Virus record (IMG/VR): IMGVR_UViG_3300044609_000595
Coordinates: 32,001 to 96,000 of that record
Length of the DNA: 64,000 nucleotides
Strand: one strand, 5' to 3'
Origin: a virus
Under the pieces are notes generated by a model. That model saw only the letters and a program-made list of their open reading frames with translations. It was not told the DNA's origin and did no database searches. Below, piece by piece: positions 1 to 64,000 of this stretch. Positions within the stretch are counted from its first letter, which is position 1, and each line of letters begins with the position of its first letter. The translations under genes and the position numbers were made by a program.

Positions 1-294
1 TTTACCAGTAGAGTTGTCGGCACCAGCACCACCAGCACCAATAGTAAGATATAAAGAACTTCCGTTTGTTGTAGTTCCGCTAGTGGTTCTTACGCCACCA
101 CCGCCACCACCTCCAGAATAAGTTGCCGAAATAAAATCATCATCAGCTCTTCCTGTATTATACCCTACAGCATAAGAACCTCCGCCGCCGCCAACTAACA
201 ACATTTCCCAATTCAACGGAACTGCTGGTGGTATTGTTGATTTTGCTATACCAAATGCTTTACTGCTACCTATACCAAATGCTATTGGACTCAT
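1..294 (-). CDS. Glycine-rich virion/tail-associated protein; only the N-terminal part is in the window
   Basis: Read manually: ATG at 294 gives MSPIAFGIGSSKAFG...EMLLVGGGGGSY...GGGGGG, open to the window edge and directly downstream of the tail fibre gene. Confidence 0.7.
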   Translation of the reverse strand, partial: MSPIAFGIGSSKAFGIAKSTIPPAVPLNWEMLLVGGGGGSYAVGYNTGRADDDFISATYSGGGGGGGVRTTSGTTTNGSSLYLTIGAGGAGADNSTGK

Positions 295-302
295 ATTACA
301 CC

Positions 303-3300
303 TCAGCTAAAGTTTGTATTGCCTGAACCAAACACGTTAATCGTGCCAGCACTATCTCTTACGATAGTGAATGTGATTACATCGAAGTTATTTGTTGCTG
401 TTGGAGCAGAACCACCAGACCACTTAACTCCACCAGAAACAGCATTACCATTTACACTACAAGCATCACCATAGGTTTGTGCTGTATCACCATCAATGAT
501 TAAAGTTACTGTTGTTGCCTTACTGTTTGCTGTTGGAACGTTAGTGAATGCCCAAGTAGTTACAGAAGCGTTAAGGTCTCCAAGAACAACAGTTGCTGCT
601 GATGTATCTACAGTAAGTGTTCCAGTTGAAGGAGAAAGTGTAGTGTTGAAATTATTTACAGAAGTTTCTGTGATCTGTTTGAGGTTCGTTGTAGTGGTAA
701 CAGTAAGACCACCAAACATAGTTACGTCACCAGTAGAAGCAGAAATAGTTAATCGTTCAGTAAATACAGTATTAGCATCATTAACTGTTCTGAATGTAAA
801 ATAACCGCCACTATTATTGTAAGCACGAAGATCCCATTTACTTTGATTTGCTGTTCCTCCACTTACAGTATATCTGATGAATGGATCTGTAGATGTTAAG
901 TTTACTGAACCAGAAGAAGCACTACCAGCAAAATTAAAAGTAGATGTTCCACTTACAGTTAGACTTGTTAGAGAACCAACAGAAGTTAAACTAGAACTTG
1001 TGACACCACCCCCCAAAGCAAATGAACCAGACGAAGGACCAATCTGAGAATTACTAGCAATTAAAACGTTACCAATTCTGTATTGTTTGCCAGATGCTAA
1101 GTCGAAATGCTCTGTGGATGTCCAAGCATCTGTAGTATCAGACCACAGAATTGATTTATCTGTAGTTCCTTTGAGAACGATACCGCCATTGTTTGCTGAT
1201 AGGTCTGAAGGTCCAACAGCATTAAATGTAGCAGCACCAGATGAACCAGTAACATTGTTTGATAGGGTTGCTGAATTACCACTGATTGAAACAATTGTAG
1301 TGCCAGCAGGAACGCTAATACCAGCAGTTGTAATGCTAACTTCGATGCCAGGAATTAATCCTGCAGTTGGCGTGATACCAGAAATAGTGGCACTATTGTT
1401 TGTAACTGTTGCAACAAAGGTTGAGTTTACAACAGCACCAATTTCAATAGTCTTATCGTCCACCGAAAGAACAGAAGAATTGATTGTCGTAGTGGTTCCA
1501 TTTACTGTTAAATTACCACTCAATACAAAATTACCACCAACGTTAAAGTTTCTTGGCACAGTAACGTCGAAGTTACTATCTCCACGAACCCACGTTTCTG
1601 TACCAGAACCAATTACTAGTTGTCTATCACCAGAAATTGATGGTGGTTGATATGTAGCATTGGTACTATTCTCATCATCAGCAGGACCGATTAAAACGTT
1701 ACCTGTTCCTAGGCAGTTATAACCAGCAAAGTGTCCAATACAAACGTTAGCATTACCACTTTGGCTTTCTCCCAAAGTATTTGAGCCAACAGCAGTATTT
1801 TTGCCACCAACCAGAAGGTTGAGCATTGAATCTCTACCAACTGCTGTGTTGGCAGAACCAGTGTTGGCGTTTCTAAGTGCTCTGTAACCATATGATGTGT
1901 TTGAAGCACCAGAACTTAGAGCTGATGATGCTTCAAAACCTACGGCAGTGTTTTGACTACCAGTTGAGTTGGTTTGTAGAGCATTAAAACCAACTCTGGT
2001 GTTGGAAGCAATAGCGTTTCCGCCTCTACCAATACGGAATGGGTTGGCGCTGGTGCCTCTAATAGTAACATCAGCATTTACGAAATCAACTGTACCGTTA
2101 ACTGTTAGTGTGTCGCCAACAATTGTGTTTAAAGTGACGTTCTTTGCTACACTTAGACCGTGGCGAATTGTTGTTGTGCCAGTACCATTGGCACCTAAAG
2201 TAATTGCTGTGGCAACACCAAAAGCACTAATTGAAGTTGCTGTAGAATTTAATAGAGCAAATGATGTACTAGAGGTTCCGATGCTATCAACAAAGTTTGG
2301 GTTCTGGTTGAATAGTAAAACTCCCGTTCCACTACTATCAGAAATAATACCTCTCAACTGAGTTGAAGTTGTGGTAGCAAACGCCGCTAACGTATCCGCT
2401 GTATAAGCAACACTACCACCAGTTCTAAAAGCAACAGTAGAACCATCAGTACCAGAGAATGTTACTGTATTGCTAGCAGTTAAAGTTTTTGAGTTGGCAA
2501 TTGTGAGTGTGCCAGATGCCGTGGTTGTAATTGTTAATCCATTGATGCTAGTTGCTGTAGCAATACCAAGAGTTGGACTAGTAAGAGTTGGGGAAGTTAG
2601 AGTTTTGTTAGTTAAAGTTTGTGTTTCGGCTTCAGTTACTAATCTACGACGAACAGATCCGTCATAAACACTCCAGTATGAACCAGATTCAAACCACTGG
2701 AGTGATGTATATGTTTGTGCTACTCCAGAAGAATTAGTAGTTCTGTTTAAACGAATACCACCATCAGAACCAACGAGATTATTTCCTCTTCTTAATTCAA
2801 TTTCGTTATCAGTGACGGTTAGAGTTTGTGTATTTAAAGTAGTAGTTGTTCCACTAACAACAAAGTCACCGCCAATAGTTACTGTTGATCCATCATCGGT
2901 AATAATGCTATTAGTAAATTGTTTGTTTGAGTTATCCCATTTAATAACTTTAGAATCAGTAAAGTTGTTTGAGTTTTTAATTGAAAATTCTGTGGTTGAT
3001 AATGTAAGACCACCGTTAGCAGAAGCTGTGTAAGTAGTATTTGTATCTACTGCAGAAATATTGATTGTGCTGCCAGTCTGTGATACGGTAGCAGCTCCAG
3101 AAGAAGTGAAAGTAACATCTCCAGAAACATATGATCCTGTTGCTGTTCCTCTTAACCTAGTTACAGTATTTGTGTCAGTTGACGATATAGTAATTGTTGA
3201 ATTTGTTTGTGATACTACAGATGCACCAGAAGCAACAATAGTAATATCGCCAGTATTATAAGATGCTGTAGTACCACCTCTCACACGGGTGATAGTATCT

Positions 3301-4082
3301 TGAGAAGAAATTGTGATGTCACCACCGTTTTGTGTGACGGTTGATGCTCCTGCTTGAAGGAAAGTAAAATCACCTGAAGCTAAAGTTTGTCCAGTTCCAG
3401 CTCTCAATCGGGTGATAGTATCTGTGAATGTGGAGGAAATTGTGATAATATTTCCTGACTGAGAAACTGATGAGGATCCACTAGCAGCAATTGTGACATC
3501 ACCAGATACTAATGAACCACCAGAAGCAGATTGAATACGTGTTACTGTATCTGTATCAATGTAACTAGAATTAATAGTAATAGCATCGTCAGTTCTAGAT
3601 AGAGTTACATTACTGCCAGCTACCAATGATACGTCATCAGTGACACCAGAACCAGCATTGCCACCTGATGTTAATCTGATAATTTTTTGTGATGATGATA
3701 AACCATCGACAGCAGAAATGCTATACGTTGTGTTATTGTCTGGTGTTGATACCGAACCGCCGAGTGGAATAGAAACCCCGTTTATGTTAATTGCAGAATT
3801 AACTAATGCTGTATTCGGGATATTTGAAAAAATGTTAGCACTACCAGAAATAGTACAATTAGTTAAAGTCTTGTTAGTTAATGTTTGGGTGGCATTTAAA
3901 TATACATCTCCAGGACTGTCCCAAACTAATCCAGTACCAGTGCTTTTTAGATACTCGCCACTAACACCAGTGTCACCATTTATTGATAAGCCATTACCAG
4001 TTAAATCTAGGTTATCTCCAGATACCAGTTCTTCAATCTTTTTTGAAACTGGGTTAACAATTAACGGAAAACGATTTGCCAT
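303..4082 (-). CDS. Long tail fibre protein
   Basis: 1259 aa, T/S/G-rich; about five ~42-aa repeats (DTxTRxR...SGDVT...SQxGxxITISS), QTLTNKTL motifs and NTAVG-type beta-roll repeats. Confidence 0.8.
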   Translation of the reverse strand: MANRFPLIVNPVSKKIEELVSGDNLDLTGNGLSINGDTGVSGEYLKSTGTGLVWDSPGDVYLNATQTLTNKTLTNCTISGSANIFSNIPNTALVNSAININGVSIPLGGSVSTPDNNTTYSISAVDGLSSSQKIIRLTSGGNAGSGVTDDVSLVAGSNVTLSRTDDAITINSSYIDTDTVTRIQSASGGSLVSGDVTIAASGSSSVSQSGNIITISSTFTDTITRLRAGTGQTLASGDFTFLQAGASTVTQNGGDITISSQDTITRVRGGTTASYNTGDITIVASGASVVSQTNSTITISSTDTNTVTRLRGTATGSYVSGDVTFTSSGAATVSQTGSTINISAVDTNTTYTASANGGLTLSTTEFSIKNSNNFTDSKVIKWDNSNKQFTNSIITDDGSTVTIGGDFVVSGTTTTLNTQTLTVTDNEIELRRGNNLVGSDGGIRLNRTTNSSGVAQTYTSLQWFESGSYWSVYDGSVRRRLVTEAETQTLTNKTLTSPTLTSPTLGIATATSINGLTITTTASGTLTIANSKTLTASNTVTFSGTDGSTVAFRTGGSVAYTADTLAAFATTTSTQLRGIISDSSGTGVLLFNQNPNFVDSIGTSSTSFALLNSTATSISAFGVATAITLGANGTGTTTIRHGLSVAKNVTLNTIVGDTLTVNGTVDFVNADVTIRGTSANPFRIGRGGNAIASNTRVGFNALQTNSTGSQNTAVGFEASSALSSGASNTSYGYRALRNANTGSANTAVGRDSMLNLLVGGKNTAVGSNTLGESQSGNANVCIGHFAGYNCLGTGNVLIGPADDENSTNATYQPPSISGDRQLVIGSGTETWVRGDSNFDVTVPRNFNVGGNFVLSGNLTVNGTTTTINSSVLSVDDKTIEIGAVVNSTFVATVTNNSATISGITPTAGLIPGIEVSITTAGISVPAGTTIVSISGNSATLSNNVTGSSGAATFNAVGPSDLSANNGGIVLKGTTDKSILWSDTTDAWTSTEHFDLASGKQYRIGNVLIASNSQIGPSSGSFALGGGVTSSSLTSVGSLTSLTVSGTSTFNFAGSASSGSVNLTSTDPFIRYTVSGGTANQSKWDLRAYNNSGGYFTFRTVNDANTVFTERLTISASTGDVTMFGGLTVTTTTNLKQITETSVNNFNTTLSPSTGTLTVDTSAATVVLGDLNASVTTWAFTNVPTANSKATTVTLIIDGDTAQTYGDACSVNGNAVSGGVKWSGGSAPTATNNFDVITFTIVRDSAGTINVFGSGNTNFS

Positions 4083-4196
4083 TACACTATCTAAGGGAGG
4101 CGTATTTATTCTTAAAGTTATTTATGCCCGAGGGAACTGTTCACATAAGATGTCTTAATGTCAGCACCCCCTGACCATTGTAGGTACTAATACCCA

Positions 4197-4230
4197 TTGA
4201 CTTCCTAAATAAAAGGTTGTATTATAAATA
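4197..4230 (+). promoter_or_regulatory. Composite psbA promoter: sigma70-type TTGACT-17-TATTAT overlapping T4 late promoter TATAAATA
   Basis: TTGACT 4197-4202, TATTAT 4220-4225, TATAAATA 4223-4230. Confidence 0.75.
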
Positions 4231-4296
4231 AGTCGGTGAGGGAGCTTAACATTCCTTCACATACTTTTTAATAAACCTTTACGTTCTTTTAAAACT

Positions 4297-5376
4297 ATGA
4301 CTGCTACTCTCGCTCAACAGCGTGGAAGCAACACTTGGGAACAATTCTGTGAGTGGGTGACTTCTACCAACAATCGTCTTTACGTTGGTTGGTTTGGAAC
4401 TCTAATGATTCCAACACTTCTCGCTGCTACTATTTGTTTCATTGTTGCTTTTATTGCTGCACCTCCTGTCGATATCGACGGCATCCGTGAACCAGTTGCT
4501 GGTTCTCTAATGTATGGAAACAATATCATCTCTGGTGCTGTTGTTCCTTCTAGCAACGCTATCGGACTTCACTTCTACCCCATCTGGGAAGCTGCTTCTC
4601 TTGATGAGTGGCTATATAATGGTGGACCATTTCAACTGGTCGTCTTCCACTTTCTGATTGGTATCTATGCCTACATGGGTCGTGAATGGGAACTATCTTA
4701 CCGACTGGGTATGCGTCCTTGGATTTGTGTTGCCTACTCTGCACCCGTTGCTGCTGCTTCTGCAGTGTTCCTGGTCTATCCCTTTGGTCAAGGATCCTTC
4801 AGTGACGCAATGCCTCTTGGGATTTCGGGAACTTTCAACTACATGCTTGTTTTCCAGGCAGAACACAACATTCTTATGCATCCTTTCCACATGTTGGGAG
4901 TTGCTGGTGTCTTCGGTGGTTCTCTTTTCTCTGCTATGCACGGATCTCTTGTCACCTCTAGTCTTGTACGTGAGACGACAGAAACTGAATCACAAAACTA
5001 CGGTTACAAGTTCGGACAAGAAGAAGAAACCTACAACATTGTAGCTGCTCATGGTTATTTCGGTCGTCTTATCTTCCAATATGCTTCCTTCAATAACTCA
5101 CGTTCACTGCACTTCTTCCTTGCTGCTTGGCCTGTAGTTGGCATCTGGTTCACTGCTCTCGGTGTTAGCACCATGGCATTCAACCTGAACGGTTTCAACT
5201 TCAACCAGTCCATTGTTGATAGTCAGAACCGTGTGATTCCTACTTGGGCAGACATTCTGAACCGTGGTGGACTCGGGATGGAGGTGATGCACGAAAGGAA
5301 CGCACACAACTTCCCTCTCGATCTTGCTGCTGCTGATATGACTCCTGTAGCACTCACAGCACCTGCCATCGGTTGA
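4297..5376 (+). CDS. psbA: Photosystem II D1 protein
   Basis: Unambiguous D1 sequence (NRLYVGWFG...HNFPLDLA), uninterrupted, YMGREWE (Glu130) form. Confidence 0.99.
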
Positions 5377-5401
5377 TAAAAATTAAATAACTGATATAAC
5401 T

Positions 5402-5428
5402 AAGAGGGTATAACAACCCTCTTTTTTT
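5402..5428 (+). terminator. Rho-independent terminator after psbA
   Basis: AAGAGGGT-ATAACA-ACCCTCTT followed by a T run. Confidence 0.85.
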
Positions 5429-5548
5429 ATGTCTCATAATACTCAAAACGAACCTATGCCCGAGTGGGTAATCTGGGCAGGAATAGGACTTATGGTATTC
5501 ACTATACTTTGCTTTGTCTTACTGACTGTTGGAATGATTTATGAATGA
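5429..5548 (+). CDS. Small single-pass membrane protein (39 aa), not in the ORF track
   Basis: MSHNTQNEPMPEWVIWAGIGLMVFTILCFVLLTVGMIYE*, with one hydrophobic helix. Confidence 0.55.
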   Translation: MSHNTQNEPMPEWVIWAGIGLMVFTILCFVLLTVGMIYE

Positions 5549-5637
5549 GTAAACCACTAGCTTTGTCTTCAATTCATAACAAATTTTATAATTACAACAA
5601 AAATAGGTTATAATTATACATGAGTTCTCACCTTTAT

Positions 5638-6294
5638 ATGAAGATCTTTTTAGATACAGCAGATGTTTCAATGATTAGTCCAGCATACGAGACTGGATTA
5701 TTAGATGGAGTCACCACAAATCCTACTTTAATTCTTAGAAGTGGTAGGCAACTCTTAGAAGTTATTGATGAAATTTCAAATATATTTCCAGATTTACAAA
5801 GCATTTCTGCAGAGGTTGTTGCAGATACTGCCGAAGAAATGCTTTCACAAGCACAACAATATTATTCAATCGCACCCGCAGTTACAATTAAAGTTCCTTG
5901 TACCGTAGAAGGACTTAAGACTTGTAAGTTTCTCACTGACAAAGGAATTCAAGTTAATGTAACTCTTGTGTTCTCAGTATCTCAGGCAATCCTTGCATCT
6001 AAGGCAGGAGCAACATTCATCTCACCATTCGTTGGTCGTTGGATGGACAATTCTGTAGATGGAATTGAACTTATCAAGAACATTCGTAAGGCATTTGATT
6101 ACTCTGGAACATCTACACAAATTCTTGCAGCATCTCTTCGTGATATAAGACAGGTAGAACAATCTGCCCTCTGTGGTGCTGATGTAGTCACAATTCCTCC
6201 AGTTGTCTTCTGGGCAATGTATAAGAACATTATGACTGATAAGGGTCTGGAACTCTTTCAGAAAGATTGGAATTCAGTTTTAGATAACAAATAA
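5638..6294 (+). CDS. talC: Transaldolase (TalC/Fsa family)
   Basis: MKIFLDTAD, GVTTNPTLI, TIKVP (Schiff-base Lys), NVTLVFS, ISPFVGR, ILAASLR; start probably 5638 rather than 5620. Confidence 0.95.
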   Translation: MKIFLDTADVSMISPAYETGLLDGVTTNPTLILRSGRQLLEVIDEISNIFPDLQSISAEVVADTAEEMLSQAQQYYSIAPAVTIKVPCTVEGLKTCKFLTDKGIQVNVTLVFSVSQAILASKAGATFISPFVGRWMDNSVDGIELIKNIRKAFDYSGTSTQILAASLRDIRQVEQSALCGADVVTIPPVVFWAMYKNIMTDKGLELFQKDWNSVLDNK

Positions 6295-6500
6295 TGAAAT
6301 CTCAAGATCAGTGTTGGCATTTTGTGATGTCATCATTCTCCAGATTGTATGGTGTTAAGAGAGTTATGAGTGAACAAAAGTTTCATGAAATTGCTCTACA
6401 ATGGTGTGATGATCACAATTATGTTTGTGACATTCACTTAGATAGTTTGGCAAAAGTGGATACCTATTTTAGAAAAATTTACGAGGATTGGGAAAAATGA
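6294..6500 (+). CDS. Hypothetical protein
   Basis: 68-aa ORF coupled between talC and gnd. Confidence 0.65.
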   Translation: MKSQDQCWHFVMSSFSRLYGVKRVMSEQKFHEIALQWCDDHNYVCDIHLDSLAKVDTYFRKIYEDWEK

Positions 6501-7531
6501 AAGTTGGATTGATTGGACTAGGACGAATGGGCGAAGGAATGTCTCGTCGTATGATGAAGGCAGGAATAGAAGTCTGGGGTTATCGTAGGAATTATGAGAA
6601 GGCAAGTGAAGCATATGAGAAAGGATATGTCGATGGAGTTGCAACTACTATCGAAAATCTTGTGAAAATAGTTAAACAAAAAATAAATGGTGGTGATCAA
6701 CCAGGAATTTTTCAGATGGTTGTACCTGCTGAAACTGTAGAGGAGACGATTAATGAACTACTACGATATTGTAGTGAAGGAGATATTATTATTGATCATG
6801 GCAATAGCAATTTTAAGGACAGTCGGAAGAGAGCAGAACGTCTGGCAAAACTGGGTATCCAATATATTGATTGTGGCACTAGCGGTGGTGTTTATGGTTT
6901 GGATCGTGGATACTGTCTTATGGTTGGAGGTGGAGATACTGCAGTCGCCACTTGTTCGAGCATTTTTAATGCCCTCTCCCCAGGAATTGACGCTGCCCCC
7001 AGGACTCAATTTGACTCAGACATAACTTCTGCCGAATATGGATGGTTGCATTGTGGTGGTCCAGGTGCAGGACACTTTGTGAAGATGGTTCACAATGGCA
7101 TTGAATATGGCATGATGCAAGCATACGCAGAAGGATTTAACATCATCAAGAACGCTAACGCAGGGGCTCAATATGTCAGAGAAGGTGATGCTGAAGTTGC
7201 TCCAATGGCAGACCCAGAATCCTATTGCTATGATATTGACGTTGCTGAGGTTGCTGAGTTATGGCGTCGTGGTAGCGTGGTTGGGTCTTGGTTACTCGAT
7301 CTTACTGCTGATGTGTTACGCAGGGATGGTCAGCTTAAACAGTTCTCTGGAGGCGTATCCGATAGCGGTGAGGGTCGTTGGACTGTTTCTGCCGCTGTGG
7401 ATCTGGGGGTTCCCGCTCCTGTCATTACTACTGCCTTATTTGAAAGATTTAATTCACGCAATCTCGGATCGTTCGGAGCAAAAATCCTGAACGGAATGCG
7501 TTACATGTTTGGGGGACACCACGTAAGATAA
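6497..7531 (+). CDS. gnd: 6-phosphogluconate dehydrogenase (decarboxylating)
   Basis: GLIGLGRMG Rossmann motif, IIDHGNS, DCGTSGG, GHFVKMVHNGIEYG, DSGEGRW. Confidence 0.96.
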   Translation: MKVGLIGLGRMGEGMSRRMMKAGIEVWGYRRNYEKASEAYEKGYVDGVATTIENLVKIVKQKINGGDQPGIFQMVVPAETVEETINELLRYCSEGDIIIDHGNSNFKDSRKRAERLAKLGIQYIDCGTSGGVYGLDRGYCLMVGGGDTAVATCSSIFNALSPGIDAAPRTQFDSDITSAEYGWLHCGGPGAGHFVKMVHNGIEYGMMQAYAEGFNIIKNANAGAQYVREGDAEVAPMADPESYCYDIDVAEVAELWRRGSVVGSWLLDLTADVLRRDGQLKQFSGGVSDSGEGRWTVSAAVDLGVPAPVITTALFERFNSRNLGSFGAKILNGMRYMFGGHHVR

Positions 7532-7609
7532 TTTAACAATGTCTGTCATGGATCCCTGACAGGCATATGCCAATACTACATATAGGTGCTGCAGAGTGCC
7601 GTAGAAACC

Positions 7610-7638
7610 TTGTCGTATATACAGATACCTGCTATACT
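7610..7638 (+). promoter_or_regulatory. Putative sigma70-type promoter
   Basis: TTGTCG-17-TATACT with extended -10 TG, upstream of the 7702 ORF. Confidence 0.5.
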
Positions 7639-7701
7639 ATATTGAAGACAAGGGCAGCAGCTTAGCACCCAGCGTCTTTATGCTGTACACATTAAAAAAC
7701 T

Positions 7702-8169
7702 ATGAAACCCTTTTCATATTATCAAACGACATCGGTATCAATTCCGAACAAAGATAATTACATGACAATATACTATTACAAAAAAGGAGTAATGGTAGGA
7801 ATGAAAAGACAATTTGATGTTGATTTTGAACCACCAAAAGGATGCGTTGAAGAAAAGGTTTTAGATGAACTTTCTTATAATGCTCATCTGAAACATTATC
7901 ATGAAGAAAATGTTAGATTGCAGAATGAGTTTCGTAGAGATCTCATTTCAAAATATGGTATAGCAAATCATCCAAAAGCAGATAAGATTTTTGAAAAAGC
8001 ATGGGAACTTTCAAGTGGAACTAACTTGAGAGAAGTTGAAGATTATTTTATTAGTCTTGTAGAACTTATCACAACCAACAATGATTTAATTATTGGGGAA
8101 GATACTATTAGTTTCGAAACCAATAGTATCTCCTTTGACAATGTAACTGGAATGCCAATTTTTAACTGA
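7702..8169 (+). CDS. Hypothetical protein
   Basis: 155-aa ORF with an upstream promoter. Confidence 0.7.
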   Translation: MKPFSYYQTTSVSIPNKDNYMTIYYYKKGVMVGMKRQFDVDFEPPKGCVEEKVLDELSYNAHLKHYHEENVRLQNEFRRDLISKYGIANHPKADKIFEKAWELSSGTNLREVEDYFISLVELITTNNDLIIGEDTISFETNSISFDNVTGMPIFN

Positions 8170-8177
8170 TTGAAATT

Positions 8178-8465
8178 ATGTCACTAACTATTGAACAAAT
8201 TGAAGAACAGATTGCTAATCTACAGCAAACTTTAGAACAACTAAAGAATCCTAAACTAGAAGTTGCTCGCCACTTTTCTGGGCAATACTTTGCTCCTTAT
8301 CAAGGTAGACTTTATAGGCGAATGGAATCTGAAGGTATACCCATCTGGGAAACGTACCTTGATATTAAAAAGGAATGGGTTCTTGCCGAGACAAAAGAAT
8401 CCAAAAATCTTGAGAAGACTTATCAACAAGATTGTATTGTAGCTGAAGAAATTATAGAAGAATAA
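8178..8465 (+). CDS. Hypothetical protein with N-terminal coiled coil
   Basis: 95-aa ORF followed by a terminator. Confidence 0.7.
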   Translation: MSLTIEQIEEQIANLQQTLEQLKNPKLEVARHFSGQYFAPYQGRLYRRMESEGIPIWETYLDIKKEWVLAETKESKNLEKTYQQDCIVAEEIIEE

Positions 8466-8496
8466 AAAAATAGGGGGCTTTATGCCCCCTTTATTA
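8464..8496. terminator. Bidirectional terminator between convergent genes
   Basis: A run, AGGGGGC-TTTAT-GCCCCCT, then TTATTATTT. Confidence 0.85.
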
Positions 8497-8916
8497 TTTG
8501 GGTTCCTCTGCAGGAACATACTTATGTTGTATTTTATATCCCATTTCACTTGGCGTCCACCATCCAGATGCTAGAGTAGATATTGAAGTTGCTAAAATTG
8601 CTGATGCTATACCAACACCAACAATCATCCATTTAATTCTGGAAACATCTTCAATTTTTTTCTCTACCAATTCCATTTTTTTATTGACAGAATCTCTCAC
8701 TTCATCAATCATTTTAATAATCAATTCATTAGCTTGTGCGGCATGGTCTAATCTATTTTCATGTCGTTCAAGAATGATAGAAACTGTGTGATTACTTTCG
8801 GTAATCCTATCCACAGCTTTCTCCAACTTGTACAACATTTCTTTAGTTAGATTTTCATAAAATTGAAATTTAGATTCAAGAACTGCAATTTGTCTATTGG
8901 TTATACCAAACCCCAT
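8494..8916 (-). CDS. Coiled-coil protein with C-terminal transmembrane helix
   Basis: Heptad-like N-terminus, WMIVGVGIASAILATSISTLA hydrophobic segment, GGAGA RBS. Confidence 0.8.
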   Translation of the reverse strand: MGFGITNRQIAVLESKFQFYENLTKEMLYKLEKAVDRITESNHTVSIILERHENRLDHAAQANELIIKMIDEVRDSVNKKMELVEKKIEDVSRIKWMIVGVGIASAILATSISTLASGWWTPSEMGYKIQHKYVPAEEPK

Positions 8917-8933
8917 AGTAGTTATCTCCCTGG

Positions 8934-9221
8934 TTAATTGGAAATAATAACTTGGGATGATACATTTAACATATTTTGTTCAATAATTTTTGGCTCAGAT
9001 GAATTATCTGGTGCGGGAGACATTGATTGATAAATGTCAGAATCCTGAATTACATCACTCATATCTCCGTAGTTAATAATGCTTTGATCAACTTCTGCAA
9101 GTTGACTATCAACTATATTTTGTTGGTAATTATAATAGGGATTATAATATCTTCTATAATAATAGGGATCTAGATTGTAATATCTCCTATAGTAGGGATA
9201 TGGTTGGTATCTGTAATACAT
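8934..9221 (-). CDS. Tyrosine-rich protein
   Basis: MYYRYQPYPYYRRYYNLDPYYYRRYYNPYYNY N-terminus, acidic/Gln C-terminus, AGGAGA RBS. Confidence 0.8.
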   Translation of the reverse strand: MYYRYQPYPYYRRYYNLDPYYYRRYYNPYYNYQQNIVDSQLAEVDQSIINYGDMSDVIQDSDIYQSMSPAPDNSSEPKIIEQNMLNVSSQVIISN

Positions 9222-9235
9222 TCTGAATCTCCTAC

Positions 9236-9370
9236 TTAGTAACGATAGTAAGGATAATACGAGTCATAAGGGCAATATCTATCATAATAAGGGTAACACC
9301 CATAGCCGTAAGGGCTGTAGTAGTCATAATATCTCCTGTGGTAATAGGGGTAGTATCGTGGATAGTACAT
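9236..9370 (-). CDS. 44-aa extremely Tyr-rich peptide, not in the ORF track
   Basis: MYYPRYYPYYHRRYYDYYSPYGYGCYPYYDRYCPYDSYYPYYRY* (22 of 44 Tyr), GGAGA RBS 5 nt before the ATG. Confidence 0.8.
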   Translation of the reverse strand: MYYPRYYPYYHRRYYDYYSPYGYGCYPYYDRYCPYDSYYPYYRY

Positions 9371-10115
9371 TTGGTTCTCCTGTTTGGTTTGCTATATCAA
9401 AAGTCCAAATGTCGTATCCTTCCTGTCTAATATAATCGAAAGGAATCCAACAGTATCCGTTGTTTCCCCAAGTAGTTCCAAAACTATTCTTTGCTAAGAA
9501 TAATCTTTTTTCTAAATCATAACCAACCATGCACATAGCATGACCACCAAGACTTTTTTCTTTCCTTCCTGGAAAGTTTACAGTAGAAATACGCTCATTC
9601 AGATCCATAAAACTATCATAAATTTCCATTCCGAATACAACTGGTTTGTTATTATTCAGCACTTGAGTAATATAATAAATGCTAATAAGTTTTTGATACT
9701 TGAGTATTTTTCTTTTTTTAGCATTCGCATAACATTCGTCAGTTGGACGATCATCAAATTTTTCTAAATCATATGGCCATAATGATTCCTCACACACCCC
9801 AAATTTTGCTAACGATTTCAGACCATCTCGTAAAAAGATACCGTTATCTATTTGAATATCTCCATATTCAGCACGGGTGTTGTAATAAATAAACAACCTA
9901 CTGAGGTGGGTGAAGTATTCTGGATACAAACGATTAACACATAATTCATATGCATTTGTAATAGCGTTAGCAGAACAACTGCCTAATGAATCTTGCGATT
10001 CAACATCAGAATCCCACTCACGGAGGTCTACAGATTCTCTGAGAACTTTAGTGCTATCGTTTCTATAAATGTAATCTCTATTATCTTGACGAGATGGTTT
10101 GATATTAAAGTTCAT
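9324..10115 (-). CDS. Papain-like cysteine peptidase (family C1)
   Basis: VDLREW, QDSLGSCSANA (oxyanion Gln and catalytic Cys), SRLFIYYN, GGHAMCMVGY (His), KNSFG (Asn), WGNNGY. Confidence 0.92.
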   Translation of the reverse strand: MNFNIKPSRQDNRDYIYRNDSTKVLRESVDLREWDSDVESQDSLGSCSANAITNAYELCVNRLYPEYFTHLSRLFIYYNTRAEYGDIQIDNGIFLRDGLKSLAKFGVCEESLWPYDLEKFDDRPTDECYANAKKRKILKYQKLISIYYITQVLNNNKPVVFGMEIYDSFMDLNERISTVNFPGRKEKSLGGHAMCMVGYDLEKRLFLAKNSFGTTWGNNGYCWIPFDYIRQEGYDIWTFDIANQTGEPNVLSTILPLLPQEIL

Positions 10116-10124
10116 GATTCTAAA

Positions 10125-10736
10125 TTAGATAATTCTCCATTGACCGCCACGAAATACGACGGATACTGATTGATTAGGTACAGAAATAATGTAAGTGTTT
10201 GCGTTGTCAATCTTTTCAGTTCCAGATGGTTTGATAGTAATCTTTCCAGATCCCTGACCATACTCATCTTTGATTGTATAGACACGACCAGTAACGCCAA
10301 TTGGTAGTGTGATCGTGACTGCTGCTCCACTATAGACACCGATGTATTCATCATCGGCAGTAGCTGTATAAGAACCAGTAACTCCAATGGTAGCAATTAA
10401 ATCTGCACCAGAAGATGATACAGTAATGTTACCAGTAGAACCAGAAAGACTAATACCACTGCCAGCAGTTAAAGAAAGAACACCAGTGTTGGAAATGGTG
10501 AATGATGTATCATTACCTGTAGTAACAACATCAGTCAACTGAATACCATCACCAGAAGAAGGTGTTACTGAGGTGACAGCAACTTCTCCGTTGACGGTAA
10601 CTTGACTGAAAGATACAGAAGCATCTGGAGATACATCTTGTCCTAATGAAATAAATCCATCAAAAACATTAATGAAATCTCCAATTCCAACCACTCCATA
10701 ATCTGTTTTTGATGTAGGTTGTGCTAAGTATGCCAT
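10125..10736 (-). CDS. Fibre-like structural protein with C-terminal phage-fibre-type beta domain
   Basis: GVLSLTAGSGISLS repeat and YTATADDEYIGV...TITLP...GRVYTIKDE...W domain; GGAG RBS. Confidence 0.75.
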   Translation of the reverse strand: MAYLAQPTSKTDYGVVGIGDFINVFDGFISLGQDVSPDASVSFSQVTVNGEVAVTSVTPSSGDGIQLTDVVTTGNDTSFTISNTGVLSLTAGSGISLSGSTGNITVSSSGADLIATIGVTGSYTATADDEYIGVYSGAAVTITLPIGVTGRVYTIKDEYGQGSGKITIKPSGTEKIDNANTYIISVPNQSVSVVFRGGQWRII

Positions 10737-10747
10737 TGTTTACTCCG

Positions 10748-11353
10748 TTAGATGATGTACCAATCTCCACCACGACAAAATAAATTTACCGATTGATAAG
10801 GTACTGTCATTACGTATTTGTCTGTGCCATCGATATAACTACCATCAGAAGTAGTTACAGTTACTTTACGATTTCCTAGTGGCGGACCCATCTCTGCCTT
10901 TACAATGATCTCACAACAGTCGGTACATTCTGAAGGTAACGTAATAGTAACAGGTCCGTCGCTATTGACACCGATGTAGTAATCATCACAAGTAGCAGTA
11001 TAATCAGATGAAACCAAGATGCTTTTGCATTTGCATGAGCACTCTCCTGGTGGTCCCTGCGGTCCTGGTGGACCTTGCTCCCCTGGGGGTCCTGGTATCC
11101 CCTCTCCTGGTGGCCCTGGTGGTCCTGGTGGACCTTGCTCGCCTGGTGGCCCTGGGGGTCCTGGGGGGCATTCATCGGGACAATCATCACCATCAATATT
11201 GATGTTGATATTATCATTACCACCATTGTTAAGTAATTCTGTTATTTCAGAACGAATTGCCTGAATATTACTGAGGAGATTGTTATTACCGCCTCTTTCA
11301 TAATCAGACAACATATTATAAAGATCAATAAGTTTTCTTTCTGCTGAGTCCAT
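10748..11353 (-). CDS. Collagen-like protein (Cys-flanked GPP repeats) with the same C-terminal domain as 10125..10736
   Basis: About 13 G-X-Y triplets (GPP/GEQ) flanked by CPDEC and CSCKC; [13 protein letters not shown]...TITLP...GGDWYII; AAGGAGA RBS. Confidence 0.85.
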
Positions 11354-11367
11354 AGTTATTCTCCTTT

Positions 11368-11395
11368 AAAAAAAGGGGGGAGATAACTCCCCCTT
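11368..11395 (-). terminator. Intra-operon terminator after the first gene of the cassette
   Basis: Minus strand AAGGGGGAG-TTAT-CTCCCCCC-TTTTTTT, immediately followed by AAAGGAGA RBS of the next gene. Confidence 0.85.
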
Positions 11396-11412
11396 ATAAC
11401 TACTGAACTAAA

Positions 11413-12141
11413 TCAGCGAACGTTGTTGCTGGTTGAAGATTGACCAACACCAGCCATGGTTCCAAAGTTAACCATTCCCTGACGGGTTTCTTGTAATTGG
11501 CTTTGGAAAGCATTCAATTGGGAAGCAACTGAAGCAAATTGTGCATTGTTAGCACTACCTACAGCATCCCAGTAACCGTGGCGAAAGTGATTAACATCGG
11601 TATTGCGCTCAATCAGAAGACGATTAAGCTCGTCATTCTTTAGTGATTGAATAAGAGCACGGGTGGCATCACCTTCGTTGGCGATTTCTCTTGCTAGGTC
11701 ATACTTGCTTTCAGCAACTTCCTTGCTGAGTTGTGATTGACCTAAAGCAATTGCGGTGCCAAGTCTTGCTGACTCAAGAGCAGTAGCAGTAGCAGCCTTC
11801 TCAGTAGAGAGAAGAATCTCTGTGCTGAGTTTTTGAGAAGCGAGGTCAGTCTGTGCTCTGAGAGCAGCAAGGTCACGGGAGTTATCAAAATCTCTTGCTT
11901 GCCCAGCAATAAAAAAGTCAGCAGCTCTTTGCTGAATCTTGTCAGCAGCTTCGTCTACCTTGGTTGATACATTAGCACCAGTAACCAAAACTTCACGATT
12001 AATTGCATCGTTGCCAACAGCAACAGCATACTTGGTCTCACCGAAACCGATTGCTTGTTCTCTACGAATATCGGAATGGTCTACAGTATATTCTCTACGT
12101 AAATCTGACCATGGATCAGAATACATTACTTGATCTGCCAT
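11413..12141 (-). CDS. Alpha-helical/coiled-coil protein of unknown function (242 aa), probable major product of the cassette
   Basis: ATG 12141 preceded by TAAGGAGA (preferred over the TTG at 12291); A/Q/S-rich, no Cys, one Pro. Confidence 0.85.
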   Translation of the reverse strand: MADQVMYSDPWSDLRREYTVDHSDIRREQAIGFGETKYAVAVGNDAINREVLVTGANVSTKVDEAADKIQQRAADFFIAGQARDFDNSRDLAALRAQTDLASQKLSTEILLSTEKAATATALESARLGTAIALGQSQLSKEVAESKYDLAREIANEGDATRALIQSLKNDELNRLLIERNTDVNHFRHGYWDAVGSANNAQFASVASQLNAFQSQLQETRQGMVNFGTMAGVGQSSTSNNVR

Positions 12142-12379
12142 TTGTTTTCTCCTTAAGGAAAAGAATGTGTTTGAATAGAGGAGAAAACGATTCAATCCGT
12201 CCATGACATAATGCCAGACGAATCTATCCAACAGACGACTGTAGGTGAATCGTCTGGGATTACTTCTATTTAAAATTGAATCGTAATTCAATTAGAGGTG
12301 AAGGATTAATGAAAGAGCCATTGCTGGAATCTTTTAGTAATACATCTGGTCTCTAACCGAAGGATCTCTCCCCCACGTT

Positions 12380-12387
12380 TATTTATA
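12380..12387 (-). promoter_or_regulatory. T4-type late promoter TATAAATA driving the minus-strand cassette
   Basis: Plus-strand TATTTATA reads TATAAATA on minus, about 240 nt upstream of ATG 12141. Confidence 0.75.
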
Positions 12388-12425
12388 AAAAATGTTTTGT
12401 CGCCAATCGAACAGTTGATGCCCCC

Positions 12426-12454
12426 TTGACAAACCCGAGAAAGCGGCGTACAAT
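12426..12454 (+). promoter_or_regulatory. Sigma70-type early promoter
   Basis: TTGACA-17 nt-TACAAT. Confidence 0.85.
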
Positions 12455-12476
12455 GTCAGAGTAATTTTTGAAACCT

Positions 12477-13145
12477 ATGGCAACCTACAAAATCTGGGTC
12501 AGCTCTGGCGAAGATTCTTTTGCCAGAACATATTTTAATGAGCTTGGGGCAGTCCAATTAACTCAAGAACAAGTCGATAAGTATTTTACTTTTGACGAAG
12601 ATGGTGGAATTGAATTCGACCAAGACCTTCTCTCGGAAGCAACTGAAAAAGAGTACGATGATCCTGAACGTGATATGCCATCATGGGATACCATTACTGA
12701 TGGGTGTCTCTGTTGGGGTCCTGATGTAGATGACCAGAATATTGGTGTCTGTCTGGAAGAAGATGAGGACACTCAAATCTGGGTCAAACCACTTTCTGCT
12801 TTGACTTATTATACAGCAGAAGATATTGAAAATAATGTTCATGCCGAAGAAGATCCTGGCAATGCTATTGCTTGTATTCGATATGAATTAGAAGATTCGG
12901 ATGGCGTGTGGATTGTTTACAATTCATATGAGCGTGGTAGTTACATTGGTGATTTTGAATTGCCTGATGGGGAAGAATTTGATCCGTCCAAATTAGTTGT
13001 TAATCTCACAGAAGTTGCTGAGTCTTGGACTGTGGTGAGTGGCATTGAATACAACGGGGAAGATATCTATTGCGATGGCGATACCATGGGAAAGGGTATT
13101 GATTGGTATGTTTATTACAAAGGAAACCTTTATAACTTTAAATAA
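12477..13145 (+). CDS. Highly acidic hypothetical protein
   Basis: About a quarter Asp/Glu; ATG 12477 just downstream of the promoter. Confidence 0.8.
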   Translation: MATYKIWVSSGEDSFARTYFNELGAVQLTQEQVDKYFTFDEDGGIEFDQDLLSEATEKEYDDPERDMPSWDTITDGCLCWGPDVDDQNIGVCLEEDEDTQIWVKPLSALTYYTAEDIENNVHAEEDPGNAIACIRYELEDSDGVWIVYNSYERGSYIGDFELPDGEEFDPSKLVVNLTEVAESWTVVSGIEYNGEDIYCDGDTMGKGIDWYVYYKGNLYNFK

Positions 13146-13146
13146 T

Positions 13147-13398
13147 ATGAACATTCACATTTACAAAACAATTGGTTGTGGTTACTGCACCAAGGTTATT
13201 GAACTTATGGAACGAGCAGGTATTCCTTATGACTCGACTCTAGTTGGAACTGACATCACCAGAGAAGAATTCAAAGAACTTTATCCAAGAGCATCTGGAT
13301 TTCCTTATGTGATTGTCGATGATGAACCCATTGGTGGTCTTACTGAAACTGTAAAATTATTTGTTGAAAAAGGCTTAGTAAGTTCGAAAAAGAAATGA
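13147..13398 (+). CDS. nrdC: Glutaredoxin
   Basis: CGYC active site, FPYVIVDDEPIGG; true start MNIHIY at 13147. Confidence 0.9.
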   Translation: MNIHIYKTIGCGYCTKVIELMERAGIPYDSTLVGTDITREEFKELYPRASGFPYVIVDDEPIGGLTETVKLFVEKGLVSSKKK

Positions 13399-13559
13399 GT
13401 AACGATAAAGAAATTGCGATAAATAAAGGTGTGGAGCTAATGCTCAGGAGGGTTAATACTGAACCAAAAACAAATGGTTTTAAGATTAACAAATCTTTTA
13501 CCCTCCACAAAAAACAATTCTTTTTTAATATTGAATTTAGTTGGGGGGACTTAACCTAA
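13395..13559 (+). CDS. Small hypothetical protein (54 aa)
   Basis: Read manually: MSNDKEIAINKGVELMLRR...FSWGDLT*, ATGA overlap with the nrdC stop. Confidence 0.6.
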   Translation: MSNDKEIAINKGVELMLRRVNTEPKTNGFKINKSFTLHKKQFFFNIEFSWGDLT

Positions 13560-13577
13560 GTCACTCGGAGAATTAAA

Positions 13578-13814
13578 ATGGGATCATCAACAATACTATT
13601 TTTTTCAGCTTGTTTTATGGTTCTATTCATGGTGGTAGGAATTATTGCTGGATGGTTTATTAACGACATTGTATATAATTTCTACAATAAGAATAATTCT
13701 CTTCAACTTCATCCTGAAATGTATGATGATGATGGAATTGTTATTAATGAAGAATTATTATCTGTAAGATTCATTGACGAAGAAGAGGAAGAAGAAGAGG
13801 ATGATTATTATTGA
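13578..13814 (+). CDS. Hypothetical membrane protein
   Basis: N-terminal TM helix, HPEMYD motif, acidic tail; GGAG RBS. Confidence 0.75.
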   Translation: MGSSTILFFSACFMVLFMVVGIIAGWFINDIVYNFYNKNNSLQLHPEMYDDDGIVINEELLSVRFIDEEEEEEEDDYY

Positions 13815-14664
13815 CATGAACCAAGTTATGATTAGTAACTTGATGGCTCAAATAAAAAAAGATGAACTGAATGAAAATCTAGTTCGTCATATGGTGTTAA
13901 CAAGTTTGATATCATATGAAAAACAATACAAAAAAGAATACGGGGAAGTAGTTTTAGCATACGACAGTAAACATTACTGGAGGAAAGACTTCTTTCCCTA
14001 TTACAAATACAATAGAAAAAAAGATCGAAAGAGTTCTGGATTAGATTGGCATTCTATCTTTGATGTCTTGAATAAAATTCGTGATGAAATTAAAGAATAC
14101 TTTCCATACAAAGTGTTGGAAGTATTGGGGGCAGAAGCAGATGATGTTATCTCCGTATTGTGCAGACACAAGAAAGCAAAGGAAAAAATATTAATCCTTT
14201 CTGGAGACAAAGATTTTATTCAATTGCATAAGTATCCTGGGATAGTTCAATACAATCCTATTATGAAAAGTTATATATCATCAGATAATCCCTATACTTT
14301 TATTAAAGAACATATTATTAAGGGGGATAAATCGGATGGTATTCCAAATTTTCTTTCGGATGATGATACTTTTGTAACTGAAAAAAGACAAAAACCAATC
14401 AGTCAAAAGAAACTTAATATTTGGGTTGACCAAGATCCGTCTATGTTCTGTAAAACTAAATCAGAAATAGATAACTATCATCGCAATAGAACATTAATTG
14501 ATTTAGATTATATTCCAGAAGAGTTAGAACAAAAAATTCTAGATGAATTTGATGGTCTAAATAGCAATGTTAAACAAGTACCATTAGATTATTTTCGTAA
14601 AAATCAATTGAATGATTTAATGGAAAATTTTTATTTTCGTAGTTCGTCACCATTTAAAAAATGA
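13801..14664 (+). CDS. rnh: T4-like RNase H / 5'-3' exonuclease
   Basis: MIIIDMNQ, YWRKDFFPYYK, EADD, ILSGDKDFIQL, GDKSDGIPN. Confidence 0.93.
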   Translation: MIIIDMNQVMISNLMAQIKKDELNENLVRHMVLTSLISYEKQYKKEYGEVVLAYDSKHYWRKDFFPYYKYNRKKDRKSSGLDWHSIFDVLNKIRDEIKEYFPYKVLEVLGAEADDVISVLCRHKKAKEKILILSGDKDFIQLHKYPGIVQYNPIMKSYISSDNPYTFIKEHIIKGDKSDGIPNFLSDDDTFVTEKRQKPISQKKLNIWVDQDPSMFCKTKSEIDNYHRNRTLIDLDYIPEELEQKILDEFDGLNSNVKQVPLDYFRKNQLNDLMENFYFRSSSPFKK

Positions 14665-15092
14665 AACTGTTAATTTCAGAAGTGCTCCAAAAAGTGAGCA
14701 ACGCAAAAACTAAAGCTGAAAAAATTAAAATTCTTCAGCAACATAATACGAATGCTCTTCGTGCTATTCTAATTGCAAACTATGATGAAAGTGTAGTTTC
14801 TATGCTGCCTGAAGGTGAAGTTCCTTTTACTCCAAACGATGCTCCTAAAGGTACAGAGCATACTGTATTAGAACAAGAATACCGTAAGCTATATCTTTTC
14901 TTTAAGGGTGGTTCTAGTATTAATCAAACCACTCGTGAGAATCTATTCATTCAAATGCTTGAAGGTCTGCAGGAAGAAGAAGCAGAGCTACTTGTTCTTG
15001 TGAAAGATAAAGGTCTCCAGAAAAAATATAAACTCACTAAAGCTTGTGTAGAGGAAGCTTTCCCACAAATTCAGTGGGGAGGAAGGGCTTAA
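14661..15092 (+). CDS. Conserved T4-like phage hypothetical protein
   Basis: LISEVLQKVS...LPEGEVPF...RENLFIQMLEGL, in the usual position after rnh. Confidence 0.8.
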   Translation: MKLLISEVLQKVSNAKTKAEKIKILQQHNTNALRAILIANYDESVVSMLPEGEVPFTPNDAPKGTEHTVLEQEYRKLYLFFKGGSSINQTTRENLFIQMLEGLQEEEAELLVLVKDKGLQKKYKLTKACVEEAFPQIQWGGRA

Positions 15093-15346
15093 TGCGGATT
15101 CTTCATCAAAATTGTGATCCTGAATTAGCAAAAGATAGAGGTTTACCTTACACTGCTTATCTTGTAGAGTATGAAATTGATGGAGCGATTGCATACGATA
15201 TAGTTATCCCAGAAAAACAATTAGAAATTTTTGATTTTTATTGGGATAGATATAGAGAAGGTCTTAAAGGTTGGAAACAATCCGAAGGCAGAGTCAATCC
15301 AAAACTTTGGGGAAATAAACCTAAGGAAGAAAAGAAGAGGCGCTAA
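15092..15346 (+). CDS. Hypothetical protein
   Basis: MRILHQNCDP...GRVNPKLWG; ATG overlaps the previous stop. Confidence 0.7.
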   Translation: MRILHQNCDPELAKDRGLPYTAYLVEYEIDGAIAYDIVIPEKQLEIFDFYWDRYREGLKGWKQSEGRVNPKLWGNKPKEEKKRR

Positions 15347-15594
15347 TGGAAAGTAGTACTAAGAATACATTTTGTATTCAATATTGGAAAGTATTGGAAC
15401 CAAAAGATGTAAGAGTCCTGAAAAGGATTACTAAAAATGGTAAACCAATATCCACAAAAAAATATTCTGAAGTATTCTTTTATAGTAATTTAAAAGATGC
15501 TATCCCAGATGCCAGACATTTAATGGAAAATGGGTATGATATTAAAATCAGAAAATGTTGCCTAGGCACTAACGATAATTTTTGGCTGATGTAA
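15346..15594 (+). CDS. Hypothetical protein
   Basis: 82-aa ORF, translationally coupled. Confidence 0.65.
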   Translation: MESSTKNTFCIQYWKVLEPKDVRVLKRITKNGKPISTKKYSEVFFYSNLKDAIPDARHLMENGYDIKIRKCCLGTNDNFWLM

Positions 15595-15921
15595 ATGGGA
15601 AAGCATTACTTATTAAACTTATACGGATGCTCGTTGTCTTTACTTGACAACGAGTTTTTTCTCTGTGATCTACTAGAGAACGCTGCTGAAGCATGTGGCG
15701 CTCATGTATTACAAACAATGTCACATCAATTTAAACCGCAGGGTGTAACAGCAATTTGTTTGTTATCTGAAAGTCATATTAGTATTCATACGTGGCCAGA
15801 GAAAGGGGAAGCAGCAGTCGATGTATTTACTTGCGGTGAATCAGAACCAAAGATTGCTTGTGACATTATCATTGAACAACTCAAAGCAATGGATTATACC
15901 TTAGAATATATTGATCGATAG
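15595..15921 (+). CDS. speD: S-adenosylmethionine decarboxylase proenzyme
   Basis: GKH, FKPQGVT, LSESHISIHTWPE (pyruvoyl cleavage site), DVFTCG. Confidence 0.95.
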   Translation: MGKHYLLNLYGCSLSLLDNEFFLCDLLENAAEACGAHVLQTMSHQFKPQGVTAICLLSESHISIHTWPEKGEAAVDVFTCGESEPKIACDIIIEQLKAMDYTLEYIDR

Positions 15922-15927
15922 CTACAT

Positions 15928-15961
15928 GGGGGTTGACACCCCCCTTTTTTTGTGTTATGAT
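15928..15961 (+). promoter_or_regulatory. Terminator hairpin whose loop is the -35 box of a sigma70 promoter
   Basis: GGGGG-TTGACA-CCCCC(C) then T7; TTGACA-17-TATGAT. Confidence 0.8.
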
Positions 15962-15984
15962 ATGGACAAATCTGCTGAGATTCT

Positions 15985-16287
15985 ATGGCATCTTTAAAGC
16001 GGGCTACTAAAATGCTTACTAAAGCATTAGATAACCCAGTATACACACATGATCAACACGTTGAAATTCTCAAGCGTCGTCATGAAATTAAGAAACTACG
16101 TCAAAACCTACAAAACTATGAGCGAGCAACCCGTGGATTTGGATACAACATCGACCCAACTATCTTTGAACAATCAGTCAGTGAAGTTAGTGACAGTGAC
16201 TCCGAAAGCGGAGGAAGCGATGGCGTATATTGCGAGGGTGAGCAACCCGAACAACCAGGAGAACCCGAAGATTTCGGGGCTGCTTAA
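15985..16287 (+). CDS. Hypothetical protein overlapping the thyX 5' end
   Basis: First ATG after the promoter; helical N-terminus ending ...TRGFG. Confidence 0.6.
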   Translation: MASLKRATKMLTKALDNPVYTHDQHVEILKRRHEIKKLRQNLQNYERATRGFGYNIDPTIFEQSVSEVSDSDSESGGSDGVYCEGEQPEQPGEPEDFGAA

Positions 16288-16810
16288 GTATTGTATTGAA
16301 CATGGTCACTGGAGTGTCTTTGAACAGGCACACATGACCCTAGAGATTAATACTACTCGTGGTCTGGCAGCTCAAATTTTGCGCCACCGTTCGTTCACAT
16401 ATCAGGAATTTTCACAACGATATGCTGACACTAATCTTCTGACTGAAGAGATTCCTTTGCCAGAACTTCGTCGTCAAGATACCAAGAATCGTCAGAACTC
16501 TATTGATGATCTTGATCCTGAACTTGTGATTGCTTTCCAGCGACGAATGAAAATGTTGTTTGCTGAAGCCCAAGAACTATATGATGATATGCTTGGTGCT
16601 GGTGTTGCTAAAGAGTGTGCTAGATTTGTACTGCCACTCGCTGTTCCCACAAGAATTTACATGACAGGATCTGTAAGGTCGTGGGTACACTACATAGAAT
16701 TACGCTCAGCAAATGGTACTCAAAAAGAGCACATGGAAATTGCTGAGATGTGTAAAGAAATTTTCTCTACACAATTCCCGACTGTCGCCCAAGCTTTGGA
16801 GTGGAACTGA
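16118..16810 (+). CDS. thyX: Flavin-dependent thymidylate synthase
   Basis: HWSVFE, QILRHRSFTYQEFSQRY, KECARFVLP, TQKEH; start uncertain (16118 ATG or 16181 GTG). Confidence 0.95.
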   Translation: MSEQPVDLDTTSTQLSLNNQSVKLVTVTPKAEEAMAYIARVSNPNNQENPKISGLLKYCIEHGHWSVFEQAHMTLEINTTRGLAAQILRHRSFTYQEFSQRYADTNLLTEEIPLPELRRQDTKNRQNSIDDLDPELVIAFQRRMKMLFAEAQELYDDMLGAGVAKECARFVLPLAVPTRIYMTGSVRSWVHYIELRSANGTQKEHMEIAEMCKEIFSTQFPTVAQALEWN

Positions 16811-17052
16811 TGCCTACTTACCCCGTAATTCATAAAGAAACTGGAGAAACCCAGGAACTCTACCTGTCAATGAAAGAGTATGACCAATGGAAAAAAGACA
16901 ATCCCGATTGGGATAAAGACTGGTCTAAAGGTTGTGCTGGAGTAGGTGAAGTTGGAGACTGGAAAGATAAGATGAATAAAACTCACCCTGGCTGGGCTGA
17001 TATTATGAAGAACAAGGTAGCGAAAGCTCCTGGTTCCCGTGTCAACTGGTAA
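16810..17052 (+). CDS. Conserved cyanophage hypothetical protein
   Basis: MPTYPVIHKETGE...GVGEVGDW...APGS. Confidence 0.75.
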   Translation: MPTYPVIHKETGETQELYLSMKEYDQWKKDNPDWDKDWSKGCAGVGEVGDWKDKMNKTHPGWADIMKNKVAKAPGSRVNW

Positions 17053-17069
17053 TTTTACAATAAACAATT

Positions 17070-17822
17070 ATGCCACGAGCAAGAAAAAGAAACACCCCCG
17101 ACATTGCTGGTATGAGCACCAAGCAAATGAAAAGGAAGAAGCCAATTAGTTCTGATTATCTTCTGAATATTGAACCGCTTACAGATAATCAGCGTATTAT
17201 GTTTGAGGAGTATGGGCGAGGTCAAAACATCTTTGCCTATGGTGCTGCTGGAACTGGTAAAACATTCTTAGCTTTGTTCCTCGCTCTTCGTGATGTTCTA
17301 GATGAAAACACCCCATACGAAAAAGTATATGTGGTACGTTCTCTAGTCGCCACCAGAGAAATTGGCTTCCTTCCTGGTACACATGAAGACAAAGCATCAC
17401 TTTATCAAATTCCATATAAGAATATGGTAAAGTATATGTTTGAAATGCCGAATGATGGAGCATTTGATATGCTTTATGAAAATTTAAAAGCACAGGAAAC
17501 TGTCAGCTTTTGGTCTACTTCATTCCTTCGTGGTACTACACTTGATAAAGCTATTGTTATTGTAGATGAATGCCAAAACTTAAACTTCCACGAACTTGAT
17601 TCTATCATCACTCGTGTTGGTGAAGATACTAAGATTATGTTCTGTGGTGATGCTAGTCAGTCTGACCTTCAGCGTAGCAATGAACGTTCGGGTATCATTG
17701 ATTTCCAACGTATTCTTCAACAGATGAAAGAGTTCTCGTTAGTAGAATATGGTGTTGATGATATTGTTCGATCTGGTCTTATCAAATCATATCTAATTGC
17801 AAAAATTAATCTAGGTCTCTAA
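17070..17822 (+). CDS. phoH: PhoH family ATPase
   Basis: GAAGTGKT Walker A, EIGFLPG, FLRG, IVDECQN, GDASQSDL. Confidence 0.95.
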   Translation: MPRARKRNTPDIAGMSTKQMKRKKPISSDYLLNIEPLTDNQRIMFEEYGRGQNIFAYGAAGTGKTFLALFLALRDVLDENTPYEKVYVVRSLVATREIGFLPGTHEDKASLYQIPYKNMVKYMFEMPNDGAFDMLYENLKAQETVSFWSTSFLRGTTLDKAIVIVDECQNLNFHELDSIITRVGEDTKIMFCGDASQSDLQRSNERSGIIDFQRILQQMKEFSLVEYGVDDIVRSGLIKSYLIAKINLGL

Positions 17823-18514
17823 TGAAAATTTTTAATCATGTTGGTCTGATTGACCCAATCGAAATGAATACGGTGACTATTGATGGTAAGAGATACTATG
17901 TAACTCCCACCAACAAAAAACATAAATCAGTTACCACTGTGATTAGTAATAACCCAGCAAAGAAAAAATCTTTGATGGAATGGAGAAAGCGGGTCGGTGA
18001 AGATAAGGCAAACCGAATCTCCACACGATCCGCTACCAGAGGCACACGGTATCATAAACTTACTGAGAATTATATTAACAATGAACATGATGATACTTTA
18101 TATCAAGATGTTCCTTTGGTTTGGTTGATGTTCAATTCCTCACGTAAAATTCTTGATAACATAAATAACGTGTATCTACAAGAGGCCGCTTTATATTCTG
18201 ATTATCTAAGAATCGCTGGACGAGTTGATTGCATAGCAGAATATAATGGTAAACTTTCTATCATTGATTTCAAAACATCCGCTGAGGAAAAGAAAGAAGC
18301 ATACCTTTATGATTATTACGTTCAAGAAACAGCATACGCTTGTATGCTGCAAGAACTATATGGTCTGAAAGTTGAACAACTTGTTACAATCGTTGCTTGT
18401 GAAACTGGCGACGTTCAAGTTAGTATCGTGCCTCCTAAAAAAGAATACTTTGTTAAATTACAACAGTACATTAGGGAGTACGAAGAAACATATGAAAGAA
18501 ACATTGGAGGATAA
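17822..18514 (+). CDS. PD-(D/E)xK (RecB/Cas4-like) exonuclease
   Basis: SVTTVI, RGTRYH, AGRVDCIAEY, IIDFKTS, YYVQETAY. Confidence 0.88.
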   Translation: MKIFNHVGLIDPIEMNTVTIDGKRYYVTPTNKKHKSVTTVISNNPAKKKSLMEWRKRVGEDKANRISTRSATRGTRYHKLTENYINNEHDDTLYQDVPLVWLMFNSSRKILDNINNVYLQEAALYSDYLRIAGRVDCIAEYNGKLSIIDFKTSAEEKKEAYLYDYYVQETAYACMLQELYGLKVEQLVTIVACETGDVQVSIVPPKKEYFVKLQQYIREYEETYERNIGG

Positions 18515-18737
18515 ATTTATGACAGCTGCGAGATTTTCGCAGGATGTGGAGAAGATAGCTCACGAAAACTCAATGAATTATATTGATGCTATTGTCCACT
18601 ACTGCGAAACAAATGAAATTGAAATTGAATCAGTTCCCAAACTGATCTCTAAACCACTAAAAGAAAAACTGAAGTATGATGCTCAGAAGCTAAACTTCAT
18701 GAAGAAAACATCTAGAGCAAAACTTATGCTTGTCTAA
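18492..18737 (+). CDS. gp33: Late promoter transcription coactivator gp33
   Basis: NYIDAIVHYCE...KLISKPLKEKL...LNFMKKTSRAKL; position before gp32. Confidence 0.85.
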   Translation: MKETLEDKFMTAARFSQDVEKIAHENSMNYIDAIVHYCETNEIEIESVPKLISKPLKEKLKYDAQKLNFMKKTSRAKLMLV

Positions 18738-18739
18738 TC

Positions 18740-19081
18740 ATGTCCGACTTTTTTAAATCAGAATTAGTGAGGGGAGACATCCAAGAAATGGCAGAACTAC
18801 AAAGGTTCTGCTTTCAATCTATGGTTGCCTTCCCTGTTCTTTCTTCAGAAAAGAAGATGGAATACTTTCAAATTATGGAAACACTTATAGAAAAACAAAA
18901 GATTTTCTATACTAGATTGTGTTTAAGTGACGACCCAGAAGCCGTTGAAATGGCTGAAAATATGAAGCAAGCTGCAGTAATGATGGGTGCCACACCAGAT
19001 GATAACATGAATGTTATGTTCGATGATCTGCTGGTGAAGGTAAGCAAAATGAAAGAGCAGCTAGAGGCTCAGGGGGGTTGA
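18740..19081 (+). CDS. Conserved cyanophage protein (DUF1825-like)
   Basis: FFKSELVR...LIEKQKIFYTRLCLSDDPEA. Confidence 0.75.
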   Translation: MSDFFKSELVRGDIQEMAELQRFCFQSMVAFPVLSSEKKMEYFQIMETLIEKQKIFYTRLCLSDDPEAVEMAENMKQAAVMMGATPDDNMNVMFDDLLVKVSKMKEQLEAQGG

Positions 19082-19106
19082 CGCAGCCCTGAGCCCGTGT
19101 TATGAT
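19078..19106 (+). promoter_or_regulatory. Sigma70-type promoter for gp32
   Basis: TTGACG-17-TATGAT, with the -35 inside the inverted repeat GGCTCAGGG/CCCTGAGCC. Confidence 0.75.
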
Positions 19107-19161
19107 GATTAGGTGATCCAGCGTCACACAAGCCAAATCCAATTATCCAAGGAATATCCGT

Positions 19162-20043
19162 ATGTCATTTGCAGATCTTAAGCGCAAGTCTCAGAGCAGC
19201 TTTGAGTTTCTCCAGAAGGAACTTGAAAAGTCCAGCACCCAATCAGGTGCCGACGATAGGCTCTGGAAGCCCGAACTTGACGCTTCTGGTAACGGTTATG
19301 CTGTAATCCGTTTCCTGCCCGCTCCCGAAGGAGAGAGCGTACCCTGGGCAAAGATTTATAACCACGCATTTAAAGGTCCTGGTGGCTGGCTGATTGATAA
19401 TTGTCCCACCACTAATGGTGACAAGTGCCCAGTCTGTGCTGCCAATACCAAGCTTTGGAATAGTGGTATTGAATCTGATAAAGAAGTTGCTCGTCAACGT
19501 AAGCGTAAGCTTTCTTATTACAGCAACATCTATGTTGTCAACGATCCCAAGAATCCTGACAACAATGGAAAGGTAATGCTTTTCAAGTATGGCAAAAAGA
19601 TTCACGATAAGATTCTTGCTGCTATGCAACCTGAGTTCCAAGATGAAACTCCTATCAACGTGTTTGATCTCTGGGAAGGTGCTAACTTTAAGATCAAGAT
19701 CCGTACCATTGGTGGTTATTGGAACTATGATGCTTCTGAGTTTGCTTCTCCCGCAGCTCTTAGTTCTGACGATGATGAGCTGGAACTGATTTGGAAGCAA
19801 GAGCATTCTCTGGAAGCATTTACTTCTACTGATGAGTTTAAATCTTACGAGGAACTGGAAACTCGTATGTCTTCTGTACTTGGCACTGCTCCTGCAACCC
19901 GTCAGGCTCAGTATGATGAAGATGAAGAACCGACTCCTGTAGCTACAGCAACTGTGGCTCGTGATGTTGATCTTCCTTCTTTCAAGTCTGAAGATGATGA
20001 TGATGCTCTCAGTTACTTTGCCCGACTGGCAGAGGAAGACTGA
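19162..20043 (+). CDS. gp32: Single-stranded DNA-binding protein gp32
   Basis: MSFADLK, DDRLWKP, GNGYAVIRFLP, CPTT...CPVC, acidic tail DDALSYFARLAEED. Confidence 0.95.
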   Translation: MSFADLKRKSQSSFEFLQKELEKSSTQSGADDRLWKPELDASGNGYAVIRFLPAPEGESVPWAKIYNHAFKGPGGWLIDNCPTTNGDKCPVCAANTKLWNSGIESDKEVARQRKRKLSYYSNIYVVNDPKNPDNNGKVMLFKYGKKIHDKILAAMQPEFQDETPINVFDLWEGANFKIKIRTIGGYWNYDASEFASPAALSSDDDELELIWKQEHSLEAFTSTDEFKSYEELETRMSSVLGTAPATRQAQYDEDEEPTPVATATVARDVDLPSFKSEDDDDALSYFARLAEED

Positions 20044-20050
20044 TAAAACT

Positions 20051-20077
20051 AAAGGGGGTCGTAAGACCCCCTTTTTT
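20051..20077. terminator. Bidirectional terminator
   Basis: AAAGGGGGTC-GTAA-GACCCCCTTTTTT between convergent gp32 and gp53. Confidence 0.9.
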
Positions 20078-20726
20078 ATACTCCAGTTTTTTTCAAGTCA
20101 TTTGATATGTAATCAGATGACTTACTATACAGATTAGTTTTTTTGAAATCAGCAATGAATGGTTCTATGTACTGTGGTTTCAGTAAATAAATTTCTCTCT
20201 TCTTTTCATTTTCATTTGATTCATATTCAAATACAGTAACTGGATATGATATTTCACTACCAAGAACTTCTGCAACACCATTACCATTCCAGTATTTAAA
20301 TGTTGATTCATGGAATGTTTCATCAACAATCAGACCACTCTTTAATACAATAGTTCCTTGACTATTCTTTACTTCTGTTGTTTCATAATGATGAATCTCT
20401 CCATATGGATTTTCGTAATTTGATTCGATGTGTTTTCTTAAATCATATTCTGACAGAGGCATATCAAATAAAGGATTAATCATATTATTTGTTAATACAA
20501 TTACCCAGTCCATGAAAGGATCATTGTACATTTTTTCAGCAATGCTATCTAATCTTTCTCCATTTTTTACAGCATACTTTTTAAAGTATACAGAGTAAGA
20601 GAATACATCTGGATTAATTTGGTATCTTCTAAAGAAATTTTTTGCTCGTACAAAATCAGATTCCGAAAAAGGATAACGGATTGGTTTCGTATCGTATTCA
20701 ATATCTGGTATGTTTCTGAAGTACAT
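20076..20726 (-). CDS. gp53: Baseplate wedge protein gp53
   Basis: YFRNIPDIEY, GERLDSIAEKMY...DWVIVLTNN, IHHYET, YESNENEKKREI. Confidence 0.9.
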   Translation of the reverse strand: MYFRNIPDIEYDTKPIRYPFSESDFVRAKNFFRRYQINPDVFSYSVYFKKYAVKNGERLDSIAEKMYNDPFMDWVIVLTNNMINPLFDMPLSEYDLRKHIESNYENPYGEIHHYETTEVKNSQGTIVLKSGLIVDETFHESTFKYWNGNGVAEVLGSEISYPVTVFEYESNENEKKREIYLLKPQYIEPFIADFKKTNLYSKSSDYISNDLKKTGV

Positions 20727-20727
20727 G

Positions 20728-21807
20728 TTAGTAACTATTGCCCTCTAGATTTACGTCGTTTGCAAATAGCAGTTTGGTTTCTTTAAAACTTACTGTCAAT
20801 TGTGTTGATACTGGAGATCCACCTTGGTATGTAGCATAAGCACCATCAGGTGTATAGTTAACATCAACACCAGCAATAGCACATAACTTATACATTGGTA
20901 GATACTCGTGTATTTTTCCAGCTCTCATATAAGTTACTTGACACAACTTAGGAACTGTCAATAGAGCTACGGATTCTCCGCCAAATGATTGACCACCCAA
21001 TTCAGGTAGCATTGCTTTTTTAAATGTGTTACAGATTGTTTTGATATTGATTGCTTCTCCTGCAGATTTGGGTGTCATTTTAAATGTCAATCCAAACGTC
21101 CTTAGATCAGCTCCTTGGTATAGCATTTCAGTATTGGGATTTAAAATTGTTCCTGATACAGAACCCATAAATTGATCCAAACCAATGTTGGAACCAGTCA
21201 TGCTATTGATTCCTTTCAGTGCAAGATCATAGAATTTAGATTTTGTCATCCCCTCTAATGCATCAATAGCAACTTCTGGCTCTGGTAATTTTCCACCAAG
21301 ACCTCTCATCATTCCTACTGCTGCAGTACCAAAGTCTGCTCCACCCCATCTAGCACCATACTGAGATTGAATATCCTCTGGCATGTAAAGTACAATTGAT
21401 GCAAAACCAGATGCTTTTTTTGCCTTCTCACTTGAACCAGATGCGTTATAAAAATTGTATGCATTAGATGCACTAAATTCATCGAGACCTCCCTGACCTT
21501 TACCTTTGCCGAAGGGAGGATTATAATCAAAGAACTCAAACACTACATAATCAGTTTCTGATGCAGTTATATTACTAGGGTATCTTAAACTGCCAGTAGA
21601 AGTATTGTTTATTGATGGTTTTAATCTAATGGTGCCATCTGTTTTTGAATCAGCAGCAAATTCTGATAATGATGTAGTAGATTCTGCGTTTGCTCTGGCT
21701 GCAGCTTCAGTTACAGGAATAATAGGTCTGCCCTCAGTATCTCGTACTCCAGTTGTACCTGGGGTTGTTGTTGGTAAACCAAATTCTCCTGGTGTGTAAT
21801 CTGACAT
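20728..21807 (-). CDS. gp48: Baseplate tail-tube cap gp48
   Basis: LRYP, LYMPEDI, NPNTEMLYQG..LRTF, VNYTPDG..YATY, SFKET. Confidence 0.85.
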   Translation of the reverse strand: MSDYTPGEFGLPTTTPGTTGVRDTEGRPIIPVTEAAARANAESTTSLSEFAADSKTDGTIRLKPSINNTSTGSLRYPSNITASETDYVVFEFFDYNPPFGKGKGQGGLDEFSASNAYNFYNASGSSEKAKKASGFASIVLYMPEDIQSQYGARWGGADFGTAAVGMMRGLGGKLPEPEVAIDALEGMTKSKFYDLALKGINSMTGSNIGLDQFMGSVSGTILNPNTEMLYQGADLRTFGLTFKMTPKSAGEAINIKTICNTFKKAMLPELGGQSFGGESVALLTVPKLCQVTYMRAGKIHEYLPMYKLCAIAGVDVNYTPDGAYATYQGGSPVSTQLTVSFKETKLLFANDVNLEGNSY

Positions 21808-22670
21808 TACTTGATTCTCTCTATATCTTTCCTGTTGGTTCCTTTAACGATTCTTGTGCCTTTGATACGATCATTCCAGTATTGATTTGTTTCTTCCCAA
21901 ACATATTCTTTTGGGTATTCAATTTTACCACCGCCTTTCATCAACACAAAATCTTCTACAGGAAGAGCAGAAGCAGTCACCCATTCTTGTTTTGCTAAAT
22001 CTAAGAACAAACTTTTACATCTTTTATAAAGATATTTATGAATGATTACCTTAGGAATGTCAATCATTCCCTTTTCTAGTTTATCAATAACTATTAATCT
22101 TTTCTTTGGTGCTAGATAATGTAAATTGGCACCCCAAAATTCTCCTCCAGATACTTTCATCACATATAATAAAGGATACTTATCATAGTATGGAAGGTCT
22201 GGTGTCTCTGCTTTGTATTCAAAAAAGCATAGGTGTCCAGGAAATATTACACGACGATTTACATTTTGATCTTGATTAACTAACGCTCCAATCGAATCAA
22301 ATTTCTCTTGCTCATTCATGCGAGAGGGTTCTGTTTTGATTGAAGCACTTAAAGACTTTAGAGTTGTTTTATACCACGTTAAGCTTTTACTTTCTCCCTC
22401 AGTTTTATCTTTAATCTTTTCGAATATTGTTTGACTTGTTTGTTGTTTGCCTGCTTGGATAAACCCCTCGGTTTTACTAACAGCATCGGCTAACTCATTC
22501 ATATCTTTGTATGAAGAGTAACGTTTTATGCCATACTTAGAAGCAAGAGCACGTATTTGATCACGAGTGTAATTACTTAAGGATGGTAACTCATGACCGC
22601 TCAAATAAGACCATCTATCAATAGCATCTTTAGCATATGATTTTGGTTTTAAATTATTCTTAGCTGCCAT
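21807..22670 (-). CDS. gp2: DNA end protector gp2 with N-terminal extension
   Basis: FFEYKAET..LPYYDKYPL, FWGANLHYL, IHKYL, LPVEDFV. Confidence 0.85.
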   Translation of the reverse strand: MAAKNNLKPKSYAKDAIDRWSYLSGHELPSLSNYTRDQIRALASKYGIKRYSSYKDMNELADAVSKTEGFIQAGKQQTSQTIFEKIKDKTEGESKSLTWYKTTLKSLSASIKTEPSRMNEQEKFDSIGALVNQDQNVNRRVIFPGHLCFFEYKAETPDLPYYDKYPLLYVMKVSGGEFWGANLHYLAPKKRLIVIDKLEKGMIDIPKVIIHKYLYKRCKSLFLDLAKQEWVTASALPVEDFVLMKGGGKIEYPKEYVWEETNQYWNDRIKGTRIVKGTNRKDIERIK

Positions 22671-22671
22671 G

Positions 22672-23109
22672 TTATACTCCTAGATGATCTTCTGTGAGGA
22701 TTAAAAACTTCATCTGCCTATCTTCACAGAAGTCTTCTGCTGCTGCCCACTTGGCACGATTCTTCATGTAGGTTAGGACTTCTCTTTTCCAAGCAGCAGT
22801 TTTTCTTTTTGGTTTTTCAACTGGACCAGCAACTTGTTTCTTTGGTTTAACTTCTATCAAATACTTATTAATATTTCCTTCTTTACTTTTAACTTTGATG
22901 TAGAAGTCTGGAAAGTATCTATGAACTCTACCATCAGTAGGACAACGATAGGGAATAATTACTTCTTCACTTCCCCACTCTACAATACTATCGTTGCCAT
23001 CACAAAACACCATAAATTTCCGCTCCCACATAGAACGGTAGATAATTCTCGTAGGGTTTCCTCTATATTTTTTTGGGTTCTTTGGTTTGTAAATACCAGA
23101 ATACGCCAT
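22672..23109 (-). CDS. gp4: Head completion nuclease gp4
   Basis: YKPKNPKKYRG..IIYRSMWER, WGSEE, HRYFPDF, EVKP, ILTEDHL. Confidence 0.92.
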   Translation of the reverse strand: MAYSGIYKPKNPKKYRGNPTRIIYRSMWERKFMVFCDGNDSIVEWGSEEVIIPYRCPTDGRVHRYFPDFYIKVKSKEGNINKYLIEVKPKKQVAGPVEKPKRKTAAWKREVLTYMKNRAKWAAAEDFCEDRQMKFLILTEDHLGV

Positions 23110-23139
23110 AAATACATATACCCTCCATGTATATTTAGA

Positions 23140-23844
23140 GTGGCAAAGAACGATTCAATAGCTCAATTTATCAGCGTCATATCTCGTGGCGGTGGTATGT
23201 CCATGACAAATGGTTATGACGTTGAGTTTGAACTGCCTTCTGAATTAGCACAAACAATTAGCAGCACGGTTAAAATTAATCCAAACACAAAAAATACTAC
23301 TGAGCTTGGGTATTTAATTAGTTTACTGTGCGACGAAGCACAGCTTCCAAATATTCAAGCAGCAACTGCACAAATAACTGGAGTGCATATGGGAGAAGGC
23401 CAAGTTAGTTATCCCCACACAAAACTATACAGTGACTTTAGTTTGAGCTGGATGTGCGATGCTAACATGACTCCATTAAAGTTTATTACCACTTGGCATA
23501 ATTTCATTTTCAATGGATTATCTACAGAGGAAATAAAAACTTTATCAAAAAATAAATTGAGCACTGTCAAAACTGTTAACCCAAATTTAATTAATAGAGC
23601 AGTTCGTTTACAATATCCAGAAAAATATTTGGCTACAGTTAGAGTAACCAAAACTGAAAAGGGAGCTAATGCTCCAAATAGTAGAGCACCAATTTCATAT
23701 ATCATGGAAGAATGTTATCCATATGCTATTGATGCAGTTCCTTTATCGTATGGCACTTCACAGATAACTAAAGTGACTGCTAATTTTTATTATAGAAAGC
23801 ATACTGTGGCTTATAATGATATCACCAATGGATATAAGGGATAA
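23140..23844 (+). CDS. gp54: Baseplate tail-tube initiator (gp54/gp19-like)
   Basis: LCDEAQLP, YPYAIDAVPLSYG..QITKVTANFYY; GTG start at 23140 (the 22834 start is implausible because it overlaps gp4). Confidence 0.75.
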   Translation: MAKNDSIAQFISVISRGGGMSMTNGYDVEFELPSELAQTISSTVKINPNTKNTTELGYLISLLCDEAQLPNIQAATAQITGVHMGEGQVSYPHTKLYSDFSLSWMCDANMTPLKFITTWHNFIFNGLSTEEIKTLSKNKLSTVKTVNPNLINRAVRLQYPEKYLATVRVTKTEKGANAPNSRAPISYIMEECYPYAIDAVPLSYGTSQITKVTANFYYRKHTVAYNDITNGYKG

Positions 23845-23872
23845 ATAATTACACGAATTGATTTAAAGATAC

Positions 23873-24586
23873 ATGGCATTACCTAAGCTTGGTGTACCTA
23901 CATTTGAATTAGAATTACCCTCAACTAAAAAAGTTATTAAGTATAGACCTTTCATTGTTAAGGAAGAAAAGGTTTTATTGATTGCACTAGAATCGGAAGA
24001 CGAAGATCAAATTTTTGCAGCGGTAAAAGATTTGATTAAAAATTGTGTGATTAGTAGAATCAAAGTAGATGATCTTCCTGCATTTGATTTGGAATATATT
24101 TTCTTGAGAATTCGTGCAGCAGCAGTAGGCGAAATTATTGATATGAATGTGACATGCACAGATGACAATGCCACTAGAGTTCAAACTCAAATTAATATTA
24201 ATGATGTAGAAGTATACTTCCCAGAAGGTCATACCAATAAGGTCATGCTTACTGACAACTTGGGTATTGTTATGAAGTATCCTGGTATGCAACGTTTTAT
24301 TGAAGCAGAATTTTTAGAAAAAGATATCAAGACAGAAGAAGTATTTAATTTCATTGCTGATTCTATTGAACAAATTTTTGATGCTGAAGAAGTTTATGAT
24401 TCTTCTACCACATCCAAGAAAGAATTTCGAGAGTTTGTTGAAGGGTTAACAACAAAACAGTTTGAAGAAATTCAAAAATTTTATGAGACTATGCCCAAAC
24501 TTCAACATAAATTTAAAGTAGTTAATCCAAATACTGGTGTCGAATCTGAGTACACTATTGAGGGTCTACAGAATTTTTTCGCATAG
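23873..24586 (+). CDS. gp26: Baseplate hub assembly protein gp26
   Basis: MALPK..PTFELELPS..IKYRPFIVKEEK, FDLEYIFLRIR, MPKL, EGLQNFF. Confidence 0.92.
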   Translation: MALPKLGVPTFELELPSTKKVIKYRPFIVKEEKVLLIALESEDEDQIFAAVKDLIKNCVISRIKVDDLPAFDLEYIFLRIRAAAVGEIIDMNVTCTDDNATRVQTQININDVEVYFPEGHTNKVMLTDNLGIVMKYPGMQRFIEAEFLEKDIKTEEVFNFIADSIEQIFDAEEVYDSSTTSKKEFREFVEGLTTKQFEEIQKFYETMPKLQHKFKVVNPNTGVESEYTIEGLQNFFA

Positions 24587-24603
24587 CACTCTTCCAAAAT
24601 AGT

Positions 24604-24765
24604 ATGGAAGGGTACTATAAAACAAATTTTGCTTTGATGCAGTATCATAAATACTCTTTGACTGAGATTGAAAATTTGATGCCGTGGGAAAGAGAAGTAT
24701 ATACTTCTTTATTGATGCAGTATATTCAGGAAGAAAAAGCAAAACAAGAAGCAGCTAATCGATGA
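24604..24765 (+). CDS. gp51: Baseplate hub assembly catalyst gp51-like (53 aa), not in the ORF track
   Basis: MEGYYKTNFALMQYHKYSLTEIENLMPWEREVYTSLL...*. Confidence 0.8.
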   Translation: MEGYYKTNFALMQYHKYSLTEIENLMPWEREVYTSLLMQYIQEEKAKQEAANR

Positions 24766-27700
24766 TACCCGAAAAGGCGATAAAACCAATAAGAAAAAAC
24801 GGCAGAGATAATACAGAAATTGCTGTTGGAACTCTTATTGCTTATAGAGTTTTTCCACACACACAAGAAGGTATTCAAAAAGCAAAGGATACTATTGCTG
24901 CCAATGATAATTGGCTAGTTCCTTCATTGCTACCAGAATATTATGATGGTATTGATAGTGACTTGATGGTTGGCAAAGAGAATGATGCTATACGAGCGAT
25001 CACTAGACAGTTAAAAGAATTTTATGGTATATCTTCTGCTGGAACTGAAACTGCTGAAGATACTAAAACTCCAATAGAACCAGAACCAGTTGAGGAAATT
25101 AAAAAACCGCAGCAACGAAATGTAAATCATCCTAAATTATATCCAGAACTACAAAAGTTTATTAAACCTCGCTATATGTGGGGTCAGAGAGGATTATATG
25201 ATTTAAATTTTAAATCTGATATTGATAAAGCAATTTATTATGCTGGGGCATCAAGTAAAAATAAACAGGGGGATATGATTTCCCCAAATGAAAAAAAATT
25301 AGCTATTAGAGAATGGATATTTGCCGTTACTGGTTTAAATTATCGTGATGATTATGATGAATTAAAAGAATACAGAAAGAGAATTCTTGAGTATATTGTT
25401 ACTGGTCTAAGAACAGATACAATAGAAGATGATGGTGGGGAATTGATTATTCCACCAATCTATGATGGTCCATTTGATGAACCAAATCAAGAAGAAGACT
25501 ATGATGAAGAGGAAGAAGATGAAGAAGAACCAGAAGGTTTAGATGATCTACTTGATTTTGTTAAAGTAGAAGAAGAGCTACCTGAAGAAAAAGAAGTAGC
25601 AGAAAATATTGAAGAACAAATTGTTGATGCTATAGAAGCGGATGATGATGAAGAAGGTGATATAGGATCGGAAGATGACATCCCAGATGAACTATTGCAG
25701 GATGAATTAGATCCAGAATTTGTAGAGCAACTTGTTGTTACGGTAAACAAAAGAAAAAATAAACCAAGAAAACCAAGAACAGGAAGTTATGTAACTAACA
25801 CTAAAATTTTTAAATTTTTAACCACAAATCTTTATAAAATTCAAGGTCAACTTGATAGTATTGATAAGTCATTACAGGAGCAAACACAATTAGTTCAAGC
25901 TAATTTACAAGTTACTTCTGGAATATATGAAAATTTAGATATACAAAATGAAATCATTGGTCAGAAACTAGATGCTATACTACAAGTTTTTAACAAGCAA
26001 ACTGAAATATCTAAACAATTTGCGGAGGATGAAGAGCGTCGATTAGCAGAACAAAGATTAGAAAATCAAGTTGATATTGCTGGAACAGAAACACCAGCAG
26101 ATCTCAGAGGAAAGGGAGCAACTGGTAAAAAAAGACAGTCGAAAATTTCACAATACTATAGAAGAAAATTACTTAGACAAGCATATAGAAAATTACCAAA
26201 AAAACTTAGATCATTAAGAACTGAAACAAGAAGACTACAAAAAATTCCTGGTAAAATTTCTGCAGGAATTAAATCTTCTGCTGCCAATAGAATTACTCGT
26301 ATACTCCCTAAAAAAGTATCAAACTTTACTAATAATTTGAGAGCATCTAGAGCAGCAGCTCAGGGGATGGGTGGTGTGTCGAAGTTAAAAGGTGTTGGTA
26401 GAAACATTCCTGGAATAAGACAAGCACTTTCTGCGTTAGAATATTCTGAAAGGAAATCGGCTGGACAATCTGAGGTTCAGGCAATTGCAGGAGTGGGTGG
26501 ATCACTCGCTGGGGCAGCCGCAGGAGCCGCTCTAGGCACGATGTTATTCCCTGGGGTGGGGACGGTAGCTGGTCTGTTGATCGGGGCTGCATTCAGCGCC
26601 GCAGGCAGTATGGCGGGGTCTAAAATTGCAGACATATCAACTGGAGCAGATAAAATAAATGGGGAGCATGAAGTTGGCGGACTAACCAAACCAGGAACAG
26701 CTATACTTCATGGCACAGAAGCAATCGTGGATCAAAATATTGCTAATATGCAACCAGTAGATCCAGTTGGTGGAACTATTCTTGCTGCAACAACTCAATA
26801 CATTAATAAACTTGGACCAATTGGTGCTCCTATTGCTCCTATGTTTGAGCAAGTAGCTGCTCCATTAGCAAAAGTATATGATGTACCAAGTACTTTGGTG
26901 CAAGCTAATGTGGGTGGTTCTTTACCATCACTTCAGTCTACTATAAAAAAAGTTAGAGATAAAAAAAAGAAAACTCCCGAAGAAAAGTTGGGAGCAATCG
27001 AAAAAGATCTTTTAGAAACTAAAGATCCAGAGTCTTTTGCTGATAAACTTTTGAAGATGCTTGATCCAGAAGGAAAGTTCCAACAATTACTTAAAAATAT
27101 AAATGCTACTACCACACCAACAATAGATGGCGATTCTCTTATGGCTGAAGGTGGTTACGCAGTGGAAGCATCCGATGTAGGAGATAAATTTGGTGACAGA
27201 GGAGGAAAACATAGAGGTATTGATATTGCAAGCAGTAGATTTACAATGGGTACACCTATCTCAATTATCAAACCAGGAACTGTAGTTGATGTTGGGAGAC
27301 TTTCACAAGGATCTGGTGATCCAGGTGGATGGGGAAATTTTGTAGTTGTTAAACATGATGATGGATTATATTCTTTGTATGGTCACTTAAGTGAAATTAA
27401 TGCCGCAAAAGGACAAAGATTGGAACCATCATCTGCTGGAGTCTTTCCAGTAATTGGTAAAATAGGAAGCACTGGAAGATCTACTGGAGCACATTTGCAT
27501 TTGGAAGTTGGTACAGGATGGTCTGGAGGAGTTTTAACTGGGCATATGAATCCTTTACCTATTGTTAATCAATTATTACGTGGTGGAGGAAATGTTAAAA
27601 AAATTGATAGACCAACGGGAACTCCAGTAAAAGTAGAAGGTCTTGGTCAACAAGGAATTATGGGAAATAAAAATCTTGGACAGGTTTCTGGTGTTGGTAA

Positions 27701-28472
27701 TAAAGGATATTTGATTGTCCCTGGACATGGAGCAGGTGGTGGTGCTCCAGAAGAAAAACGTTTAGTGCAAATGTTAGCACAAAATGCGTACACAAATTTA
27801 AAAGCAAAGCATCCAAATGCAAATATTCAATATGTAAATCCAGATACTATGTTTGGTGATGATGATGCTGGCTGGAACAAGCAAAAAGAATGGTATAAAC
27901 AAAAAGAAAAAGAAGGTTGGGAAATTTTAGAAGTGCATATGGATGCTTCAATGGAATCCAAACAAGGTAAAGGAAGAGGTGTAATTACTTCTAAAGCAGA
28001 ATTAAACCCAGTTGAAAAATATTTTGGTGAAAATTATGGAGCATTTGATAGAGGATTTAGAGATCTTGCTCTTCCTAATAGAGGAGGAAGTATTTTTGAA
28101 TTGGGTAATATGTCTCCTGAATTACAACAATTAGTTAAATCTGGGAAAGTATCTAAAGAACAATTGAATGCTTTAACTGCGCCATTTGAAAGTTCTATTG
28201 CTGCTGGATTAAACTTACAACAATCAATAGCTCCACCAACTCAAAGGCAGCCAGCTCAATCTAAGTATTACTTGAGACAAGGTGCAGATAAAAAAACAGA
28301 TACTCAAATTATTATGATACCCGCTAGTAGTAATGCAGGCAAGGCACTTGAAAAGAATGCAACTACAGAAGGTGTTAGGTTTAGTTATAATAAAAATTAT
28401 AATACGTTCGACACTTCGGAAATACCTTCTTCCACAAGGGCACTTGTGCTGCGTCGTTTAGGTCTTAACTAA
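24762..28472 (+). CDS. Baseplate hub / tape-measure-like protein with M23 peptidase and probable Amidase_3 domains
   Basis: Coiled coil, glycine zipper, HRGIDIA...YGHL...STGAHLHLE (M23), and IVPGHG..E...EVHMDA...FELGNM (amidase-like). Confidence 0.75.
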   Translation: MIPEKAIKPIRKNGRDNTEIAVGTLIAYRVFPHTQEGIQKAKDTIAANDNWLVPSLLPEYYDGIDSDLMVGKENDAIRAITRQLKEFYGISSAGTETAEDTKTPIEPEPVEEIKKPQQRNVNHPKLYPELQKFIKPRYMWGQRGLYDLNFKSDIDKAIYYAGASSKNKQGDMISPNEKKLAIREWIFAVTGLNYRDDYDELKEYRKRILEYIVTGLRTDTIEDDGGELIIPPIYDGPFDEPNQEEDYDEEEEDEEEPEGLDDLLDFVKVEEELPEEKEVAENIEEQIVDAIEADDDEEGDIGSEDDIPDELLQDELDPEFVEQLVVTVNKRKNKPRKPRTGSYVTNTKIFKFLTTNLYKIQGQLDSIDKSLQEQTQLVQANLQVTSGIYENLDIQNEIIGQKLDAILQVFNKQTEISKQFAEDEERRLAEQRLENQVDIAGTETPADLRGKGATGKKRQSKISQYYRRKLLRQAYRKLPKKLRSLRTETRRLQKIPGKISAGIKSSAANRITRILPKKVSNFTNNLRASRAAAQGMGGVSKLKGVGRNIPGIRQALSALEYSERKSAGQSEVQAIAGVGGSLAGAAAGAALGTMLFPGVGTVAGLLIGAAFSAAGSMAGSKIADISTGADKINGEHEVGGLTKPGTAILHGTEAIVDQNIANMQPVDPVGGTILAATTQYINKLGPIGAPIAPMFEQVAAPLAKVYDVPSTLVQANVGGSLPSLQSTIKKVRDKKKKTPEEKLGAIEKDLLETKDPESFADKLLKMLDPEGKFQQLLKNINATTTPTIDGDSLMAEGGYAVEASDVGDKFGDRGGKHRGIDIASSRFTMGTPISIIKPGTVVDVGRLSQGSGDPGGWGNFVVVKHDDGLYSLYGHLSEINAAKGQRLEPSSAGVFPVIGKIGSTGRSTGAHLHLEVGTGWSGGVLTGHMNPLPIVNQLLRGGGNVKKIDRPTGTPVKVEGLGQQGIMGNKNLGQVSGVGNKGYLIVPGHGAGGGAPEEKRLVQMLAQNAYTNLKAKHPNANIQYVNPDTMFGDDDAGWNKQKEWYKQKEKEGWEILEVHMDASMESKQGKGRGVITSKAELNPVEKYFGENYGAFDRGFRDLALPNRGGSIFELGNMSPELQQLVKSGKVSKEQLNALTAPFESSIAAGLNLQQSIAPPTQRQPAQSKYYLRQGADKKTDTQIIMIPASSNAGKALEKNATTEGVRFSYNKNYNTFDTSEIPSSTRALVLRRLGLN

Positions 28473-28496
28473 ATATCAACATAGGAAAGTAATCTA

Positions 28497-31076
28497 ATGG
28501 CAGCAGGAACAGAAACAGCTATAGATACTAGGCAATATAATGGAACCAATTATGTTGGTAACATTGTAGAGAAAATTTTATTAGCTAGACAGTTAGCTAA
28601 AAACGAAAGACAATTTGCTGCTAAACAAGCAGAGCAAGCGGGCACATCATTAGAAGAAGCTGGTATTAAAAGGGGGCACTTTTTCAGAAGAGCTTTAGCA
28701 GGACAATTTGGTGGTAATTATATTGATAAGAAGAAAGAACAACTTAAAAATGTAAATAAAAAATATAAAATAGCAAAACGTATAGGTAAAAATCCAAGAT
28801 CAACTTTAAAATTTATTAAACCTTTACTAGGAAGGAAGGTATCGTCAGCTCAAACAAAAATGTTTAGAGCAAAATTTGATTATGGTTATCAGGATAATAT
28901 TAATAGACCTACACCCCAGAGTCCAATCGTTGGATCTAGAGTAAAGAAGATACAAAAAGCGACTGGTGGCAGAAGTAAAAGAGTTAGTAAAGAAGAGATA
29001 CTATCTACTCTAACTGATATTGTAGATTCTCTAAACAAGACAGCAGAATCTATTGGGAAAACTACAGCGGGAATTTCTGCTGGAATTGTTAGTGCTGCTA
29101 AAGCGCAAGTAGAATTAGTAGAACAATTAAAATTAAGAAATACAACGTTAGAAGATAAGCTTGATCAAATTGCTACTGCTATTTCAAATCAAACACAATC
29201 ACAAAAACGTACAGTAGCAAAGATTACTGCTAAAAAACAAGAAGATAAATTAGAAGCAATTAAAGATATTGCTAAGACAGAAGTTCCTGATGACACTCAA
29301 ACGGAGATTAATGAAACAATATTATCTCAATTATCAGAAAATGTTGAGCCAACTACTAATATTATCAATGCTCCAACAATAGAAAGACCTGCTGGTGGGT
29401 ATCCTTCTTTCTCTAGCATAGCAAAGCCAGGAATGGATATACCACAAGCAGAAACTGGTGGTATTATTTCTGGTCCCGACAGTGGCTATCTTGCCAAGCT
29501 TCATGGCAATGAAATGGTAATCCCCCTTGACAATAATTATACACAGGGAGAACCTAGTGCTATGGATGGCAAGGTAAGACCTAAGCCAAAGAAATTACCT
29601 ACTTACGAAAAAGGTACACCGAAGTCTTCTGTTGGAGGACGATTTGGATTTGGTATTACTAATATGACAGGAATTGCTTCTGGTGGAACAACGCAATCAT
29701 CAGCAATGGCACAACCATTAGTAGATGCTATGTCACTACCAATGATGGCTGCTGGCGGTTCTATTTTAGCTGCTGTTTCTAGACTCACTAGTAGCCTAGG
29801 AAGCGAAGGAGAAAATATTGCTCCAGAGATAGAAAAAATATCAAGACCAATAGCAGATGTATTTGGACTGCCTCAATCAATTGTAAACAAAACTAAACCA
29901 AGTGTCACTGGTAAGCCAGGTGAAGGAAAAGATACTGAAGAAGATGGAGAATCTAAAAAAGATTTGCTAGCTAAAATGATGGATGGTTTTGGTTCATTCC
30001 TTAATAAACTTGGCGAAAGTATTAATACCACACCACCTCCACCACCAGGAGGAACAGCACAACCAGCAGATATTACTGGAAATGAAAAAGAATTATTAAA
30101 AAGATTGATGATTGCCGAAGCTGGTGGTGAAGGAATAGAAGGTATGGCTATGGTTGGTCAATCCGTTTTAAATAGAGCTTCTCTTATTCAATCTGGAACT
30201 GTTGGTGCAGGACAATTTAATGCCGCCAGTGGTAGTGTAACTGATGTTATTCAAGGTAAAAATCAGTATCAACCATATGCAGAAGGAAAACTTAATAGAG
30301 CTTTGTCTGCTGAAGAAAATGCTAGAGCAGAAGAAGCTTATAATTTATTGATGAATATGCCAGAATTTAAAAAAAGAATTAAACAGGCATTTAATTTATC
30401 TGACAGACAAGTTCAATTAGGTGCTGCCTCTACTGGATTTAGAAATTATGATGCTGGTGCTGGTACTGATACATCTCAGCAAGTAAATGAATTTAGAGCA
30501 GGAAGACATACATTTAATACTGCAGGAAACGTTGGATTGAGAACAGCATCTTCTGATGTTAAAGTTGCTCAACCAACTACTACTCAACAAACTTCGCCTG
30601 GAACTGCAACACAATTGGGTCAAGCAATCACAAATAATTATGGATTGCAAGTGGGAGAAGAAAGACAATTTACTCACCCACAATATGGCGTAATTAAAGC
30701 ACATAAAACTACAAAAGGTTTTGATTTTTATAGGGGTGCTGAAAAACTTAACATGGCTCCTTCAAAACCACAAGCAAAAAGTATTGTGGAGTATTTTGAA
30801 TCAACCAATGGAGGTAGAGTTACTACTGGAATCGGTCCTCAAGCATCCATTGCTCCTCCACCAGGAGCAAACAAACAAGTGCAAACAGAAGCTATCGCTC
30901 AAGAGATAGATAGTAAAGCAGGTAGTGCAAATTTTGTTGCCATGATGATGCCAGGACAAACACCTAAGATGGCATCAACTTCACTACCTTCAACTGCAGA
31001 ATCTACTGCTGCATCTCCAGGCACTAATCCTATTTTAAATTCTGGTTTATTCAATTCAGATATAATGGCTACCTAA
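28497..31076 (+). CDS. Baseplate hub / tape-measure-like protein with SleB-type (Hydrolase_2) cell-wall hydrolase domain
   Basis: LMIAEAGGEGIEGMAMVGQSVLNR...VTDVI...QYQP...GRHTF. Confidence 0.72.
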   Translation: MAAGTETAIDTRQYNGTNYVGNIVEKILLARQLAKNERQFAAKQAEQAGTSLEEAGIKRGHFFRRALAGQFGGNYIDKKKEQLKNVNKKYKIAKRIGKNPRSTLKFIKPLLGRKVSSAQTKMFRAKFDYGYQDNINRPTPQSPIVGSRVKKIQKATGGRSKRVSKEEILSTLTDIVDSLNKTAESIGKTTAGISAGIVSAAKAQVELVEQLKLRNTTLEDKLDQIATAISNQTQSQKRTVAKITAKKQEDKLEAIKDIAKTEVPDDTQTEINETILSQLSENVEPTTNIINAPTIERPAGGYPSFSSIAKPGMDIPQAETGGIISGPDSGYLAKLHGNEMVIPLDNNYTQGEPSAMDGKVRPKPKKLPTYEKGTPKSSVGGRFGFGITNMTGIASGGTTQSSAMAQPLVDAMSLPMMAAGGSILAAVSRLTSSLGSEGENIAPEIEKISRPIADVFGLPQSIVNKTKPSVTGKPGEGKDTEEDGESKKDLLAKMMDGFGSFLNKLGESINTTPPPPPGGTAQPADITGNEKELLKRLMIAEAGGEGIEGMAMVGQSVLNRASLIQSGTVGAGQFNAASGSVTDVIQGKNQYQPYAEGKLNRALSAEENARAEEAYNLLMNMPEFKKRIKQAFNLSDRQVQLGAASTGFRNYDAGAGTDTSQQVNEFRAGRHTFNTAGNVGLRTASSDVKVAQPTTTQQTSPGTATQLGQAITNNYGLQVGEERQFTHPQYGVIKAHKTTKGFDFYRGAEKLNMAPSKPQAKSIVEYFESTNGGRVTTGIGPQASIAPPPGANKQVQTEAIAQEIDSKAGSANFVAMMMPGQTPKMASTSLPSTAESTAASPGTNPILNSGLFNSDIMAT

Positions 31077-31077
31077 T

Positions 31078-32511
31078 ATGTCAGAAAAAACACCATACGC
31101 TTCTAGTTTTATATTAAAAAAAGCAAATATAACTGATGTAAAAGGATCTAAAACAGTTGATATCACTGATTTAGTTGTCAGATTTGATTACTTCGAAAAT
31201 ATTTCACTGCCTACTGTGTCCGCTAAGCTAACTTTGGTTGATGCTGGAGCAAACTTGATTGCAAATTTACCTATACAAGGATTTGAAAAGGTAGATCTTG
31301 TCATCGAAGCATCAGATGAGCAGACATATCAATATAAAATGAGAGTATATAAAATTGGAAGTAGATTTACTGGCGATAGATTTCAAACTTATTCGCTAGG
31401 TTTGATTTCTGAAGAAGCATTATTGAATGAAGGTGTTCGTGTAGCAAAAACATTAAAAGGAAAGCCAGATAAAATTGTATCAGATTTACTTAAGCAGTAT
31501 TTAAAAACCAATAAAGATGTCATAGTTGATCCATCTGTCTATAATATTATCTTTAACCCAGGAAAAAAATCTCCATTTAGTATTATTGATAGCATCAAAT
31601 TAAAATCTGTACCTCGTGGAGGAAATGTAGAACCAAAAACTAATAAAAATAAATCTAAATTTAATACAGGTGGCAATAAAACAGATGTAACTTCTTCTGT
31701 TCCACCAATATCAAATTCAGATTACACGAAAACAAAAGGCACTAGTGGCTATATGTTTTTCGAAAATCGTAGAGGATTTATTTTTAAATCAATTGATACA
31801 TTATGTTCCGCAGACAAATACAATGGATCCCCTGCAGTAGCTACGTACATACAGGAAAATAATGACATTGGTGGTCCACCAAATAGAAAAATTATTGACA
31901 TTGATTTTGTTGAAGAAATTGACATTATGACAAAGTTAAGAATGGGAGCATTCTCATCGTTAATTTGTTTTTATAATTACAGCACAGGAAGATACGAAGA
32001 ATATGTTTATTCTCTTGCTGATTCGTATGATAGCATGGGTCATTCTGGATCACAAAAAGGATTGCCTTATGGCCAAAAAGAATTATCTAAGTATCCCACT
32101 CGCATAATGAGTGCTCTTATAGATCATGAAACTTGGTATGATGGTATTGATATAGCGTCACCCGAAAAAGCAGACGGTGCCAATGGTTCGACGACAAACT
32201 TTCCTGACTTTCAAAAACATTACATGTCTCAGTCTATATCAAGAGTCAATTCTTTGGTTAATCAAAAGGTAAAAATTACCGTCACTGGAAATCCTAATTT
32301 AACAGTTGGAGATAAAATTGAAATTAAAATACCAAATCAAATTCCTTCCGCCGATAGAACTCAACAACAATATGATACGGAACATAGTGGAGTTTATTTA
32401 ATTTCAGAAGTTAATCATGTCTTTATTCCTAAGGAAAAATTAACCACAACATTTTTGACATTAATTAGAGACTCATATGGTAGTCCCGATGGTACATCTA
32501 AAGTACAATAA
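31078..32511 (+). CDS. Baseplate hub protein (gp27-like)
   Basis: GYMFFENRRGFIFKSID, VTGNPNLTVGDKI, SGVYLI..VNH, LIRDSYG; directly upstream of gp5. Confidence 0.75.
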   Translation: MSEKTPYASSFILKKANITDVKGSKTVDITDLVVRFDYFENISLPTVSAKLTLVDAGANLIANLPIQGFEKVDLVIEASDEQTYQYKMRVYKIGSRFTGDRFQTYSLGLISEEALLNEGVRVAKTLKGKPDKIVSDLLKQYLKTNKDVIVDPSVYNIIFNPGKKSPFSIIDSIKLKSVPRGGNVEPKTNKNKSKFNTGGNKTDVTSSVPPISNSDYTKTKGTSGYMFFENRRGFIFKSIDTLCSADKYNGSPAVATYIQENNDIGGPPNRKIIDIDFVEEIDIMTKLRMGAFSSLICFYNYSTGRYEEYVYSLADSYDSMGHSGSQKGLPYGQKELSKYPTRIMSALIDHETWYDGIDIASPEKADGANGSTTNFPDFQKHYMSQSISRVNSLVNQKVKITVTGNPNLTVGDKIEIKIPNQIPSADRTQQQYDTEHSGVYLISEVNHVFIPKEKLTTTFLTLIRDSYGSPDGTSKVQ

Positions 32512-32533
32512 ATAAAAATAAAACGTGTGATAT

Positions 32534-35458
32534 ATGGATCAAGCGTTATCATCATTATTTCCTGTACATCAAATAGGTTCTGACGGATTTAATTGGTGGG
32601 TTGGACAAGTAGAGAGCAAGAAAGGAGACGACCCTAAAGAATCTGGTAGGTATCGTGTACGTATTGTAGGTCAGCATCTAAAAGATTGTGATGCCGTTCC
32701 TACTAATGAATTGCCATGGGCAAATGTAATGATGCCCGTCACTACTCCATACACTGATGGATTAACTACGGGAGCTTCTGTTGGTCTCGAACCTGGATGT
32801 TGGGTACTTGGTTTTTATCTTGATAATGATAAACAAAAACCAATTATCATGGGATCAATTGGTCACACAAAATACTCAACAGTTTTAAAAAATATTGATC
32901 CCAATCCATCAGGTAAGTGTAAATCATTTACTACCTTCACATCTAATGAAGTAAAACCACAAGTACACTACCCAACAAAGGCACAGAGTGGTGTTGACAA
33001 AGAAACTAAAGCAAATGTTTCTTCTGCTGGTCCCCCTGCTGCAGATGGCGCTACTAAACCAGATGGTGCTCCCCCAGTTTTGCTAGCTGCTTTATCACAA
33101 TACAGCGAAACAAATCCCATTGGTGGTAAAAGTTGTAACATCATTGCCAATCCTAAATGTGGTCAAGAAAAAAATTTAAAAAATAGTATCACTAATATTA
33201 TAGGTGATCTTCTTGCAGCTAATCAAGCTTCTAGTGGACAACTGGGAGATTATTATGTTAGTAAAGTTACTGGATTTTTGTATGATAAAGTAGAAATTGC
33301 TCGTTATCATATTAGTAGACTTACTAGACTTGTTCGTAGCTTTGTTGCTAGAATTAAAGGAGAAGTTATTAAATATATTCGCAAAGGTGTTGATGAATTA
33401 GTTAAATTAATTATTGGTACTGAAGCAGCCGTCGATGAATTAGGTAATGTAAATACAGGACCACTTGCTGATCCAGAAAAAGCTTTTAAACCAGTAACAC
33501 CAAAAGGAAATAGATTAAAAACAATTAAGAAAATTTTTGATAAAATTTTTGCTCAACTTGGTTGTGCTATCGAAGATTTAACAGATAGAATAACTCAATT
33601 CATAACTGATCTTATCTTTGGATTTTTATCAGATCTTTTTTATCAAGCTACCTGTGCTATAGATACAATTGTTCAGGGTATTTTGAATGAAATACTTTCG
33701 TTGTTTGATGGTCTTATTGCACAAATTTTAGGACCACTTCAAGAACTCTTGGGAGTATTTGCTAACCCTTTAAATTTGATCGGTGGTATTCTTAATAATA
33801 TATTAAGTTTACTAGGCATTTCTTGTTCTGGACCAGCAGCAAACTGCGAAGCTATTCAAAAAAAATGTACTGATTGTGGTCAAAATAAAGAAGATGATTT
33901 AGATAGATTAATTAAAGCTATTGAAGATGGTGCTTTAGATAATGGTGGTGGCGTTTGTGAAGAGGGAAGAACTGTACCTCCAGCAGAACCAACTGAGGTG
34001 GATTTTATCGGCGGTGTGTTTGAAGAATCAACTCCAGATGTAGCAGAAGAACCACCAGGAAATGAAAATACTCCAGATTCTTTCTTCCCTGGTGGTACAG
34101 ACATTGCAGATGATGCTTTCCCAGAAGTAGGAACTCCAGAAGAATATGATGATCCATTTAATGATGATGATTTACCCACTCCATCTGGTGATTCTTTTCC
34201 TGATGCGGACGCAACGGATAATCCATATTATAGTGTAACAGCTGACAAAACTGTAGTAAATGAAGGAGATACTGTAACATTTACTATCAGAACCATTAAT
34301 GTTCCAGTAGGAACAGTACTTAATTACACTTTGTCGGGTGCAAGTATCACCGCATCTGATATTGAAGGTGGAAATTTAACAGGTTCTGTAACAATGTCAA
34401 CCAGTACAGAAGATGTACAGATTACAATTGCAGTAGATGATACTGTAGAAACTACGCCAGAAGCATTAACATTCTCAATTGATGATACAGAAGCTTCCGC
34501 TACGGTTATAATTGATTCTGAATTTGAGTTGGTTCCTGGGATCAATGACAATATTGTATTACAACCAACATATTCTGTGGTTGCTGACAAAGCAAGCTAT
34601 AGTGAAGGCGAAGATATTATCTACACTATTACTACAACTAATGTTACTGATGGAACAGTATTAAATTACACTCTAACTGGTGTTGATATTATTCCAAGTT
34701 TCTTTATTAATAATACATTGTCTGGCTCCTTTATTGTAGAAAATAATACGGCACAAGTAGTTGTTGGTATTGCCGAAAATATTGGATGGACTAATAATTA
34801 TATTCTTTCTTTTATTATTAATAGTACTGGAGCATTTACTGATTCTGTTTTATTAGCTGATGAGAACGCTGTTGTTCCAGGACAAGATACCATTGGAACT
34901 GATGGTGGTATCAAGGAACCTAAAATTGGAAAGCCTGTAGCTGGAACACCTATTACTGATGGTAATGGTTCTATTATTAGTATACCAATTTTAAATCCAG
35001 GTGATCCCTATCAAAAAGCACCTCAAGTTATCATTACTGGAAAGGGATATGGTGCTACTGGAATAGCATTGTTAGATGATAAAGGATACGTATCTGAAAT
35101 AAGAGTGACAAGAACTGGAGCAAATTACAAAGTAAATACTCCAACAGAAAGTAATACTCAATGCATCATAGATTCTTTCACTTTAATTTCTCCTGGTGTT
35201 GGATACGAAACTGCACCAACAGTATACATTAATGGTGATCCGACCATTGCTAAAGCTATTGTTGAAAATGGTTATGTGATTAGTGTAGAAATTGTTGATA
35301 GAAATAAAACATATTTAAGTTTGCCTGAAGTTTTAATCTTGGGAGAGGACGGAGCTGGCGCTAAAGTATTGCCTAATTTATTCTGCCTAGATATACAAGA
35401 ACTTGAACGTAAAGGATACGCCAAGATCGGCACTGGTAAATATATCGATTGTCCATAA
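32534..35458 (+). CDS. gp5: Baseplate hub subunit gp5 (N-terminal OB domain) with Ig/Calx-beta-like repeats
   Basis: GSDGFNWWVGQVE, GRYRVRIVGQH, LPWA, WVLGFYLD..KQKPIIMGS. Confidence 0.85.
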   Translation: MDQALSSLFPVHQIGSDGFNWWVGQVESKKGDDPKESGRYRVRIVGQHLKDCDAVPTNELPWANVMMPVTTPYTDGLTTGASVGLEPGCWVLGFYLDNDKQKPIIMGSIGHTKYSTVLKNIDPNPSGKCKSFTTFTSNEVKPQVHYPTKAQSGVDKETKANVSSAGPPAADGATKPDGAPPVLLAALSQYSETNPIGGKSCNIIANPKCGQEKNLKNSITNIIGDLLAANQASSGQLGDYYVSKVTGFLYDKVEIARYHISRLTRLVRSFVARIKGEVIKYIRKGVDELVKLIIGTEAAVDELGNVNTGPLADPEKAFKPVTPKGNRLKTIKKIFDKIFAQLGCAIEDLTDRITQFITDLIFGFLSDLFYQATCAIDTIVQGILNEILSLFDGLIAQILGPLQELLGVFANPLNLIGGILNNILSLLGISCSGPAANCEAIQKKCTDCGQNKEDDLDRLIKAIEDGALDNGGGVCEEGRTVPPAEPTEVDFIGGVFEESTPDVAEEPPGNENTPDSFFPGGTDIADDAFPEVGTPEEYDDPFNDDDLPTPSGDSFPDADATDNPYYSVTADKTVVNEGDTVTFTIRTINVPVGTVLNYTLSGASITASDIEGGNLTGSVTMSTSTEDVQITIAVDDTVETTPEALTFSIDDTEASATVIIDSEFELVPGINDNIVLQPTYSVVADKASYSEGEDIIYTITTTNVTDGTVLNYTLTGVDIIPSFFINNTLSGSFIVENNTAQVVVGIAENIGWTNNYILSFIINSTGAFTDSVLLADENAVVPGQDTIGTDGGIKEPKIGKPVAGTPITDGNGSIISIPILNPGDPYQKAPQVIITGKGYGATGIALLDDKGYVSEIRVTRTGANYKVNTPTESNTQCIIDSFTLISPGVGYETAPTVYINGDPTIAKAIVENGYVISVEIVDRNKTYLSLPEVLILGEDGAGAKVLPNLFCLDIQELERKGYAKIGTGKYIDCP

Positions 35459-36537
35459 TGAGCAAAAACGTACAAAAGCCTTCGCCAAATCAACAAGATT
35501 TCCAAGCGAAAGGAGCTGCTAGACCAGAAGGAGCTGATGAATTAGAAAAGGGACAGTTTTGTAACGCAGATTTTAATGTCATCACAACCAAACATGGTTG
35601 GACGATGGGAACTTACTCCAATAATGATGGAACATCTGGTTATATTCTTACTAATGGTACATCAATTTTCCATTTTGATACTGCTGGTAACATTATTCTT
35701 TCTACAGGCAAACCTGCTCAAGCTGGTTGTGGTGGCAAAGTAATTATTAGAGCAGAAGATAAACAAGAAAAAGCAAAAACCACAAGCATTCATATCACGG
35801 GAAACGATGACCAAAAGACTCGAAAGCCTGATGGTTCTGGTGGAGAAACTGTAGAAGAGTATCCTCCGTATTCTTTGTTTGTTGAAGGTGACATTGCGAT
35901 TGAATCTCAGGGTGGAGAAGTTGCTATTAAAGGAGATAACATTACTTTAAATGCAACAAATGTACTTACTCTAAGAGCTGGCGAAGCAATTAATCTAGAG
36001 GCTGGTCAAGGAGGAGGAAAAGTTAACGTTCTTGCTGGCGATTATAATATTAATGCTTCATTTTCAAACAACACTATTACTGGTGGGCATTATATTGATA
36101 ACACAGGAGAGACAACAGTTAATCAAGTTGTTCCTGGAACTACAACCTCTATCAATACTTTAGGTGGAGTGAATTATCTTGTTCGTGGTGCATATAACGT
36201 CGGTATTCTTGGAGATTATAACGTAGCAGCAAAAGGAAATATTTTATTTGGTTCTTTGACAGGTGGTTTGGGTACTAGAATTGTCGGCAAATCATATGAA
36301 TTTGTTGGTGGAAATAAAAAAAGTATCATCATGGGTAAACCATTGTCTGGTATAGATCCTCCAACAGAAACATATCAGCAAACTATTTCTGGTGCAGCAG
36401 CAGTTTCGTATGCTCTCAGAACCACTCAAAAAATAGAAAATAAAAGCTTAGGCGGATGGTCTTTGTTAACATCAGGACCAGTAGATATTAAAGGTAGCTT
36501 AGTTACAATCAAAGGAGCTTCTATTTTCCTGAATTGA
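35458..36537 (+). CDS. gp5 C-terminal-like beta-helix spike protein
   Basis: Alternating beta-strand repeats ending ...VTIKGASIFLN; follows gp5. Confidence 0.65.
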   Translation: MSKNVQKPSPNQQDFQAKGAARPEGADELEKGQFCNADFNVITTKHGWTMGTYSNNDGTSGYILTNGTSIFHFDTAGNIILSTGKPAQAGCGGKVIIRAEDKQEKAKTTSIHITGNDDQKTRKPDGSGGETVEEYPPYSLFVEGDIAIESQGGEVAIKGDNITLNATNVLTLRAGEAINLEAGQGGGKVNVLAGDYNINASFSNNTITGGHYIDNTGETTVNQVVPGTTTSINTLGGVNYLVRGAYNVGILGDYNVAAKGNILFGSLTGGLGTRIVGKSYEFVGGNKKSIIMGKPLSGIDPPTETYQQTISGAAAVSYALRTTQKIENKSLGGWSLLTSGPVDIKGSLVTIKGASIFLN

Positions 36538-36604
36538 AATTCAAAACTCAATTACATGAAATCGGGAAAAAAATTCCCAGTAAAAAATCAATAAAAAAGT
36601 TGAG
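36536..36604. repeat. Phased A-tract element, copy 1
   Basis: GAAATTCAAAACTCAATTACATGAAATCGGGAAAAAAATTCCCAGTAAAAAATCAATAAAAAAGTTGAG, similar to 39534-39602. Confidence 0.75.
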
Positions 36605-36665
36605 TATAGTTATCCTGAACCCTGACAGAGCCATCCTACTGAGATTTCTTGGGTTTGTCAAGGGG

Positions 36666-36700
36666 TTGACAGGCCGCCCCTGATGGTGCTACTATAAATA
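36666..36700 (+). promoter_or_regulatory. Sigma70-type promoter overlapping a late promoter
   Basis: TTGACA-18-TACTAT (TG extended) plus TATAAATA at 36693-36700. Confidence 0.75.
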
Positions 36701-36721
36701 CATACACGGGTCGAGGAAACG

Positions 36722-36853
36722 ATGAAAGTTCCAAACTGGCAACACCACAGCAAGAAAGAACAGAAGCGCCACCTCAAGCCCCAAGCATTGAGAGCTGCTA
36801 AAAAGCGTAGGCAGGCACTGAAGAACCTCTTGACAGCAACAGGACGAATATGA
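36722..36853 (+). CDS. Small basic protein (43 aa), not in the ORF track
   Basis: MKVPNWQHHSKKEQKRHLKPQALRAAKKRRQALKNLL...; GAGG RBS. Confidence 0.65.
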   Translation: MKVPNWQHHSKKEQKRHLKPQALRAAKKRRQALKNLLTATGRI

Positions 36854-36877
36854 TACCATAGATCGGTATCTATTCAT

Positions 36878-36949
36878 GGGAATATAGCTTAATGGTTAGA
36901 GCGGGCTCCTTATAAGGGCTTAGTCTGGGTTCAACTCCCAGTATTCCTA
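36878..36949 (+). tRNA. tRNA-Ile(UAU)
   Basis: Cloverleaf with GGGAATA/TATTCCT acceptor, anticodon loop CT-TAT-AA, T loop TTCAACT. Confidence 0.85.
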
Positions 36950-36955
36950 CCTAAT

Positions 36956-37028
36956 GCTGGTTTAGCAATCTGGCGAATGCAATCGACTCATAATCGATGG
37001 GAGGCGAGTTCGATCCTCGCAACCAGCA
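36956..37028 (+). tRNA. tRNA-Met(CAU), elongator type (Ile2 not excluded)
   Basis: GCTGGTT/AACCAGC acceptor, ATCGA-CTCATAA-TCGAT, TTCGATC; lacks initiator hallmarks. Confidence 0.85.
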
Positions 37029-37029
37029 C

Positions 37030-37058
37030 TTGACAATCTCAGCAAACCATGCTATGAT
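37030..37058 (+). promoter_or_regulatory. Sigma70-type promoter before tRNA-Leu
   Basis: TTGACA-17-TATGAT with extended TG. Confidence 0.8.
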
Positions 37059-37071
37059 TGTCAGATACCAC

Positions 37072-37155
37072 GGGGATGTGGTGGAAGTGGTAGACACACC
37101 AGACTTAAAATCTGTTGGGAGTAATCCCGTGGGGGTTCAAGTCCCCCCGTCCCTA
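37072..37155 (+). tRNA. tRNA-Leu(UAA)
   Basis: GGGGATG/CGTCCCT acceptor, CT-TAA-AA loop, long variable arm. Confidence 0.9.
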
Positions 37156-37173
37156 TTATTTTAATAATTGTTT

Positions 37174-37815
37174 ATGACATATCAAATATATGACTTGTTT
37201 CCAACACCATTGTTTACCCAACAAAATTTTCTTTCTGAAGAACATCTTAAACAAGTACAAAATCTCATAATTAATTCTGAATTTTTTGATCATTCTGATG
37301 ATAACTATGGAGTTAATCCAACTGCATCTAAAAATATTTTAAAATCACTTCCTGAAGTTAAACAGGAAATTATGGAAACATTTAAAGAATATGCTAGAAA
37401 TATTCTTCGAATAGATTTTAGCATAGATTTTGCGATGGGATCTTGTTGGGGTACTTTGACAAAACCAGGACAAAAATCTAAACCTCATATACATTCAAAT
37501 TATTATTACAGTGGTTGTTATTATATTTCTGATGAACCATCAGCCATAGAATTTCATTTGGGACCCTCGGTTTATAATCATCATGAACGTTTTATGTTTA
37601 AGTATCTTGAACATAATGCATACAATAATAACAAATTAATTTATTATCCAGTTAAAAATGAAATCATATTTTTTCCAGCTTATTTGAAACATCAAATAAC
37701 TAAAAATACATCAGATAAAAATAGATACTCAGTAGCGTTTAATATTCATCCATCTGGAGTTTATGGACGCCACGATAGTCAGTTACACATTCAAGTTATT
37801 GATGATTTAGATTAA
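37174..37815 (+). CDS. 2OG-Fe(II) oxygenase-like protein (TIGR02466-type)
   Basis: LFPTP, HIHSNYYYSGCYY, FFPAYLKH, RYSVAFN. Confidence 0.85.
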   Translation: MTYQIYDLFPTPLFTQQNFLSEEHLKQVQNLIINSEFFDHSDDNYGVNPTASKNILKSLPEVKQEIMETFKEYARNILRIDFSIDFAMGSCWGTLTKPGQKSKPHIHSNYYYSGCYYISDEPSAIEFHLGPSVYNHHERFMFKYLEHNAYNNNKLIYYPVKNEIIFFPAYLKHQITKNTSDKNRYSVAFNIHPSGVYGRHDSQLHIQVIDDLD

Positions 37816-37850
37816 AACCTGCTTAAATAGTAATGAACAGGTTGTGTAAC

Positions 37851-38117
37851 ATGAAATACATTCTTTCCCAATCTTATTGCTTCTATATGGGAGAAGTTGT
37901 TAGAATGTATTTTATCCAAGGTATGCCATATACCTTCGACGAACTTCCTGCTCTTATTCAAGACCACCCATCAGTTCAAACTGAAGCATTGAGTAATCGT
38001 GATTTTGATGACGAAGATTTGTATACTTGGTCCAATTATTTGATGATGGAAGAAGCCCACCCTCTAATGTTTGAATTAGAATTTGAAAATCCTGAGTTAT
38101 TGCCTAAAGATGATTAA
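37851..38117 (+). CDS. Hypothetical protein
   Basis: MKYILSQSYCFY...YLMMEEAHPL; start uncertain. Confidence 0.7.
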   Translation: MKYILSQSYCFYMGEVVRMYFIQGMPYTFDELPALIQDHPSVQTEALSNRDFDDEDLYTWSNYLMMEEAHPLMFELEFENPELLPKDD

Positions 38118-38631
38118 CGAATTTTTTAGATTAATTGAAGGACGTTTTGAAAATAAAACTCAAGCAATGACATATCCTTCGAGATATGCTATGATTAGAG
38201 TTACCCATGTCAATCTTGGTGGTGGTTTAATTTATGGAGAACAAGCTTACAATTATCAACTAAATAAACCGTACCGTCAATTTGTTCTTCGGCCTGTAGA
38301 AGAAAACGGTCAAATTCATATCTATAATTATGAATTGATTGATAAAGAAAACTACACTGGCTTCAAAAGACTTGACGAAATAGACCAGGATGTGCTAAGA
38401 TTAAGGAGTGGTTGCGATGTCTTCATGACACCAAAAAACAATTCTTTCGTGGGGGGTATCCAAGGATGTGATTGTATGGTAGACTGGATGGGTCGTCAAA
38501 CCTACCTCCAAAACGAAATTGAGATAACACCATCTCATTATTATGTTATGGATCGTGGATTCTGTGCTGAACATAAACATCAGCTCTGGGGTTCTAAATA
38601 TGGTAGGTTTGAATTTGTTAGAATGTCATGA
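38110..38631 (+). CDS. cpeT: Phycobiliprotein lyase, CpeT/CpcT family
   Basis: FENKTQA..YP..YA, YGEQAY....PYRQ, GCD, DRGF....QLWGS..G.FEF. Confidence 0.88.
   Translation: MINEFFRLIEGRFENKTQAMTYPSRYAMIRVTHVNLGGGLIYGEQAYNYQLNKPYRQFVLRPVEENGQIHIYNYELIDKENYTGFKRLDEIDQDVLRLRSGCDVFMTPKNNSFVGGIQGCDCMVDWMGRQTYLQNEIEITPSHYYVMDRGFCAEHKHQLWGSKYGRFEFVRMS
38372..38401 (+). promoter_or_regulatory. Putative sigma70 promoter inside cpeT
   Basis: TTGACG-18-TAAGAT with TG extension. Confidence 0.45.
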
Positions 38632-39029
38632 AAAATCCTTGGAAAGCTTTAATAGCTAAAGCAAAAACAGCAGCCAGACCTGGACAAGAGAAAAAAAATG
38701 GTATCAAACGAACTGAACCATTAGATGTTACTATTGATGAACTTTATTTGAGAAATCAATTTGCTGAACAAAATGGTAAATGTTATTGGACTGAATTTCC
38801 CATAGACCCCTTTGGTGTGTATGAAAAAAGTAATCCACTAAGTCCAAGTTTAGAAAGGCTTGATGAATCATTGGGATATATTCCTGGAAACGTAGTCATT
38901 GCTTTAAGGTTATTTAATCTTGGTAGGCAAAGATGTCCAGAAAAAAAATTTAGAAATCAAGTAGAAAAATTAAAAAAACATTTTCAAGGAAAGCAAGTGA
39001 CTTCTAATTTACATAATTTTTTGTGTTAA
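38628..39029 (+). CDS. HNH-like endonuclease
   Basis: QNGKCYWT...SPSLERLDESLGYIPGNVV...FN beta-beta-alpha-like motif. Confidence 0.7.
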   Translation: MKNPWKALIAKAKTAARPGQEKKNGIKRTEPLDVTIDELYLRNQFAEQNGKCYWTEFPIDPFGVYEKSNPLSPSLERLDESLGYIPGNVVIALRLFNLGRQRCPEKKFRNQVEKLKKHFQGKQVTSNLHNFLC

Positions 39030-39039
39030 ATAATTATAT

Positions 39040-39111
39040 GCCCTTGTAGCTCAGTGGTAGAGCAACGGTTTTGTAAACCGTTGGTCGTCTGTTCGAATCA
39101 GATCGGGGGCT
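39040..39111 (+). tRNA. tRNA-Thr(UGU)
   Basis: GCCCTTG/CGGGGGC acceptor, ACGGT-TTTGTAA-ACCGT, TTCGAAT. Confidence 0.92.
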
Positions 39112-39245
39112 TTGGTAGTCGTTAGGCACATAGCTTAGAAAGACGCCAAACGTAGGTGCCAAAACCGCTCCTCAGTCCTAGTATTCTGTGTCTGAGTGAA
39201 TGTAAAGAGTGGGGACATAGGTAAAGTCCTCGACGCCTACCACAA

Positions 39246-39317
39246 CTTCTGGTAGTCTATTGGTAAGGACGGGTGGACAACACACATGGAAACTAGGTTC
39301 GATTCCTAGACAGAGGA
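39246..39317 (+). ncRNA. tRNA-like RNA with aberrant anticodon arm
   Basis: Acceptor CTTCTG/CAGAGG, D arm GTCTATTGGTAAGGAC, perfect T arm CTAGG-TTCGATT-CCTAG, no canonical 5-bp stem with 7-nt anticodon loop. Confidence 0.65.
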
Positions 39318-39435
39318 AATAAGGTAAGGAAAGTAAAAGGAGCATGGGAACCGTATGGAGATACCGCACCTGCCTTGTTAACACCCCTCAAGCCTATCTC
39401 GGGACGCCGAATGATGCTCAAACAGAGGGGTCACT

Positions 39436-39515
39436 GCCCAAGTGGTGAAATTGGTATACACGCATGACTTAGGATCATGTGCTTCGGCGTGGAGGTTCGA
39501 GTCCTCTCTTGGGCA
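39436..39515 (+). tRNA. tRNA-Leu(UAG)
   Basis: GCCCAAG/CTTGGGC acceptor, CATGA-CTTAGGA-TCATG, variable arm. Confidence 0.92.
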
Positions 39516-39533
39516 CTTCGGATTCTGTAATCC

Positions 39534-39602
39534 GAAATTGAAAAACTAAATCCATGAAACGGGGAAAAAATTCTCCGCCAAAAAATCGTCAAAAAAGTCG
39601 AG
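39534..39602. repeat. Phased A-tract element, copy 2
   Basis: GAAATTGAAAAACTAAATCCATGAAACGGGGAAAAAATTCTCCGCCAAAAAATCGTCAAAAAAGTCGAG. Confidence 0.75.
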
Positions 39603-39611
39603 GGTAAAAAA

Positions 39612-39755
39612 ATGAGCTTACTTTCTAAAAAAGATCACGAAATAGTCATCGAGGCACTAGAAACCCTAATTCAATCAAAAGAGGAATCTGACGATAAATT
39701 TGAATACTATAATTTACTCAATTGGGTAAAACTTAAATCAAAAGATAAATTTTGA
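39612..39755 (+). CDS. Small hypothetical protein (47 aa)
   Basis: MSLLSKKDHEIVIEALE...YYNLLNWVKLK..*. Confidence 0.55.
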   Translation: MSLLSKKDHEIVIEALETLIQSKEESDDKFEYYNLLNWVKLKSKDKF

Positions 39756-39762
39756 TAATTAT

Positions 39763-39834
39763 TGGAGTGTAGCTCAGTGGTAGAGCGGTCGGCTGTTAAC
39801 CGATTGGTCGTAGGTTCGAATCCCACCACTCCAG
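39763..39834 (+). tRNA. tRNA-Asn(GUU)
   Basis: TGGAGTG/CACTCCA acceptor, GTCGG-CTGTTAA-CCGAT, TTCGAAT. Confidence 0.92.
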
Positions 39835-39875
39835 TTGGCGATACTGTCAAACCAGACCCCTTCCGTGTGACTTTG

Positions 39876-39903
39876 AAACCTCCCTTCTATGGGGGGTTTT
39901 ATT
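39876..39903 (+). terminator. Terminator after the tRNA region
   Basis: AAACCTCCC-TTCTAT-GGGGGGTTTT. Confidence 0.7.
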
Positions 39904-39904
39904 G

Positions 39905-39912
39905 TATAAATA
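39905..39912 (+). promoter_or_regulatory. T4 late promoter TATAAATA
   Basis: Exact consensus 40 nt upstream of the giant structural gene. Confidence 0.85.
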
Positions 39913-39952
39913 CTCGTAAGAAGAAAAACGTAACTACAAGGTCTGAGTAATT

Positions 39953-42900
39953 ATGGCTCTTACAAGACTTGATAATCTTTACTCAAGTAAAACTGGCAGA
40001 TATTTATATGTTTCACCAGATGATTTTAATGCTACTGATGAATTAGACAATCGAGGAAATTCTCCTCTACGTCCATTTAAAACAATCCAGAGAGCCTTTA
40101 TCGAAGTAGCTCGTTATTCATACCTCCCAGGTAGAAATAACGATAGATTTGACCAGTTCAGCATCATGTTGATGCCTGGTAATCACTATATCGACAACCG
40201 CCCAGGTGTAGTTGGTGTTACTAACACAGAACCAAGATATCTTGACGGTGCTAATTTAATCGAAGCAAACCGCCAAGAAATTATTGACAGAGCATTTGCT
40301 GAAATTGCTGTTGAATATGACGAATCTCTTTGGGGAACTGATTGGGTAGTTCCTGGGGATCCCATCAACAGCGATTTAAACAGAGGATTCGATTCATATA
40401 GATTAATCCAAAAAAATCGTTTAGACATTATTGATGAAGCCTTCAACACAATGTTGGCTTTTAATCCAGGATTTGAAGTTCCTAATGGTGATGCAAAATG
40501 TAAGAGAGATATTGGATATTTTGTTGATGCCGTATCTTTAGACATCCTTTTGGGTGGCAGTAACAAGTATACTCGCAAGTTTATTCAAAATTATTTTAAT
40601 TCCACTGGCACTGCTTGGCTTTCCAACACGTTACAAGGTGAGCAAACGCAATCAATTCAAGCATTTAATGCTGCCAGAGATTTGATGAATGAAGCTGTAA
40701 CCAATCAGCTAGATTACAAAGATTTAACTCTTACTGCAGATCCCCTAGTTGGTTCTAATGTAAATATAAATTCTTGTGCAAACATCAGATCTGCTATTAC
40801 TTCTCTCACTACATTAGTTACTGATAGAATTACTGCAAATTCTCTAAATGGTCTTCCTGCAGAAACCCCAGGCATCTTAATCGGTCCAGGTCAATCAATT
40901 TGCCAACGTGATATTGGCTATATTGTTGATGCTGTTGTTGCTGACCTTAAAACTGGTGGAAATAGCAATTCAGTTCAAGCTGCTAGATCATATTTTGATA
41001 GAAATGGTGATCCAATTGCCAATGGTTTGATTGGAGAAGAATCTCAATCAATTATTGCATTCGATGCAGCTAAAGTTATGATGAAAAAGGCTGTAACCAA
41101 CCAGCTGTATTCTAAAGATTTAACTTTGCTAGAAGGTCCTTCTATTGCAAACGCTTCCACAGAGATTCAACCAATTCTTCCTTCTGGCAATGAATTAAGC
41201 TGTGTTGATGTTCAAAATAGCATCGAAACTCTAATTGCTATTATCACTAGTGTAATTGCTGATGGTAATTTAACCAGTCTAGCTGATATTCAAATTACTG
41301 GTGATATTCCTGTATTTAATTACAATCAAGCTTTAGAAGAGTGGAATGACAACAGCATTCTAGATCTTTCTAACCCAGATAACGTTCTCTACAAATTTAA
41401 CGCTGCCACTGGCGGTGCTATCGTGCCCAGAGGCTGCTCTCTAATCGGCTACGACCTGCGTAGAACTATTGTACGACCTCTTTATGTACCTGATCCTGCA
41501 GACGGCACACAGGCCCGTACATCGATCTTTAACCTAACTGGTGGTTGCTACATTTGGCAGTTTACAATTAAGGATGGTGATCTTTCTGCTAATTCTCCTT
41601 TGTTTGATGAAACAAATGGTGTAGGTAAAGTATATTTCCAAAAAGGAAATACAGTAAATCTTGCGATACCTGAGTATTCGCACCATAAGATTACTATCAT
41701 GACTTATGCTGATAGTGATGATTTAACAGATTATTACACTAAAATTGGCAGGGCGTTTGCTAAATTCCAGCCATCTATTGATAATGCTGGAGAATTTGAT
41801 GCTCTAGTACAAGAAAATAGAATTGTAGGACCTTTATCAGATACTAGAAGAATTGACAGCATTCAAGTGTTTGATTCTTCTCCAGCAGGAACCTTAACTC
41901 TTCGTGTAACCACTAAGATTGACCATGGTTACTTTGTAGACCAATATGTTGCTATTTTAAATACTGGATTAGATGAAGCTATCAACGGTACAGTAAAAGT
42001 TACTGCAATTGACAATAGCAATCCTAGAGTATTTGAATACGAAATTAATGCAACTACTGCTGCTCTTGGATTAGTTAGCGGTCAAATTTATACTGCTGCT
42101 AGCGGTCTTAGTACCAATGCAGTTTCTCAAGCAGAAATTGACTCAGTAGAATCTGCTTCTCCATATGTATTCAACTGCTCAATTCGCTCCACCTGGGGTA
42201 TTTGTGGCATGTGGGCGGATGGATCTAAAGCAACTGGATTCAAGTCGATGGTTGTTGCCCAGTATACTGGTGTTTCACTACAGAGAGATGACAGAGCATT
42301 TATTCGTTATGATAGATTTACCAATACTTGGAATCAAGCATCACTGACTGATGCGTTTGCTACTGTAGCTTATCACACCAAGGGCGATGCTTACTGGAAG
42401 GATGACTGGAGAAACTTCCACATTCGTGCTTCTGACGATTCCTTCATTCAGTGTGTTTCGGTCTTTGCTGTAGGATTCTTTGATCACTTCTTAATGGAAT
42501 CTGGTGGTGACATGTCCATCACCAACTCCAACTCCAACTTCGGTAATACTTCACTTCACGCTGTAGGATTTAAAGGATTCTCGTTCAATCAGGATAAAGG
42601 TGGTTATATCACTGATATTATCCCACCAAGAACTATTAATAGTTCACCAAGCAACGAAGAAAAAATACAGTATTATACGCTTGATATTCAAGCATCTAAT
42701 GCACAAAACAATCATACCAGACTTTATATTGGTTCAGATGATGCTACCGATCCAGCAGATCGCCCAGCAGCAACAGTAAGTGGTTACAGAATTGGTGCCA
42801 GAAGTAATGAAAAACTTTATGTAAAATTAGATGATGGAACATATAATGTTACCCTTGAACCAAATGGTTTTGTTTCTTATAAAGCATCGCTAGAAACTCT

Positions 42901-45900
42901 AAACCCAGCTGGTATTCAAATTGATAACGTAGCTCAAGACGCTGCTAATAGAATTGAAGATAACAAAACATTAATTCAAAACGAAGCTTACAATTATATC
43001 ATTGCTAAGTATCCATATCTACTAACCAGACAAAGCATCACAATTGCTAAATGTGAAAGAGACATCGGCTATTTTGTTGATGCTGTAGTACAAGATCTTA
43101 GACTTGGTGGTAATGTAAACACCATTCAAGCTGCCGAAGGTTATTACGTTGGTGGTTCTTTAGCCTACATTAATAGTGAATTAGACGAAACTATCGAAGC
43201 TCTTGATTATGTCAAGAACATGTGTATCGCAGCAATGCGTAACTTTGATGTTCTTATTAGAAATTGTGAGACAGAAGCTGGTTCTGCGATTGTAAATGTT
43301 GGTGATACAACAGGTCTTCTGGTTGGTATGTCAGTTGCTGAATACAATCCATCAGCATTTGTCAATAATAAACTGACTAGTGGGATTTCCCCAATCACTT
43401 CTAATATTCCAACAAATACTTACATTAAGAGAATTCTTGATGATCAAAGAATTGAATTAGGAGAATCTTCTTCCAAATTAACCGCTGGCAATACAATTGA
43501 TGCTCAGCAATCATCATCAACTGCATACCTCTATTTTGATTATCAATTCGGTGCATGGTCTAGCCTACAACCAACCAAAGATGATAGCTTAATTCAAGAT
43601 ACCAATTATCCAGAATGTGCTGATATTGCAACTACGATTTCACAATATTTTAGTGACATATTTGTTGTAATAAATCAAGGATTAACTCCTCTTGGTGGCA
43701 GAGAAATTGATGCACATAACTTAATTTTAGCAAACAAAGAATTGATTGCTGAAGTTGCTGTTGACAGAATGTTAACAAATTATCCTGGTTTTGTTATTCC
43801 AAACGGAAATCAAAACTGTGTGGATGATATTATTGATGTTATGGAAGCAATTGCTTTTAACGTCAAATATGGTGGTAATAATAAAGTATATGAAGCTGGC
43901 GAAATTTATATCAGTGGACAGCATGTTGAAGGAGAGGAAGATCAAGCAGTTTATGCATTCTTGCAGGCTAAAGACATTGCCATTCAAGTAATGAGAAATG
44001 AACCAGTAACTATTACTGGTTCAACTAGAACTCAATTTATTGATTCTACTATTGTAGTAGATCCACAATCACCAACTTGTGCAAATATTGCTTCTGCAAT
44101 TACGAACTTAACTTCTATTATTACACAATCTATTGGCACATCAACAGTTTCTGGTAGCTTAGTTGGAATTACTAAATCAATTCCAACTATCACATCAGTA
44201 AATAAAATTGAACCAATTATTGATTTTAATGGTCTTTCTAAGAGAGCAACATTATTCACAATTAACACTGGGGAAGCAACTTCCAACCCACACCAATTTG
44301 AAACTGGAACTCCAGTTAAACTTATTCCTAAGGCAAAAGAAGGAACTAATCCAGATAAGAGAGTTATTCGTCTACCAAAAGGATTTAGCACCAACACCAA
44401 GTATTATGTAATTGCTCCTGGTAGATTTACTCAGCCAGAAGATTACTCTGGCACCACATATTTTGATGGCTCGGATCAGACCAAATTGATGCTGGCTGCT
44501 ACAAAAGAGAATGCTGCTGCTGGTATCTTTATTTACTCACCAGAAACAGATTCTGTAGATCCTGATGTAGAAATTGAAGTTCAAAGATACATTCTTGACA
44601 ATACATATGATCTACACAAATACAGATGTAATGTTGCTGGTGCTGGAGAAATTGAAACTGACGTTGCACATATCTTTGATCTTCCTAGCAATTCAGTAAC
44701 TCCTCAGCTAGTATTCTTCCGTGTTGCAAATGATATTCTTGGTTCCGATCTTCCAGAAATCGCTGGTGCAGGAACTATCAATACACAAACATATTATTAT
44801 GCTAGATTTATCTCACCAAAGAAATTTAGTATTCACACAACATTTGCTGATGCAATTGCTGGAGTAAATGCGGTTTCGTTTGTTCCTGGTAGTGGGCAGA
44901 ACTTCTATGTATTTGCTAACAAGCGTACCAGCCCACTAAGATTTGAAGCTGCTCCTAGAGATGAAGATGGACTATTACTGAATACCAGTGGTCTTTGGTA
45001 CTTACAAGTTAAAGATGAAACATCAAGCAATCCAAATACAGAAAGCATTCTGTATCGTTTCAAGGATATTGCTGCTTACGGTCCTGGTTCTGGCAAAATA
45101 AGAACACTTGATACTTGGTTTACTAGATTACAAGATACCAGAGGTAAAGAAGATCGTGTTTATAGATTACGTTATGTAATTCCTAAGTATCTTGAAACTG
45201 TTCGTGATCCTCTCAACGGTTTTGTTATCAAAGTTCGTACAGACGATAAGAGACGTTTAGTTCCACAAAAATTTGTACTTAAGCCAATTGGCGGTGCTCC
45301 ATCTGTAGCTAGATTTGACAACCCAGAACAGATTGGCGAAAGAATTGGCTATACCAAAACTGAACTTCTCGAAGATTATGGTATTGCTAATCCTACTTAC
45401 GATCCATACTTAGCACCTAAAGTAATTGGTAGCGAAAGAACTCAGAGTAAGATTGCCTTTACAATTCAGTCTGCTAGAAAAATTGAAGATGAAAGTACAG
45501 AATATCTAGAAATCACCGCATTTGATCATGCTATCACGAATGAAGGACTGAAAAATGAAATTTTCAGTGTTGTTGAAATTAATTTCCCTCAGGGTGGAAC
45601 ATTCTCGGTTAATAATGTTGGCGCTGGATTATCAAATCTAGTAACCTGGAATGGCTTCTCTAGTGGAAGTGGTTATATCCAAGGATATTTCGAAGAAAAT
45701 AATAATTATTATCTAGTAATCAAAAATATCACTGGTCAGATTAAATATAGCAGCATTGTTTCTACTAGATTTACTCAGGGTGATGTATTTGCTGATCTAA
45801 TGGCTAAACCCAATAGCATGGGTGATCCGAATGGCAAGGATAAGTCTGATCGCAGAGATTATCTGTACAGAATTGAAGGAGCCAATGTTTATACTTTAGT

Positions 45901-48900
45901 TCCAGGAGATATTATTACTGATGATGCTAATAATCAGTATAGAATTGAAAATGTTCGTGACGCTGGAAATCTTGAAGATAGTTTCTACATCTTCGACATC
46001 GACACAATTCAAGAGAGAATTGCTGGTCAACAAGATGGTATTTACTATCTAACTTGCCTTCGTGGTAACATTTCTCCATTCCCAACTGGAGCTGGTGTTG
46101 GTACAAACTTCAGAAACTTTAAGTTCTCGCAGCCAATTTCACAACTATATCCACAGAATTATAAGAATGATCCTACGTGGTTCAAGCAAGTTAATTCTGT
46201 ATACAATGATCCCCCTGCATCTATTGCTGCAGCAGACAACTATATTCATGGTTTAGTTACTATCAACGATGCTAAAAATAGCGAAACTAAAGAATTGGTT
46301 CAGGATTTAATTCTGCAGCCAGCATTAACTAATTTCACTTTTGTTAAGGCAGAATCTTTAAGTTCCGCAACTTTAAATCCAGTTGGTGGTTCTAATATCA
46401 TCGAAGCTCAGGAAGGTAATGCTACTTCTGGTTCGGAAGATAGATACATTCCTATTGCTGGTGATTCTGATTTCCCAACCGAAGGAAAACTTTATGTAGA
46501 ACTACGTAGACCTTCTATTGCACGTTCGGGCAACCATACATTTGAATACCTAGGTTTCGGTCCTGGTAACTACTCAACTGGCTTCCCACTTCGCCAGGAA
46601 GTTGTTCTTGCCGATGTTCAAGACTTCTATGCTCAGTCTAAGAGAGAAGACGGTGGTATCGTATTCTATACTGGTCTAAACTCCAACGGCGATCTTTACA
46701 TTGGCAACAGAAAAGTCAACGCTATTACTGGCGAAGAAACTTTCCTTGAAAGAGCAGTTCTAGAAGAATCTGCTGATGACGGTGGAGATGATTTGGGTGG
46801 TCTAGTTACAACCTTCGACACTCCTGTAACATTTAATGATAGAATTACTGTTGAAGGTAATGCTAATTTTAACAATCCTGTAGAGATTAGTGTTGCTGCA
46901 AACGAAGGAACTCCTCTTAGAATCTTCAGTGTAGTTAATGCTGATCTTGGCGATGATATTACATTAGGAAGAGCACAATTCCCTCAATCTAATGATGGTG
47001 ACATTACTCTAGGTAAGAATAGAATTAATGCTGCAGTATATGGAATTACTCCAAGACAAGTTCTTGGTTTAGATGGTCAAGCATATTCTATTAGAACTCA
47101 CTTTGTAAATGGTCTTGGACCATCGAATACAACTCCAGATCAAAATGCAACATTCAGTTCTCTGCAGGCAGTATCCTATAGTTCTACTCAAAATCCAAAG
47201 CCAGGTGATATTTTACTAAAAGGCAGTGAAGTAGGACGTTCAGGTTCACTTGGTTGGATATATGCCAACTATTATGCTGAAATTGCTGATGCCAGCATTC
47301 AAACAATTGTTAGTGATGGCATTCGCATGACAATTGAATGGGCTCCTGGCATAACAAATGCTGATGTTAACGTCATTGCAGGTGCTCAGCTAAGAATTAC
47401 AAACTTCGGCACGAATCCAAATCTTAACGGCATTTGGACTGTTCTTTCTAATGGATTTAGTTCCAGTGGTACTTCATGCCAAATTCAAATTATTATAACT
47501 CCAGCAGTTGGTGTTCTTTATACTTGGTCTACCGTTCCTGGTGCCAAGATGGAAGTTGCCCGCTCCAATTGGAAGGAAACTGGACTACTTGGTGCAGAAG
47601 CACTCAGAACTGAGACAGAAACCTGGGGCGATTATAAGTTAGGTATCAACACTCTTTCTAGAGCTTCTGATCTTGCTTACTTGAATGGATTTGTTCAAAC
47701 TCAAACACAACCAAGAGCTAATCTTGATGTTGTTGGTGATGCATTTATTAGCGGTACAAATACTGCAATTACTGTAACAAATACAGGAAATCAAGTTAAG
47801 ACTACAACTAAACTAGATAATGCTTTCTTAGTTGGTGGAAATAGTGCTTCTCCAAACCAAGCTGCAACACTAAGAGTTGCAACTATTGATATCCCATCTG
47901 GTAGTAGAGCAACAACTACTTATAGAGACGGTGGAAGATTTGGTATTAATACAACAATTAATACTAATGCATCAACTGATCTAGATAGAAACTTAGTTGT
48001 TGTTGGTGATGGTAGAATTACAGGCAATCTGTTAATTCAAGATGATATTAGTGTAAACGGTGGAGATATTAACACCACTAACAATGTATTCAATTTTGTT
48101 AACAATAATGCTACTATATTGAATATTGCTGGTAGCGGTGAAATCTTTAGCATTGGTAATAATGCTGCTGGCTCACAAAATGTTAATATTGGCAATAATG
48201 CTTCATCTCAAGTAATTGAAATTGGTGGCAATGCAACAATTACCAGACTTGGTATTCACAAAAATTCTCTTGACGCTAGCGTTGATATTGCCTCTGTAAA
48301 TGATAATGCTGCTAACAAGGCAAACATCGTTATTGGTGGTGCCTGGGGCAATCTGAACAGCCAAACAACAATTGGTACATTCCAAACCAAGGTTGCTGGT
48401 CAACTTGAAATTGGTACTAAGTATGCTCCAGGAACAAGCACTGCTAGATTGTTCACTCAAGCAAGAACAGTAAATCTATTTGATGGAGACCAAACAACTA
48501 CAGTTAACTTTGGTCCAAACGCTACCAAGATGTCAATTGGTTCTGTTGGTGGTAATACTTACATCAGAAACACTCTCAATGTTGATGCTAGCACAATTCT
48601 TAATTCTGAATTGAGACTATCTGGTGGTCTCAAGTCTGGCATCATTCAAATTCAAAGAGGAAGATTCTCTACAACTCCAGCTGCTCATGTTGTTGGTAGC
48701 CTAGAGAATCCAAATATTGATTTCTATAGATACGAAACATTAGGTAGAAAAATTGATACTGCTGGTGAAACTTTATGGGGTGGTCCAGCATTCTTGATTG
48801 CTGGTGGTCAAATTGCAGGAATTGATACTATTGGTGCCGTAAGTCCATCCAGATTACCAGGAACATATACTTTTATTGCTCCAACGGGTGGAACTGGCAC

Positions 48901-50545
48901 TGGCGCTACTTTCAACATTACAATTACAATTGTAGGCGAAATTAGTATTGAATTAGTAAGTGCTGGTACTGGATACAGCGATAATGATGTTTTAACTGTA
49001 ACAGATAATTTACTCGGTGGTGGTGGAGCGCCTGCTCTAACATTCCAAGTAAACGGAGTAAATGCTGCTGGTTCTAATTTCTACTTACCAATCACTGTAC
49101 CAGCTACAACCGATTTTGCAATTGGTGATCTACTGTTAATTGACAGAGGAAATGCTATTTCTCCAGATGCTGTTGGTGATGGTAGTGGTGGTCAAATCAC
49201 TGGATTGAGAAATCAAGCCTACAGTGAAATTGTTCGTGTGGTTGGTTTAACAAACGTTAGCAATCCTTCTGATATAAATGGCTACCGAATTGAAGTTGTT
49301 CGTGCTCAAGAAGGAACTCAAGCAAGAACAGATCACCCAGATGCTTGTGTAATTGCTAAGCTTAATAAGCAAGCAAATGCTAGCTTTATTACTGGATCTG
49401 ATCTTGATGGTAACGGTGTATTAGAATTCCCACCAAATGGTATTACCGCAAATGGTAATAATGTAAACATTGGAGTTGCTGAATTTGGTGGTGTTATTAC
49501 AACCAATGATTTCTTCCGCTTGAGTGATTCAGAAATTGTTAAAGTTGCCCAAGTTGTTAGCACCGAAATTCAATCATTAATTATTACTGATGGTGGTGTA
49601 CCAGAATCCGAAGTATTTAAAGTTGAATCTACAACTGGTAATACTAAGCTACTAGGAAACCTATCTGTTGGTTTTGGATTCAATAAGTTAACGGTAGACG
49701 GAAGCACTGGCAATACTAATATTGCTGGAACTCTTACCTCTAATGGCACTCTAACTCTTCGTGGTTCTACCGTAGTTAATAACCAATTCTTTACTATCAC
49801 AAATGGTGGAGCTACTGGAGTTACTGAAAGAACTACATTCCAAATTGATAGTGCTAATGGCAATCTAACTCTAAATGGTGGTTCGATTAACATCTACGGT
49901 ACAGATGGAACTACTCCAAGACTTACATTCAATAATTCTTCTGGTGATTTTACAACTTATGGTTCGTTCTCTGCTCTTGGCACAGGAACCAGCACATTTG
50001 GCGGAGGAATTCTTGTTCAAGGAGATGCCACTATCAATGGTGGAGATCTAACTGTAAATTCTGGAGGAGCTTTATCATTCAAGGTAAGCAATGATAGATC
50101 AGTTACTTTAGCTGGCATTCCTTACTTCTACAACCAAAATGGTGGTAGAAAGTGGATTTATACCGATGAAAGCGTAATTGATGCTACATCAAATATTAAT
50201 ATCTTTGTTAATGCTCTAAGCAATACCTTAATTAAGCTACCAAGTAATCCTAGAATGGGTGATATGATTAGAATTGTTGATGTTGGAGGAAACCTCAACA
50301 ACATTAATAGCCTTGTCGTTAGAGCACCTGATGGCATTCGTGTACAAGGAACGTTAACAAATACAGCAAGAACTCTTCTTACTGGAGTTGGCTCCTCAAC
50401 TACCTTTATAAATTATAATGGAGGCGAATTAGTTGTTCAAACTCCATTTGCTGGATTTGCCTTGGTTTACCTATCCCAAGCTAATCCCGATGGAACTGCT
50501 GGCGGTCCTTCATCTAAGGTAGGTTGGTATTTAACCGAAGTATAA
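39953..50545 (+). CDS. Giant virion structural / tail-fibre protein (3530 aa)
   Basis: Late promoter; PFKTIQRA N-terminus, repeated CxRDIGYxVDAV helical modules, beta-rich fibre C-terminus. Confidence 0.8.
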   Translation: MALTRLDNLYSSKTGRYLYVSPDDFNATDELDNRGNSPLRPFKTIQRAFIEVARYSYLPGRNNDRFDQFSIMLMPGNHYIDNRPGVVGVTNTEPRYLDGANLIEANRQEIIDRAFAEIAVEYDESLWGTDWVVPGDPINSDLNRGFDSYRLIQKNRLDIIDEAFNTMLAFNPGFEVPNGDAKCKRDIGYFVDAVSLDILLGGSNKYTRKFIQNYFNSTGTAWLSNTLQGEQTQSIQAFNAARDLMNEAVTNQLDYKDLTLTADPLVGSNVNINSCANIRSAITSLTTLVTDRITANSLNGLPAETPGILIGPGQSICQRDIGYIVDAVVADLKTGGNSNSVQAARSYFDRNGDPIANGLIGEESQSIIAFDAAKVMMKKAVTNQLYSKDLTLLEGPSIANASTEIQPILPSGNELSCVDVQNSIETLIAIITSVIADGNLTSLADIQITGDIPVFNYNQALEEWNDNSILDLSNPDNVLYKFNAATGGAIVPRGCSLIGYDLRRTIVRPLYVPDPADGTQARTSIFNLTGGCYIWQFTIKDGDLSANSPLFDETNGVGKVYFQKGNTVNLAIPEYSHHKITIMTYADSDDLTDYYTKIGRAFAKFQPSIDNAGEFDALVQENRIVGPLSDTRRIDSIQVFDSSPAGTLTLRVTTKIDHGYFVDQYVAILNTGLDEAINGTVKVTAIDNSNPRVFEYEINATTAALGLVSGQIYTAASGLSTNAVSQAEIDSVESASPYVFNCSIRSTWGICGMWADGSKATGFKSMVVAQYTGVSLQRDDRAFIRYDRFTNTWNQASLTDAFATVAYHTKGDAYWKDDWRNFHIRASDDSFIQCVSVFAVGFFDHFLMESGGDMSITNSNSNFGNTSLHAVGFKGFSFNQDKGGYITDIIPPRTINSSPSNEEKIQYYTLDIQASNAQNNHTRLYIGSDDATDPADRPAATVSGYRIGARSNEKLYVKLDDGTYNVTLEPNGFVSYKASLETLNPAGIQIDNVAQDAANRIEDNKTLIQNEAYNYIIAKYPYLLTRQSITIAKCERDIGYFVDAVVQDLRLGGNVNTIQAAEGYYVGGSLAYINSELDETIEALDYVKNMCIAAMRNFDVLIRNCETEAGSAIVNVGDTTGLLVGMSVAEYNPSAFVNNKLTSGISPITSNIPTNTYIKRILDDQRIELGESSSKLTAGNTIDAQQSSSTAYLYFDYQFGAWSSLQPTKDDSLIQDTNYPECADIATTISQYFSDIFVVINQGLTPLGGREIDAHNLILANKELIAEVAVDRMLTNYPGFVIPNGNQNCVDDIIDVMEAIAFNVKYGGNNKVYEAGEIYISGQHVEGEEDQAVYAFLQAKDIAIQVMRNEPVTITGSTRTQFIDSTIVVDPQSPTCANIASAITNLTSIITQSIGTSTVSGSLVGITKSIPTITSVNKIEPIIDFNGLSKRATLFTINTGEATSNPHQFETGTPVKLIPKAKEGTNPDKRVIRLPKGFSTNTKYYVIAPGRFTQPEDYSGTTYFDGSDQTKLMLAATKENAAAGIFIYSPETDSVDPDVEIEVQRYILDNTYDLHKYRCNVAGAGEIETDVAHIFDLPSNSVTPQLVFFRVANDILGSDLPEIAGAGTINTQTYYYARFISPKKFSIHTTFADAIAGVNAVSFVPGSGQNFYVFANKRTSPLRFEAAPRDEDGLLLNTSGLWYLQVKDETSSNPNTESILYRFKDIAAYGPGSGKIRTLDTWFTRLQDTRGKEDRVYRLRYVIPKYLETVRDPLNGFVIKVRTDDKRRLVPQKFVLKPIGGAPSVARFDNPEQIGERIGYTKTELLEDYGIANPTYDPYLAPKVIGSERTQSKIAFTIQSARKIEDESTEYLEITAFDHAITNEGLKNEIFSVVEINFPQGGTFSVNNVGAGLSNLVTWNGFSSGSGYIQGYFEENNNYYLVIKNITGQIKYSSIVSTRFTQGDVFADLMAKPNSMGDPNGKDKSDRRDYLYRIEGANVYTLVPGDIITDDANNQYRIENVRDAGNLEDSFYIFDIDTIQERIAGQQDGIYYLTCLRGNISPFPTGAGVGTNFRNFKFSQPISQLYPQNYKNDPTWFKQVNSVYNDPPASIAAADNYIHGLVTINDAKNSETKELVQDLILQPALTNFTFVKAESLSSATLNPVGGSNIIEAQEGNATSGSEDRYIPIAGDSDFPTEGKLYVELRRPSIARSGNHTFEYLGFGPGNYSTGFPLRQEVVLADVQDFYAQSKREDGGIVFYTGLNSNGDLYIGNRKVNAITGEETFLERAVLEESADDGGDDLGGLVTTFDTPVTFNDRITVEGNANFNNPVEISVAANEGTPLRIFSVVNADLGDDITLGRAQFPQSNDGDITLGKNRINAAVYGITPRQVLGLDGQAYSIRTHFVNGLGPSNTTPDQNATFSSLQAVSYSSTQNPKPGDILLKGSEVGRSGSLGWIYANYYAEIADASIQTIVSDGIRMTIEWAPGITNADVNVIAGAQLRITNFGTNPNLNGIWTVLSNGFSSSGTSCQIQIIITPAVGVLYTWSTVPGAKMEVARSNWKETGLLGAEALRTETETWGDYKLGINTLSRASDLAYLNGFVQTQTQPRANLDVVGDAFISGTNTAITVTNTGNQVKTTTKLDNAFLVGGNSASPNQAATLRVATIDIPSGSRATTTYRDGGRFGINTTINTNASTDLDRNLVVVGDGRITGNLLIQDDISVNGGDINTTNNVFNFVNNNATILNIAGSGEIFSIGNNAAGSQNVNIGNNASSQVIEIGGNATITRLGIHKNSLDASVDIASVNDNAANKANIVIGGAWGNLNSQTTIGTFQTKVAGQLEIGTKYAPGTSTARLFTQARTVNLFDGDQTTTVNFGPNATKMSIGSVGGNTYIRNTLNVDASTILNSELRLSGGLKSGIIQIQRGRFSTTPAAHVVGSLENPNIDFYRYETLGRKIDTAGETLWGGPAFLIAGGQIAGIDTIGAVSPSRLPGTYTFIAPTGGTGTGATFNITITIVGEISIELVSAGTGYSDNDVLTVTDNLLGGGGAPALTFQVNGVNAAGSNFYLPITVPATTDFAIGDLLLIDRGNAISPDAVGDGSGGQITGLRNQAYSEIVRVVGLTNVSNPSDINGYRIEVVRAQEGTQARTDHPDACVIAKLNKQANASFITGSDLDGNGVLEFPPNGITANGNNVNIGVAEFGGVITTNDFFRLSDSEIVKVAQVVSTEIQSLIITDGGVPESEVFKVESTTGNTKLLGNLSVGFGFNKLTVDGSTGNTNIAGTLTSNGTLTLRGSTVVNNQFFTITNGGATGVTERTTFQIDSANGNLTLNGGSINIYGTDGTTPRLTFNNSSGDFTTYGSFSALGTGTSTFGGGILVQGDATINGGDLTVNSGGALSFKVSNDRSVTLAGIPYFYNQNGGRKWIYTDESVIDATSNINIFVNALSNTLIKLPSNPRMGDMIRIVDVGGNLNNINSLVVRAPDGIRVQGTLTNTARTLLTGVGSSTTFINYNGGELVVQTPFAGFALVYLSQANPDGTAGGPSSKVGWYLTEV

Positions 50546-50546
50546 T

Positions 50547-51794
50547 ATGGCTTTTTATCAGCAAACAAGAACAGCTAAAGCTGCCGCTATTGGCACAATC
50601 ATGCCCTGGACTGGGGGTGTATCAAACATCCCCAAAGGCTGGATTCTTTGTGATGGAACACCAATAACGGCAGCAAGTTATCCCCTTTTGGCTAGAGCAA
50701 TTGGGGATACTTATAATAATGGTCCATCATCATTTGCAGGTAGTTTTCCAAATTATGCTGGCAATATAGTTCTTCCTAATTTAACTAATAAAACCCTTAT
50801 TGATATTGAAACTTCTTATTTTGGGGCTGGAGGAACTGGAGAAACACAAGATTTAGATTCAAAAGCAGCCACTGCTGTCACACCTCTCATTGGAGCCAAT
50901 ACAGACAATGGAGTAAAAACAATTTATAATGATATTACTACTGATGTAGTTTTTACTCTTAATGACAGATCAGGATATTCTGGAAGAGCTTCTGGCAATA
51001 CAATTGGTGGTGGCGAAGGAGTAAGTAAAACTGTGTATATTAGCCCAAGAAAATTGGGAAGAGATCATATTAAACCACACAATCATCCTGGAAGATATGA
51101 ATCTCTTAGTTATACTAACCCACAACGACCTGGAGCAGGAGTAATTCCTTACTCTTCATTCACATATCAATTTTATTCTTACATTGATTATGATGATGGA
51201 GATATTTTATATGGTGGCTCTTCTGACACTGAAACTGGAGTTTCGATTACTTTTGAAGGTCCTAATGCTAGAGGTGATGTCAATGGGTTTGGAAATGGAA
51301 GCCCTGGAAGAGTTGTTGCTGGGATCAATGCAGAAAATCCTCCAATCAATTACACTCCATTTAATGTTAAATTAAGTCCACTGCAAACGTTCATGACCAA
51401 CCCTGCAGTTGATCAATCTACTCCTATACCATATGGTTTGCAAGGAGTTAATCTTAATTTACCTGCTGGATCCAGAAATTATTATCCAGATATTACAAAT
51501 TCTATAACACAAGCTAATACATTTGATACACTAACAACTCCAGCAGCGTATGATTTTAATCAAATTACTCAAAGTCCTGGAACATCTGATGTAATAGTGC
51601 CACACATTCATGATGAATTTGACGTAGAATTTGTCAGGGGAACTTTAAGACCAAATAGTACTATTACTGTTAATGTAGAGGCACCTAATGCTAATCTAAG
51701 TTTAGATAATCAATCTAATCAAGCTGCTTTGCAAATTAACTTTAATACGTCGCAGCCAGGATTAACATGTATATACATCATTAGAGCATACTAA
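50547..51794 (+). CDS. Tail-collar domain short tail fibre / baseplate protein
   Basis: IGTIMPW...PKGWILCDG...YPLLARAIGDTY; C-terminal YIIRAY. Confidence 0.82.
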   Translation: MAFYQQTRTAKAAAIGTIMPWTGGVSNIPKGWILCDGTPITAASYPLLARAIGDTYNNGPSSFAGSFPNYAGNIVLPNLTNKTLIDIETSYFGAGGTGETQDLDSKAATAVTPLIGANTDNGVKTIYNDITTDVVFTLNDRSGYSGRASGNTIGGGEGVSKTVYISPRKLGRDHIKPHNHPGRYESLSYTNPQRPGAGVIPYSSFTYQFYSYIDYDDGDILYGGSSDTETGVSITFEGPNARGDVNGFGNGSPGRVVAGINAENPPINYTPFNVKLSPLQTFMTNPAVDQSTPIPYGLQGVNLNLPAGSRNYYPDITNSITQANTFDTLTTPAAYDFNQITQSPGTSDVIVPHIHDEFDVEFVRGTLRPNSTITVNVEAPNANLSLDNQSNQAALQINFNTSQPGLTCIYIIRAY

Positions 51795-51795
51795 A

Positions 51796-52680
51796 ATGGC
51801 AAATTACGCTAGAGAAAGATCTAAATTTGGTGGTTATGTTGGATCTATACAAATCCACACTAGTGCTGGATTAGGATCTGACCCATCTTCTGCTGTATTT
51901 AATGATATTTTGCCAGCTGGATTTTTGCGATGCAATGGAAGTATTTTAGAAGCACGAGATTACTTATCGTTATCACAAATTCTTGGTGTTGGTGATGCAT
52001 CAAGATTTGCTAAAGAAGGAGCACTACTCAGAAATGCAGATCCAACTACAGGAGATTTGGGAACATTTCAATTACCTGATTTAGGATCTAAAGTTATTAT
52101 TCCTAGTAGAGGATCTGGAGATTATGTTAATGATGTGGTAGATTCTACGGGAGAACCCAGAGTTGGACCAGAAATATCTGCTTTTAGTAATGTTGGAAAT
52201 AGGATTGAAATAGGTTACATTGGAAATTTTAGGGGCCAGGCTCAAACAAATATTGATTTAAATTCTAACTCTACTTATGACATGCCAAGAAGCACTGTTT
52301 CTGCAGCATTAGATATTAACAATTTTCAAGGTCATGCACATAATTCCACAGCAACTTATTTAAATTATACTACAAATCATGCTGCTGGAGAACCAGCGGG
52401 AGCTGTCGGGTCTGGTAAAGATAATGGAGAACTCACTGGTAATAGTGGAGCGGGAATGTATCTTGATCTTACTCAACCAAATACTTCAGCTGAATCATTG
52501 CATTCTCATAGATTAAGTAAACCAGCTATTTACACACACAATTTTAGATATTCTTTTGGAAATTTTGATATCCCAGCAGATCAAGTATCATCATATGTTG
52601 ATGTTGATTTTACCAGAGATAGAAAATTAGACACTACAGTTTCTCCATTTATTTTAGTGGAATATATTATTAAGTATTAA
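51796..52680 (+). CDS. Tail-collar domain protein
   Basis: PAGFLRCNGS, FQLPDLGSK, HxH motifs, PFILVEYIIKY. Confidence 0.8.
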   Translation: MANYARERSKFGGYVGSIQIHTSAGLGSDPSSAVFNDILPAGFLRCNGSILEARDYLSLSQILGVGDASRFAKEGALLRNADPTTGDLGTFQLPDLGSKVIIPSRGSGDYVNDVVDSTGEPRVGPEISAFSNVGNRIEIGYIGNFRGQAQTNIDLNSNSTYDMPRSTVSAALDINNFQGHAHNSTATYLNYTTNHAAGEPAGAVGSGKDNGELTGNSGAGMYLDLTQPNTSAESLHSHRLSKPAIYTHNFRYSFGNFDIPADQVSSYVDVDFTRDRKLDTTVSPFILVEYIIKY

Positions 52681-52682
52681 TC

Positions 52683-54056
52683 ATGGCAATTATCTGGAAT
52701 ACTAGGGATAATTCTGGCGGGTTTGGCGGATATACTAATGGTGCTTGGAGTTCTTTTATGAACACCTATGCCGTTAGATTTACTTCCGCATCTTCTGGTA
52801 CTGGTAGTGCTTTTAATGGTAGTACATTTAATAGAAGTTATTCTGTTTATTTTCCCAATTCAGGAAATTACACAATTACAGCTGCAGCAGATGATAACGG
52901 CAGTTTAAATGTAGGTGGTGTAAATTGTTCTGTAGCTGGGTTCAGTGGATCTTCATCTACTACTAGATTTTATAATAGAGGAACATACACTGTTTCGTTA
53001 TCTGTTTACAATCAATCAAACGGAAATGATTTTTCATCGAATCCATATGGAATTGCAGTTACTATTGATGCTCCACCAGTTCCTCCACCGCCATCAGTAA
53101 CATTTTCAGTAAGCCCAAATTCTATATGTAATGGAAGCACTGCAACTCTTTCTTGGTCAGTTTCTGGAATAGTTGATAGTGTGAGCATTAATAATGGTAT
53201 TGGGTCTGTAGCAACATCAGGATCTAGACTTGTTGCTCCTTCTAGCAATACAACTTATACTTTAACTGCATCTGGCGAAGGTGGAACTAATTCGCAATCG
53301 ATAAATTTACAGATAAAACAGCCAACTCAAACTAGCATAACAGTAGATGATCCTACTATTATTAGAGGTGAAACAACCACATTGAGGTGGGTAACGACAG
53401 GAGAATCTACATCAGCAACTATTTCTCCTGGCATTGGATCAGTGAATATAAATGGTTTAGCTAACATTTCTCCAACAGAAACAGTAACATATCAAATTTA
53501 TGCTACTGGAGTTTGTACTGATGATTCCGATACAGTGACTGTAACTGTTTATCAGCCACCGACTGCTAGTTTAAGTGGACCAGAATCTCTCGATTATGGT
53601 CAGCAAGGAACTTTAATATATGAAGCAACTTATGCAGACTCAAATCTAGAAATTCAGCCAGTTTATAATTATAAAACAGGATCTGTAAATGGCACTATTA
53701 TCACACTACCAACAGGAGCTAGTTCATCAGGAACTGTAGATACTGAAATACCATATAATGATAATGGACCATTTTCGGTCGAATATACTATAATTGCAAT
53801 GGGCAATGGAGGACAAGAATCTGATAATATTTTAATACCTATAAATGTTGACGAAACTCCAGAAAATTTTTTAGTTCCCGAATCAGAAGAATTATTTAAA
53901 GATCAGGAACCAATTTATACACCTGATGCCACAATAACATCATATGAAATTTTGGTAAATAATATAGATGTTCCTGTAGAAATTAAATCAAATAGACCCA
54001 TACAGGTTGAAATTAATGATGACCAAGTTTGGAATTCAATTAGACCCATAGAATAA
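52683..54056 (+). CDS. Virion protein with Ig-like repeats (paralogue 1)
   Basis: ADDNG N-terminal domain (PA14-like), Ig-like repeats, shared C-terminus DETPENFLVPE...VEIK. Confidence 0.7.
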   Translation: MAIIWNTRDNSGGFGGYTNGAWSSFMNTYAVRFTSASSGTGSAFNGSTFNRSYSVYFPNSGNYTITAAADDNGSLNVGGVNCSVAGFSGSSSTTRFYNRGTYTVSLSVYNQSNGNDFSSNPYGIAVTIDAPPVPPPPSVTFSVSPNSICNGSTATLSWSVSGIVDSVSINNGIGSVATSGSRLVAPSSNTTYTLTASGEGGTNSQSINLQIKQPTQTSITVDDPTIIRGETTTLRWVTTGESTSATISPGIGSVNINGLANISPTETVTYQIYATGVCTDDSDTVTVTVYQPPTASLSGPESLDYGQQGTLIYEATYADSNLEIQPVYNYKTGSVNGTIITLPTGASSSGTVDTEIPYNDNGPFSVEYTIIAMGNGGQESDNILIPINVDETPENFLVPESEELFKDQEPIYTPDATITSYEILVNNIDVPVEIKSNRPIQVEINDDQVWNSIRPIE

Positions 54057-55723
54057 TGCCGATTAACATAGTTGCAAATTCATCTCAAAGTGTATCAATA
54101 CCCGAAGACGCTGCTAACGTCAACATTAAGCTATTTGGGGGTAGTGGTGGAGGAGAATTTGTTGATCAATATACTCTTGTTTCTACCGCTGGAACCAGTG
54201 GAGGAATAACATCGTTTATTGGATTAAATGCTAATGGTGGTCAAGGAGGAGGAATTGGTGGCAAAAATCAAGGTGGTAATGGAGGTTCGGCAAATCAAAC
54301 TGTAAATTGGAGTTCTTTGGGAGCTTCTGTTAGCACTGTGAATGGTTCTTCTGGACAATTATCTGCTGGAGGTACTGGCGGAACCATACCTGGATATTCT
54401 TCGATCAATGGTGGCAATGGCACTCCACTTCAGGTTAGTTACACTTCTAATGTTTATCATGTTTTTAACGATGATACAGATACACATATAGTTACCCAAA
54501 GTAGTCCAGATATTATTGTTGGTTTTGAATCACAATATGCTCCAGGTGCCCCCTGCAATACTAGTCTTGCTTACAAACATTATAGTGTCAATTTTGTTGC
54601 TCCATATGATGACGCAAATTATTCGATCAATATTTTTAGTGTTTGTCAACAAGCTGCAGCGGGTGGTACAGCAGGACCTTTTTATGTTTATGGTATAGAT
54701 TACAAAACTAGATTTGGGTTTAGAATTTGGTTTTGTAGAGCAGGAAATAATAGTTATGTTAGGTGTTTTTCCTTTACCACTACTGGCAATAGAACTCCGT
54801 TGGTTGGTAGAGGCGGTGGTGGTTCTGGATTTATTGAAGCAAATATAAGTAGAGCACAACTTATTGAAAGTAGCATATATCGTCCTGGCACTTCACATCA
54901 ATTAACTATTGGTGGTGCGGGATCGAGAGGTGGCACAACTGCAGAAAATGGATCGAGTGGAAGAGCATTTTTGACTATCGTTTTAGAGCCAAGAATATCT
55001 GTGTCTTTGGATGATACAACGATAATTCGTGGAGAGTGTACGACCTTACGATGGTCTGTTACAGGTGATGTTAGTCAGGTATCTATATCTCCTGGTATAG
55101 GCACAGTAAATATTAGTGGAACCAGGCAAGTATGTCCAACAGAAACTGTAACATATATTGTTACTGCTACTGGAATGGGTGGTACTGACGTAAAACAGGT
55201 AACATTAACCGTCTATCAACCACCAACAGTTAACTTATCTGGACCAGAATCTCTTAATTATGGTCAGCAAGGAACTTTGGTTTATGAATCTACTGACGTA
55301 GATGTTAGTTTTGTATTAGAACCAACGTATACCTACAGAAATGGTTCTACTGGAGGAGCAATGTTTAATACTAATTTACCGTTGGGTGCTATTTCAAACG
55401 GAACAATAACCACAAATATACCATATAATGATTATGGTCCCACTAGCGTAACATATACTTTGACTGGTACTGGAAATGGCGGTCAAGAAACAAAACAAAT
55501 AACAGTACCAATTATTATTGATGAAACACCAGAAAACTTTTTAGTTCCCGAAACTGATGATGCATTTAAATCTCAAGAACCTATCTACAGTCCAAATTCA
55601 GATGTAACATCTTATGAAATTATAGTTGATGGTGTAGATATTCCTGTGGAAATTAAAGCTGATAAACCAATATTGGTTGAAATTAATAATGACGATACTT
55701 GGGATCAAATCAGGAGTATATAA
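54056..55723 (+). CDS. Virion protein with glycine-rich and Ig-like domains (paralogue 2)
   Basis: Gly-rich N-terminus with an inserted beta domain; shared C-terminus. Confidence 0.7.
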   Translation: MPINIVANSSQSVSIPEDAANVNIKLFGGSGGGEFVDQYTLVSTAGTSGGITSFIGLNANGGQGGGIGGKNQGGNGGSANQTVNWSSLGASVSTVNGSSGQLSAGGTGGTIPGYSSINGGNGTPLQVSYTSNVYHVFNDDTDTHIVTQSSPDIIVGFESQYAPGAPCNTSLAYKHYSVNFVAPYDDANYSINIFSVCQQAAAGGTAGPFYVYGIDYKTRFGFRIWFCRAGNNSYVRCFSFTTTGNRTPLVGRGGGGSGFIEANISRAQLIESSIYRPGTSHQLTIGGAGSRGGTTAENGSSGRAFLTIVLEPRISVSLDDTTIIRGECTTLRWSVTGDVSQVSISPGIGTVNISGTRQVCPTETVTYIVTATGMGGTDVKQVTLTVYQPPTVNLSGPESLNYGQQGTLVYESTDVDVSFVLEPTYTYRNGSTGGAMFNTNLPLGAISNGTITTNIPYNDYGPTSVTYTLTGTGNGGQETKQITVPIIIDETPENFLVPETDDAFKSQEPIYSPNSDVTSYEIIVDGVDIPVEIKADKPILVEINNDDTWDQIRSI

Positions 55724-55725
55724 CA

Positions 55726-57426
55726 ATGGCAACGTTTAGTCAGACATATACTAGTAATACATCTGTAACTATACCAGCGTTTTCTCAAGACATTACTTTG
55801 GTTGTTGTTGGAGCCAGTGGAGGAAGTGGAGGTTATGATGCTGGTTCTCCTGGAGGTTCTAGTGGACCTGGCAGATATGGTGTATTTACTTTACCAAATT
55901 CTATAGGTAGAACTCTTACTTTTAGTATGGGCGGACAAGGTTCCAATGGAGTAAGTAGTCAAAGTAGTGCTCCAGGGGGAAGTGGTGGCAGTGGAGTTGC
56001 TTCTGGTGGAACAGGTGGTCGTGCTGGTCCTAGTGGATCATCTGGTGGCGGTGGTGGCGGTGGTGGTGCCACTGGTGTTTATGATAGTTATTCCAATTCT
56101 TGGATCATTGTTGCTGGCGGCGGTGGCGGCGGCGGTGGAGCTGCATATCCAAGCGTTCCTGGCATAGACGGTGGAGCTGGTCTTGGATGGGGAGGCTCTG
56201 GTGGAACTGTCCCCACAATTAGTAGTGGAGGATCTGGTGGGAATTGTCCTACTGATGGATCTGGTGGTGGCGGCGGTGGTGGTGGAGCCAGTGGTGGTGG
56301 TGGTGGAAACAATGGTTATGATGCTGGTTCTGGTAATGTAAGAGCTGGTGGTGGCGGTGGCGGTGGGTCTGGATATAGATCTGCGTATTGCACATGGACT
56401 GGAGGAACCGCAACATATTTTGGTAGTGGATATGTTACCCTCAGTTATACATTATCTCCTCCAACTATTTCTTTTTCTGTATCTCCTACTTCAATTATTA
56501 GAGGCCAAACTGCTACATTATCTTGGAATGTCACTGGAAATATTGATAGTATTAGTATTAATCAAGGTATTGGTGCGGTAAATTCTTCTGGAACGTTAAC
56601 AGTATCTCCACAAAATACAACTTTATATACTATAACTGCTACTGGTCCTGGAGGAACAGTATCTTCAACAGCTAATCTAACAGTTTATATTCCACCACAA
56701 ACGACACTATCTTTAGATGATTCTTCTATAATTAGGGGAGAATGTACAACATTAAGGTGGGTCACTACTGGCGATGCTACTTCAGCAACTATAAATCCAG
56801 CAATTGGACCAGTTAATATTAATGGATTAAGGCAAGTGTGTCCCACCGAAACTATAACCTACGATATTTTTGTTACTGGTACTGGAGGTACAGATTCTGA
56901 CAGTATAACTTTAACAGTTTATCAACCACCAACAGTTAATTTGTCTGGTCCAGAATCTTTAAATTATGGTCAACAAGGAACTTTAACATATGAAGCAACT
57001 TATGTAGATATATCATTAGTAATAACACCAACATACACATTTAGGGGGTCTACCGTAACTGGAACTTCAGTAAATTTATCCACAGGAGATTCAGTAAATA
57101 GTACGATTCAAACTCAAATACCCTATGGAGATACTGGACCATTTTCTGTAACTTATACCATAGTTGCTACAGGAAATGGTGGTCAAGAAACAAAACAAAT
57201 TATTATTCCCATAAATATTGATGAAACACCAGAAAATTTTTTAGTACCCGAGTCGGAAGAATTATACAAAGATCAAAATCCAATTTATACTCCAGATACA
57301 ATTCTAACTAATTACAAAATATTAATTGGGGGAGTTGACATTCCTGTTGAAATCAAAGCAGATAAACCGATTTTGGTAGATTTAAATGAACAAGATGCTT
57401 GGGAACAAATAAGGAGAATAGAATAG
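55726..57426 (+). CDS. Virion protein with glycine-rich and Ig-like domains (paralogue 3)
   Basis: Poly-Gly domain (IIVAGGGGGGG); shared C-terminus; ATG at 55726. Confidence 0.7.
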   Translation: MATFSQTYTSNTSVTIPAFSQDITLVVVGASGGSGGYDAGSPGGSSGPGRYGVFTLPNSIGRTLTFSMGGQGSNGVSSQSSAPGGSGGSGVASGGTGGRAGPSGSSGGGGGGGGATGVYDSYSNSWIIVAGGGGGGGGAAYPSVPGIDGGAGLGWGGSGGTVPTISSGGSGGNCPTDGSGGGGGGGGASGGGGGNNGYDAGSGNVRAGGGGGGGSGYRSAYCTWTGGTATYFGSGYVTLSYTLSPPTISFSVSPTSIIRGQTATLSWNVTGNIDSISINQGIGAVNSSGTLTVSPQNTTLYTITATGPGGTVSSTANLTVYIPPQTTLSLDDSSIIRGECTTLRWVTTGDATSATINPAIGPVNINGLRQVCPTETITYDIFVTGTGGTDSDSITLTVYQPPTVNLSGPESLNYGQQGTLTYEATYVDISLVITPTYTFRGSTVTGTSVNLSTGDSVNSTIQTQIPYGDTGPFSVTYTIVATGNGGQETKQIIIPINIDETPENFLVPESEELYKDQNPIYTPDTILTNYKILIGGVDIPVEIKADKPILVDLNEQDAWEQIRRIE

Positions 57427-60234
57427 ATGGCATATCAGTTTTCTAGTGATCCACTCTTTGTAAGAGAAGGTGATGTAATCCAATTTAAGTATAAAGCGCC
57501 TGATACGTGGGATACGACAGAAACTGTCACTATTCAGGTTGGTCTTCTTACGCAATTTTGGTTTATTACTACAATCCCAGAAGACTTTCAGCCAGATCCT
57601 TTCCCATTACAACCAGTAGCAAATGCTGATTTAGATACTGTTTATACTTACGGAGATGGAACAAGACCTGGAGAAAATATTATTGTTGTTTCTGGTTTAA
57701 CTCCAACAACAGTAGTTCCTATATCCGTTTCAGCTAATGACTTTCCTGATATTAACAGATATTCTGTAAGTATTAACGGAGGTGCTTTTGTATTACTTCC
57801 AGAAAATACTACTGTACAAAATGGAGACACAATTCAATTAAGAGCAAGAACTTTTAATTCGCCCGCACAAACTCTTAGAATAAGTTTAACTGTTGGATTG
57901 GCTCAAGAAACTTGGGAATTAACTACAAAACAAACTCCAATCAATAAACCAAATCCAGCTCCAGTATTTACGCCATTAAATAATCTTCCTTTAAATTCTC
58001 CTGTATACAGTAACGTAGTTGTAGTACAGGGATTAACTGGTTCTGGACAAGTTAGTGCTGGTTTTGGTACATTAGTTGGTGTTTCTAGTACAAATACAAC
58101 ACAAACCAATGCCGAAGGATATGATGTTTTATCTGGTGTAACGTTTGCTTCTTCTGCCACTATTTCAAATGGTAAATACTTACAATTATTAGCAACGTCT
58201 CCAATTAATCCGAACACATCATTACCAATCGCTGTAGATATTGCTGAGGGAATTGGAGTAAGTACGTGGACAATACAAACAGGTGCTGCATTATCTACAA
58301 CTCCTACCAATTTCAGTTTCCCGAATATAACTAATGTAGCTCCAGGAGTAACTGTTCAATCTCAATCCAGACCTGTAGGTGGAATTGGTGGATTGAGTGC
58401 TGGTGTTTCTGTTCCAGTTGAATTAGTTTCCACTAGTGGCACAGAGCCAAGAATTAGAATTAATGATGGATCTATTGGAGTATTCCCGACAACTGTGCAG
58501 AATGGGGATGTTATTACTTTATACAATAAATCATCAACAACTTTTGGTGGAAATGTAGAAACTGCAATTAAAGTTGGAACAAGAATTATTACTACTTGGA
58601 GTATTGACACTTACTTAACTCCAGACTCAATTCCATCATTCACTGCTCCTCCTAATTTAACAAATAGAGTACCAGATACATTTATTTCTAGTGCTGTTGT
58701 AGGACTGACAGATTTTAACGTTCCAATTACTATCACTGCTACCAATGGAGCATTAATTTCTATTGATTATGACACACCAGTTGCTGGACCAAGAACTTTT
58801 GATCCACTAGTAAATCAGTTAATTTTCTTAGTTTTAAAGACACAAAACGCTTTGAGTGCTAGTTCCAGTACCACAGTAACTATTGGAGATGCTACACCAT
58901 TTACGTGGACAGTATCAACATATGCTGTTGCTCCTCCCCCTCCATCTAATCTTAGCACTTGGTACAGCATTAAAACTAAAAAATATGATGGTTTTTCGAT
59001 TGGAACTGTTGTACAAATATTGAAAGAAAACGTTGTCAATGAATATGGTGATATTGAAGATAGATTCCCAGGATTCCTTGAATGTGATGGAAGTTCTTAT
59101 CCAGTCGCACAATATTCTGATTTATGGAACATTATCGGTAATACTTATGGTGGTAATGGAGATTATAATGAGACTACATTAACCTACAGTGGCACATTTA
59201 ATGTTCCTGATTACAGAAATAAAAGAATATGTGGAATTGGAGCACTAGATGCTAACTTTGGTGGTTCTCCTTTCTTACCTGTTGACACAGGCAGTATTAA
59301 TCAAGTTGGATCCACTGGAGGATATTGGTATATTGACAGATCTGGCATTGCTGGCCCATTACCTTTAGAACAAGTTTATACTGGAGGAACCGAAAGTCCA
59401 TTCTTTAGTTTAGGAACAGTCAAAACTATCGGAACCGAGCAACTTACAGGGGAATTGACATTTAATATTACTGGATCAATTAATGCTATTCTTGGTCCAG
59501 TTGGAGAAATTAGTGTGAATGTTCCAGCACACGATCACGTTTATTGGTCTTCTACTGTAGAATCTGATTCTGGAGAGCCAGTAATACCATGGGGCACTAG
59601 AGCCATGTATGGTTTTAGTGGATCTTCGAGTTCTTATAGTGGTAGAGGAGTTGCTGACTCTGCTGGTCAATCTTCAGTTATTTCTCAGTTTAGAAATATT
59701 GCTGGATCTACATTTATTTCTGAGGTACAAAGAACTGGACTGGAATTTGACAGTATACTTCCACTTGATTCTAGTGAAGATATTAAATTTGGTAACTGGT
59801 GGGCTAGCCCAATTTCCACACTCCAAAGTCTTGCTGGTGGTAGAATATATGATACTGGATCAGCTGCTGCTAACGATGCTGGTGTTATTGATACGCAAGC
59901 ATCTACAATGAGAATTTCTCCGTATGCTTCTCCAGGAACATTAAAAACACACTCACACCTCATGAGTCTTGATGCTGCTACTAATCCACAAACAGACTTT
60001 ACCTATGGTAATGTTAATGGAGTAGGAACAAAATATGCAGGATCTCTTCCAACAGCAAATACTTCTCTAGAAGTTACTTTTAACCAAAGTGAAGTTCTTC
60101 TTGAATTAAATCCAGCTACATTTACTTTCAACTCTAGTATCAAACCAATTCCTACTGTAGAATTGCAACCAACTAAAACTGTACCACTCGTAACACCATT
60201 CCACAAAGTAAAATATATAATAAAAGCATACTAA
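57427..60234 (+). CDS. Tail fibre protein with collar domain
   Basis: PDPF...TVQNGD repeats, FPGFLECDG..Y....YSDLWNIIGNTYGG, C-terminal KYIIKAY. Confidence 0.8.
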   Translation: MAYQFSSDPLFVREGDVIQFKYKAPDTWDTTETVTIQVGLLTQFWFITTIPEDFQPDPFPLQPVANADLDTVYTYGDGTRPGENIIVVSGLTPTTVVPISVSANDFPDINRYSVSINGGAFVLLPENTTVQNGDTIQLRARTFNSPAQTLRISLTVGLAQETWELTTKQTPINKPNPAPVFTPLNNLPLNSPVYSNVVVVQGLTGSGQVSAGFGTLVGVSSTNTTQTNAEGYDVLSGVTFASSATISNGKYLQLLATSPINPNTSLPIAVDIAEGIGVSTWTIQTGAALSTTPTNFSFPNITNVAPGVTVQSQSRPVGGIGGLSAGVSVPVELVSTSGTEPRIRINDGSIGVFPTTVQNGDVITLYNKSSTTFGGNVETAIKVGTRIITTWSIDTYLTPDSIPSFTAPPNLTNRVPDTFISSAVVGLTDFNVPITITATNGALISIDYDTPVAGPRTFDPLVNQLIFLVLKTQNALSASSSTTVTIGDATPFTWTVSTYAVAPPPPSNLSTWYSIKTKKYDGFSIGTVVQILKENVVNEYGDIEDRFPGFLECDGSSYPVAQYSDLWNIIGNTYGGNGDYNETTLTYSGTFNVPDYRNKRICGIGALDANFGGSPFLPVDTGSINQVGSTGGYWYIDRSGIAGPLPLEQVYTGGTESPFFSLGTVKTIGTEQLTGELTFNITGSINAILGPVGEISVNVPAHDHVYWSSTVESDSGEPVIPWGTRAMYGFSGSSSSYSGRGVADSAGQSSVISQFRNIAGSTFISEVQRTGLEFDSILPLDSSEDIKFGNWWASPISTLQSLAGGRIYDTGSAAANDAGVIDTQASTMRISPYASPGTLKTHSHLMSLDAATNPQTDFTYGNVNGVGTKYAGSLPTANTSLEVTFNQSEVLLELNPATFTFNSSIKPIPTVELQPTKTVPLVTPFHKVKYIIKAY

Positions 60235-60240
60235 AATATT

Positions 60241-60915
60241 ATGACTGTGCAACCATACAGACCTCTCGAATTGATGAGAGATCCAAAGCTGACTAAATTT
60301 GAATTAACAGATTTTATCGGTGTCTGGGAAAATTTTGTTCCAGCAAATTTTTGTGATCAACTGATAGAATTTTTTGAGCATACTATTAACAATACTGCAG
60401 ATTATATTGAACCATCTAGCCCAGTTCCAGAAAAACAAACGGAAGCTTTGGTATTGAACGGTGATGTTCAATATAAAGGTAATTTAAATAGAAAAGATAC
60501 TTCCATTCTATTAAACTACACCAATGACACTTATAGCTATCAGGTAAATCAATTTTTGAAATCATGTGTTTTACATTACATTGATAATTTTTCTCAATTG
60601 AGTAAACTTGCCATGATTTCTTCTGACATCAAATTCCAAAAAACAGAACCAGAAGGTGGATATCATTTATGGCATTATGAAAATGCTGCTCTCGAATATG
60701 CTGCCAGAGAATTAACGTGGATGGTTTATTTAAATGATATTCCTGACGGAGAAGGAGAAACTGAATTTTTATATCAGCGTAGAAGAATTAAACCAACCAA
60801 AGGAACTGTAGTTATATTCCCTGCTGGAATGACTCACGTACATAAGGGTAATACAATATTCACGACGAATAAATACATTTTGACTGGATGGTATATAAAA
60901 ACTGCTAGAGTTTAA
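60241..60915 (+). CDS. 2OG-Fe(II) oxygenase (prolyl-4-hydroxylase-like)
   Basis: GGYHLWHYE, WMVYLND, GETEF, FPAGMTHVHKG, KYILTGW. Confidence 0.9.
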   Translation: MTVQPYRPLELMRDPKLTKFELTDFIGVWENFVPANFCDQLIEFFEHTINNTADYIEPSSPVPEKQTEALVLNGDVQYKGNLNRKDTSILLNYTNDTYSYQVNQFLKSCVLHYIDNFSQLSKLAMISSDIKFQKTEPEGGYHLWHYENAALEYAARELTWMVYLNDIPDGEGETEFLYQRRRIKPTKGTVVIFPAGMTHVHKGNTIFTTNKYILTGWYIKTARV

Positions 60916-60917
60916 AT

Positions 60918-61826
60918 ATGGAACAACAAATGTTAAAGCCGAATATTGAGATTGATTTTCTCAATAAGTATATTTTTACTCCATCAGACGATTTAACGTC
61001 TTCTGTTGCCAGTGTTAAAACCATCGATGAAAATCTATTAGTAAAATTCTTTGATAATATTGATCCATTTTGGCATACTGAAAACGATCAACTACAATAT
61101 TTCATTCAATATAATAATGGAGAATATTTTTGTCAAAGAAGAAAATTAAAATATGATTTTGCTACTAAAACTAGTTACTGGCAAACATATAACTTAAAAA
61201 ATATTCCTGCAGATAAAATTAATCAATTAGTTGAAAGAATTGAGGCGTTTGTTATTCTTAATGCCGATGTCAAAAAGTTTTTAGCTATCAATGAAGTTAA
61301 AGAAGTTGGTCAAGAATCTCTTTTCTACGAAAGAAGATTGCTTAAAAAGCTTGCTGAAAAAAACTCTATGCTATCAGCATCTGATTGGAGAGTTCTTCCT
61401 GACGTAGTTGATACTTATCCTGGTGAAAAAGACATGTGGATGAAGTGGAGAAATACTCTACGTCAAGAAGTAATTCAAAGACCAGAAAATTTTGAAAATC
61501 CACTAGAATTTCTAAAGTATCTTTATGATTTAAAATATCCAGTTGATCCAAAACTATATTTTAAAATGTATCCAGAAGGAAAAGATGAAGAAGGAAACGA
61601 AGTAGAATATCTTTCAACTCCAGAACAATGGGTTAGATACGATGTTGAAGCATCTACTGACTTCATCACTGCTAACGCTGTTAGAGTATTGAATTACACT
61701 AAAGGTTATATCGAAGCTAGAATTAGAGTTAAGAAAAATATTCTTAATGTTCTTAAAGAGTTTGATGTCAGCGACATTTATCCTGAGTATGATATTGATA
61801 AATTTGAAGAGGAAACTGCGGAATGA
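60918..61826 (+). CDS. Protein with tail-fibre assembly chaperone-like motif
   Basis: LSASDWRVLPD...WMKWRNTLR motif. Confidence 0.6.
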   Translation: MEQQMLKPNIEIDFLNKYIFTPSDDLTSSVASVKTIDENLLVKFFDNIDPFWHTENDQLQYFIQYNNGEYFCQRRKLKYDFATKTSYWQTYNLKNIPADKINQLVERIEAFVILNADVKKFLAINEVKEVGQESLFYERRLLKKLAEKNSMLSASDWRVLPDVVDTYPGEKDMWMKWRNTLRQEVIQRPENFENPLEFLKYLYDLKYPVDPKLYFKMYPEGKDEEGNEVEYLSTPEQWVRYDVEASTDFITANAVRVLNYTKGYIEARIRVKKNILNVLKEFDVSDIYPEYDIDKFEEETAE

Positions 61827-62479
61827 TATTAGAAATTGAATTATTACAAGATTATGAAATTCTAACAATCCAAAATCTTTTAAGCACAGCAGCATATAAG
61901 CCAGGAAAACTCTCCACTGGAGAAAACACTGACGTTAAAGTATCTGCTGTGGTTGATCAAAATACTTTAGAGTACAAAAAAGTATACGAAATTTTATCTA
62001 GAGCAATCTCTAATAATATTACTTTTTCTTCTTTATTATCAACTAAAAAAATAACACCACCTGTCATCGTAAACTACGAAACGGGTGGTTTTTATGATTG
62101 GCATATTGATGAAATAGAAATAGGTAGTGTTTTAACTCACTACAGTATGACAATATTTTTAAATAATCCAGATGAATATGGTGGCGGTGAATTAATTTTA
62201 ATTAGAGATGGTAAAGAAGAACAATACAAATTGCAGGCAGGTAAAGCTTTAATATATTCTACTGGTATGCTACATAAAGTTGCTCCTGTTAAAACAGGAA
62301 ACAGATTAGTTTCTGTTTCTTGGTTAGAATCATTGATTAAAGATGAATTTGTTAGAAACTGTATATTCAATCTTGGTAAAATCAACAAGGAACTTCTGAA
62401 CGATAAAGTAGATAGTAACAAGGTATTGAGTTTGGAACAACTTAGAATTAATATGTTGAGGCAGTATGGAAACTTTTAG
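61823..62479 (+). CDS. PKHD-type Fe(II)/2OG hydroxylase (PiuC/YbiX-like)
   Basis: YDWHID, SMTIFLNNPDEYGGGEL, LHKVAPV..GNRLVSVSWLES. Confidence 0.88.
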   Translation: MILEIELLQDYEILTIQNLLSTAAYKPGKLSTGENTDVKVSAVVDQNTLEYKKVYEILSRAISNNITFSSLLSTKKITPPVIVNYETGGFYDWHIDEIEIGSVLTHYSMTIFLNNPDEYGGGELILIRDGKEEQYKLQAGKALIYSTGMLHKVAPVKTGNRLVSVSWLESLIKDEFVRNCIFNLGKINKELLNDKVDSNKVLSLEQLRINMLRQYGNF

Positions 62480-62987
62480 TAGAGATCAAATTCTATCATA
62501 TAGAAATATTTTTTCTGTAGATGATTACTGGAAAATAATAGAATATGTAAATAGACCTCAGTGGGCATTTGGTCATGGTTCAAATAATTCTGAACCAACT
62601 ACACCATTTTGGGTTATGAATTTGAATGACGAACCATTCTTTACAGACTATCTACTAAATATTATACAAGAAAAAACAAATAAAAAGTTTGATCTGGAAC
62701 GAGTGTATGCCAACGGGCATATGTTCGGAACTCAAGGAGAACCTCATCAAGATGGTTATTCTGAAAACGCTAGAACATTTTTATTTTATGCTGTAAAAAA
62801 TTGGAGAGTTGATTGGTCTGGAAAAACTGTTTATATATTAAATAGAAATGAACAACATTATGAATTACCTGAACCAAATAAAGGAGTTCTTTTTCCAGGT
62901 AAAATGTTTCATTATGCTGAACAAACAACTAGAAAATTTACTGGTCTTAGAGTCACAATAGCTTGGAAATTGCACATAAAGGAGTAA
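62466..62987 (+). CDS. 2OG-Fe(II) oxygenase
   Basis: RVYANGH, PHQD, W.G.T, FPG..FH, RVTIAWK. Confidence 0.85.
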   Translation: METFSRDQILSYRNIFSVDDYWKIIEYVNRPQWAFGHGSNNSEPTTPFWVMNLNDEPFFTDYLLNIIQEKTNKKFDLERVYANGHMFGTQGEPHQDGYSENARTFLFYAVKNWRVDWSGKTVYILNRNEQHYELPEPNKGVLFPGKMFHYAEQTTRKFTGLRVTIAWKLHIKE

Positions 62988-62988
62988 A

Positions 62989-63333
62989 ATGATAATTTCA
63001 GAATACAATTGCATTTACTTTGATGATATGGTAGCTAAGTATGTCACCATGCTTGGCAAACCAGTAATTTTTATTAGAGCCTACGGGTGGAATAACGGTG
63101 CTGAGGAACAAAAAATTCAACAGTCAAAAGAAATATACAAAAACTCACTGCCATTAGATGTATACACAACAATGGATCAATGTGAATTTTCTGTGATTGA
63201 AATTGCTGATGTTGAAGAAGCAATTCAATTTTGTGAAGATAGTTTCCCTGAGTCATCTGACAAATGTGATCCAGAACTTTATGTACATTATAAAGTTTTT
63301 AATGCCCAAGGACAAGTTGTAGCAAGTAACTAA
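62989..63333 (+). CDS. Hypothetical protein
   Basis: 114-aa ORF in the operon, AAGGAG RBS. Confidence 0.7.
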   Translation: MIISEYNCIYFDDMVAKYVTMLGKPVIFIRAYGWNNGAEEQKIQQSKEIYKNSLPLDVYTTMDQCEFSVIEIADVEEAIQFCEDSFPESSDKCDPELYVHYKVFNAQGQVVASN

Positions 63334-63334
63334 A

Positions 63335-64000
63335 ATGTTTTCTGATAAATTTACTGAAATAAAGAACTATAGTTTGGTTCATAAAAAATATTTGGATACT
63401 TCTTCCATAATGCCTTGGAGATATACTTCTGTGTTTGATAGTAATTACAAACCAGAAATTAGTGAAGAAGTTAAGAATAAATTTCAGCTATTTTTTTATT
63501 ATAGATTGCAATACGCTGCTCAAATTTTAGAAGATGATAGAAAATATCTAGAAATAACTCACGAGAATAATATCGTTAAAGAGTATAGAGCAATTAATCC
63601 AATCAAATTGCCATTTTTTATTGATTCTGGCGAATGGAATCATTTCATTCATACGCTAGAAATTTCTAATTTGGATAATTGTAGACAAAGAATATTTGAT
63701 TATGTTGGTGAATCTGTTGTGATGGCAAGTATTACTTCAGTGACATACGATTCAAATTGTAACGCCACTGGATTATATTTTCTTCATGATCCATCAATTT
63801 CATTAAATCATTCGGAATTGGCAAATAAACTTTGTAATGCGTCGTATTCAATTAATAGGGCAACCCCAACCGTATACATTAATCCACTTAATAATCAAAT
63901 TAGTTATAATATATCTTTGCCATATGGCGCTAGGTCATTTAGATATGCTAAAATTTCTGGAAAAACTATGTTTGATTCTTCTGAATGTATTCCAACTAGA
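63335..64000 (+). CDS. Hypothetical protein, truncated by the window end
   Basis: Read manually: MFSDKFTEIKNYSL... open to position 64000. Confidence 0.65.
   Translation, partial: MFSDKFTEIKNYSLVHKKYLDTSSIMPWRYTSVFDSNYKPEISEEVKNKFQLFFYYRLQYAAQILEDDRKYLEITHENNIVKEYRAINPIKLPFFIDSGEWNHFIHTLEISNLDNCRQRIFDYVGESVVMASITSVTYDSNCNATGLYFLHDPSISLNHSELANKLCNASYSINRATPTVYINPLNNQISYNISLPYGARSFRYAKISGKTMFDSSECIPTR

Follow-up and report, generated by a model that had tools for sequence, protein, structure and literature searches.

Gene content and expression signals of the cassette

The cassette studied here lies in the genome of a freshwater-type T4-like cyanophage and was analysed in a window of 64,000 nt. 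It consists of seven minus-strand ORFs, g1 to g7, with a TATAAATA motif on one side and a two-way terminator on the other, and has the following features.

12380..12387, minus strand: late promoter motif TATAAATA, exact match, T4-type, function putative
12142..12379, minus strand: structured, conserved 5′ leader RNA of g1 (alignment and covariation)
11413..12141, minus strand: g1, 242-aa all-helical rod protein (AF2, periodicity)
11416..11523, minus strand: C-terminal tag of g1, last 36 aa (profile match to the g6 family)
11368..11393, minus strand: g1/g2 intrinsic terminator, or attenuator (hairpin and T-run)
10748..11353, minus strand: g2, 201-aa collagen fibre protein (Pfam Collagen)
10125..10736, minus strand: g3, 203-aa fibre protein (AF2 and fold alignment)
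9324..10115, minus strand: g4, 263-aa papain-family (C1A, xylellain-like) cysteine peptidase (Pfam, PDB match)
9236..9370, minus strand: g5, 44-aa peptide, 50% Tyr (composition)
8934..9221, minus strand: g6, 95-aa Tyr-rich protein with a g1-type tag at 9018-9125 (alignment and tag match)
8494..8916, minus strand: g7, 140-aa coiled-coil protein with a C-terminal membrane helix, DUF7201 / T4-GC_201 (Pfam)
8472..8490, both strands: closing hairpin terminator (7-bp stem)

The cassette is located among auxiliary metabolic genes, outside the structural gene block, and is flanked by plus-strand genes, psbA, talC and gnd on one side and those for glutaredoxin and RNase H on the other. An earlier, sequence-only reading of this DNA had described an inverted seven-gene block, and the ORFs are indeed on the minus strand among plus-strand neighbours. 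GGAG sites, which that reading had found in six of the genes and missed in many core genes, precede all cassette genes except g4 and about 7 of the 46 other ORFs of the window. Pfam matches were obtained for g2 (Collagen, 8.8e-7), g4 (Peptidase_C1, 1.4e-13) and g7 (DUF7201, 1.6e-25). The collagen, the paralogous fibre domain, the C1 peptidase and the 50%-Tyr peptide recognised earlier are thus borne out by Pfam, by knob identity (45% over the C-terminal ~90 residues of g2 and g3) and by composition, and, as had also been claimed, no product matches a T4 core morphogenesis family at the sequence level. When the sequences were judged by eye, no signal peptide was noted in the six core products and a membrane helix was seen in g7 only; assembly would therefore be cytoplasmic, like that of virions.

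The motif that had been taken for the bounding late promoter is present as an exact TATAAATA. It is not enriched across the window (5 occurrences found versus 7.4 expected). At least 12 distinct relatives, however, keep it at a distance of 245-312 nt before g1, and the copy at 12380-12387 is a putative late promoter. Its distance to the g1 start in this genome is about 240 nt, and the gap is filled by the structured leader. RNAalifold on a 12-sequence alignment of the leader gave 64 pairs, 20 of them with compensatory changes, with 97% of cells paired as against 36-52% in slid controls, and none of 500 shuffles reached the observed values. The last leader hairpin overlaps the AAGGAG ribosome site of g1. 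The leader matched no Rfam family; it occurs once in this genome and, in the cyanophage clade, always directly upstream of g1, the same position being occupied by a LuxR-type regulator in distant, non-cyanophage cassettes of other T4-like jumbo phages. Both the internal and the bidirectional end terminator suggested earlier were found as hairpins. The one after g1, a 7-bp GC-rich stem followed by a T-run (hairpin and T-run at 11376-11393), recurs in close and distant relatives, even at 35-40% g1 identity. The closing hairpin, with six GC pairs in its stem, has a strong T-run on the minus strand and a weaker one on the plus strand, and terminates both the cassette and the converging plus-strand genes.

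Properties of the encoded proteins

More than 1000 metagenome homologues of g1 were found, none of them named and none with a Pfam domain, and g1 itself has no match in Pfam, PHROG or NCBIfam. The AF2 model of g1 consists of helices 22-116 and 120-228 and has no fold match in the PDB; the AF2 models are of monomers, with a modest overall pLDDT of 71 and 73. The hydrophobic periodicity of g1 peaks at 3.67 residues, corresponding to an 11-residue (hendecad) pattern, and its N-terminus carries SDIRRE-type repeats in variable number. The protein is probably an abundant subunit. The most conserved part of the family is the nearly invariant C-terminal tag (SQLxxxxQGMVNFGTMAGVGQSSTSNNVR), which g1 and g6 have in common over 35 residues (hhalign profile-profile probability 96%, E 1.9e-9). 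In an exhaustive profile search of 1.84 billion representatives, the tag was restricted to g1-like proteins and small Tyr-rich proteins, the latter forming 93 clusters. Since it is retained in loci that have no Tyr-rich or protease gene within the stretch examined, it is unlikely to be a protease site. In g6 (18 Tyr in 95 residues) the tag follows a Tyr/Arg/Pro-rich N-terminus and precedes an acidic or Pro-rich tail. The g5 peptide has 22 Tyr in 44 residues and two conserved Cys, and its homologues in relatives share the overlap with g4 and a conserved core, ...GC.PYY.RYCPYY.

In g2, an N-terminal helix is followed by a Cys pair, about 13 G-X-Y collagen triplets, a Cys knot and a Cys-rich beta-sandwich knob, with 10 Cys in all; PHROG tail-fibre families match it through the collagen part only. 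In g3, a conserved N-terminus leads into a Gly/Ser/Thr beta-repeat stalk and a knob of the g2 type. The g3 model has pLDDT >90 at residues 120-203, and fold matches, which span only the knob of about 90 residues, were obtained between g3 113-203 and CBA120 TSP4 79-175 (Z 12.6, rmsd 1.8), T4 gp9 66-163 (Z 10.8) and T4 gp10 (Z 10.1), and between g3 111-203 and the knob of the Pa223 capsid spike, 195-289 (Z 10.2). In BFVD, g3 had 266 matches at E <= 0.001; of the 50 best, those that bear a name include 'Baseplate Gp9/Gp10' as well as collagen and tail-fibre proteins. A search of the genome with Pfam T4_gp9_10_N gave no match, and neither did the controls. Both g2 and g3 show a fibre architecture, a collagen or beta-repeat stalk ending in a gp9/gp10-type beta-sandwich. 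Since this fold serves elsewhere as an adaptor or as a distal knob, the match says nothing of the position of g2 and g3. The repeats of the g3 stalk weakly resemble repeats in a 3530-aa and a 1259-aa protein of the same phage.

The closest solved chain to g4 is that of xylellain from Xylella fastidiosa (PDB 3OIS; E 2.8e-38 over residues 7-238). Gln41, Cys47, His192 and Asn210, the catalytic residues kept in both proteins, are conserved in nearly all full-length relatives, and both are bacterial-type C1A enzymes with a short N-terminal extension, g4 having neither a signal peptide nor a long propeptide. Judged by its sequence, g4 is an intact xylellain-like C1A peptidase with a complete catalytic set; unlike xylellain, it is phage-encoded and translationally linked to fibre and Tyr-rich genes. 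A 753-aa protein of Alicyclobacillus phage MMB025, encoded downstream of tail-fibre genes and labelled 'endolysin' by annotation only, has a g4 homologue (29% identity) as its N-terminal domain. As to g7, a DUF7201/T4-GC_201 gene lies upstream of the gp61 primase gene in 288 cyanophage records, and the same genome keeps such a canonical copy, also upstream of gp61 (G000 C1:17401-17751). By sequence comparison, g7 is an accessory paralogue of this common cyanophage gene and no fixed member of the cassette; it also has a weak PHROG holin match (7.5e-4).

Distribution and linkage

The gene order is conserved in about 40 distinct uncultured phage contigs, and the homologues are thus not scattered, as the neighbourhood check proposed with the sequence-only reading might have found. 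Synteny persists where g1 identity has dropped to 33-40% and is seen on contigs as long as 400 kb; the phages carrying the cassette have a T4-type gp23. Over 35 full, distinct loci, g1 and g2 adjoin in every case, Tyr-rich genes are present in 29, g3 in 26 and g4 in at least 19. A g7 gene is found in the cassette in only 4 of the 35, so that the notion of a seven-gene unit holds for the conserved synteny but not for g7. The gap between g3 and g4 is 9 nt, g4 has no ribosome site of its own, and the start of g5 overlaps the 3′ end of g4. None of the cultured phage records searched has g1, g3 or a close g4, which agrees with the earlier remark that no such cyanophage system had been described. 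Nor was g1 found in 185,579 bacterial and archaeal genomes, and the cellular genomes searched have neither the rod (g1) nor the second-fibre (g3) gene.

A proposed accessory fibre module and other readings

The reading we favour, whose chances we consider about even, is that aquatic T4-like phages have in this cassette a horizontally mobile accessory module, expressed late, whose products form an additional fibrous appendage that is most probably attached to the virion. The conserved synteny, the fibre folds of g2 and g3, the g1 rod, the exclusive tag and the T4-type gp23 of the carriers all count for it, as do the conserved late promoter motif and the post-g1 terminator. Because g1 has the strongest ribosome site and is followed by an attenuating terminator, it would be made in excess, forming the rod or main polymer. 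The common tag would dock g1 and g6 onto one partner, and we would guess that this is the conserved knob/adaptor domain of g2/g3, since the same fold is a platform for hanging other fibre proteins in T4 gp10 and CBA120 TSP4; the fibre so formed would be composite or branched. The Cys clusters beside the short collagen might lock the trimer on reaching oxidising water, the Cys-rich design fitting a function outside the cell. Tyr/Arg/Pro-rich segments may provide sticky or cross-linkable ends, and one of the partners may be trimmed by the g4 protease as they assemble. Expression in cyanophages would be set by the late promoter and the structured leader RNA.

Known appendage proteins offer partial parallels. 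T4 gp9, gp10, the N-terminal XD domains of CBA120 TSP4 (PDB 7REJ) and the baseplate of Klebsiella phage KP1 (PDB 9F4A) superpose on the ~90-residue C-terminal domain of g3 (Z 10-12.6, rmsd 1.6-2.0), to which that of g2 is tied by its 45% identity. These are trimeric phage appendage proteins in which the domain is a docking platform, and it may have the same role in g2 and g3. However, it is N-terminal there and C-terminal here, g2 and g3 are small (about 200 aa) and encoded outside the baseplate gene block, and the gp9/gp10-type systems have no rod protein, Tyr-rich peptides or protease, all of which the cassette has. Pa223 gp52, a capsid-attached trimer with attachment domain, stalk and knob, is an accessory decoration of the capsid believed to help adsorption (bioRxiv 10.1101/2025.06.11.659172). 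Its structure (PDB 9NY6) has the layout of g3, in which a short segment for attachment at the N-terminus is followed by a beta-rich stalk and then by the knob at the C-terminus, at a sequence identity of 14%; Pa223 is, however, a small podophage, and its spike is a single gene without rod, collagen, Tyr-rich or protease partners.

Several observations do not sit easily with a virion fibre. Both the location among auxiliary metabolic genes and the LuxR-type regulator of distant versions, unusual for virion parts, count against it, and neither a papain-type protease nor 50%-Tyr peptides are, to our knowledge, required by any phage fibre. With the attenuator placing g1 above g2, a polymer that has minor parts is a better fit than a composite fibre of 1:1 stoichiometry. 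One could suppose a late structure apart from the virion that encloses virions or the lysing cell as a cross-linked matrix, a shell or an occlusion-like body. Its bulk polymer would be g1, with the collagen, Cys-rich and Tyr-rich proteins as cross-linkers and the protease as an enzyme of maturation or release. Besides the suggested g1 excess, the hendecad rods, which could form filaments or lattices, the 50%-Tyr peptides, the 10 Cys of g2, the position outside the structural block and the dedicated regulator or structured leader would all suit such a body. There are analogies as well: the Bacillus exosporium and coat contain BclA, which is a collagen-like glycoprotein bearing a C1q/TNF-like knob, together with Tyr-rich CotC/CotU and Cys-rich ExsY/CotY, and in baculoviruses a C1 cathepsin accompanies the hyper-expressed proteins p10 and polyhedrin. 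The Bacillus layers and the cassette have in common a short collagen that ends in a knob, small Cys-rich and Tyr-rich proteins and proteolytic maturation. The likeness to cross-linked coats pointed out earlier stands as one of composition, but the Pfam, PHROG and NCBIfam searches gave no match to a coat, exosporium or occlusion family. As for the non-canonical coat or matrix that the sequence-only reading derived from it, the claim as worded is not upheld, since all the fold evidence favours the architecture of phage fibres, tailspikes and baseplate adaptors; g2 and g3, two of the seven products, resemble the ordinary tail or neck components which that reading had itself set against its proposal. 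Since, in addition, no oxidase, peroxidase or transglutaminase for Tyr/Gln cross-links is seen in the cassette and we know of no phage with a matrix, shell or occlusion-like structure, we regard this explanation as improbable.

We give a little less credence still to an assembly-helper role, in which g1 would be a chaperone and g4 a processing enzyme for fibres, both absent from the final structure. Tail-fibre folding in T4 is assisted by gp57A and gp38, genes for fibre chaperones often adjoin fibre genes, and g1 is helical, presumably made in excess and always adjacent to a fibre gene; it is upstream of that gene, however, whereas typical Tfa-type chaperones are downstream, and its large, rod-like form, variable repeats and nearly invariant tag common to a second protein are features of a structural joint. 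Least probable is a lysis or host-surface module with a lytic or surface-protein-degrading g4, a holin-like g7 and unrelated fibre neighbours. The MMB025 'endolysin' with its g4-like N-terminal domain and the holin match of g7 might be cited for it, but the former is a bare annotation, and g7, in 4 of 35 loci, duplicates a gene that normally lies by the primase gene. Moreover, g4 lacks both a wall-binding domain and a secretion signal, and its tight linkage to g3 (9-nt gap, no own ribosome site) and g5 (overlap) argues for a common function.

Organisation and spread of the cassette

The region 8494-12387 carries seven ORFs on the minus strand between neighbours on the plus strand, with the genes themselves occupying 8494-12141, and is punctuated by the following signals:

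12380-12387, minus strand: TATAAATA, a T4-type late promoter motif, at the head of the cassette upstream of g1
11376-11393, minus strand: terminator, strong hairpin and T-run, after g1
8472-8490: terminator, strong hairpin and T-run, at the cassette end

In order of reading, the genes are referred to as g1 (rod), g2 (collagen fibre), g3 (second fibre), g4 (protease), g5 (Tyr peptide), g6 (tagged Tyr-rich protein) and g7 (membrane coiled coil). GGAG ribosome sites are found at six of the seven, versus about 7 of the 46 other ORFs, an excess consistent with the cassette having come from a lineage whose translation signals differ. All these elements (inverted ORFs, promoter motif, terminators and GGAG sites) had been described in the sequence-only reading and are borne out, as are the compositions that it reported, g5 having 22 Tyr in a total of 44 residues and g2 having 10 Cys. 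One flank of the cassette holds the genes for psbA, transaldolase and 6-phosphogluconate dehydrogenase, and the other those for a glutaredoxin, a T4-type RNase H, phoH, a gp48-like tail-tube assembly protein and a large M23-peptidase protein that we take to be a gp5-like hub. These neighbours identify the window as that of a T4-like cyanomyovirus; the source, a 110-kb IMG/VR virus contig, is estimated to be 57% complete.

Scanning IMG/VR with g4 and with g1 gave about 80 loci, 43 of them distinct, onto which all seven proteins were mapped. The order g1-g2-(g3)-g4-g5-g6-(g7) is kept in the close clade, and distant contigs of up to 400 kb, in which g1 falls to 33-40% identity, carry g1-g2-Tyr-rich-g3-g4 variants. 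For member counts we used the 35 distinct loci in which 4.5 kb or more follows g1: a Tyr-rich ORF is present in 29, g3 in 26 and g4 in 19 (plus two in which g4 lies farther away), the g4 count being biased upwards in the half of the loci that were fetched via g4. The genes had been read as one kit, and co-occurrence and synteny uphold this; g2 accompanies g1 in every one of the 35. The cassette is a real unit with conserved order, and its minimal unit is g1 plus g2. As for the distant carriers, a T4-type gp23 was found in three of five records; they also encode Lpp-like and porin-like proteins, which suggests that they are non-cyanophages. Three more conserved gene families, none with a Pfam match, recur inside the distant versions; examples, by locus of the relative, are:

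L066:7387-7848 and L072:9523-10185: family x153/x220
L074:5249-5821: family x190
L065:7565-8098: family x177

Among 50,697 phage records, megablast with the whole cassette and tblastn with g1 and g3 gave zero matches, and no cultured phage record with g1 or g3 was found; nor did g1 profile patterns find a relative in 185,579 genomes of bacteria and archaea, or a search of the full-text literature a description of such a cassette. The module is common, the rod family by itself having more than 1000 members in metagenomes; it occurs in T4-like cyanophages as well as in jumbo phages with other hosts, and is entirely unstudied.

The encoded proteins

The g1 family comprises more than 1000 unnamed metagenome proteins. 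The AF2 model of g1 consists of two long helices, and its hydrophobic periodicity shows a sharp peak at 3.67 residues, that of a hendecad rod; SDIRRE-type 11-mers occur in variable number at the N-terminus, and the last ~30 residues are nearly invariant across the family. Foldseek found no match to the model in the PDB, the g1 profile had nothing beyond a coiled-coil match of chance level among PDB sequences, and the ESM Atlas returned unnamed viral clusters only. A 35-residue motif, S-Q-[LI]-x4-Q-x-[MI]-x-N-[FY]-G-x-M-x2-V-x-Q...N-x-x-R, is common to the g1 C-terminus and the g6 family (profile-profile comparison, probability 96%, E 1.9e-9), and g1 and g6 are its only carriers in the source genome. 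Against 1.84 billion cluster representatives, the profile of this tag retrieved 151 clusters of just two kinds, namely proteins of 200-450 aa that end in the tag, and proteins of 55-130 aa, mostly rich in Tyr/Arg/Pro, in which the tag follows the Tyr-rich part. Since the tag is common to two of the cassette proteins and a C-terminal knob to two, we interpret the tag as a joint or a means of docking, which would make it a system-specific address tag. A protease recognition site is less likely, as the tag is near-invariant in loci where the 6 kb retrieved contain no protease or Tyr-rich gene. Two families of the cassette, those of the hendecad rod and of the tagged Tyr-rich peptides, lack described relatives.

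The g2 protein runs from an N-terminal helix through a Cys pair, ~13 G-X-Y triplets and a Cys knot to a Cys-rich end domain. The triplets can be read directly, have Cys clusters on both sides and are followed by a C-terminal beta-sandwich; Pfam Collagen matches residues 64-103 (8.8e-7, 29 bits versus a cut-off of 27.2). With uninterrupted G-X-Y repeats, of a length that would allow a triple helix, beside a predicted trimerising domain, g2 is a predicted collagen-like protein. In g3, a conserved N-terminus and a beta-repeat stalk precede an end domain 45% identical to that of g2 and modelled with pLDDT >90. In VIA-align, over alignments of 86-89 residues at rmsd 1.8-2.0, this knob superposes on CBA120 TSP4 79-175 (7REJ, Z 12.6), T4 gp9 66-163 (1QEX, Z 10.8) and T4 gp10 (5IV5, Z 10.1). 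It also superposes on the Pa223 capsid-spike knob (Z 10.2), Klebsiella phage KP1 baseplate proteins and an Acinetobacter tailspike C-terminus, and among the proteins that it matches in BFVD are baseplate Gp9/Gp10, collagen and tail-fibre proteins. By modelled fold, the domain of g2 and g3 is thus a putative fibre adaptor or knob of the T4 gp9/gp10 type. Pfam T4_gp9_10_N had no match in the genome at E <= 0.01, which carries little information because the control genomes likewise had none; for g3, Pfam yielded nothing beyond a match to Phage_depo_C below the threshold, and no N-terminal adaptor sequence common to g1, g2 or g3 and other proteins of the source genome was found. In a single-genome search, Gly/Ser/Thr beta-repeats weakly resembling the g3 stalk were seen in a 3530-aa protein (39953-50545, plus strand; E 9e-7) and a 1259-aa protein (303-4082, minus strand; E 1e-4); Pfam matched neither of them in the parts that were scanned.

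The g4 gene follows g3 at a distance of 9 nt and lacks its own ribosome site, and the start of g5 lies inside the 3' end of g4. The g4 product matches Pfam PF00112 Peptidase_C1 over residues 27-224 (1.4e-13, 51.9 bits versus a cut-off of 20.7) and PDB 3OIS at E 2.8e-38. The C1A peptidase xylellain is its closest solved relative, the catalytic residues being kept, and Gln41, Cys47, His192 and Asn210 (the dyad, the oxyanion-hole Gln and the orienting Asn) are retained in nearly all full-length relatives. We therefore predict g4 to be a papain-family peptidase (family C1, subfamily C1A). To our knowledge, no role in phage assembly has been described for papain-type proteases. Among the 50,697 phage records, tblastn with g4 found only distant proteins of jumbo phages, Lak phages and an Alicyclobacillus phage (22-36% identity), whose annotated neighbours include no collagen or Tyr-rich protein. 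In the last of these, phage MMB025 (record 47982-50243), the C1-peptidase domain is 29% identical to g4 and makes up the N-terminal section of a 753-aa protein that carries an endolysin annotation, just downstream of tail-fibre genes. One close relative (L026:6001-6591) has a g4 homologue cut to 196 aa that lacks the region of the catalytic Cys; in that phage the protease may therefore be decaying or not be needed.

The g7 protein matches Pfam PF23831 (DUF7201; 1.6e-25) and is predicted to be a DUF7201/cyanophage T4-GC_201 protein, with a coiled coil and a C-terminal membrane helix. It is 38-45% identical to the copy that lies upstream of the gp61 primase gene in 288 cultured cyanophage records, and the source genome has a second, canonical copy at that same place. 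The g7 gene is a spare paralogue and, being present in only 4 of the 35 loci, was rejected as the seventh core member that it had been taken for.

What the cassette may build

We favour, with about even confidence, an accessory fibre, probably on the virion. In its favour are the fold matches, the stalks of collagen and beta-repeats, the Cys-rich design, the T4-like carriers and the lack of export signals apparent by eye. Such an extra fibre would bear on the host range and adsorption of abundant uncultured freshwater-type cyanophages, whose hosts are likely to be freshwater Synechococcus or Cyanobium. No known fibre system explains the g1 excess, the position outside the structural block, the dedicated regulation, or the presence of Tyr-rich peptides and a protease; these features leave some weight on a non-virion polymer or matrix, which we nevertheless regard as improbable. 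Excess rods and Tyr-rich peptides would then polymerise late into a new phage-made material, with the Q/N/G-rich 35-residue tag acting as a co-assembly element, such as a cross-beta or foldon-like joint. The product would be a filament network, a coat or a matrix that embeds virions; once outside the cell, it would harden through disulfides and possibly dityrosine. The knobbed collagen fibres would be its minor surface parts, and its timing would be set by a dedicated switch, either a LuxR-type regulator or, in cyanophages, the structured leader RNA. A product outside the virion would be of a kind new for phages. However, the form in which the sequence-only reading had cast it, a cross-linked layer resembling spore coat or exosporium, found no backing, since the seven proteins and three flanking ORFs matched no spore-coat, exosporium, transglutaminase, peroxidase or laccase family in Pfam, PHROGs or NCBIfam. 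A module with a helper function only, or one for lysis, is a weaker reading than either of these, and defence or anti-defence was dropped because none of the seven proteins had a meaningful match in NCBIfam or PADLOC.

Leader RNA and control

Between promoter and g1 lies a 240-nt leader (12142-12379, minus strand). Its conservation exceeds that of the g1 N-terminus, and all its occurrences are ahead of g1. It is a conserved structured RNA, supported by strong covariation: its fold has nine helices and 64 pairs, 20 of them with compensatory changes, and, on the single consensus fold on which these statistics rest, 97% of cells are paired, the observed values being reached in none of 500 shuffles and slid controls giving 36-52%. 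Rfam covariance models gave nothing relevant at E <= 1 in window positions 8000-13000. The last hairpin overlaps the g1 ribosome site. In addition, CCAGACGA (~12205-12212) can pair with either TCGTCTG (~12183-12189) or TCGTCTGG (~12168-12175), and these two alternative 3' partners hint at a switch.

In the distant, non-cyanophage versions, a gene for a LuxR/GerE-HTH regulator of ~230-290 aa, whose N-terminal domain has no assignment, stands directly upstream of g1 in 15 of 21 loci, whereas the cyanophage clade has none:

L065:5150-5830: LuxR/GerE-HTH regulator
L074:4513-5256: LuxR/GerE-HTH regulator
L072:5083-5817: LuxR/GerE-HTH regulator
12 further loci: LuxR/GerE-HTH regulator

The alternation of protein regulator and RNA leader before the same genes constitutes a clean natural experiment in rewiring the control of an acquired module.

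Further TATAAATA sites, likely late promoters as well, are located on the plus strand at 4223-4230 and 39905-39912, at most ~70 nt upstream of psbA and of the gene for the 3530-aa giant protein, respectively, and at 36693-36700, ~470 nt upstream of an ORF at 37168.

Follow-up and report, generated by a model that had tools for sequence, protein, structure and literature searches.

The mussel foot proteins mfp-3 and mfp-5 are disordered and rich in Tyr, Arg and Gly, and their adhesion and coacervation proceed via aromatic and cationic residues; they are secreted with signal peptides, and their DOPA is made by tyrosinase. In the low-complexity domains of the FUS family, Tyr and Arg act as stickers that are separated by Gly, Ser and Gln spacers. 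The outer spore coat of Bacillus subtilis contains CotC and CotU, both of which are rich in Lys and Asp as well as in Tyr. These two small Tyr-rich proteins occur in high-mass forms, and the shell contains disulfide and dityrosine links (PMC7944565). The peptide described here, which we call YRP-A as a working name, is likewise small and very Tyr-rich and, like CotC and CotU, would be made late by a dedicated programme. Different from them, it has no family match, its versions contain only 0.2% Lys together with 15% Pro and 11% Arg, and it is found in a phage rather than in a spore. Judged by sequence, neither homology nor the composition of Tyr, Lys and Asp places YRP-A with CotC/CotU. With the mussel proteins it has in common a similar size range, a Tyr/Arg-rich composition and predicted disorder, but it possesses no hydrophobic stretch, no secretion signal and no homology to them. 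Like the FUS-type domains, YRP-A is dominated by Tyr accompanied by Arg and is predicted to be disordered, whereas its Tyr content is far more extreme, its spacers are Pro, and it is tiny and viral. These three appear to be the closest analogies, and they are compositional only.

In terms of gene position, the nearest parallel would be the pairs of a cysteine protease and its inhibitor. In staphopain‒staphostatin and SpeB‒Spi, the inhibitor gene lies just downstream of the cysteine protease gene and is co-expressed with it, and the inhibitors are folded domains of about 100 residues. The small YRP-A gene also lies directly downstream of a papain-fold protease, but its product is a low-complexity peptide of 44 residues modelled with a pLDDT of 45, in place of a folded domain. 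A parallel at the level of architecture is offered by T4 fibritin, a coiled-coil rod whose C-terminus carries a small trimerising foldon. The helical rod encoded beside YRP-A similarly ends in a short, highly conserved C-terminal module, which is reused on a neighbouring protein, YRP-B; unlike the foldon, this module has no sequence similarity to fibritin, its oligomerisation is something that we infer, and its AF2 monomer shows no fold. Neither YRP-A nor YRP-B gave a match in Pfam, PHROGs, NCBIfam, PADLOC, the PDB sequences or the ESM Atlas, and literature searches returned no description. By these searches, YRP-A lies outside every described family.

The YRP-A gene

The window, namely the whole 64-kb stretch of phage DNA analysed here, encodes YRP-A on the minus strand at 9236–9370, with the start ATG at 9370 and the stop codon at 9236–9238, as read from the sequence and the ORF list. 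A first-pass annotation, made from the letters alone, had pointed at this place to a hidden ORF of 44 residues that is 50% Tyr, is preceded by GGAGA as its ribosome-binding site and shares 47 nt with the 3′ end of a peptidase gene, and it was right in each respect. YRP-A contains 22 Tyr among its 44 residues, besides 6 Pro, 5 Arg, 3 Asp, 2 Cys and 2 Gly; the GGAGA is located at 9376–9380 (minus strand), 5 nt before the ATG and inside the peptidase coding sequence; and the peptidase ORF (9324–10115) and YRP-A share 47 nt. Aliphatic residues are absent after Met1, and there is neither a hydrophobic N-terminus nor a hydrophobic stretch. Through all six frames of the window, at least nine Tyr within a stop-free stretch of 44 codons are reached in two places only (22 and 16), while the maximum in ten shuffles was 10. 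The Tyr density of YRP-A and YRP-B is far beyond chance. The AF2 monomer models are of low confidence, with a pLDDT of 45 and no confident fold for YRP-A and a poor pLDDT of 54 for YRP-B, and folds formed by oligomers cannot show up in such monomer models.

With the peptidase as the bait, 30 IMG/VR loci were fetched. Both Tyr-rich genes, with order and frames unchanged, are found in all 24 of the IMG/VR loci whose peptidase reaches an identity of 58%, and the triad of peptidase, YRP-A and YRP-B is present in 11 of 11 further metagenome loci found through YRP-B, so that the position and frame of YRP-A are kept in 35 of 35 close-cassette contigs. Altogether, 56 related phage loci yielded 22 distinct versions of YRP-A, all in the same position and frame, where 22 is the number of distinct peptides and many of the 56 loci are overlapping cuts of the same contigs. 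The annotation had named a frame or a Tyr bias lost from related cassettes as the observation that would speak against the gene; both are kept in every related cassette found. The 22 versions are 42–53 residues long, have a Tyr content of 40–53% and usually contain two Cys. Over the family, Tyr accounts for 46% of the residues beside the fractions of Pro (15%), Arg (11%) and Lys (0.2%) given above; Ala, Ile, Leu, Val and Gln are absent, and PYY is the commonest tripeptide. The Cys pair is semi-conserved, and conservation is spread over the whole peptide.

The pattern of nucleotide changes is that of a translated frame. Pairwise differences at the first, second and third codon positions number 954, 773 and 2006, respectively, and dN/dS is about 0.03–0.14 for the closer pairs (Nei-Gojobori). 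TAT and TAC both occur in each of the 15 conserved Tyr columns, and the share of TAT among the Tyr codons of YRP-A, 64%, resembles that in the long genes of the window, 72%. The start region is kept as well: AGGAGA precedes the ATG by 5–6 nt in 20 of the 22 distinct loci, and AGGAAC takes its place in the other two. Over all loci, the overlap between the peptidase gene and YRP-A varies from 0 to 68 nt, and the peptidase tail within it from 0 to 22 residues, while the ribosome-binding site and the ATG of YRP-A are retained; in two loci, the peptidase ends before this ATG. These patterns firmly indicate a protein-coding gene under strong purifying selection, and YRP-A is very probably a real translated gene.

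Could the Tyr-rich frame nevertheless belong to something else, either being open because of some feature of the DNA or RNA, or being read only after a +1 frameshift out of the peptidase? The other frames across YRP-A are open, but automatically so, because TAY-rich sequence cannot make stops there, and the Tyr frame stays open for at least 40 codons upstream in 10 of the 22 loci. On the other hand, third-position changes dominate in the Tyr frame with a dN/dS of about 0.1, and the ATG and the ribosome-binding site are conserved. In 11 of the 22 distinct loci, a stop in the Tyr frame lies 3–7 codons before the ATG, and therefore YRP-A would be initiated on its own. A product that is not independent is thus largely refuted and hardly credible by now. 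Two candidates were rejected along the way. The programmed +1 frameshift extension of the peptidase is ruled out by the upstream stops in 11 of 22 loci and by the two loci in which the peptidase ends ahead of the ATG, and an alternative-frame ORF of 31 residues (9232–9327) was set aside as a by-product of the TAY-rich sequence, since the changes that are silent in YRP-A would fall on its second codon positions.

Since the ribosome-binding site of YRP-A is embedded in the peptidase gene, the two genes are suggested to be translated together. The last 15 peptidase codons (9324–9370, minus strand) lie outside the catalytic domain, and the N-terminus of YRP-A, MYYPRPY, is fixed in relatives. From the alignments, the C-terminal tail of the peptidase looks like a by-product of overprinting by YRP-A. 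YRP-A is missed by standard gene calling and consequently absent from protein databases; when 5.8 billion proteins were searched with a profile, one match, of 45 residues, came back, because gene callers almost never call the gene. Half-Tyr peptides under strong purifying selection are very rare, and we found none described in any virus.

The cassette and its peptidase

YRP-A is part of a cassette on the minus strand, in which the genes follow in the order of coiled-coil protein, collagen-like protein, fibre paralogue, C1 peptidase, YRP-A, YRP-B and DUF7201 protein. Not every locus has the fibre paralogue or the DUF7201 gene, and the synteny of coil, collagen, (fibre), peptidase, YRP-A and YRP-B is kept in 24 IMG/VR loci. 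A motif scan located a late-promoter-like box of the T4 type, TATAAATA, upstream of the cassette (12380–12387, minus strand); as a single 8-mer it is not enriched in the window (5 found versus 7.4 expected), and its position is only suggestive. The first gene (11413–12291, minus strand) encodes the helical coiled-coil protein, an ORF of 292 residues from a TTG or of 242 residues from an alternative ATG at 12141. It is conserved in all related loci, and its product has no Pfam, PHROG or NCBIfam match. A hairpin with a T-run (11376–11393, minus strand) follows this gene and resembles an internal terminator. Then come the collagen-like gene (10748–11353, minus strand; Pfam Collagen, E 8.8e-7), whose GPP triplets are flanked by Cys clusters and followed by a fibre-type C-terminal domain, and the fibre paralogue (10125–10736, minus strand), which by comparison of ORFs and loci has the same C-terminal fibre domain. 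Both the collagen and the fibre genes match PHROG tail-fibre families, and the DNA matches of the fibre paralogue are Synechococcus phage genes annotated as hypothetical or tail needle. The variable last gene, found in only some related loci, encodes a DUF7201 coiled-coil protein (8494–8916, minus strand; Pfam E 1.6e-25) with a hydrophobic, membrane-helix-like stretch near its C-terminus, a match to PHROG 451 and a weak match to a holin family. The cassette is closed by a bidirectional hairpin terminator at 8472–8490. Its gene content and signals firmly mark the cassette as a fibre-like, late-type operon.

The gene directly upstream of YRP-A (9324–10115, minus strand) encodes a papain-family (C1) cysteine peptidase of 263 residues with no propeptide. 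It matches Peptidase_C1 (Pfam PF00112, E 1.4e-13) with 51.9 bits versus a cut-off of 20.7, and its nearest solved relative is PDB 3OIS_A (E 2.8e-38). Gln41, Cys47, His192, Asn210 and Trp216 are invariant in 11 diverse homologues, and the catalytic set of Gln, Cys, His and Asn is complete. There is no room for a prodomain, because the Pfam and PDB matches begin within the first 30 residues. Among 50,697 phage records, no cyanophage relative of the peptidase was found, and the only matches were distant ones (36% identity or less) in unrelated phages. More distant peptidase homologues exist without Tyr-rich genes. Proteins with a coiled coil and a transmembrane segment, similar to DUF7201, adjoin distant C1 peptidase homologues at two loci (L029:24-512, plus strand; L028:2108-2587, minus strand). 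In Alicyclobacillus phage MMB025, a C1-like domain forms the N-terminus of a 753-residue protein annotated as an endolysin, which is encoded after tail-fibre genes. By analogy, the peptidase may have a role in lysis.

YRP-A starts inside the peptidase gene or right at its end in 22 of 22 distinct loci, and such strict adjacency fits a role centred on the peptidase as well as it fits a structural one. YRP-A would then be a partner of the peptidase, serving as its substrate, as a decoy or inhibitor, or as a cofactor, with the ratio between the two fixed by translational coupling. The enzyme has its Gln/Cys/His/Asn set intact and no room for a prodomain; papain-family enzymes prefer bulky side chains, hydrophobic or aromatic, at P2 and tolerate Arg at P1, and both YRPs contain Tyr-Arg motifs. 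However, the peptidases of loci L024, L025, L027 and L028 occur without any Tyr-rich gene and those of L067 and L091 without YRP-A, YRP-A has no predicted fold, unlike the known protein inhibitors, and YRP-B and the fibre genes show equally tight linkage. We consider a peptidase partner unlikely, though worth keeping in mind.

YRP-B, the shared module and a possible structural role

YRP-B, again a working name, is encoded by a gene of 95 codons in the ORF list (8934–9221, minus strand), which begins 14 bases past the YRP-A stop, is preceded by another GGAGA and opens with MYYRYQPYPYYRRYY. From sequence and alignment, three parts can be distinguished, all on the minus strand: a low-complexity arm of Tyr, Arg, Pro and Asn (residues 1–34, 9120–9221), a conserved Q/N-rich core (residues 35–66, 9024–9119), and a variable Pro/Glu-rich tail with the stop codon (8934–9023). 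The first-pass annotation had paired YRP-A with this second Tyr-rich gene, called the opening segment of the latter closely similar and suggested a duplication. The pairing stands, but the likeness turned out to be mostly compositional. Against composition-matched shuffles, z ranges from –0.3 to 3.7, p is about 0.05 for the pair in the window, and one of seven locus pairs is clearly significant; with order-level similarity barely above such shuffles, a duplication cannot be shown.

The core of about 35 residues follows the pattern SQ-x5-Q-x-I-x-N-x-G-x-M-x2-V-x-Q and defines a sizeable family, for which 230 or more clusters at 90% identity (E 0.01 or better) and 62 representatives at 50% identity were counted. 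Its members are either unnamed or listed as hypothetical, except for a few JGI names that are evidently spurious. The distant members are 58–100 residues long and repeat the same plan, that is, an N-terminal arm rich in aromatic residues, Arg and Pro, the core of about 35 residues and a short tail. Longer, fused forms of the core were not returned by the search, weak evidence as this is. In six loci (L001, L002, L005, L011, L012 and L016), the YRP-B frame is open for 18–32 codons further upstream, with a TTG and a hydrophobic, signal-like string. In the window and the other loci, this extension is missing or lacks a start codon, and it is therefore probably a side effect of the TAY-rich 3′ end of YRP-A.

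The YRP-B core recurs as a module at the C-terminus of the coiled-coil protein, in its last 41 residues (11416–11538, minus strand), a link that the first-pass annotation had missed. A profile built from distant YRP-B-like proteins only, with the window sequences left out, was searched with hmmsearch against 537 ORFs of the window and matched residues 252–292 of the coiled-coil protein with an E of 3.6e-9 (bias 1.2), while YRP-B itself scored 2e-16. When the C-termini of the coiled-coil proteins were compared with the YRP-B-like family by hhalign, a probability of 96.9% with an E of 1.3e-10 over 35 columns was obtained. The coiled-coil version of the module hardly varies between loci, including those of phages with 54% G+C; YRP-A does not contain it. 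That the YRP-B core and the coiled-coil C-terminus share one module appears statistically solid. Since two otherwise unrelated proteins of one operon end in the same module, the simplest reading, which we infer here, is that it serves as a common docking or oligomerisation element.

We propose, with a probability of roughly 40%, that the two YRPs are the sticky, aromatic and disordered parts of an accessory fibre or coat assembly. The operon would build an accessory fibre or coat structure, in which YRP-B would be tethered or co-oligomerised via the Q/N-rich module of about 35 residues that it shares with the coiled-coil C-terminus, and would present its Tyr/Arg/Pro arm. YRP-A, as essentially a free copy of an arm of the YRP-B type, would associate through multivalent Tyr-Tyr, Tyr-Arg and Tyr-Pro contacts as a filler or glue, it might be locked in later by disulfide bonds or oxidative Tyr links, and the peptidase may trim or mature the assembly. 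Because the shared module is absent from YRP-A, its tie to the structure runs only through neighbourhood and composition. Should the YRPs turn out to act as a glue in the structure, as a coat that can be cross-linked or as partners of the protease, tailed-phage biology would gain a new kind of component, and a compact natural motif for Tyr-rich materials would be at hand as well.

It is not hard to imagine a more far-reaching version, in which the operon coats or cements the phage particle or its fibres with Tyr-based protein, as the viral counterpart of a spore coat. Half-Tyr peptides would be packed together, fixed by disulfide, oxidative or light-driven Tyr-Tyr links, docked via the new module of about 35 residues and matured by a dedicated papain-type protease. 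We hold this version to be rather improbable. Dityrosine or DOPA cross-links, phase separation, adhesion and a screen against UV, as put forward by the first-pass annotation, are conjectures here. The cassette contains no oxidase genes, and tyrosinase (PF00264) gave no match in the phage record, which is 57% complete, nor in the control genomes.

The composition of the YRPs also invites a quite different explanation, namely that they act inside the infected cell, by forming condensates or by binding nucleic acids or host proteins, for example during late assembly or host takeover. Tyr and Arg make up 57% of YRP-A, which has no predicted fold, and YRP-B, with its arm-plus-module plan, resembles condensate scaffold proteins. 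However, the YRP genes lie amid fibre-type genes that have late-operon signals, and the net charge is low (Asp is present, Lys nearly absent). An intracellular role is, in our opinion, quite doubtful, and the part in a fibre or coat assembly is the reading that we prefer.

Distribution and genome context

The window is part of a virus record of 110 kb that is about 57% complete. With psbA, T4 RNase H, gp32 and tail genes of the T4 type, it represents a T4-like cyanomyovirus. The cassette is shared by many large, uncultured phages of aquatic origin, and the operon with YRP-A was found only in uncultured T4-like, mostly cyanophage-like phages. Using tblastn against 50,697 phage records, no true homologue was obtained for YRP-B, for a distant YRP-B-like protein or for the coiled-coil protein, and thus none of the cultured phages in this collection possesses YRP-B or the coiled-coil protein. 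A degenerate DNA pattern of the YRP-B core gave only chance matches and no family member in 185,579 prokaryote genomes, while in IMG/VR it retrieved three further phages (L067, L091 and L095) together with L073. As far as these searches reach, the YRP-B family is phage-only.

In the three distant phages L067, L091 and L095, the YRP-B-like gene lies directly after a collagen-like gene, the gene order is different and YRP-A is absent. A peptidase is encoded further downstream in L067 and L091, with a fibre gene in between in L067. In L073, the YRP-B-like gene is followed by a gene for 74 residues rich in Gly, Tyr and Cys, and no C1 peptidase is present in 106 kb. Given these gene orders and the peptidases without Tyr-rich genes, YRP-B seems tied to the coil/collagen pair more widely than to the peptidase. 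YRP-A would be a clade-specific addition that always abuts the peptidase.

Outside the cassette, the record holds four matches to 2OG-Fe(II) oxygenases of the prolyl-hydroxylase type (G000:C1 30530-30790, 69603-69749, 92637-92894 and 94066-94326), two of which score better than the Pfam cut-off. The enzymes might modify the GPP collagen-like protein or the Pro-rich YRPs. These four genes elsewhere in the phage are also what a RiPP-like pathway could draw on, in which YRP-A would be a precursor with Tyr-Tyr or Cys-Tyr cross-links, modified or secreted, and the peptidase would be its processing enzyme; a small conserved peptide with two semi-conserved Cys beside a clan-CA peptidase is in line with this. 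Yet radical-SAM, P450, YcaO and other tailoring genes are absent from and next to the cassette at every locus, YRP-A shows no division into leader and core, the whole peptide being conserved, and there is no export gene. A RiPP-like precursor is accordingly very improbable, and the YRPs as parts of a fibre or coat assembly are still our preferred reading.

Host-like metabolic genes stand beside the cassette in the inverse orientation (4297–7531, plus strand), where psbA, confirmed by Pfam, is followed by ORFs that by eye resemble transaldolase and 6-phosphogluconate dehydrogenase (gnd). In the tail-gene region of the window, a single ORF of 3530 residues spans 39953–50545 (plus strand), and a gene with a phage tail collar domain (50547–51794) follows it. 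The L073 segment (L073:3753-4173, minus strand, equal to about 19946–20366 of G001:C1) belongs to a jumbo-phage fragment of 53% G+C, in which the YRP-B-like gene encodes 74 residues. The adjoining 74-residue gene, rich in Gly, Tyr, Cys and Pro, may be a second kind of aromatic-rich partner, and the surroundings, as judged from ORF translations only, suggest a region rich in tRNA genes and bearing endonucleases.
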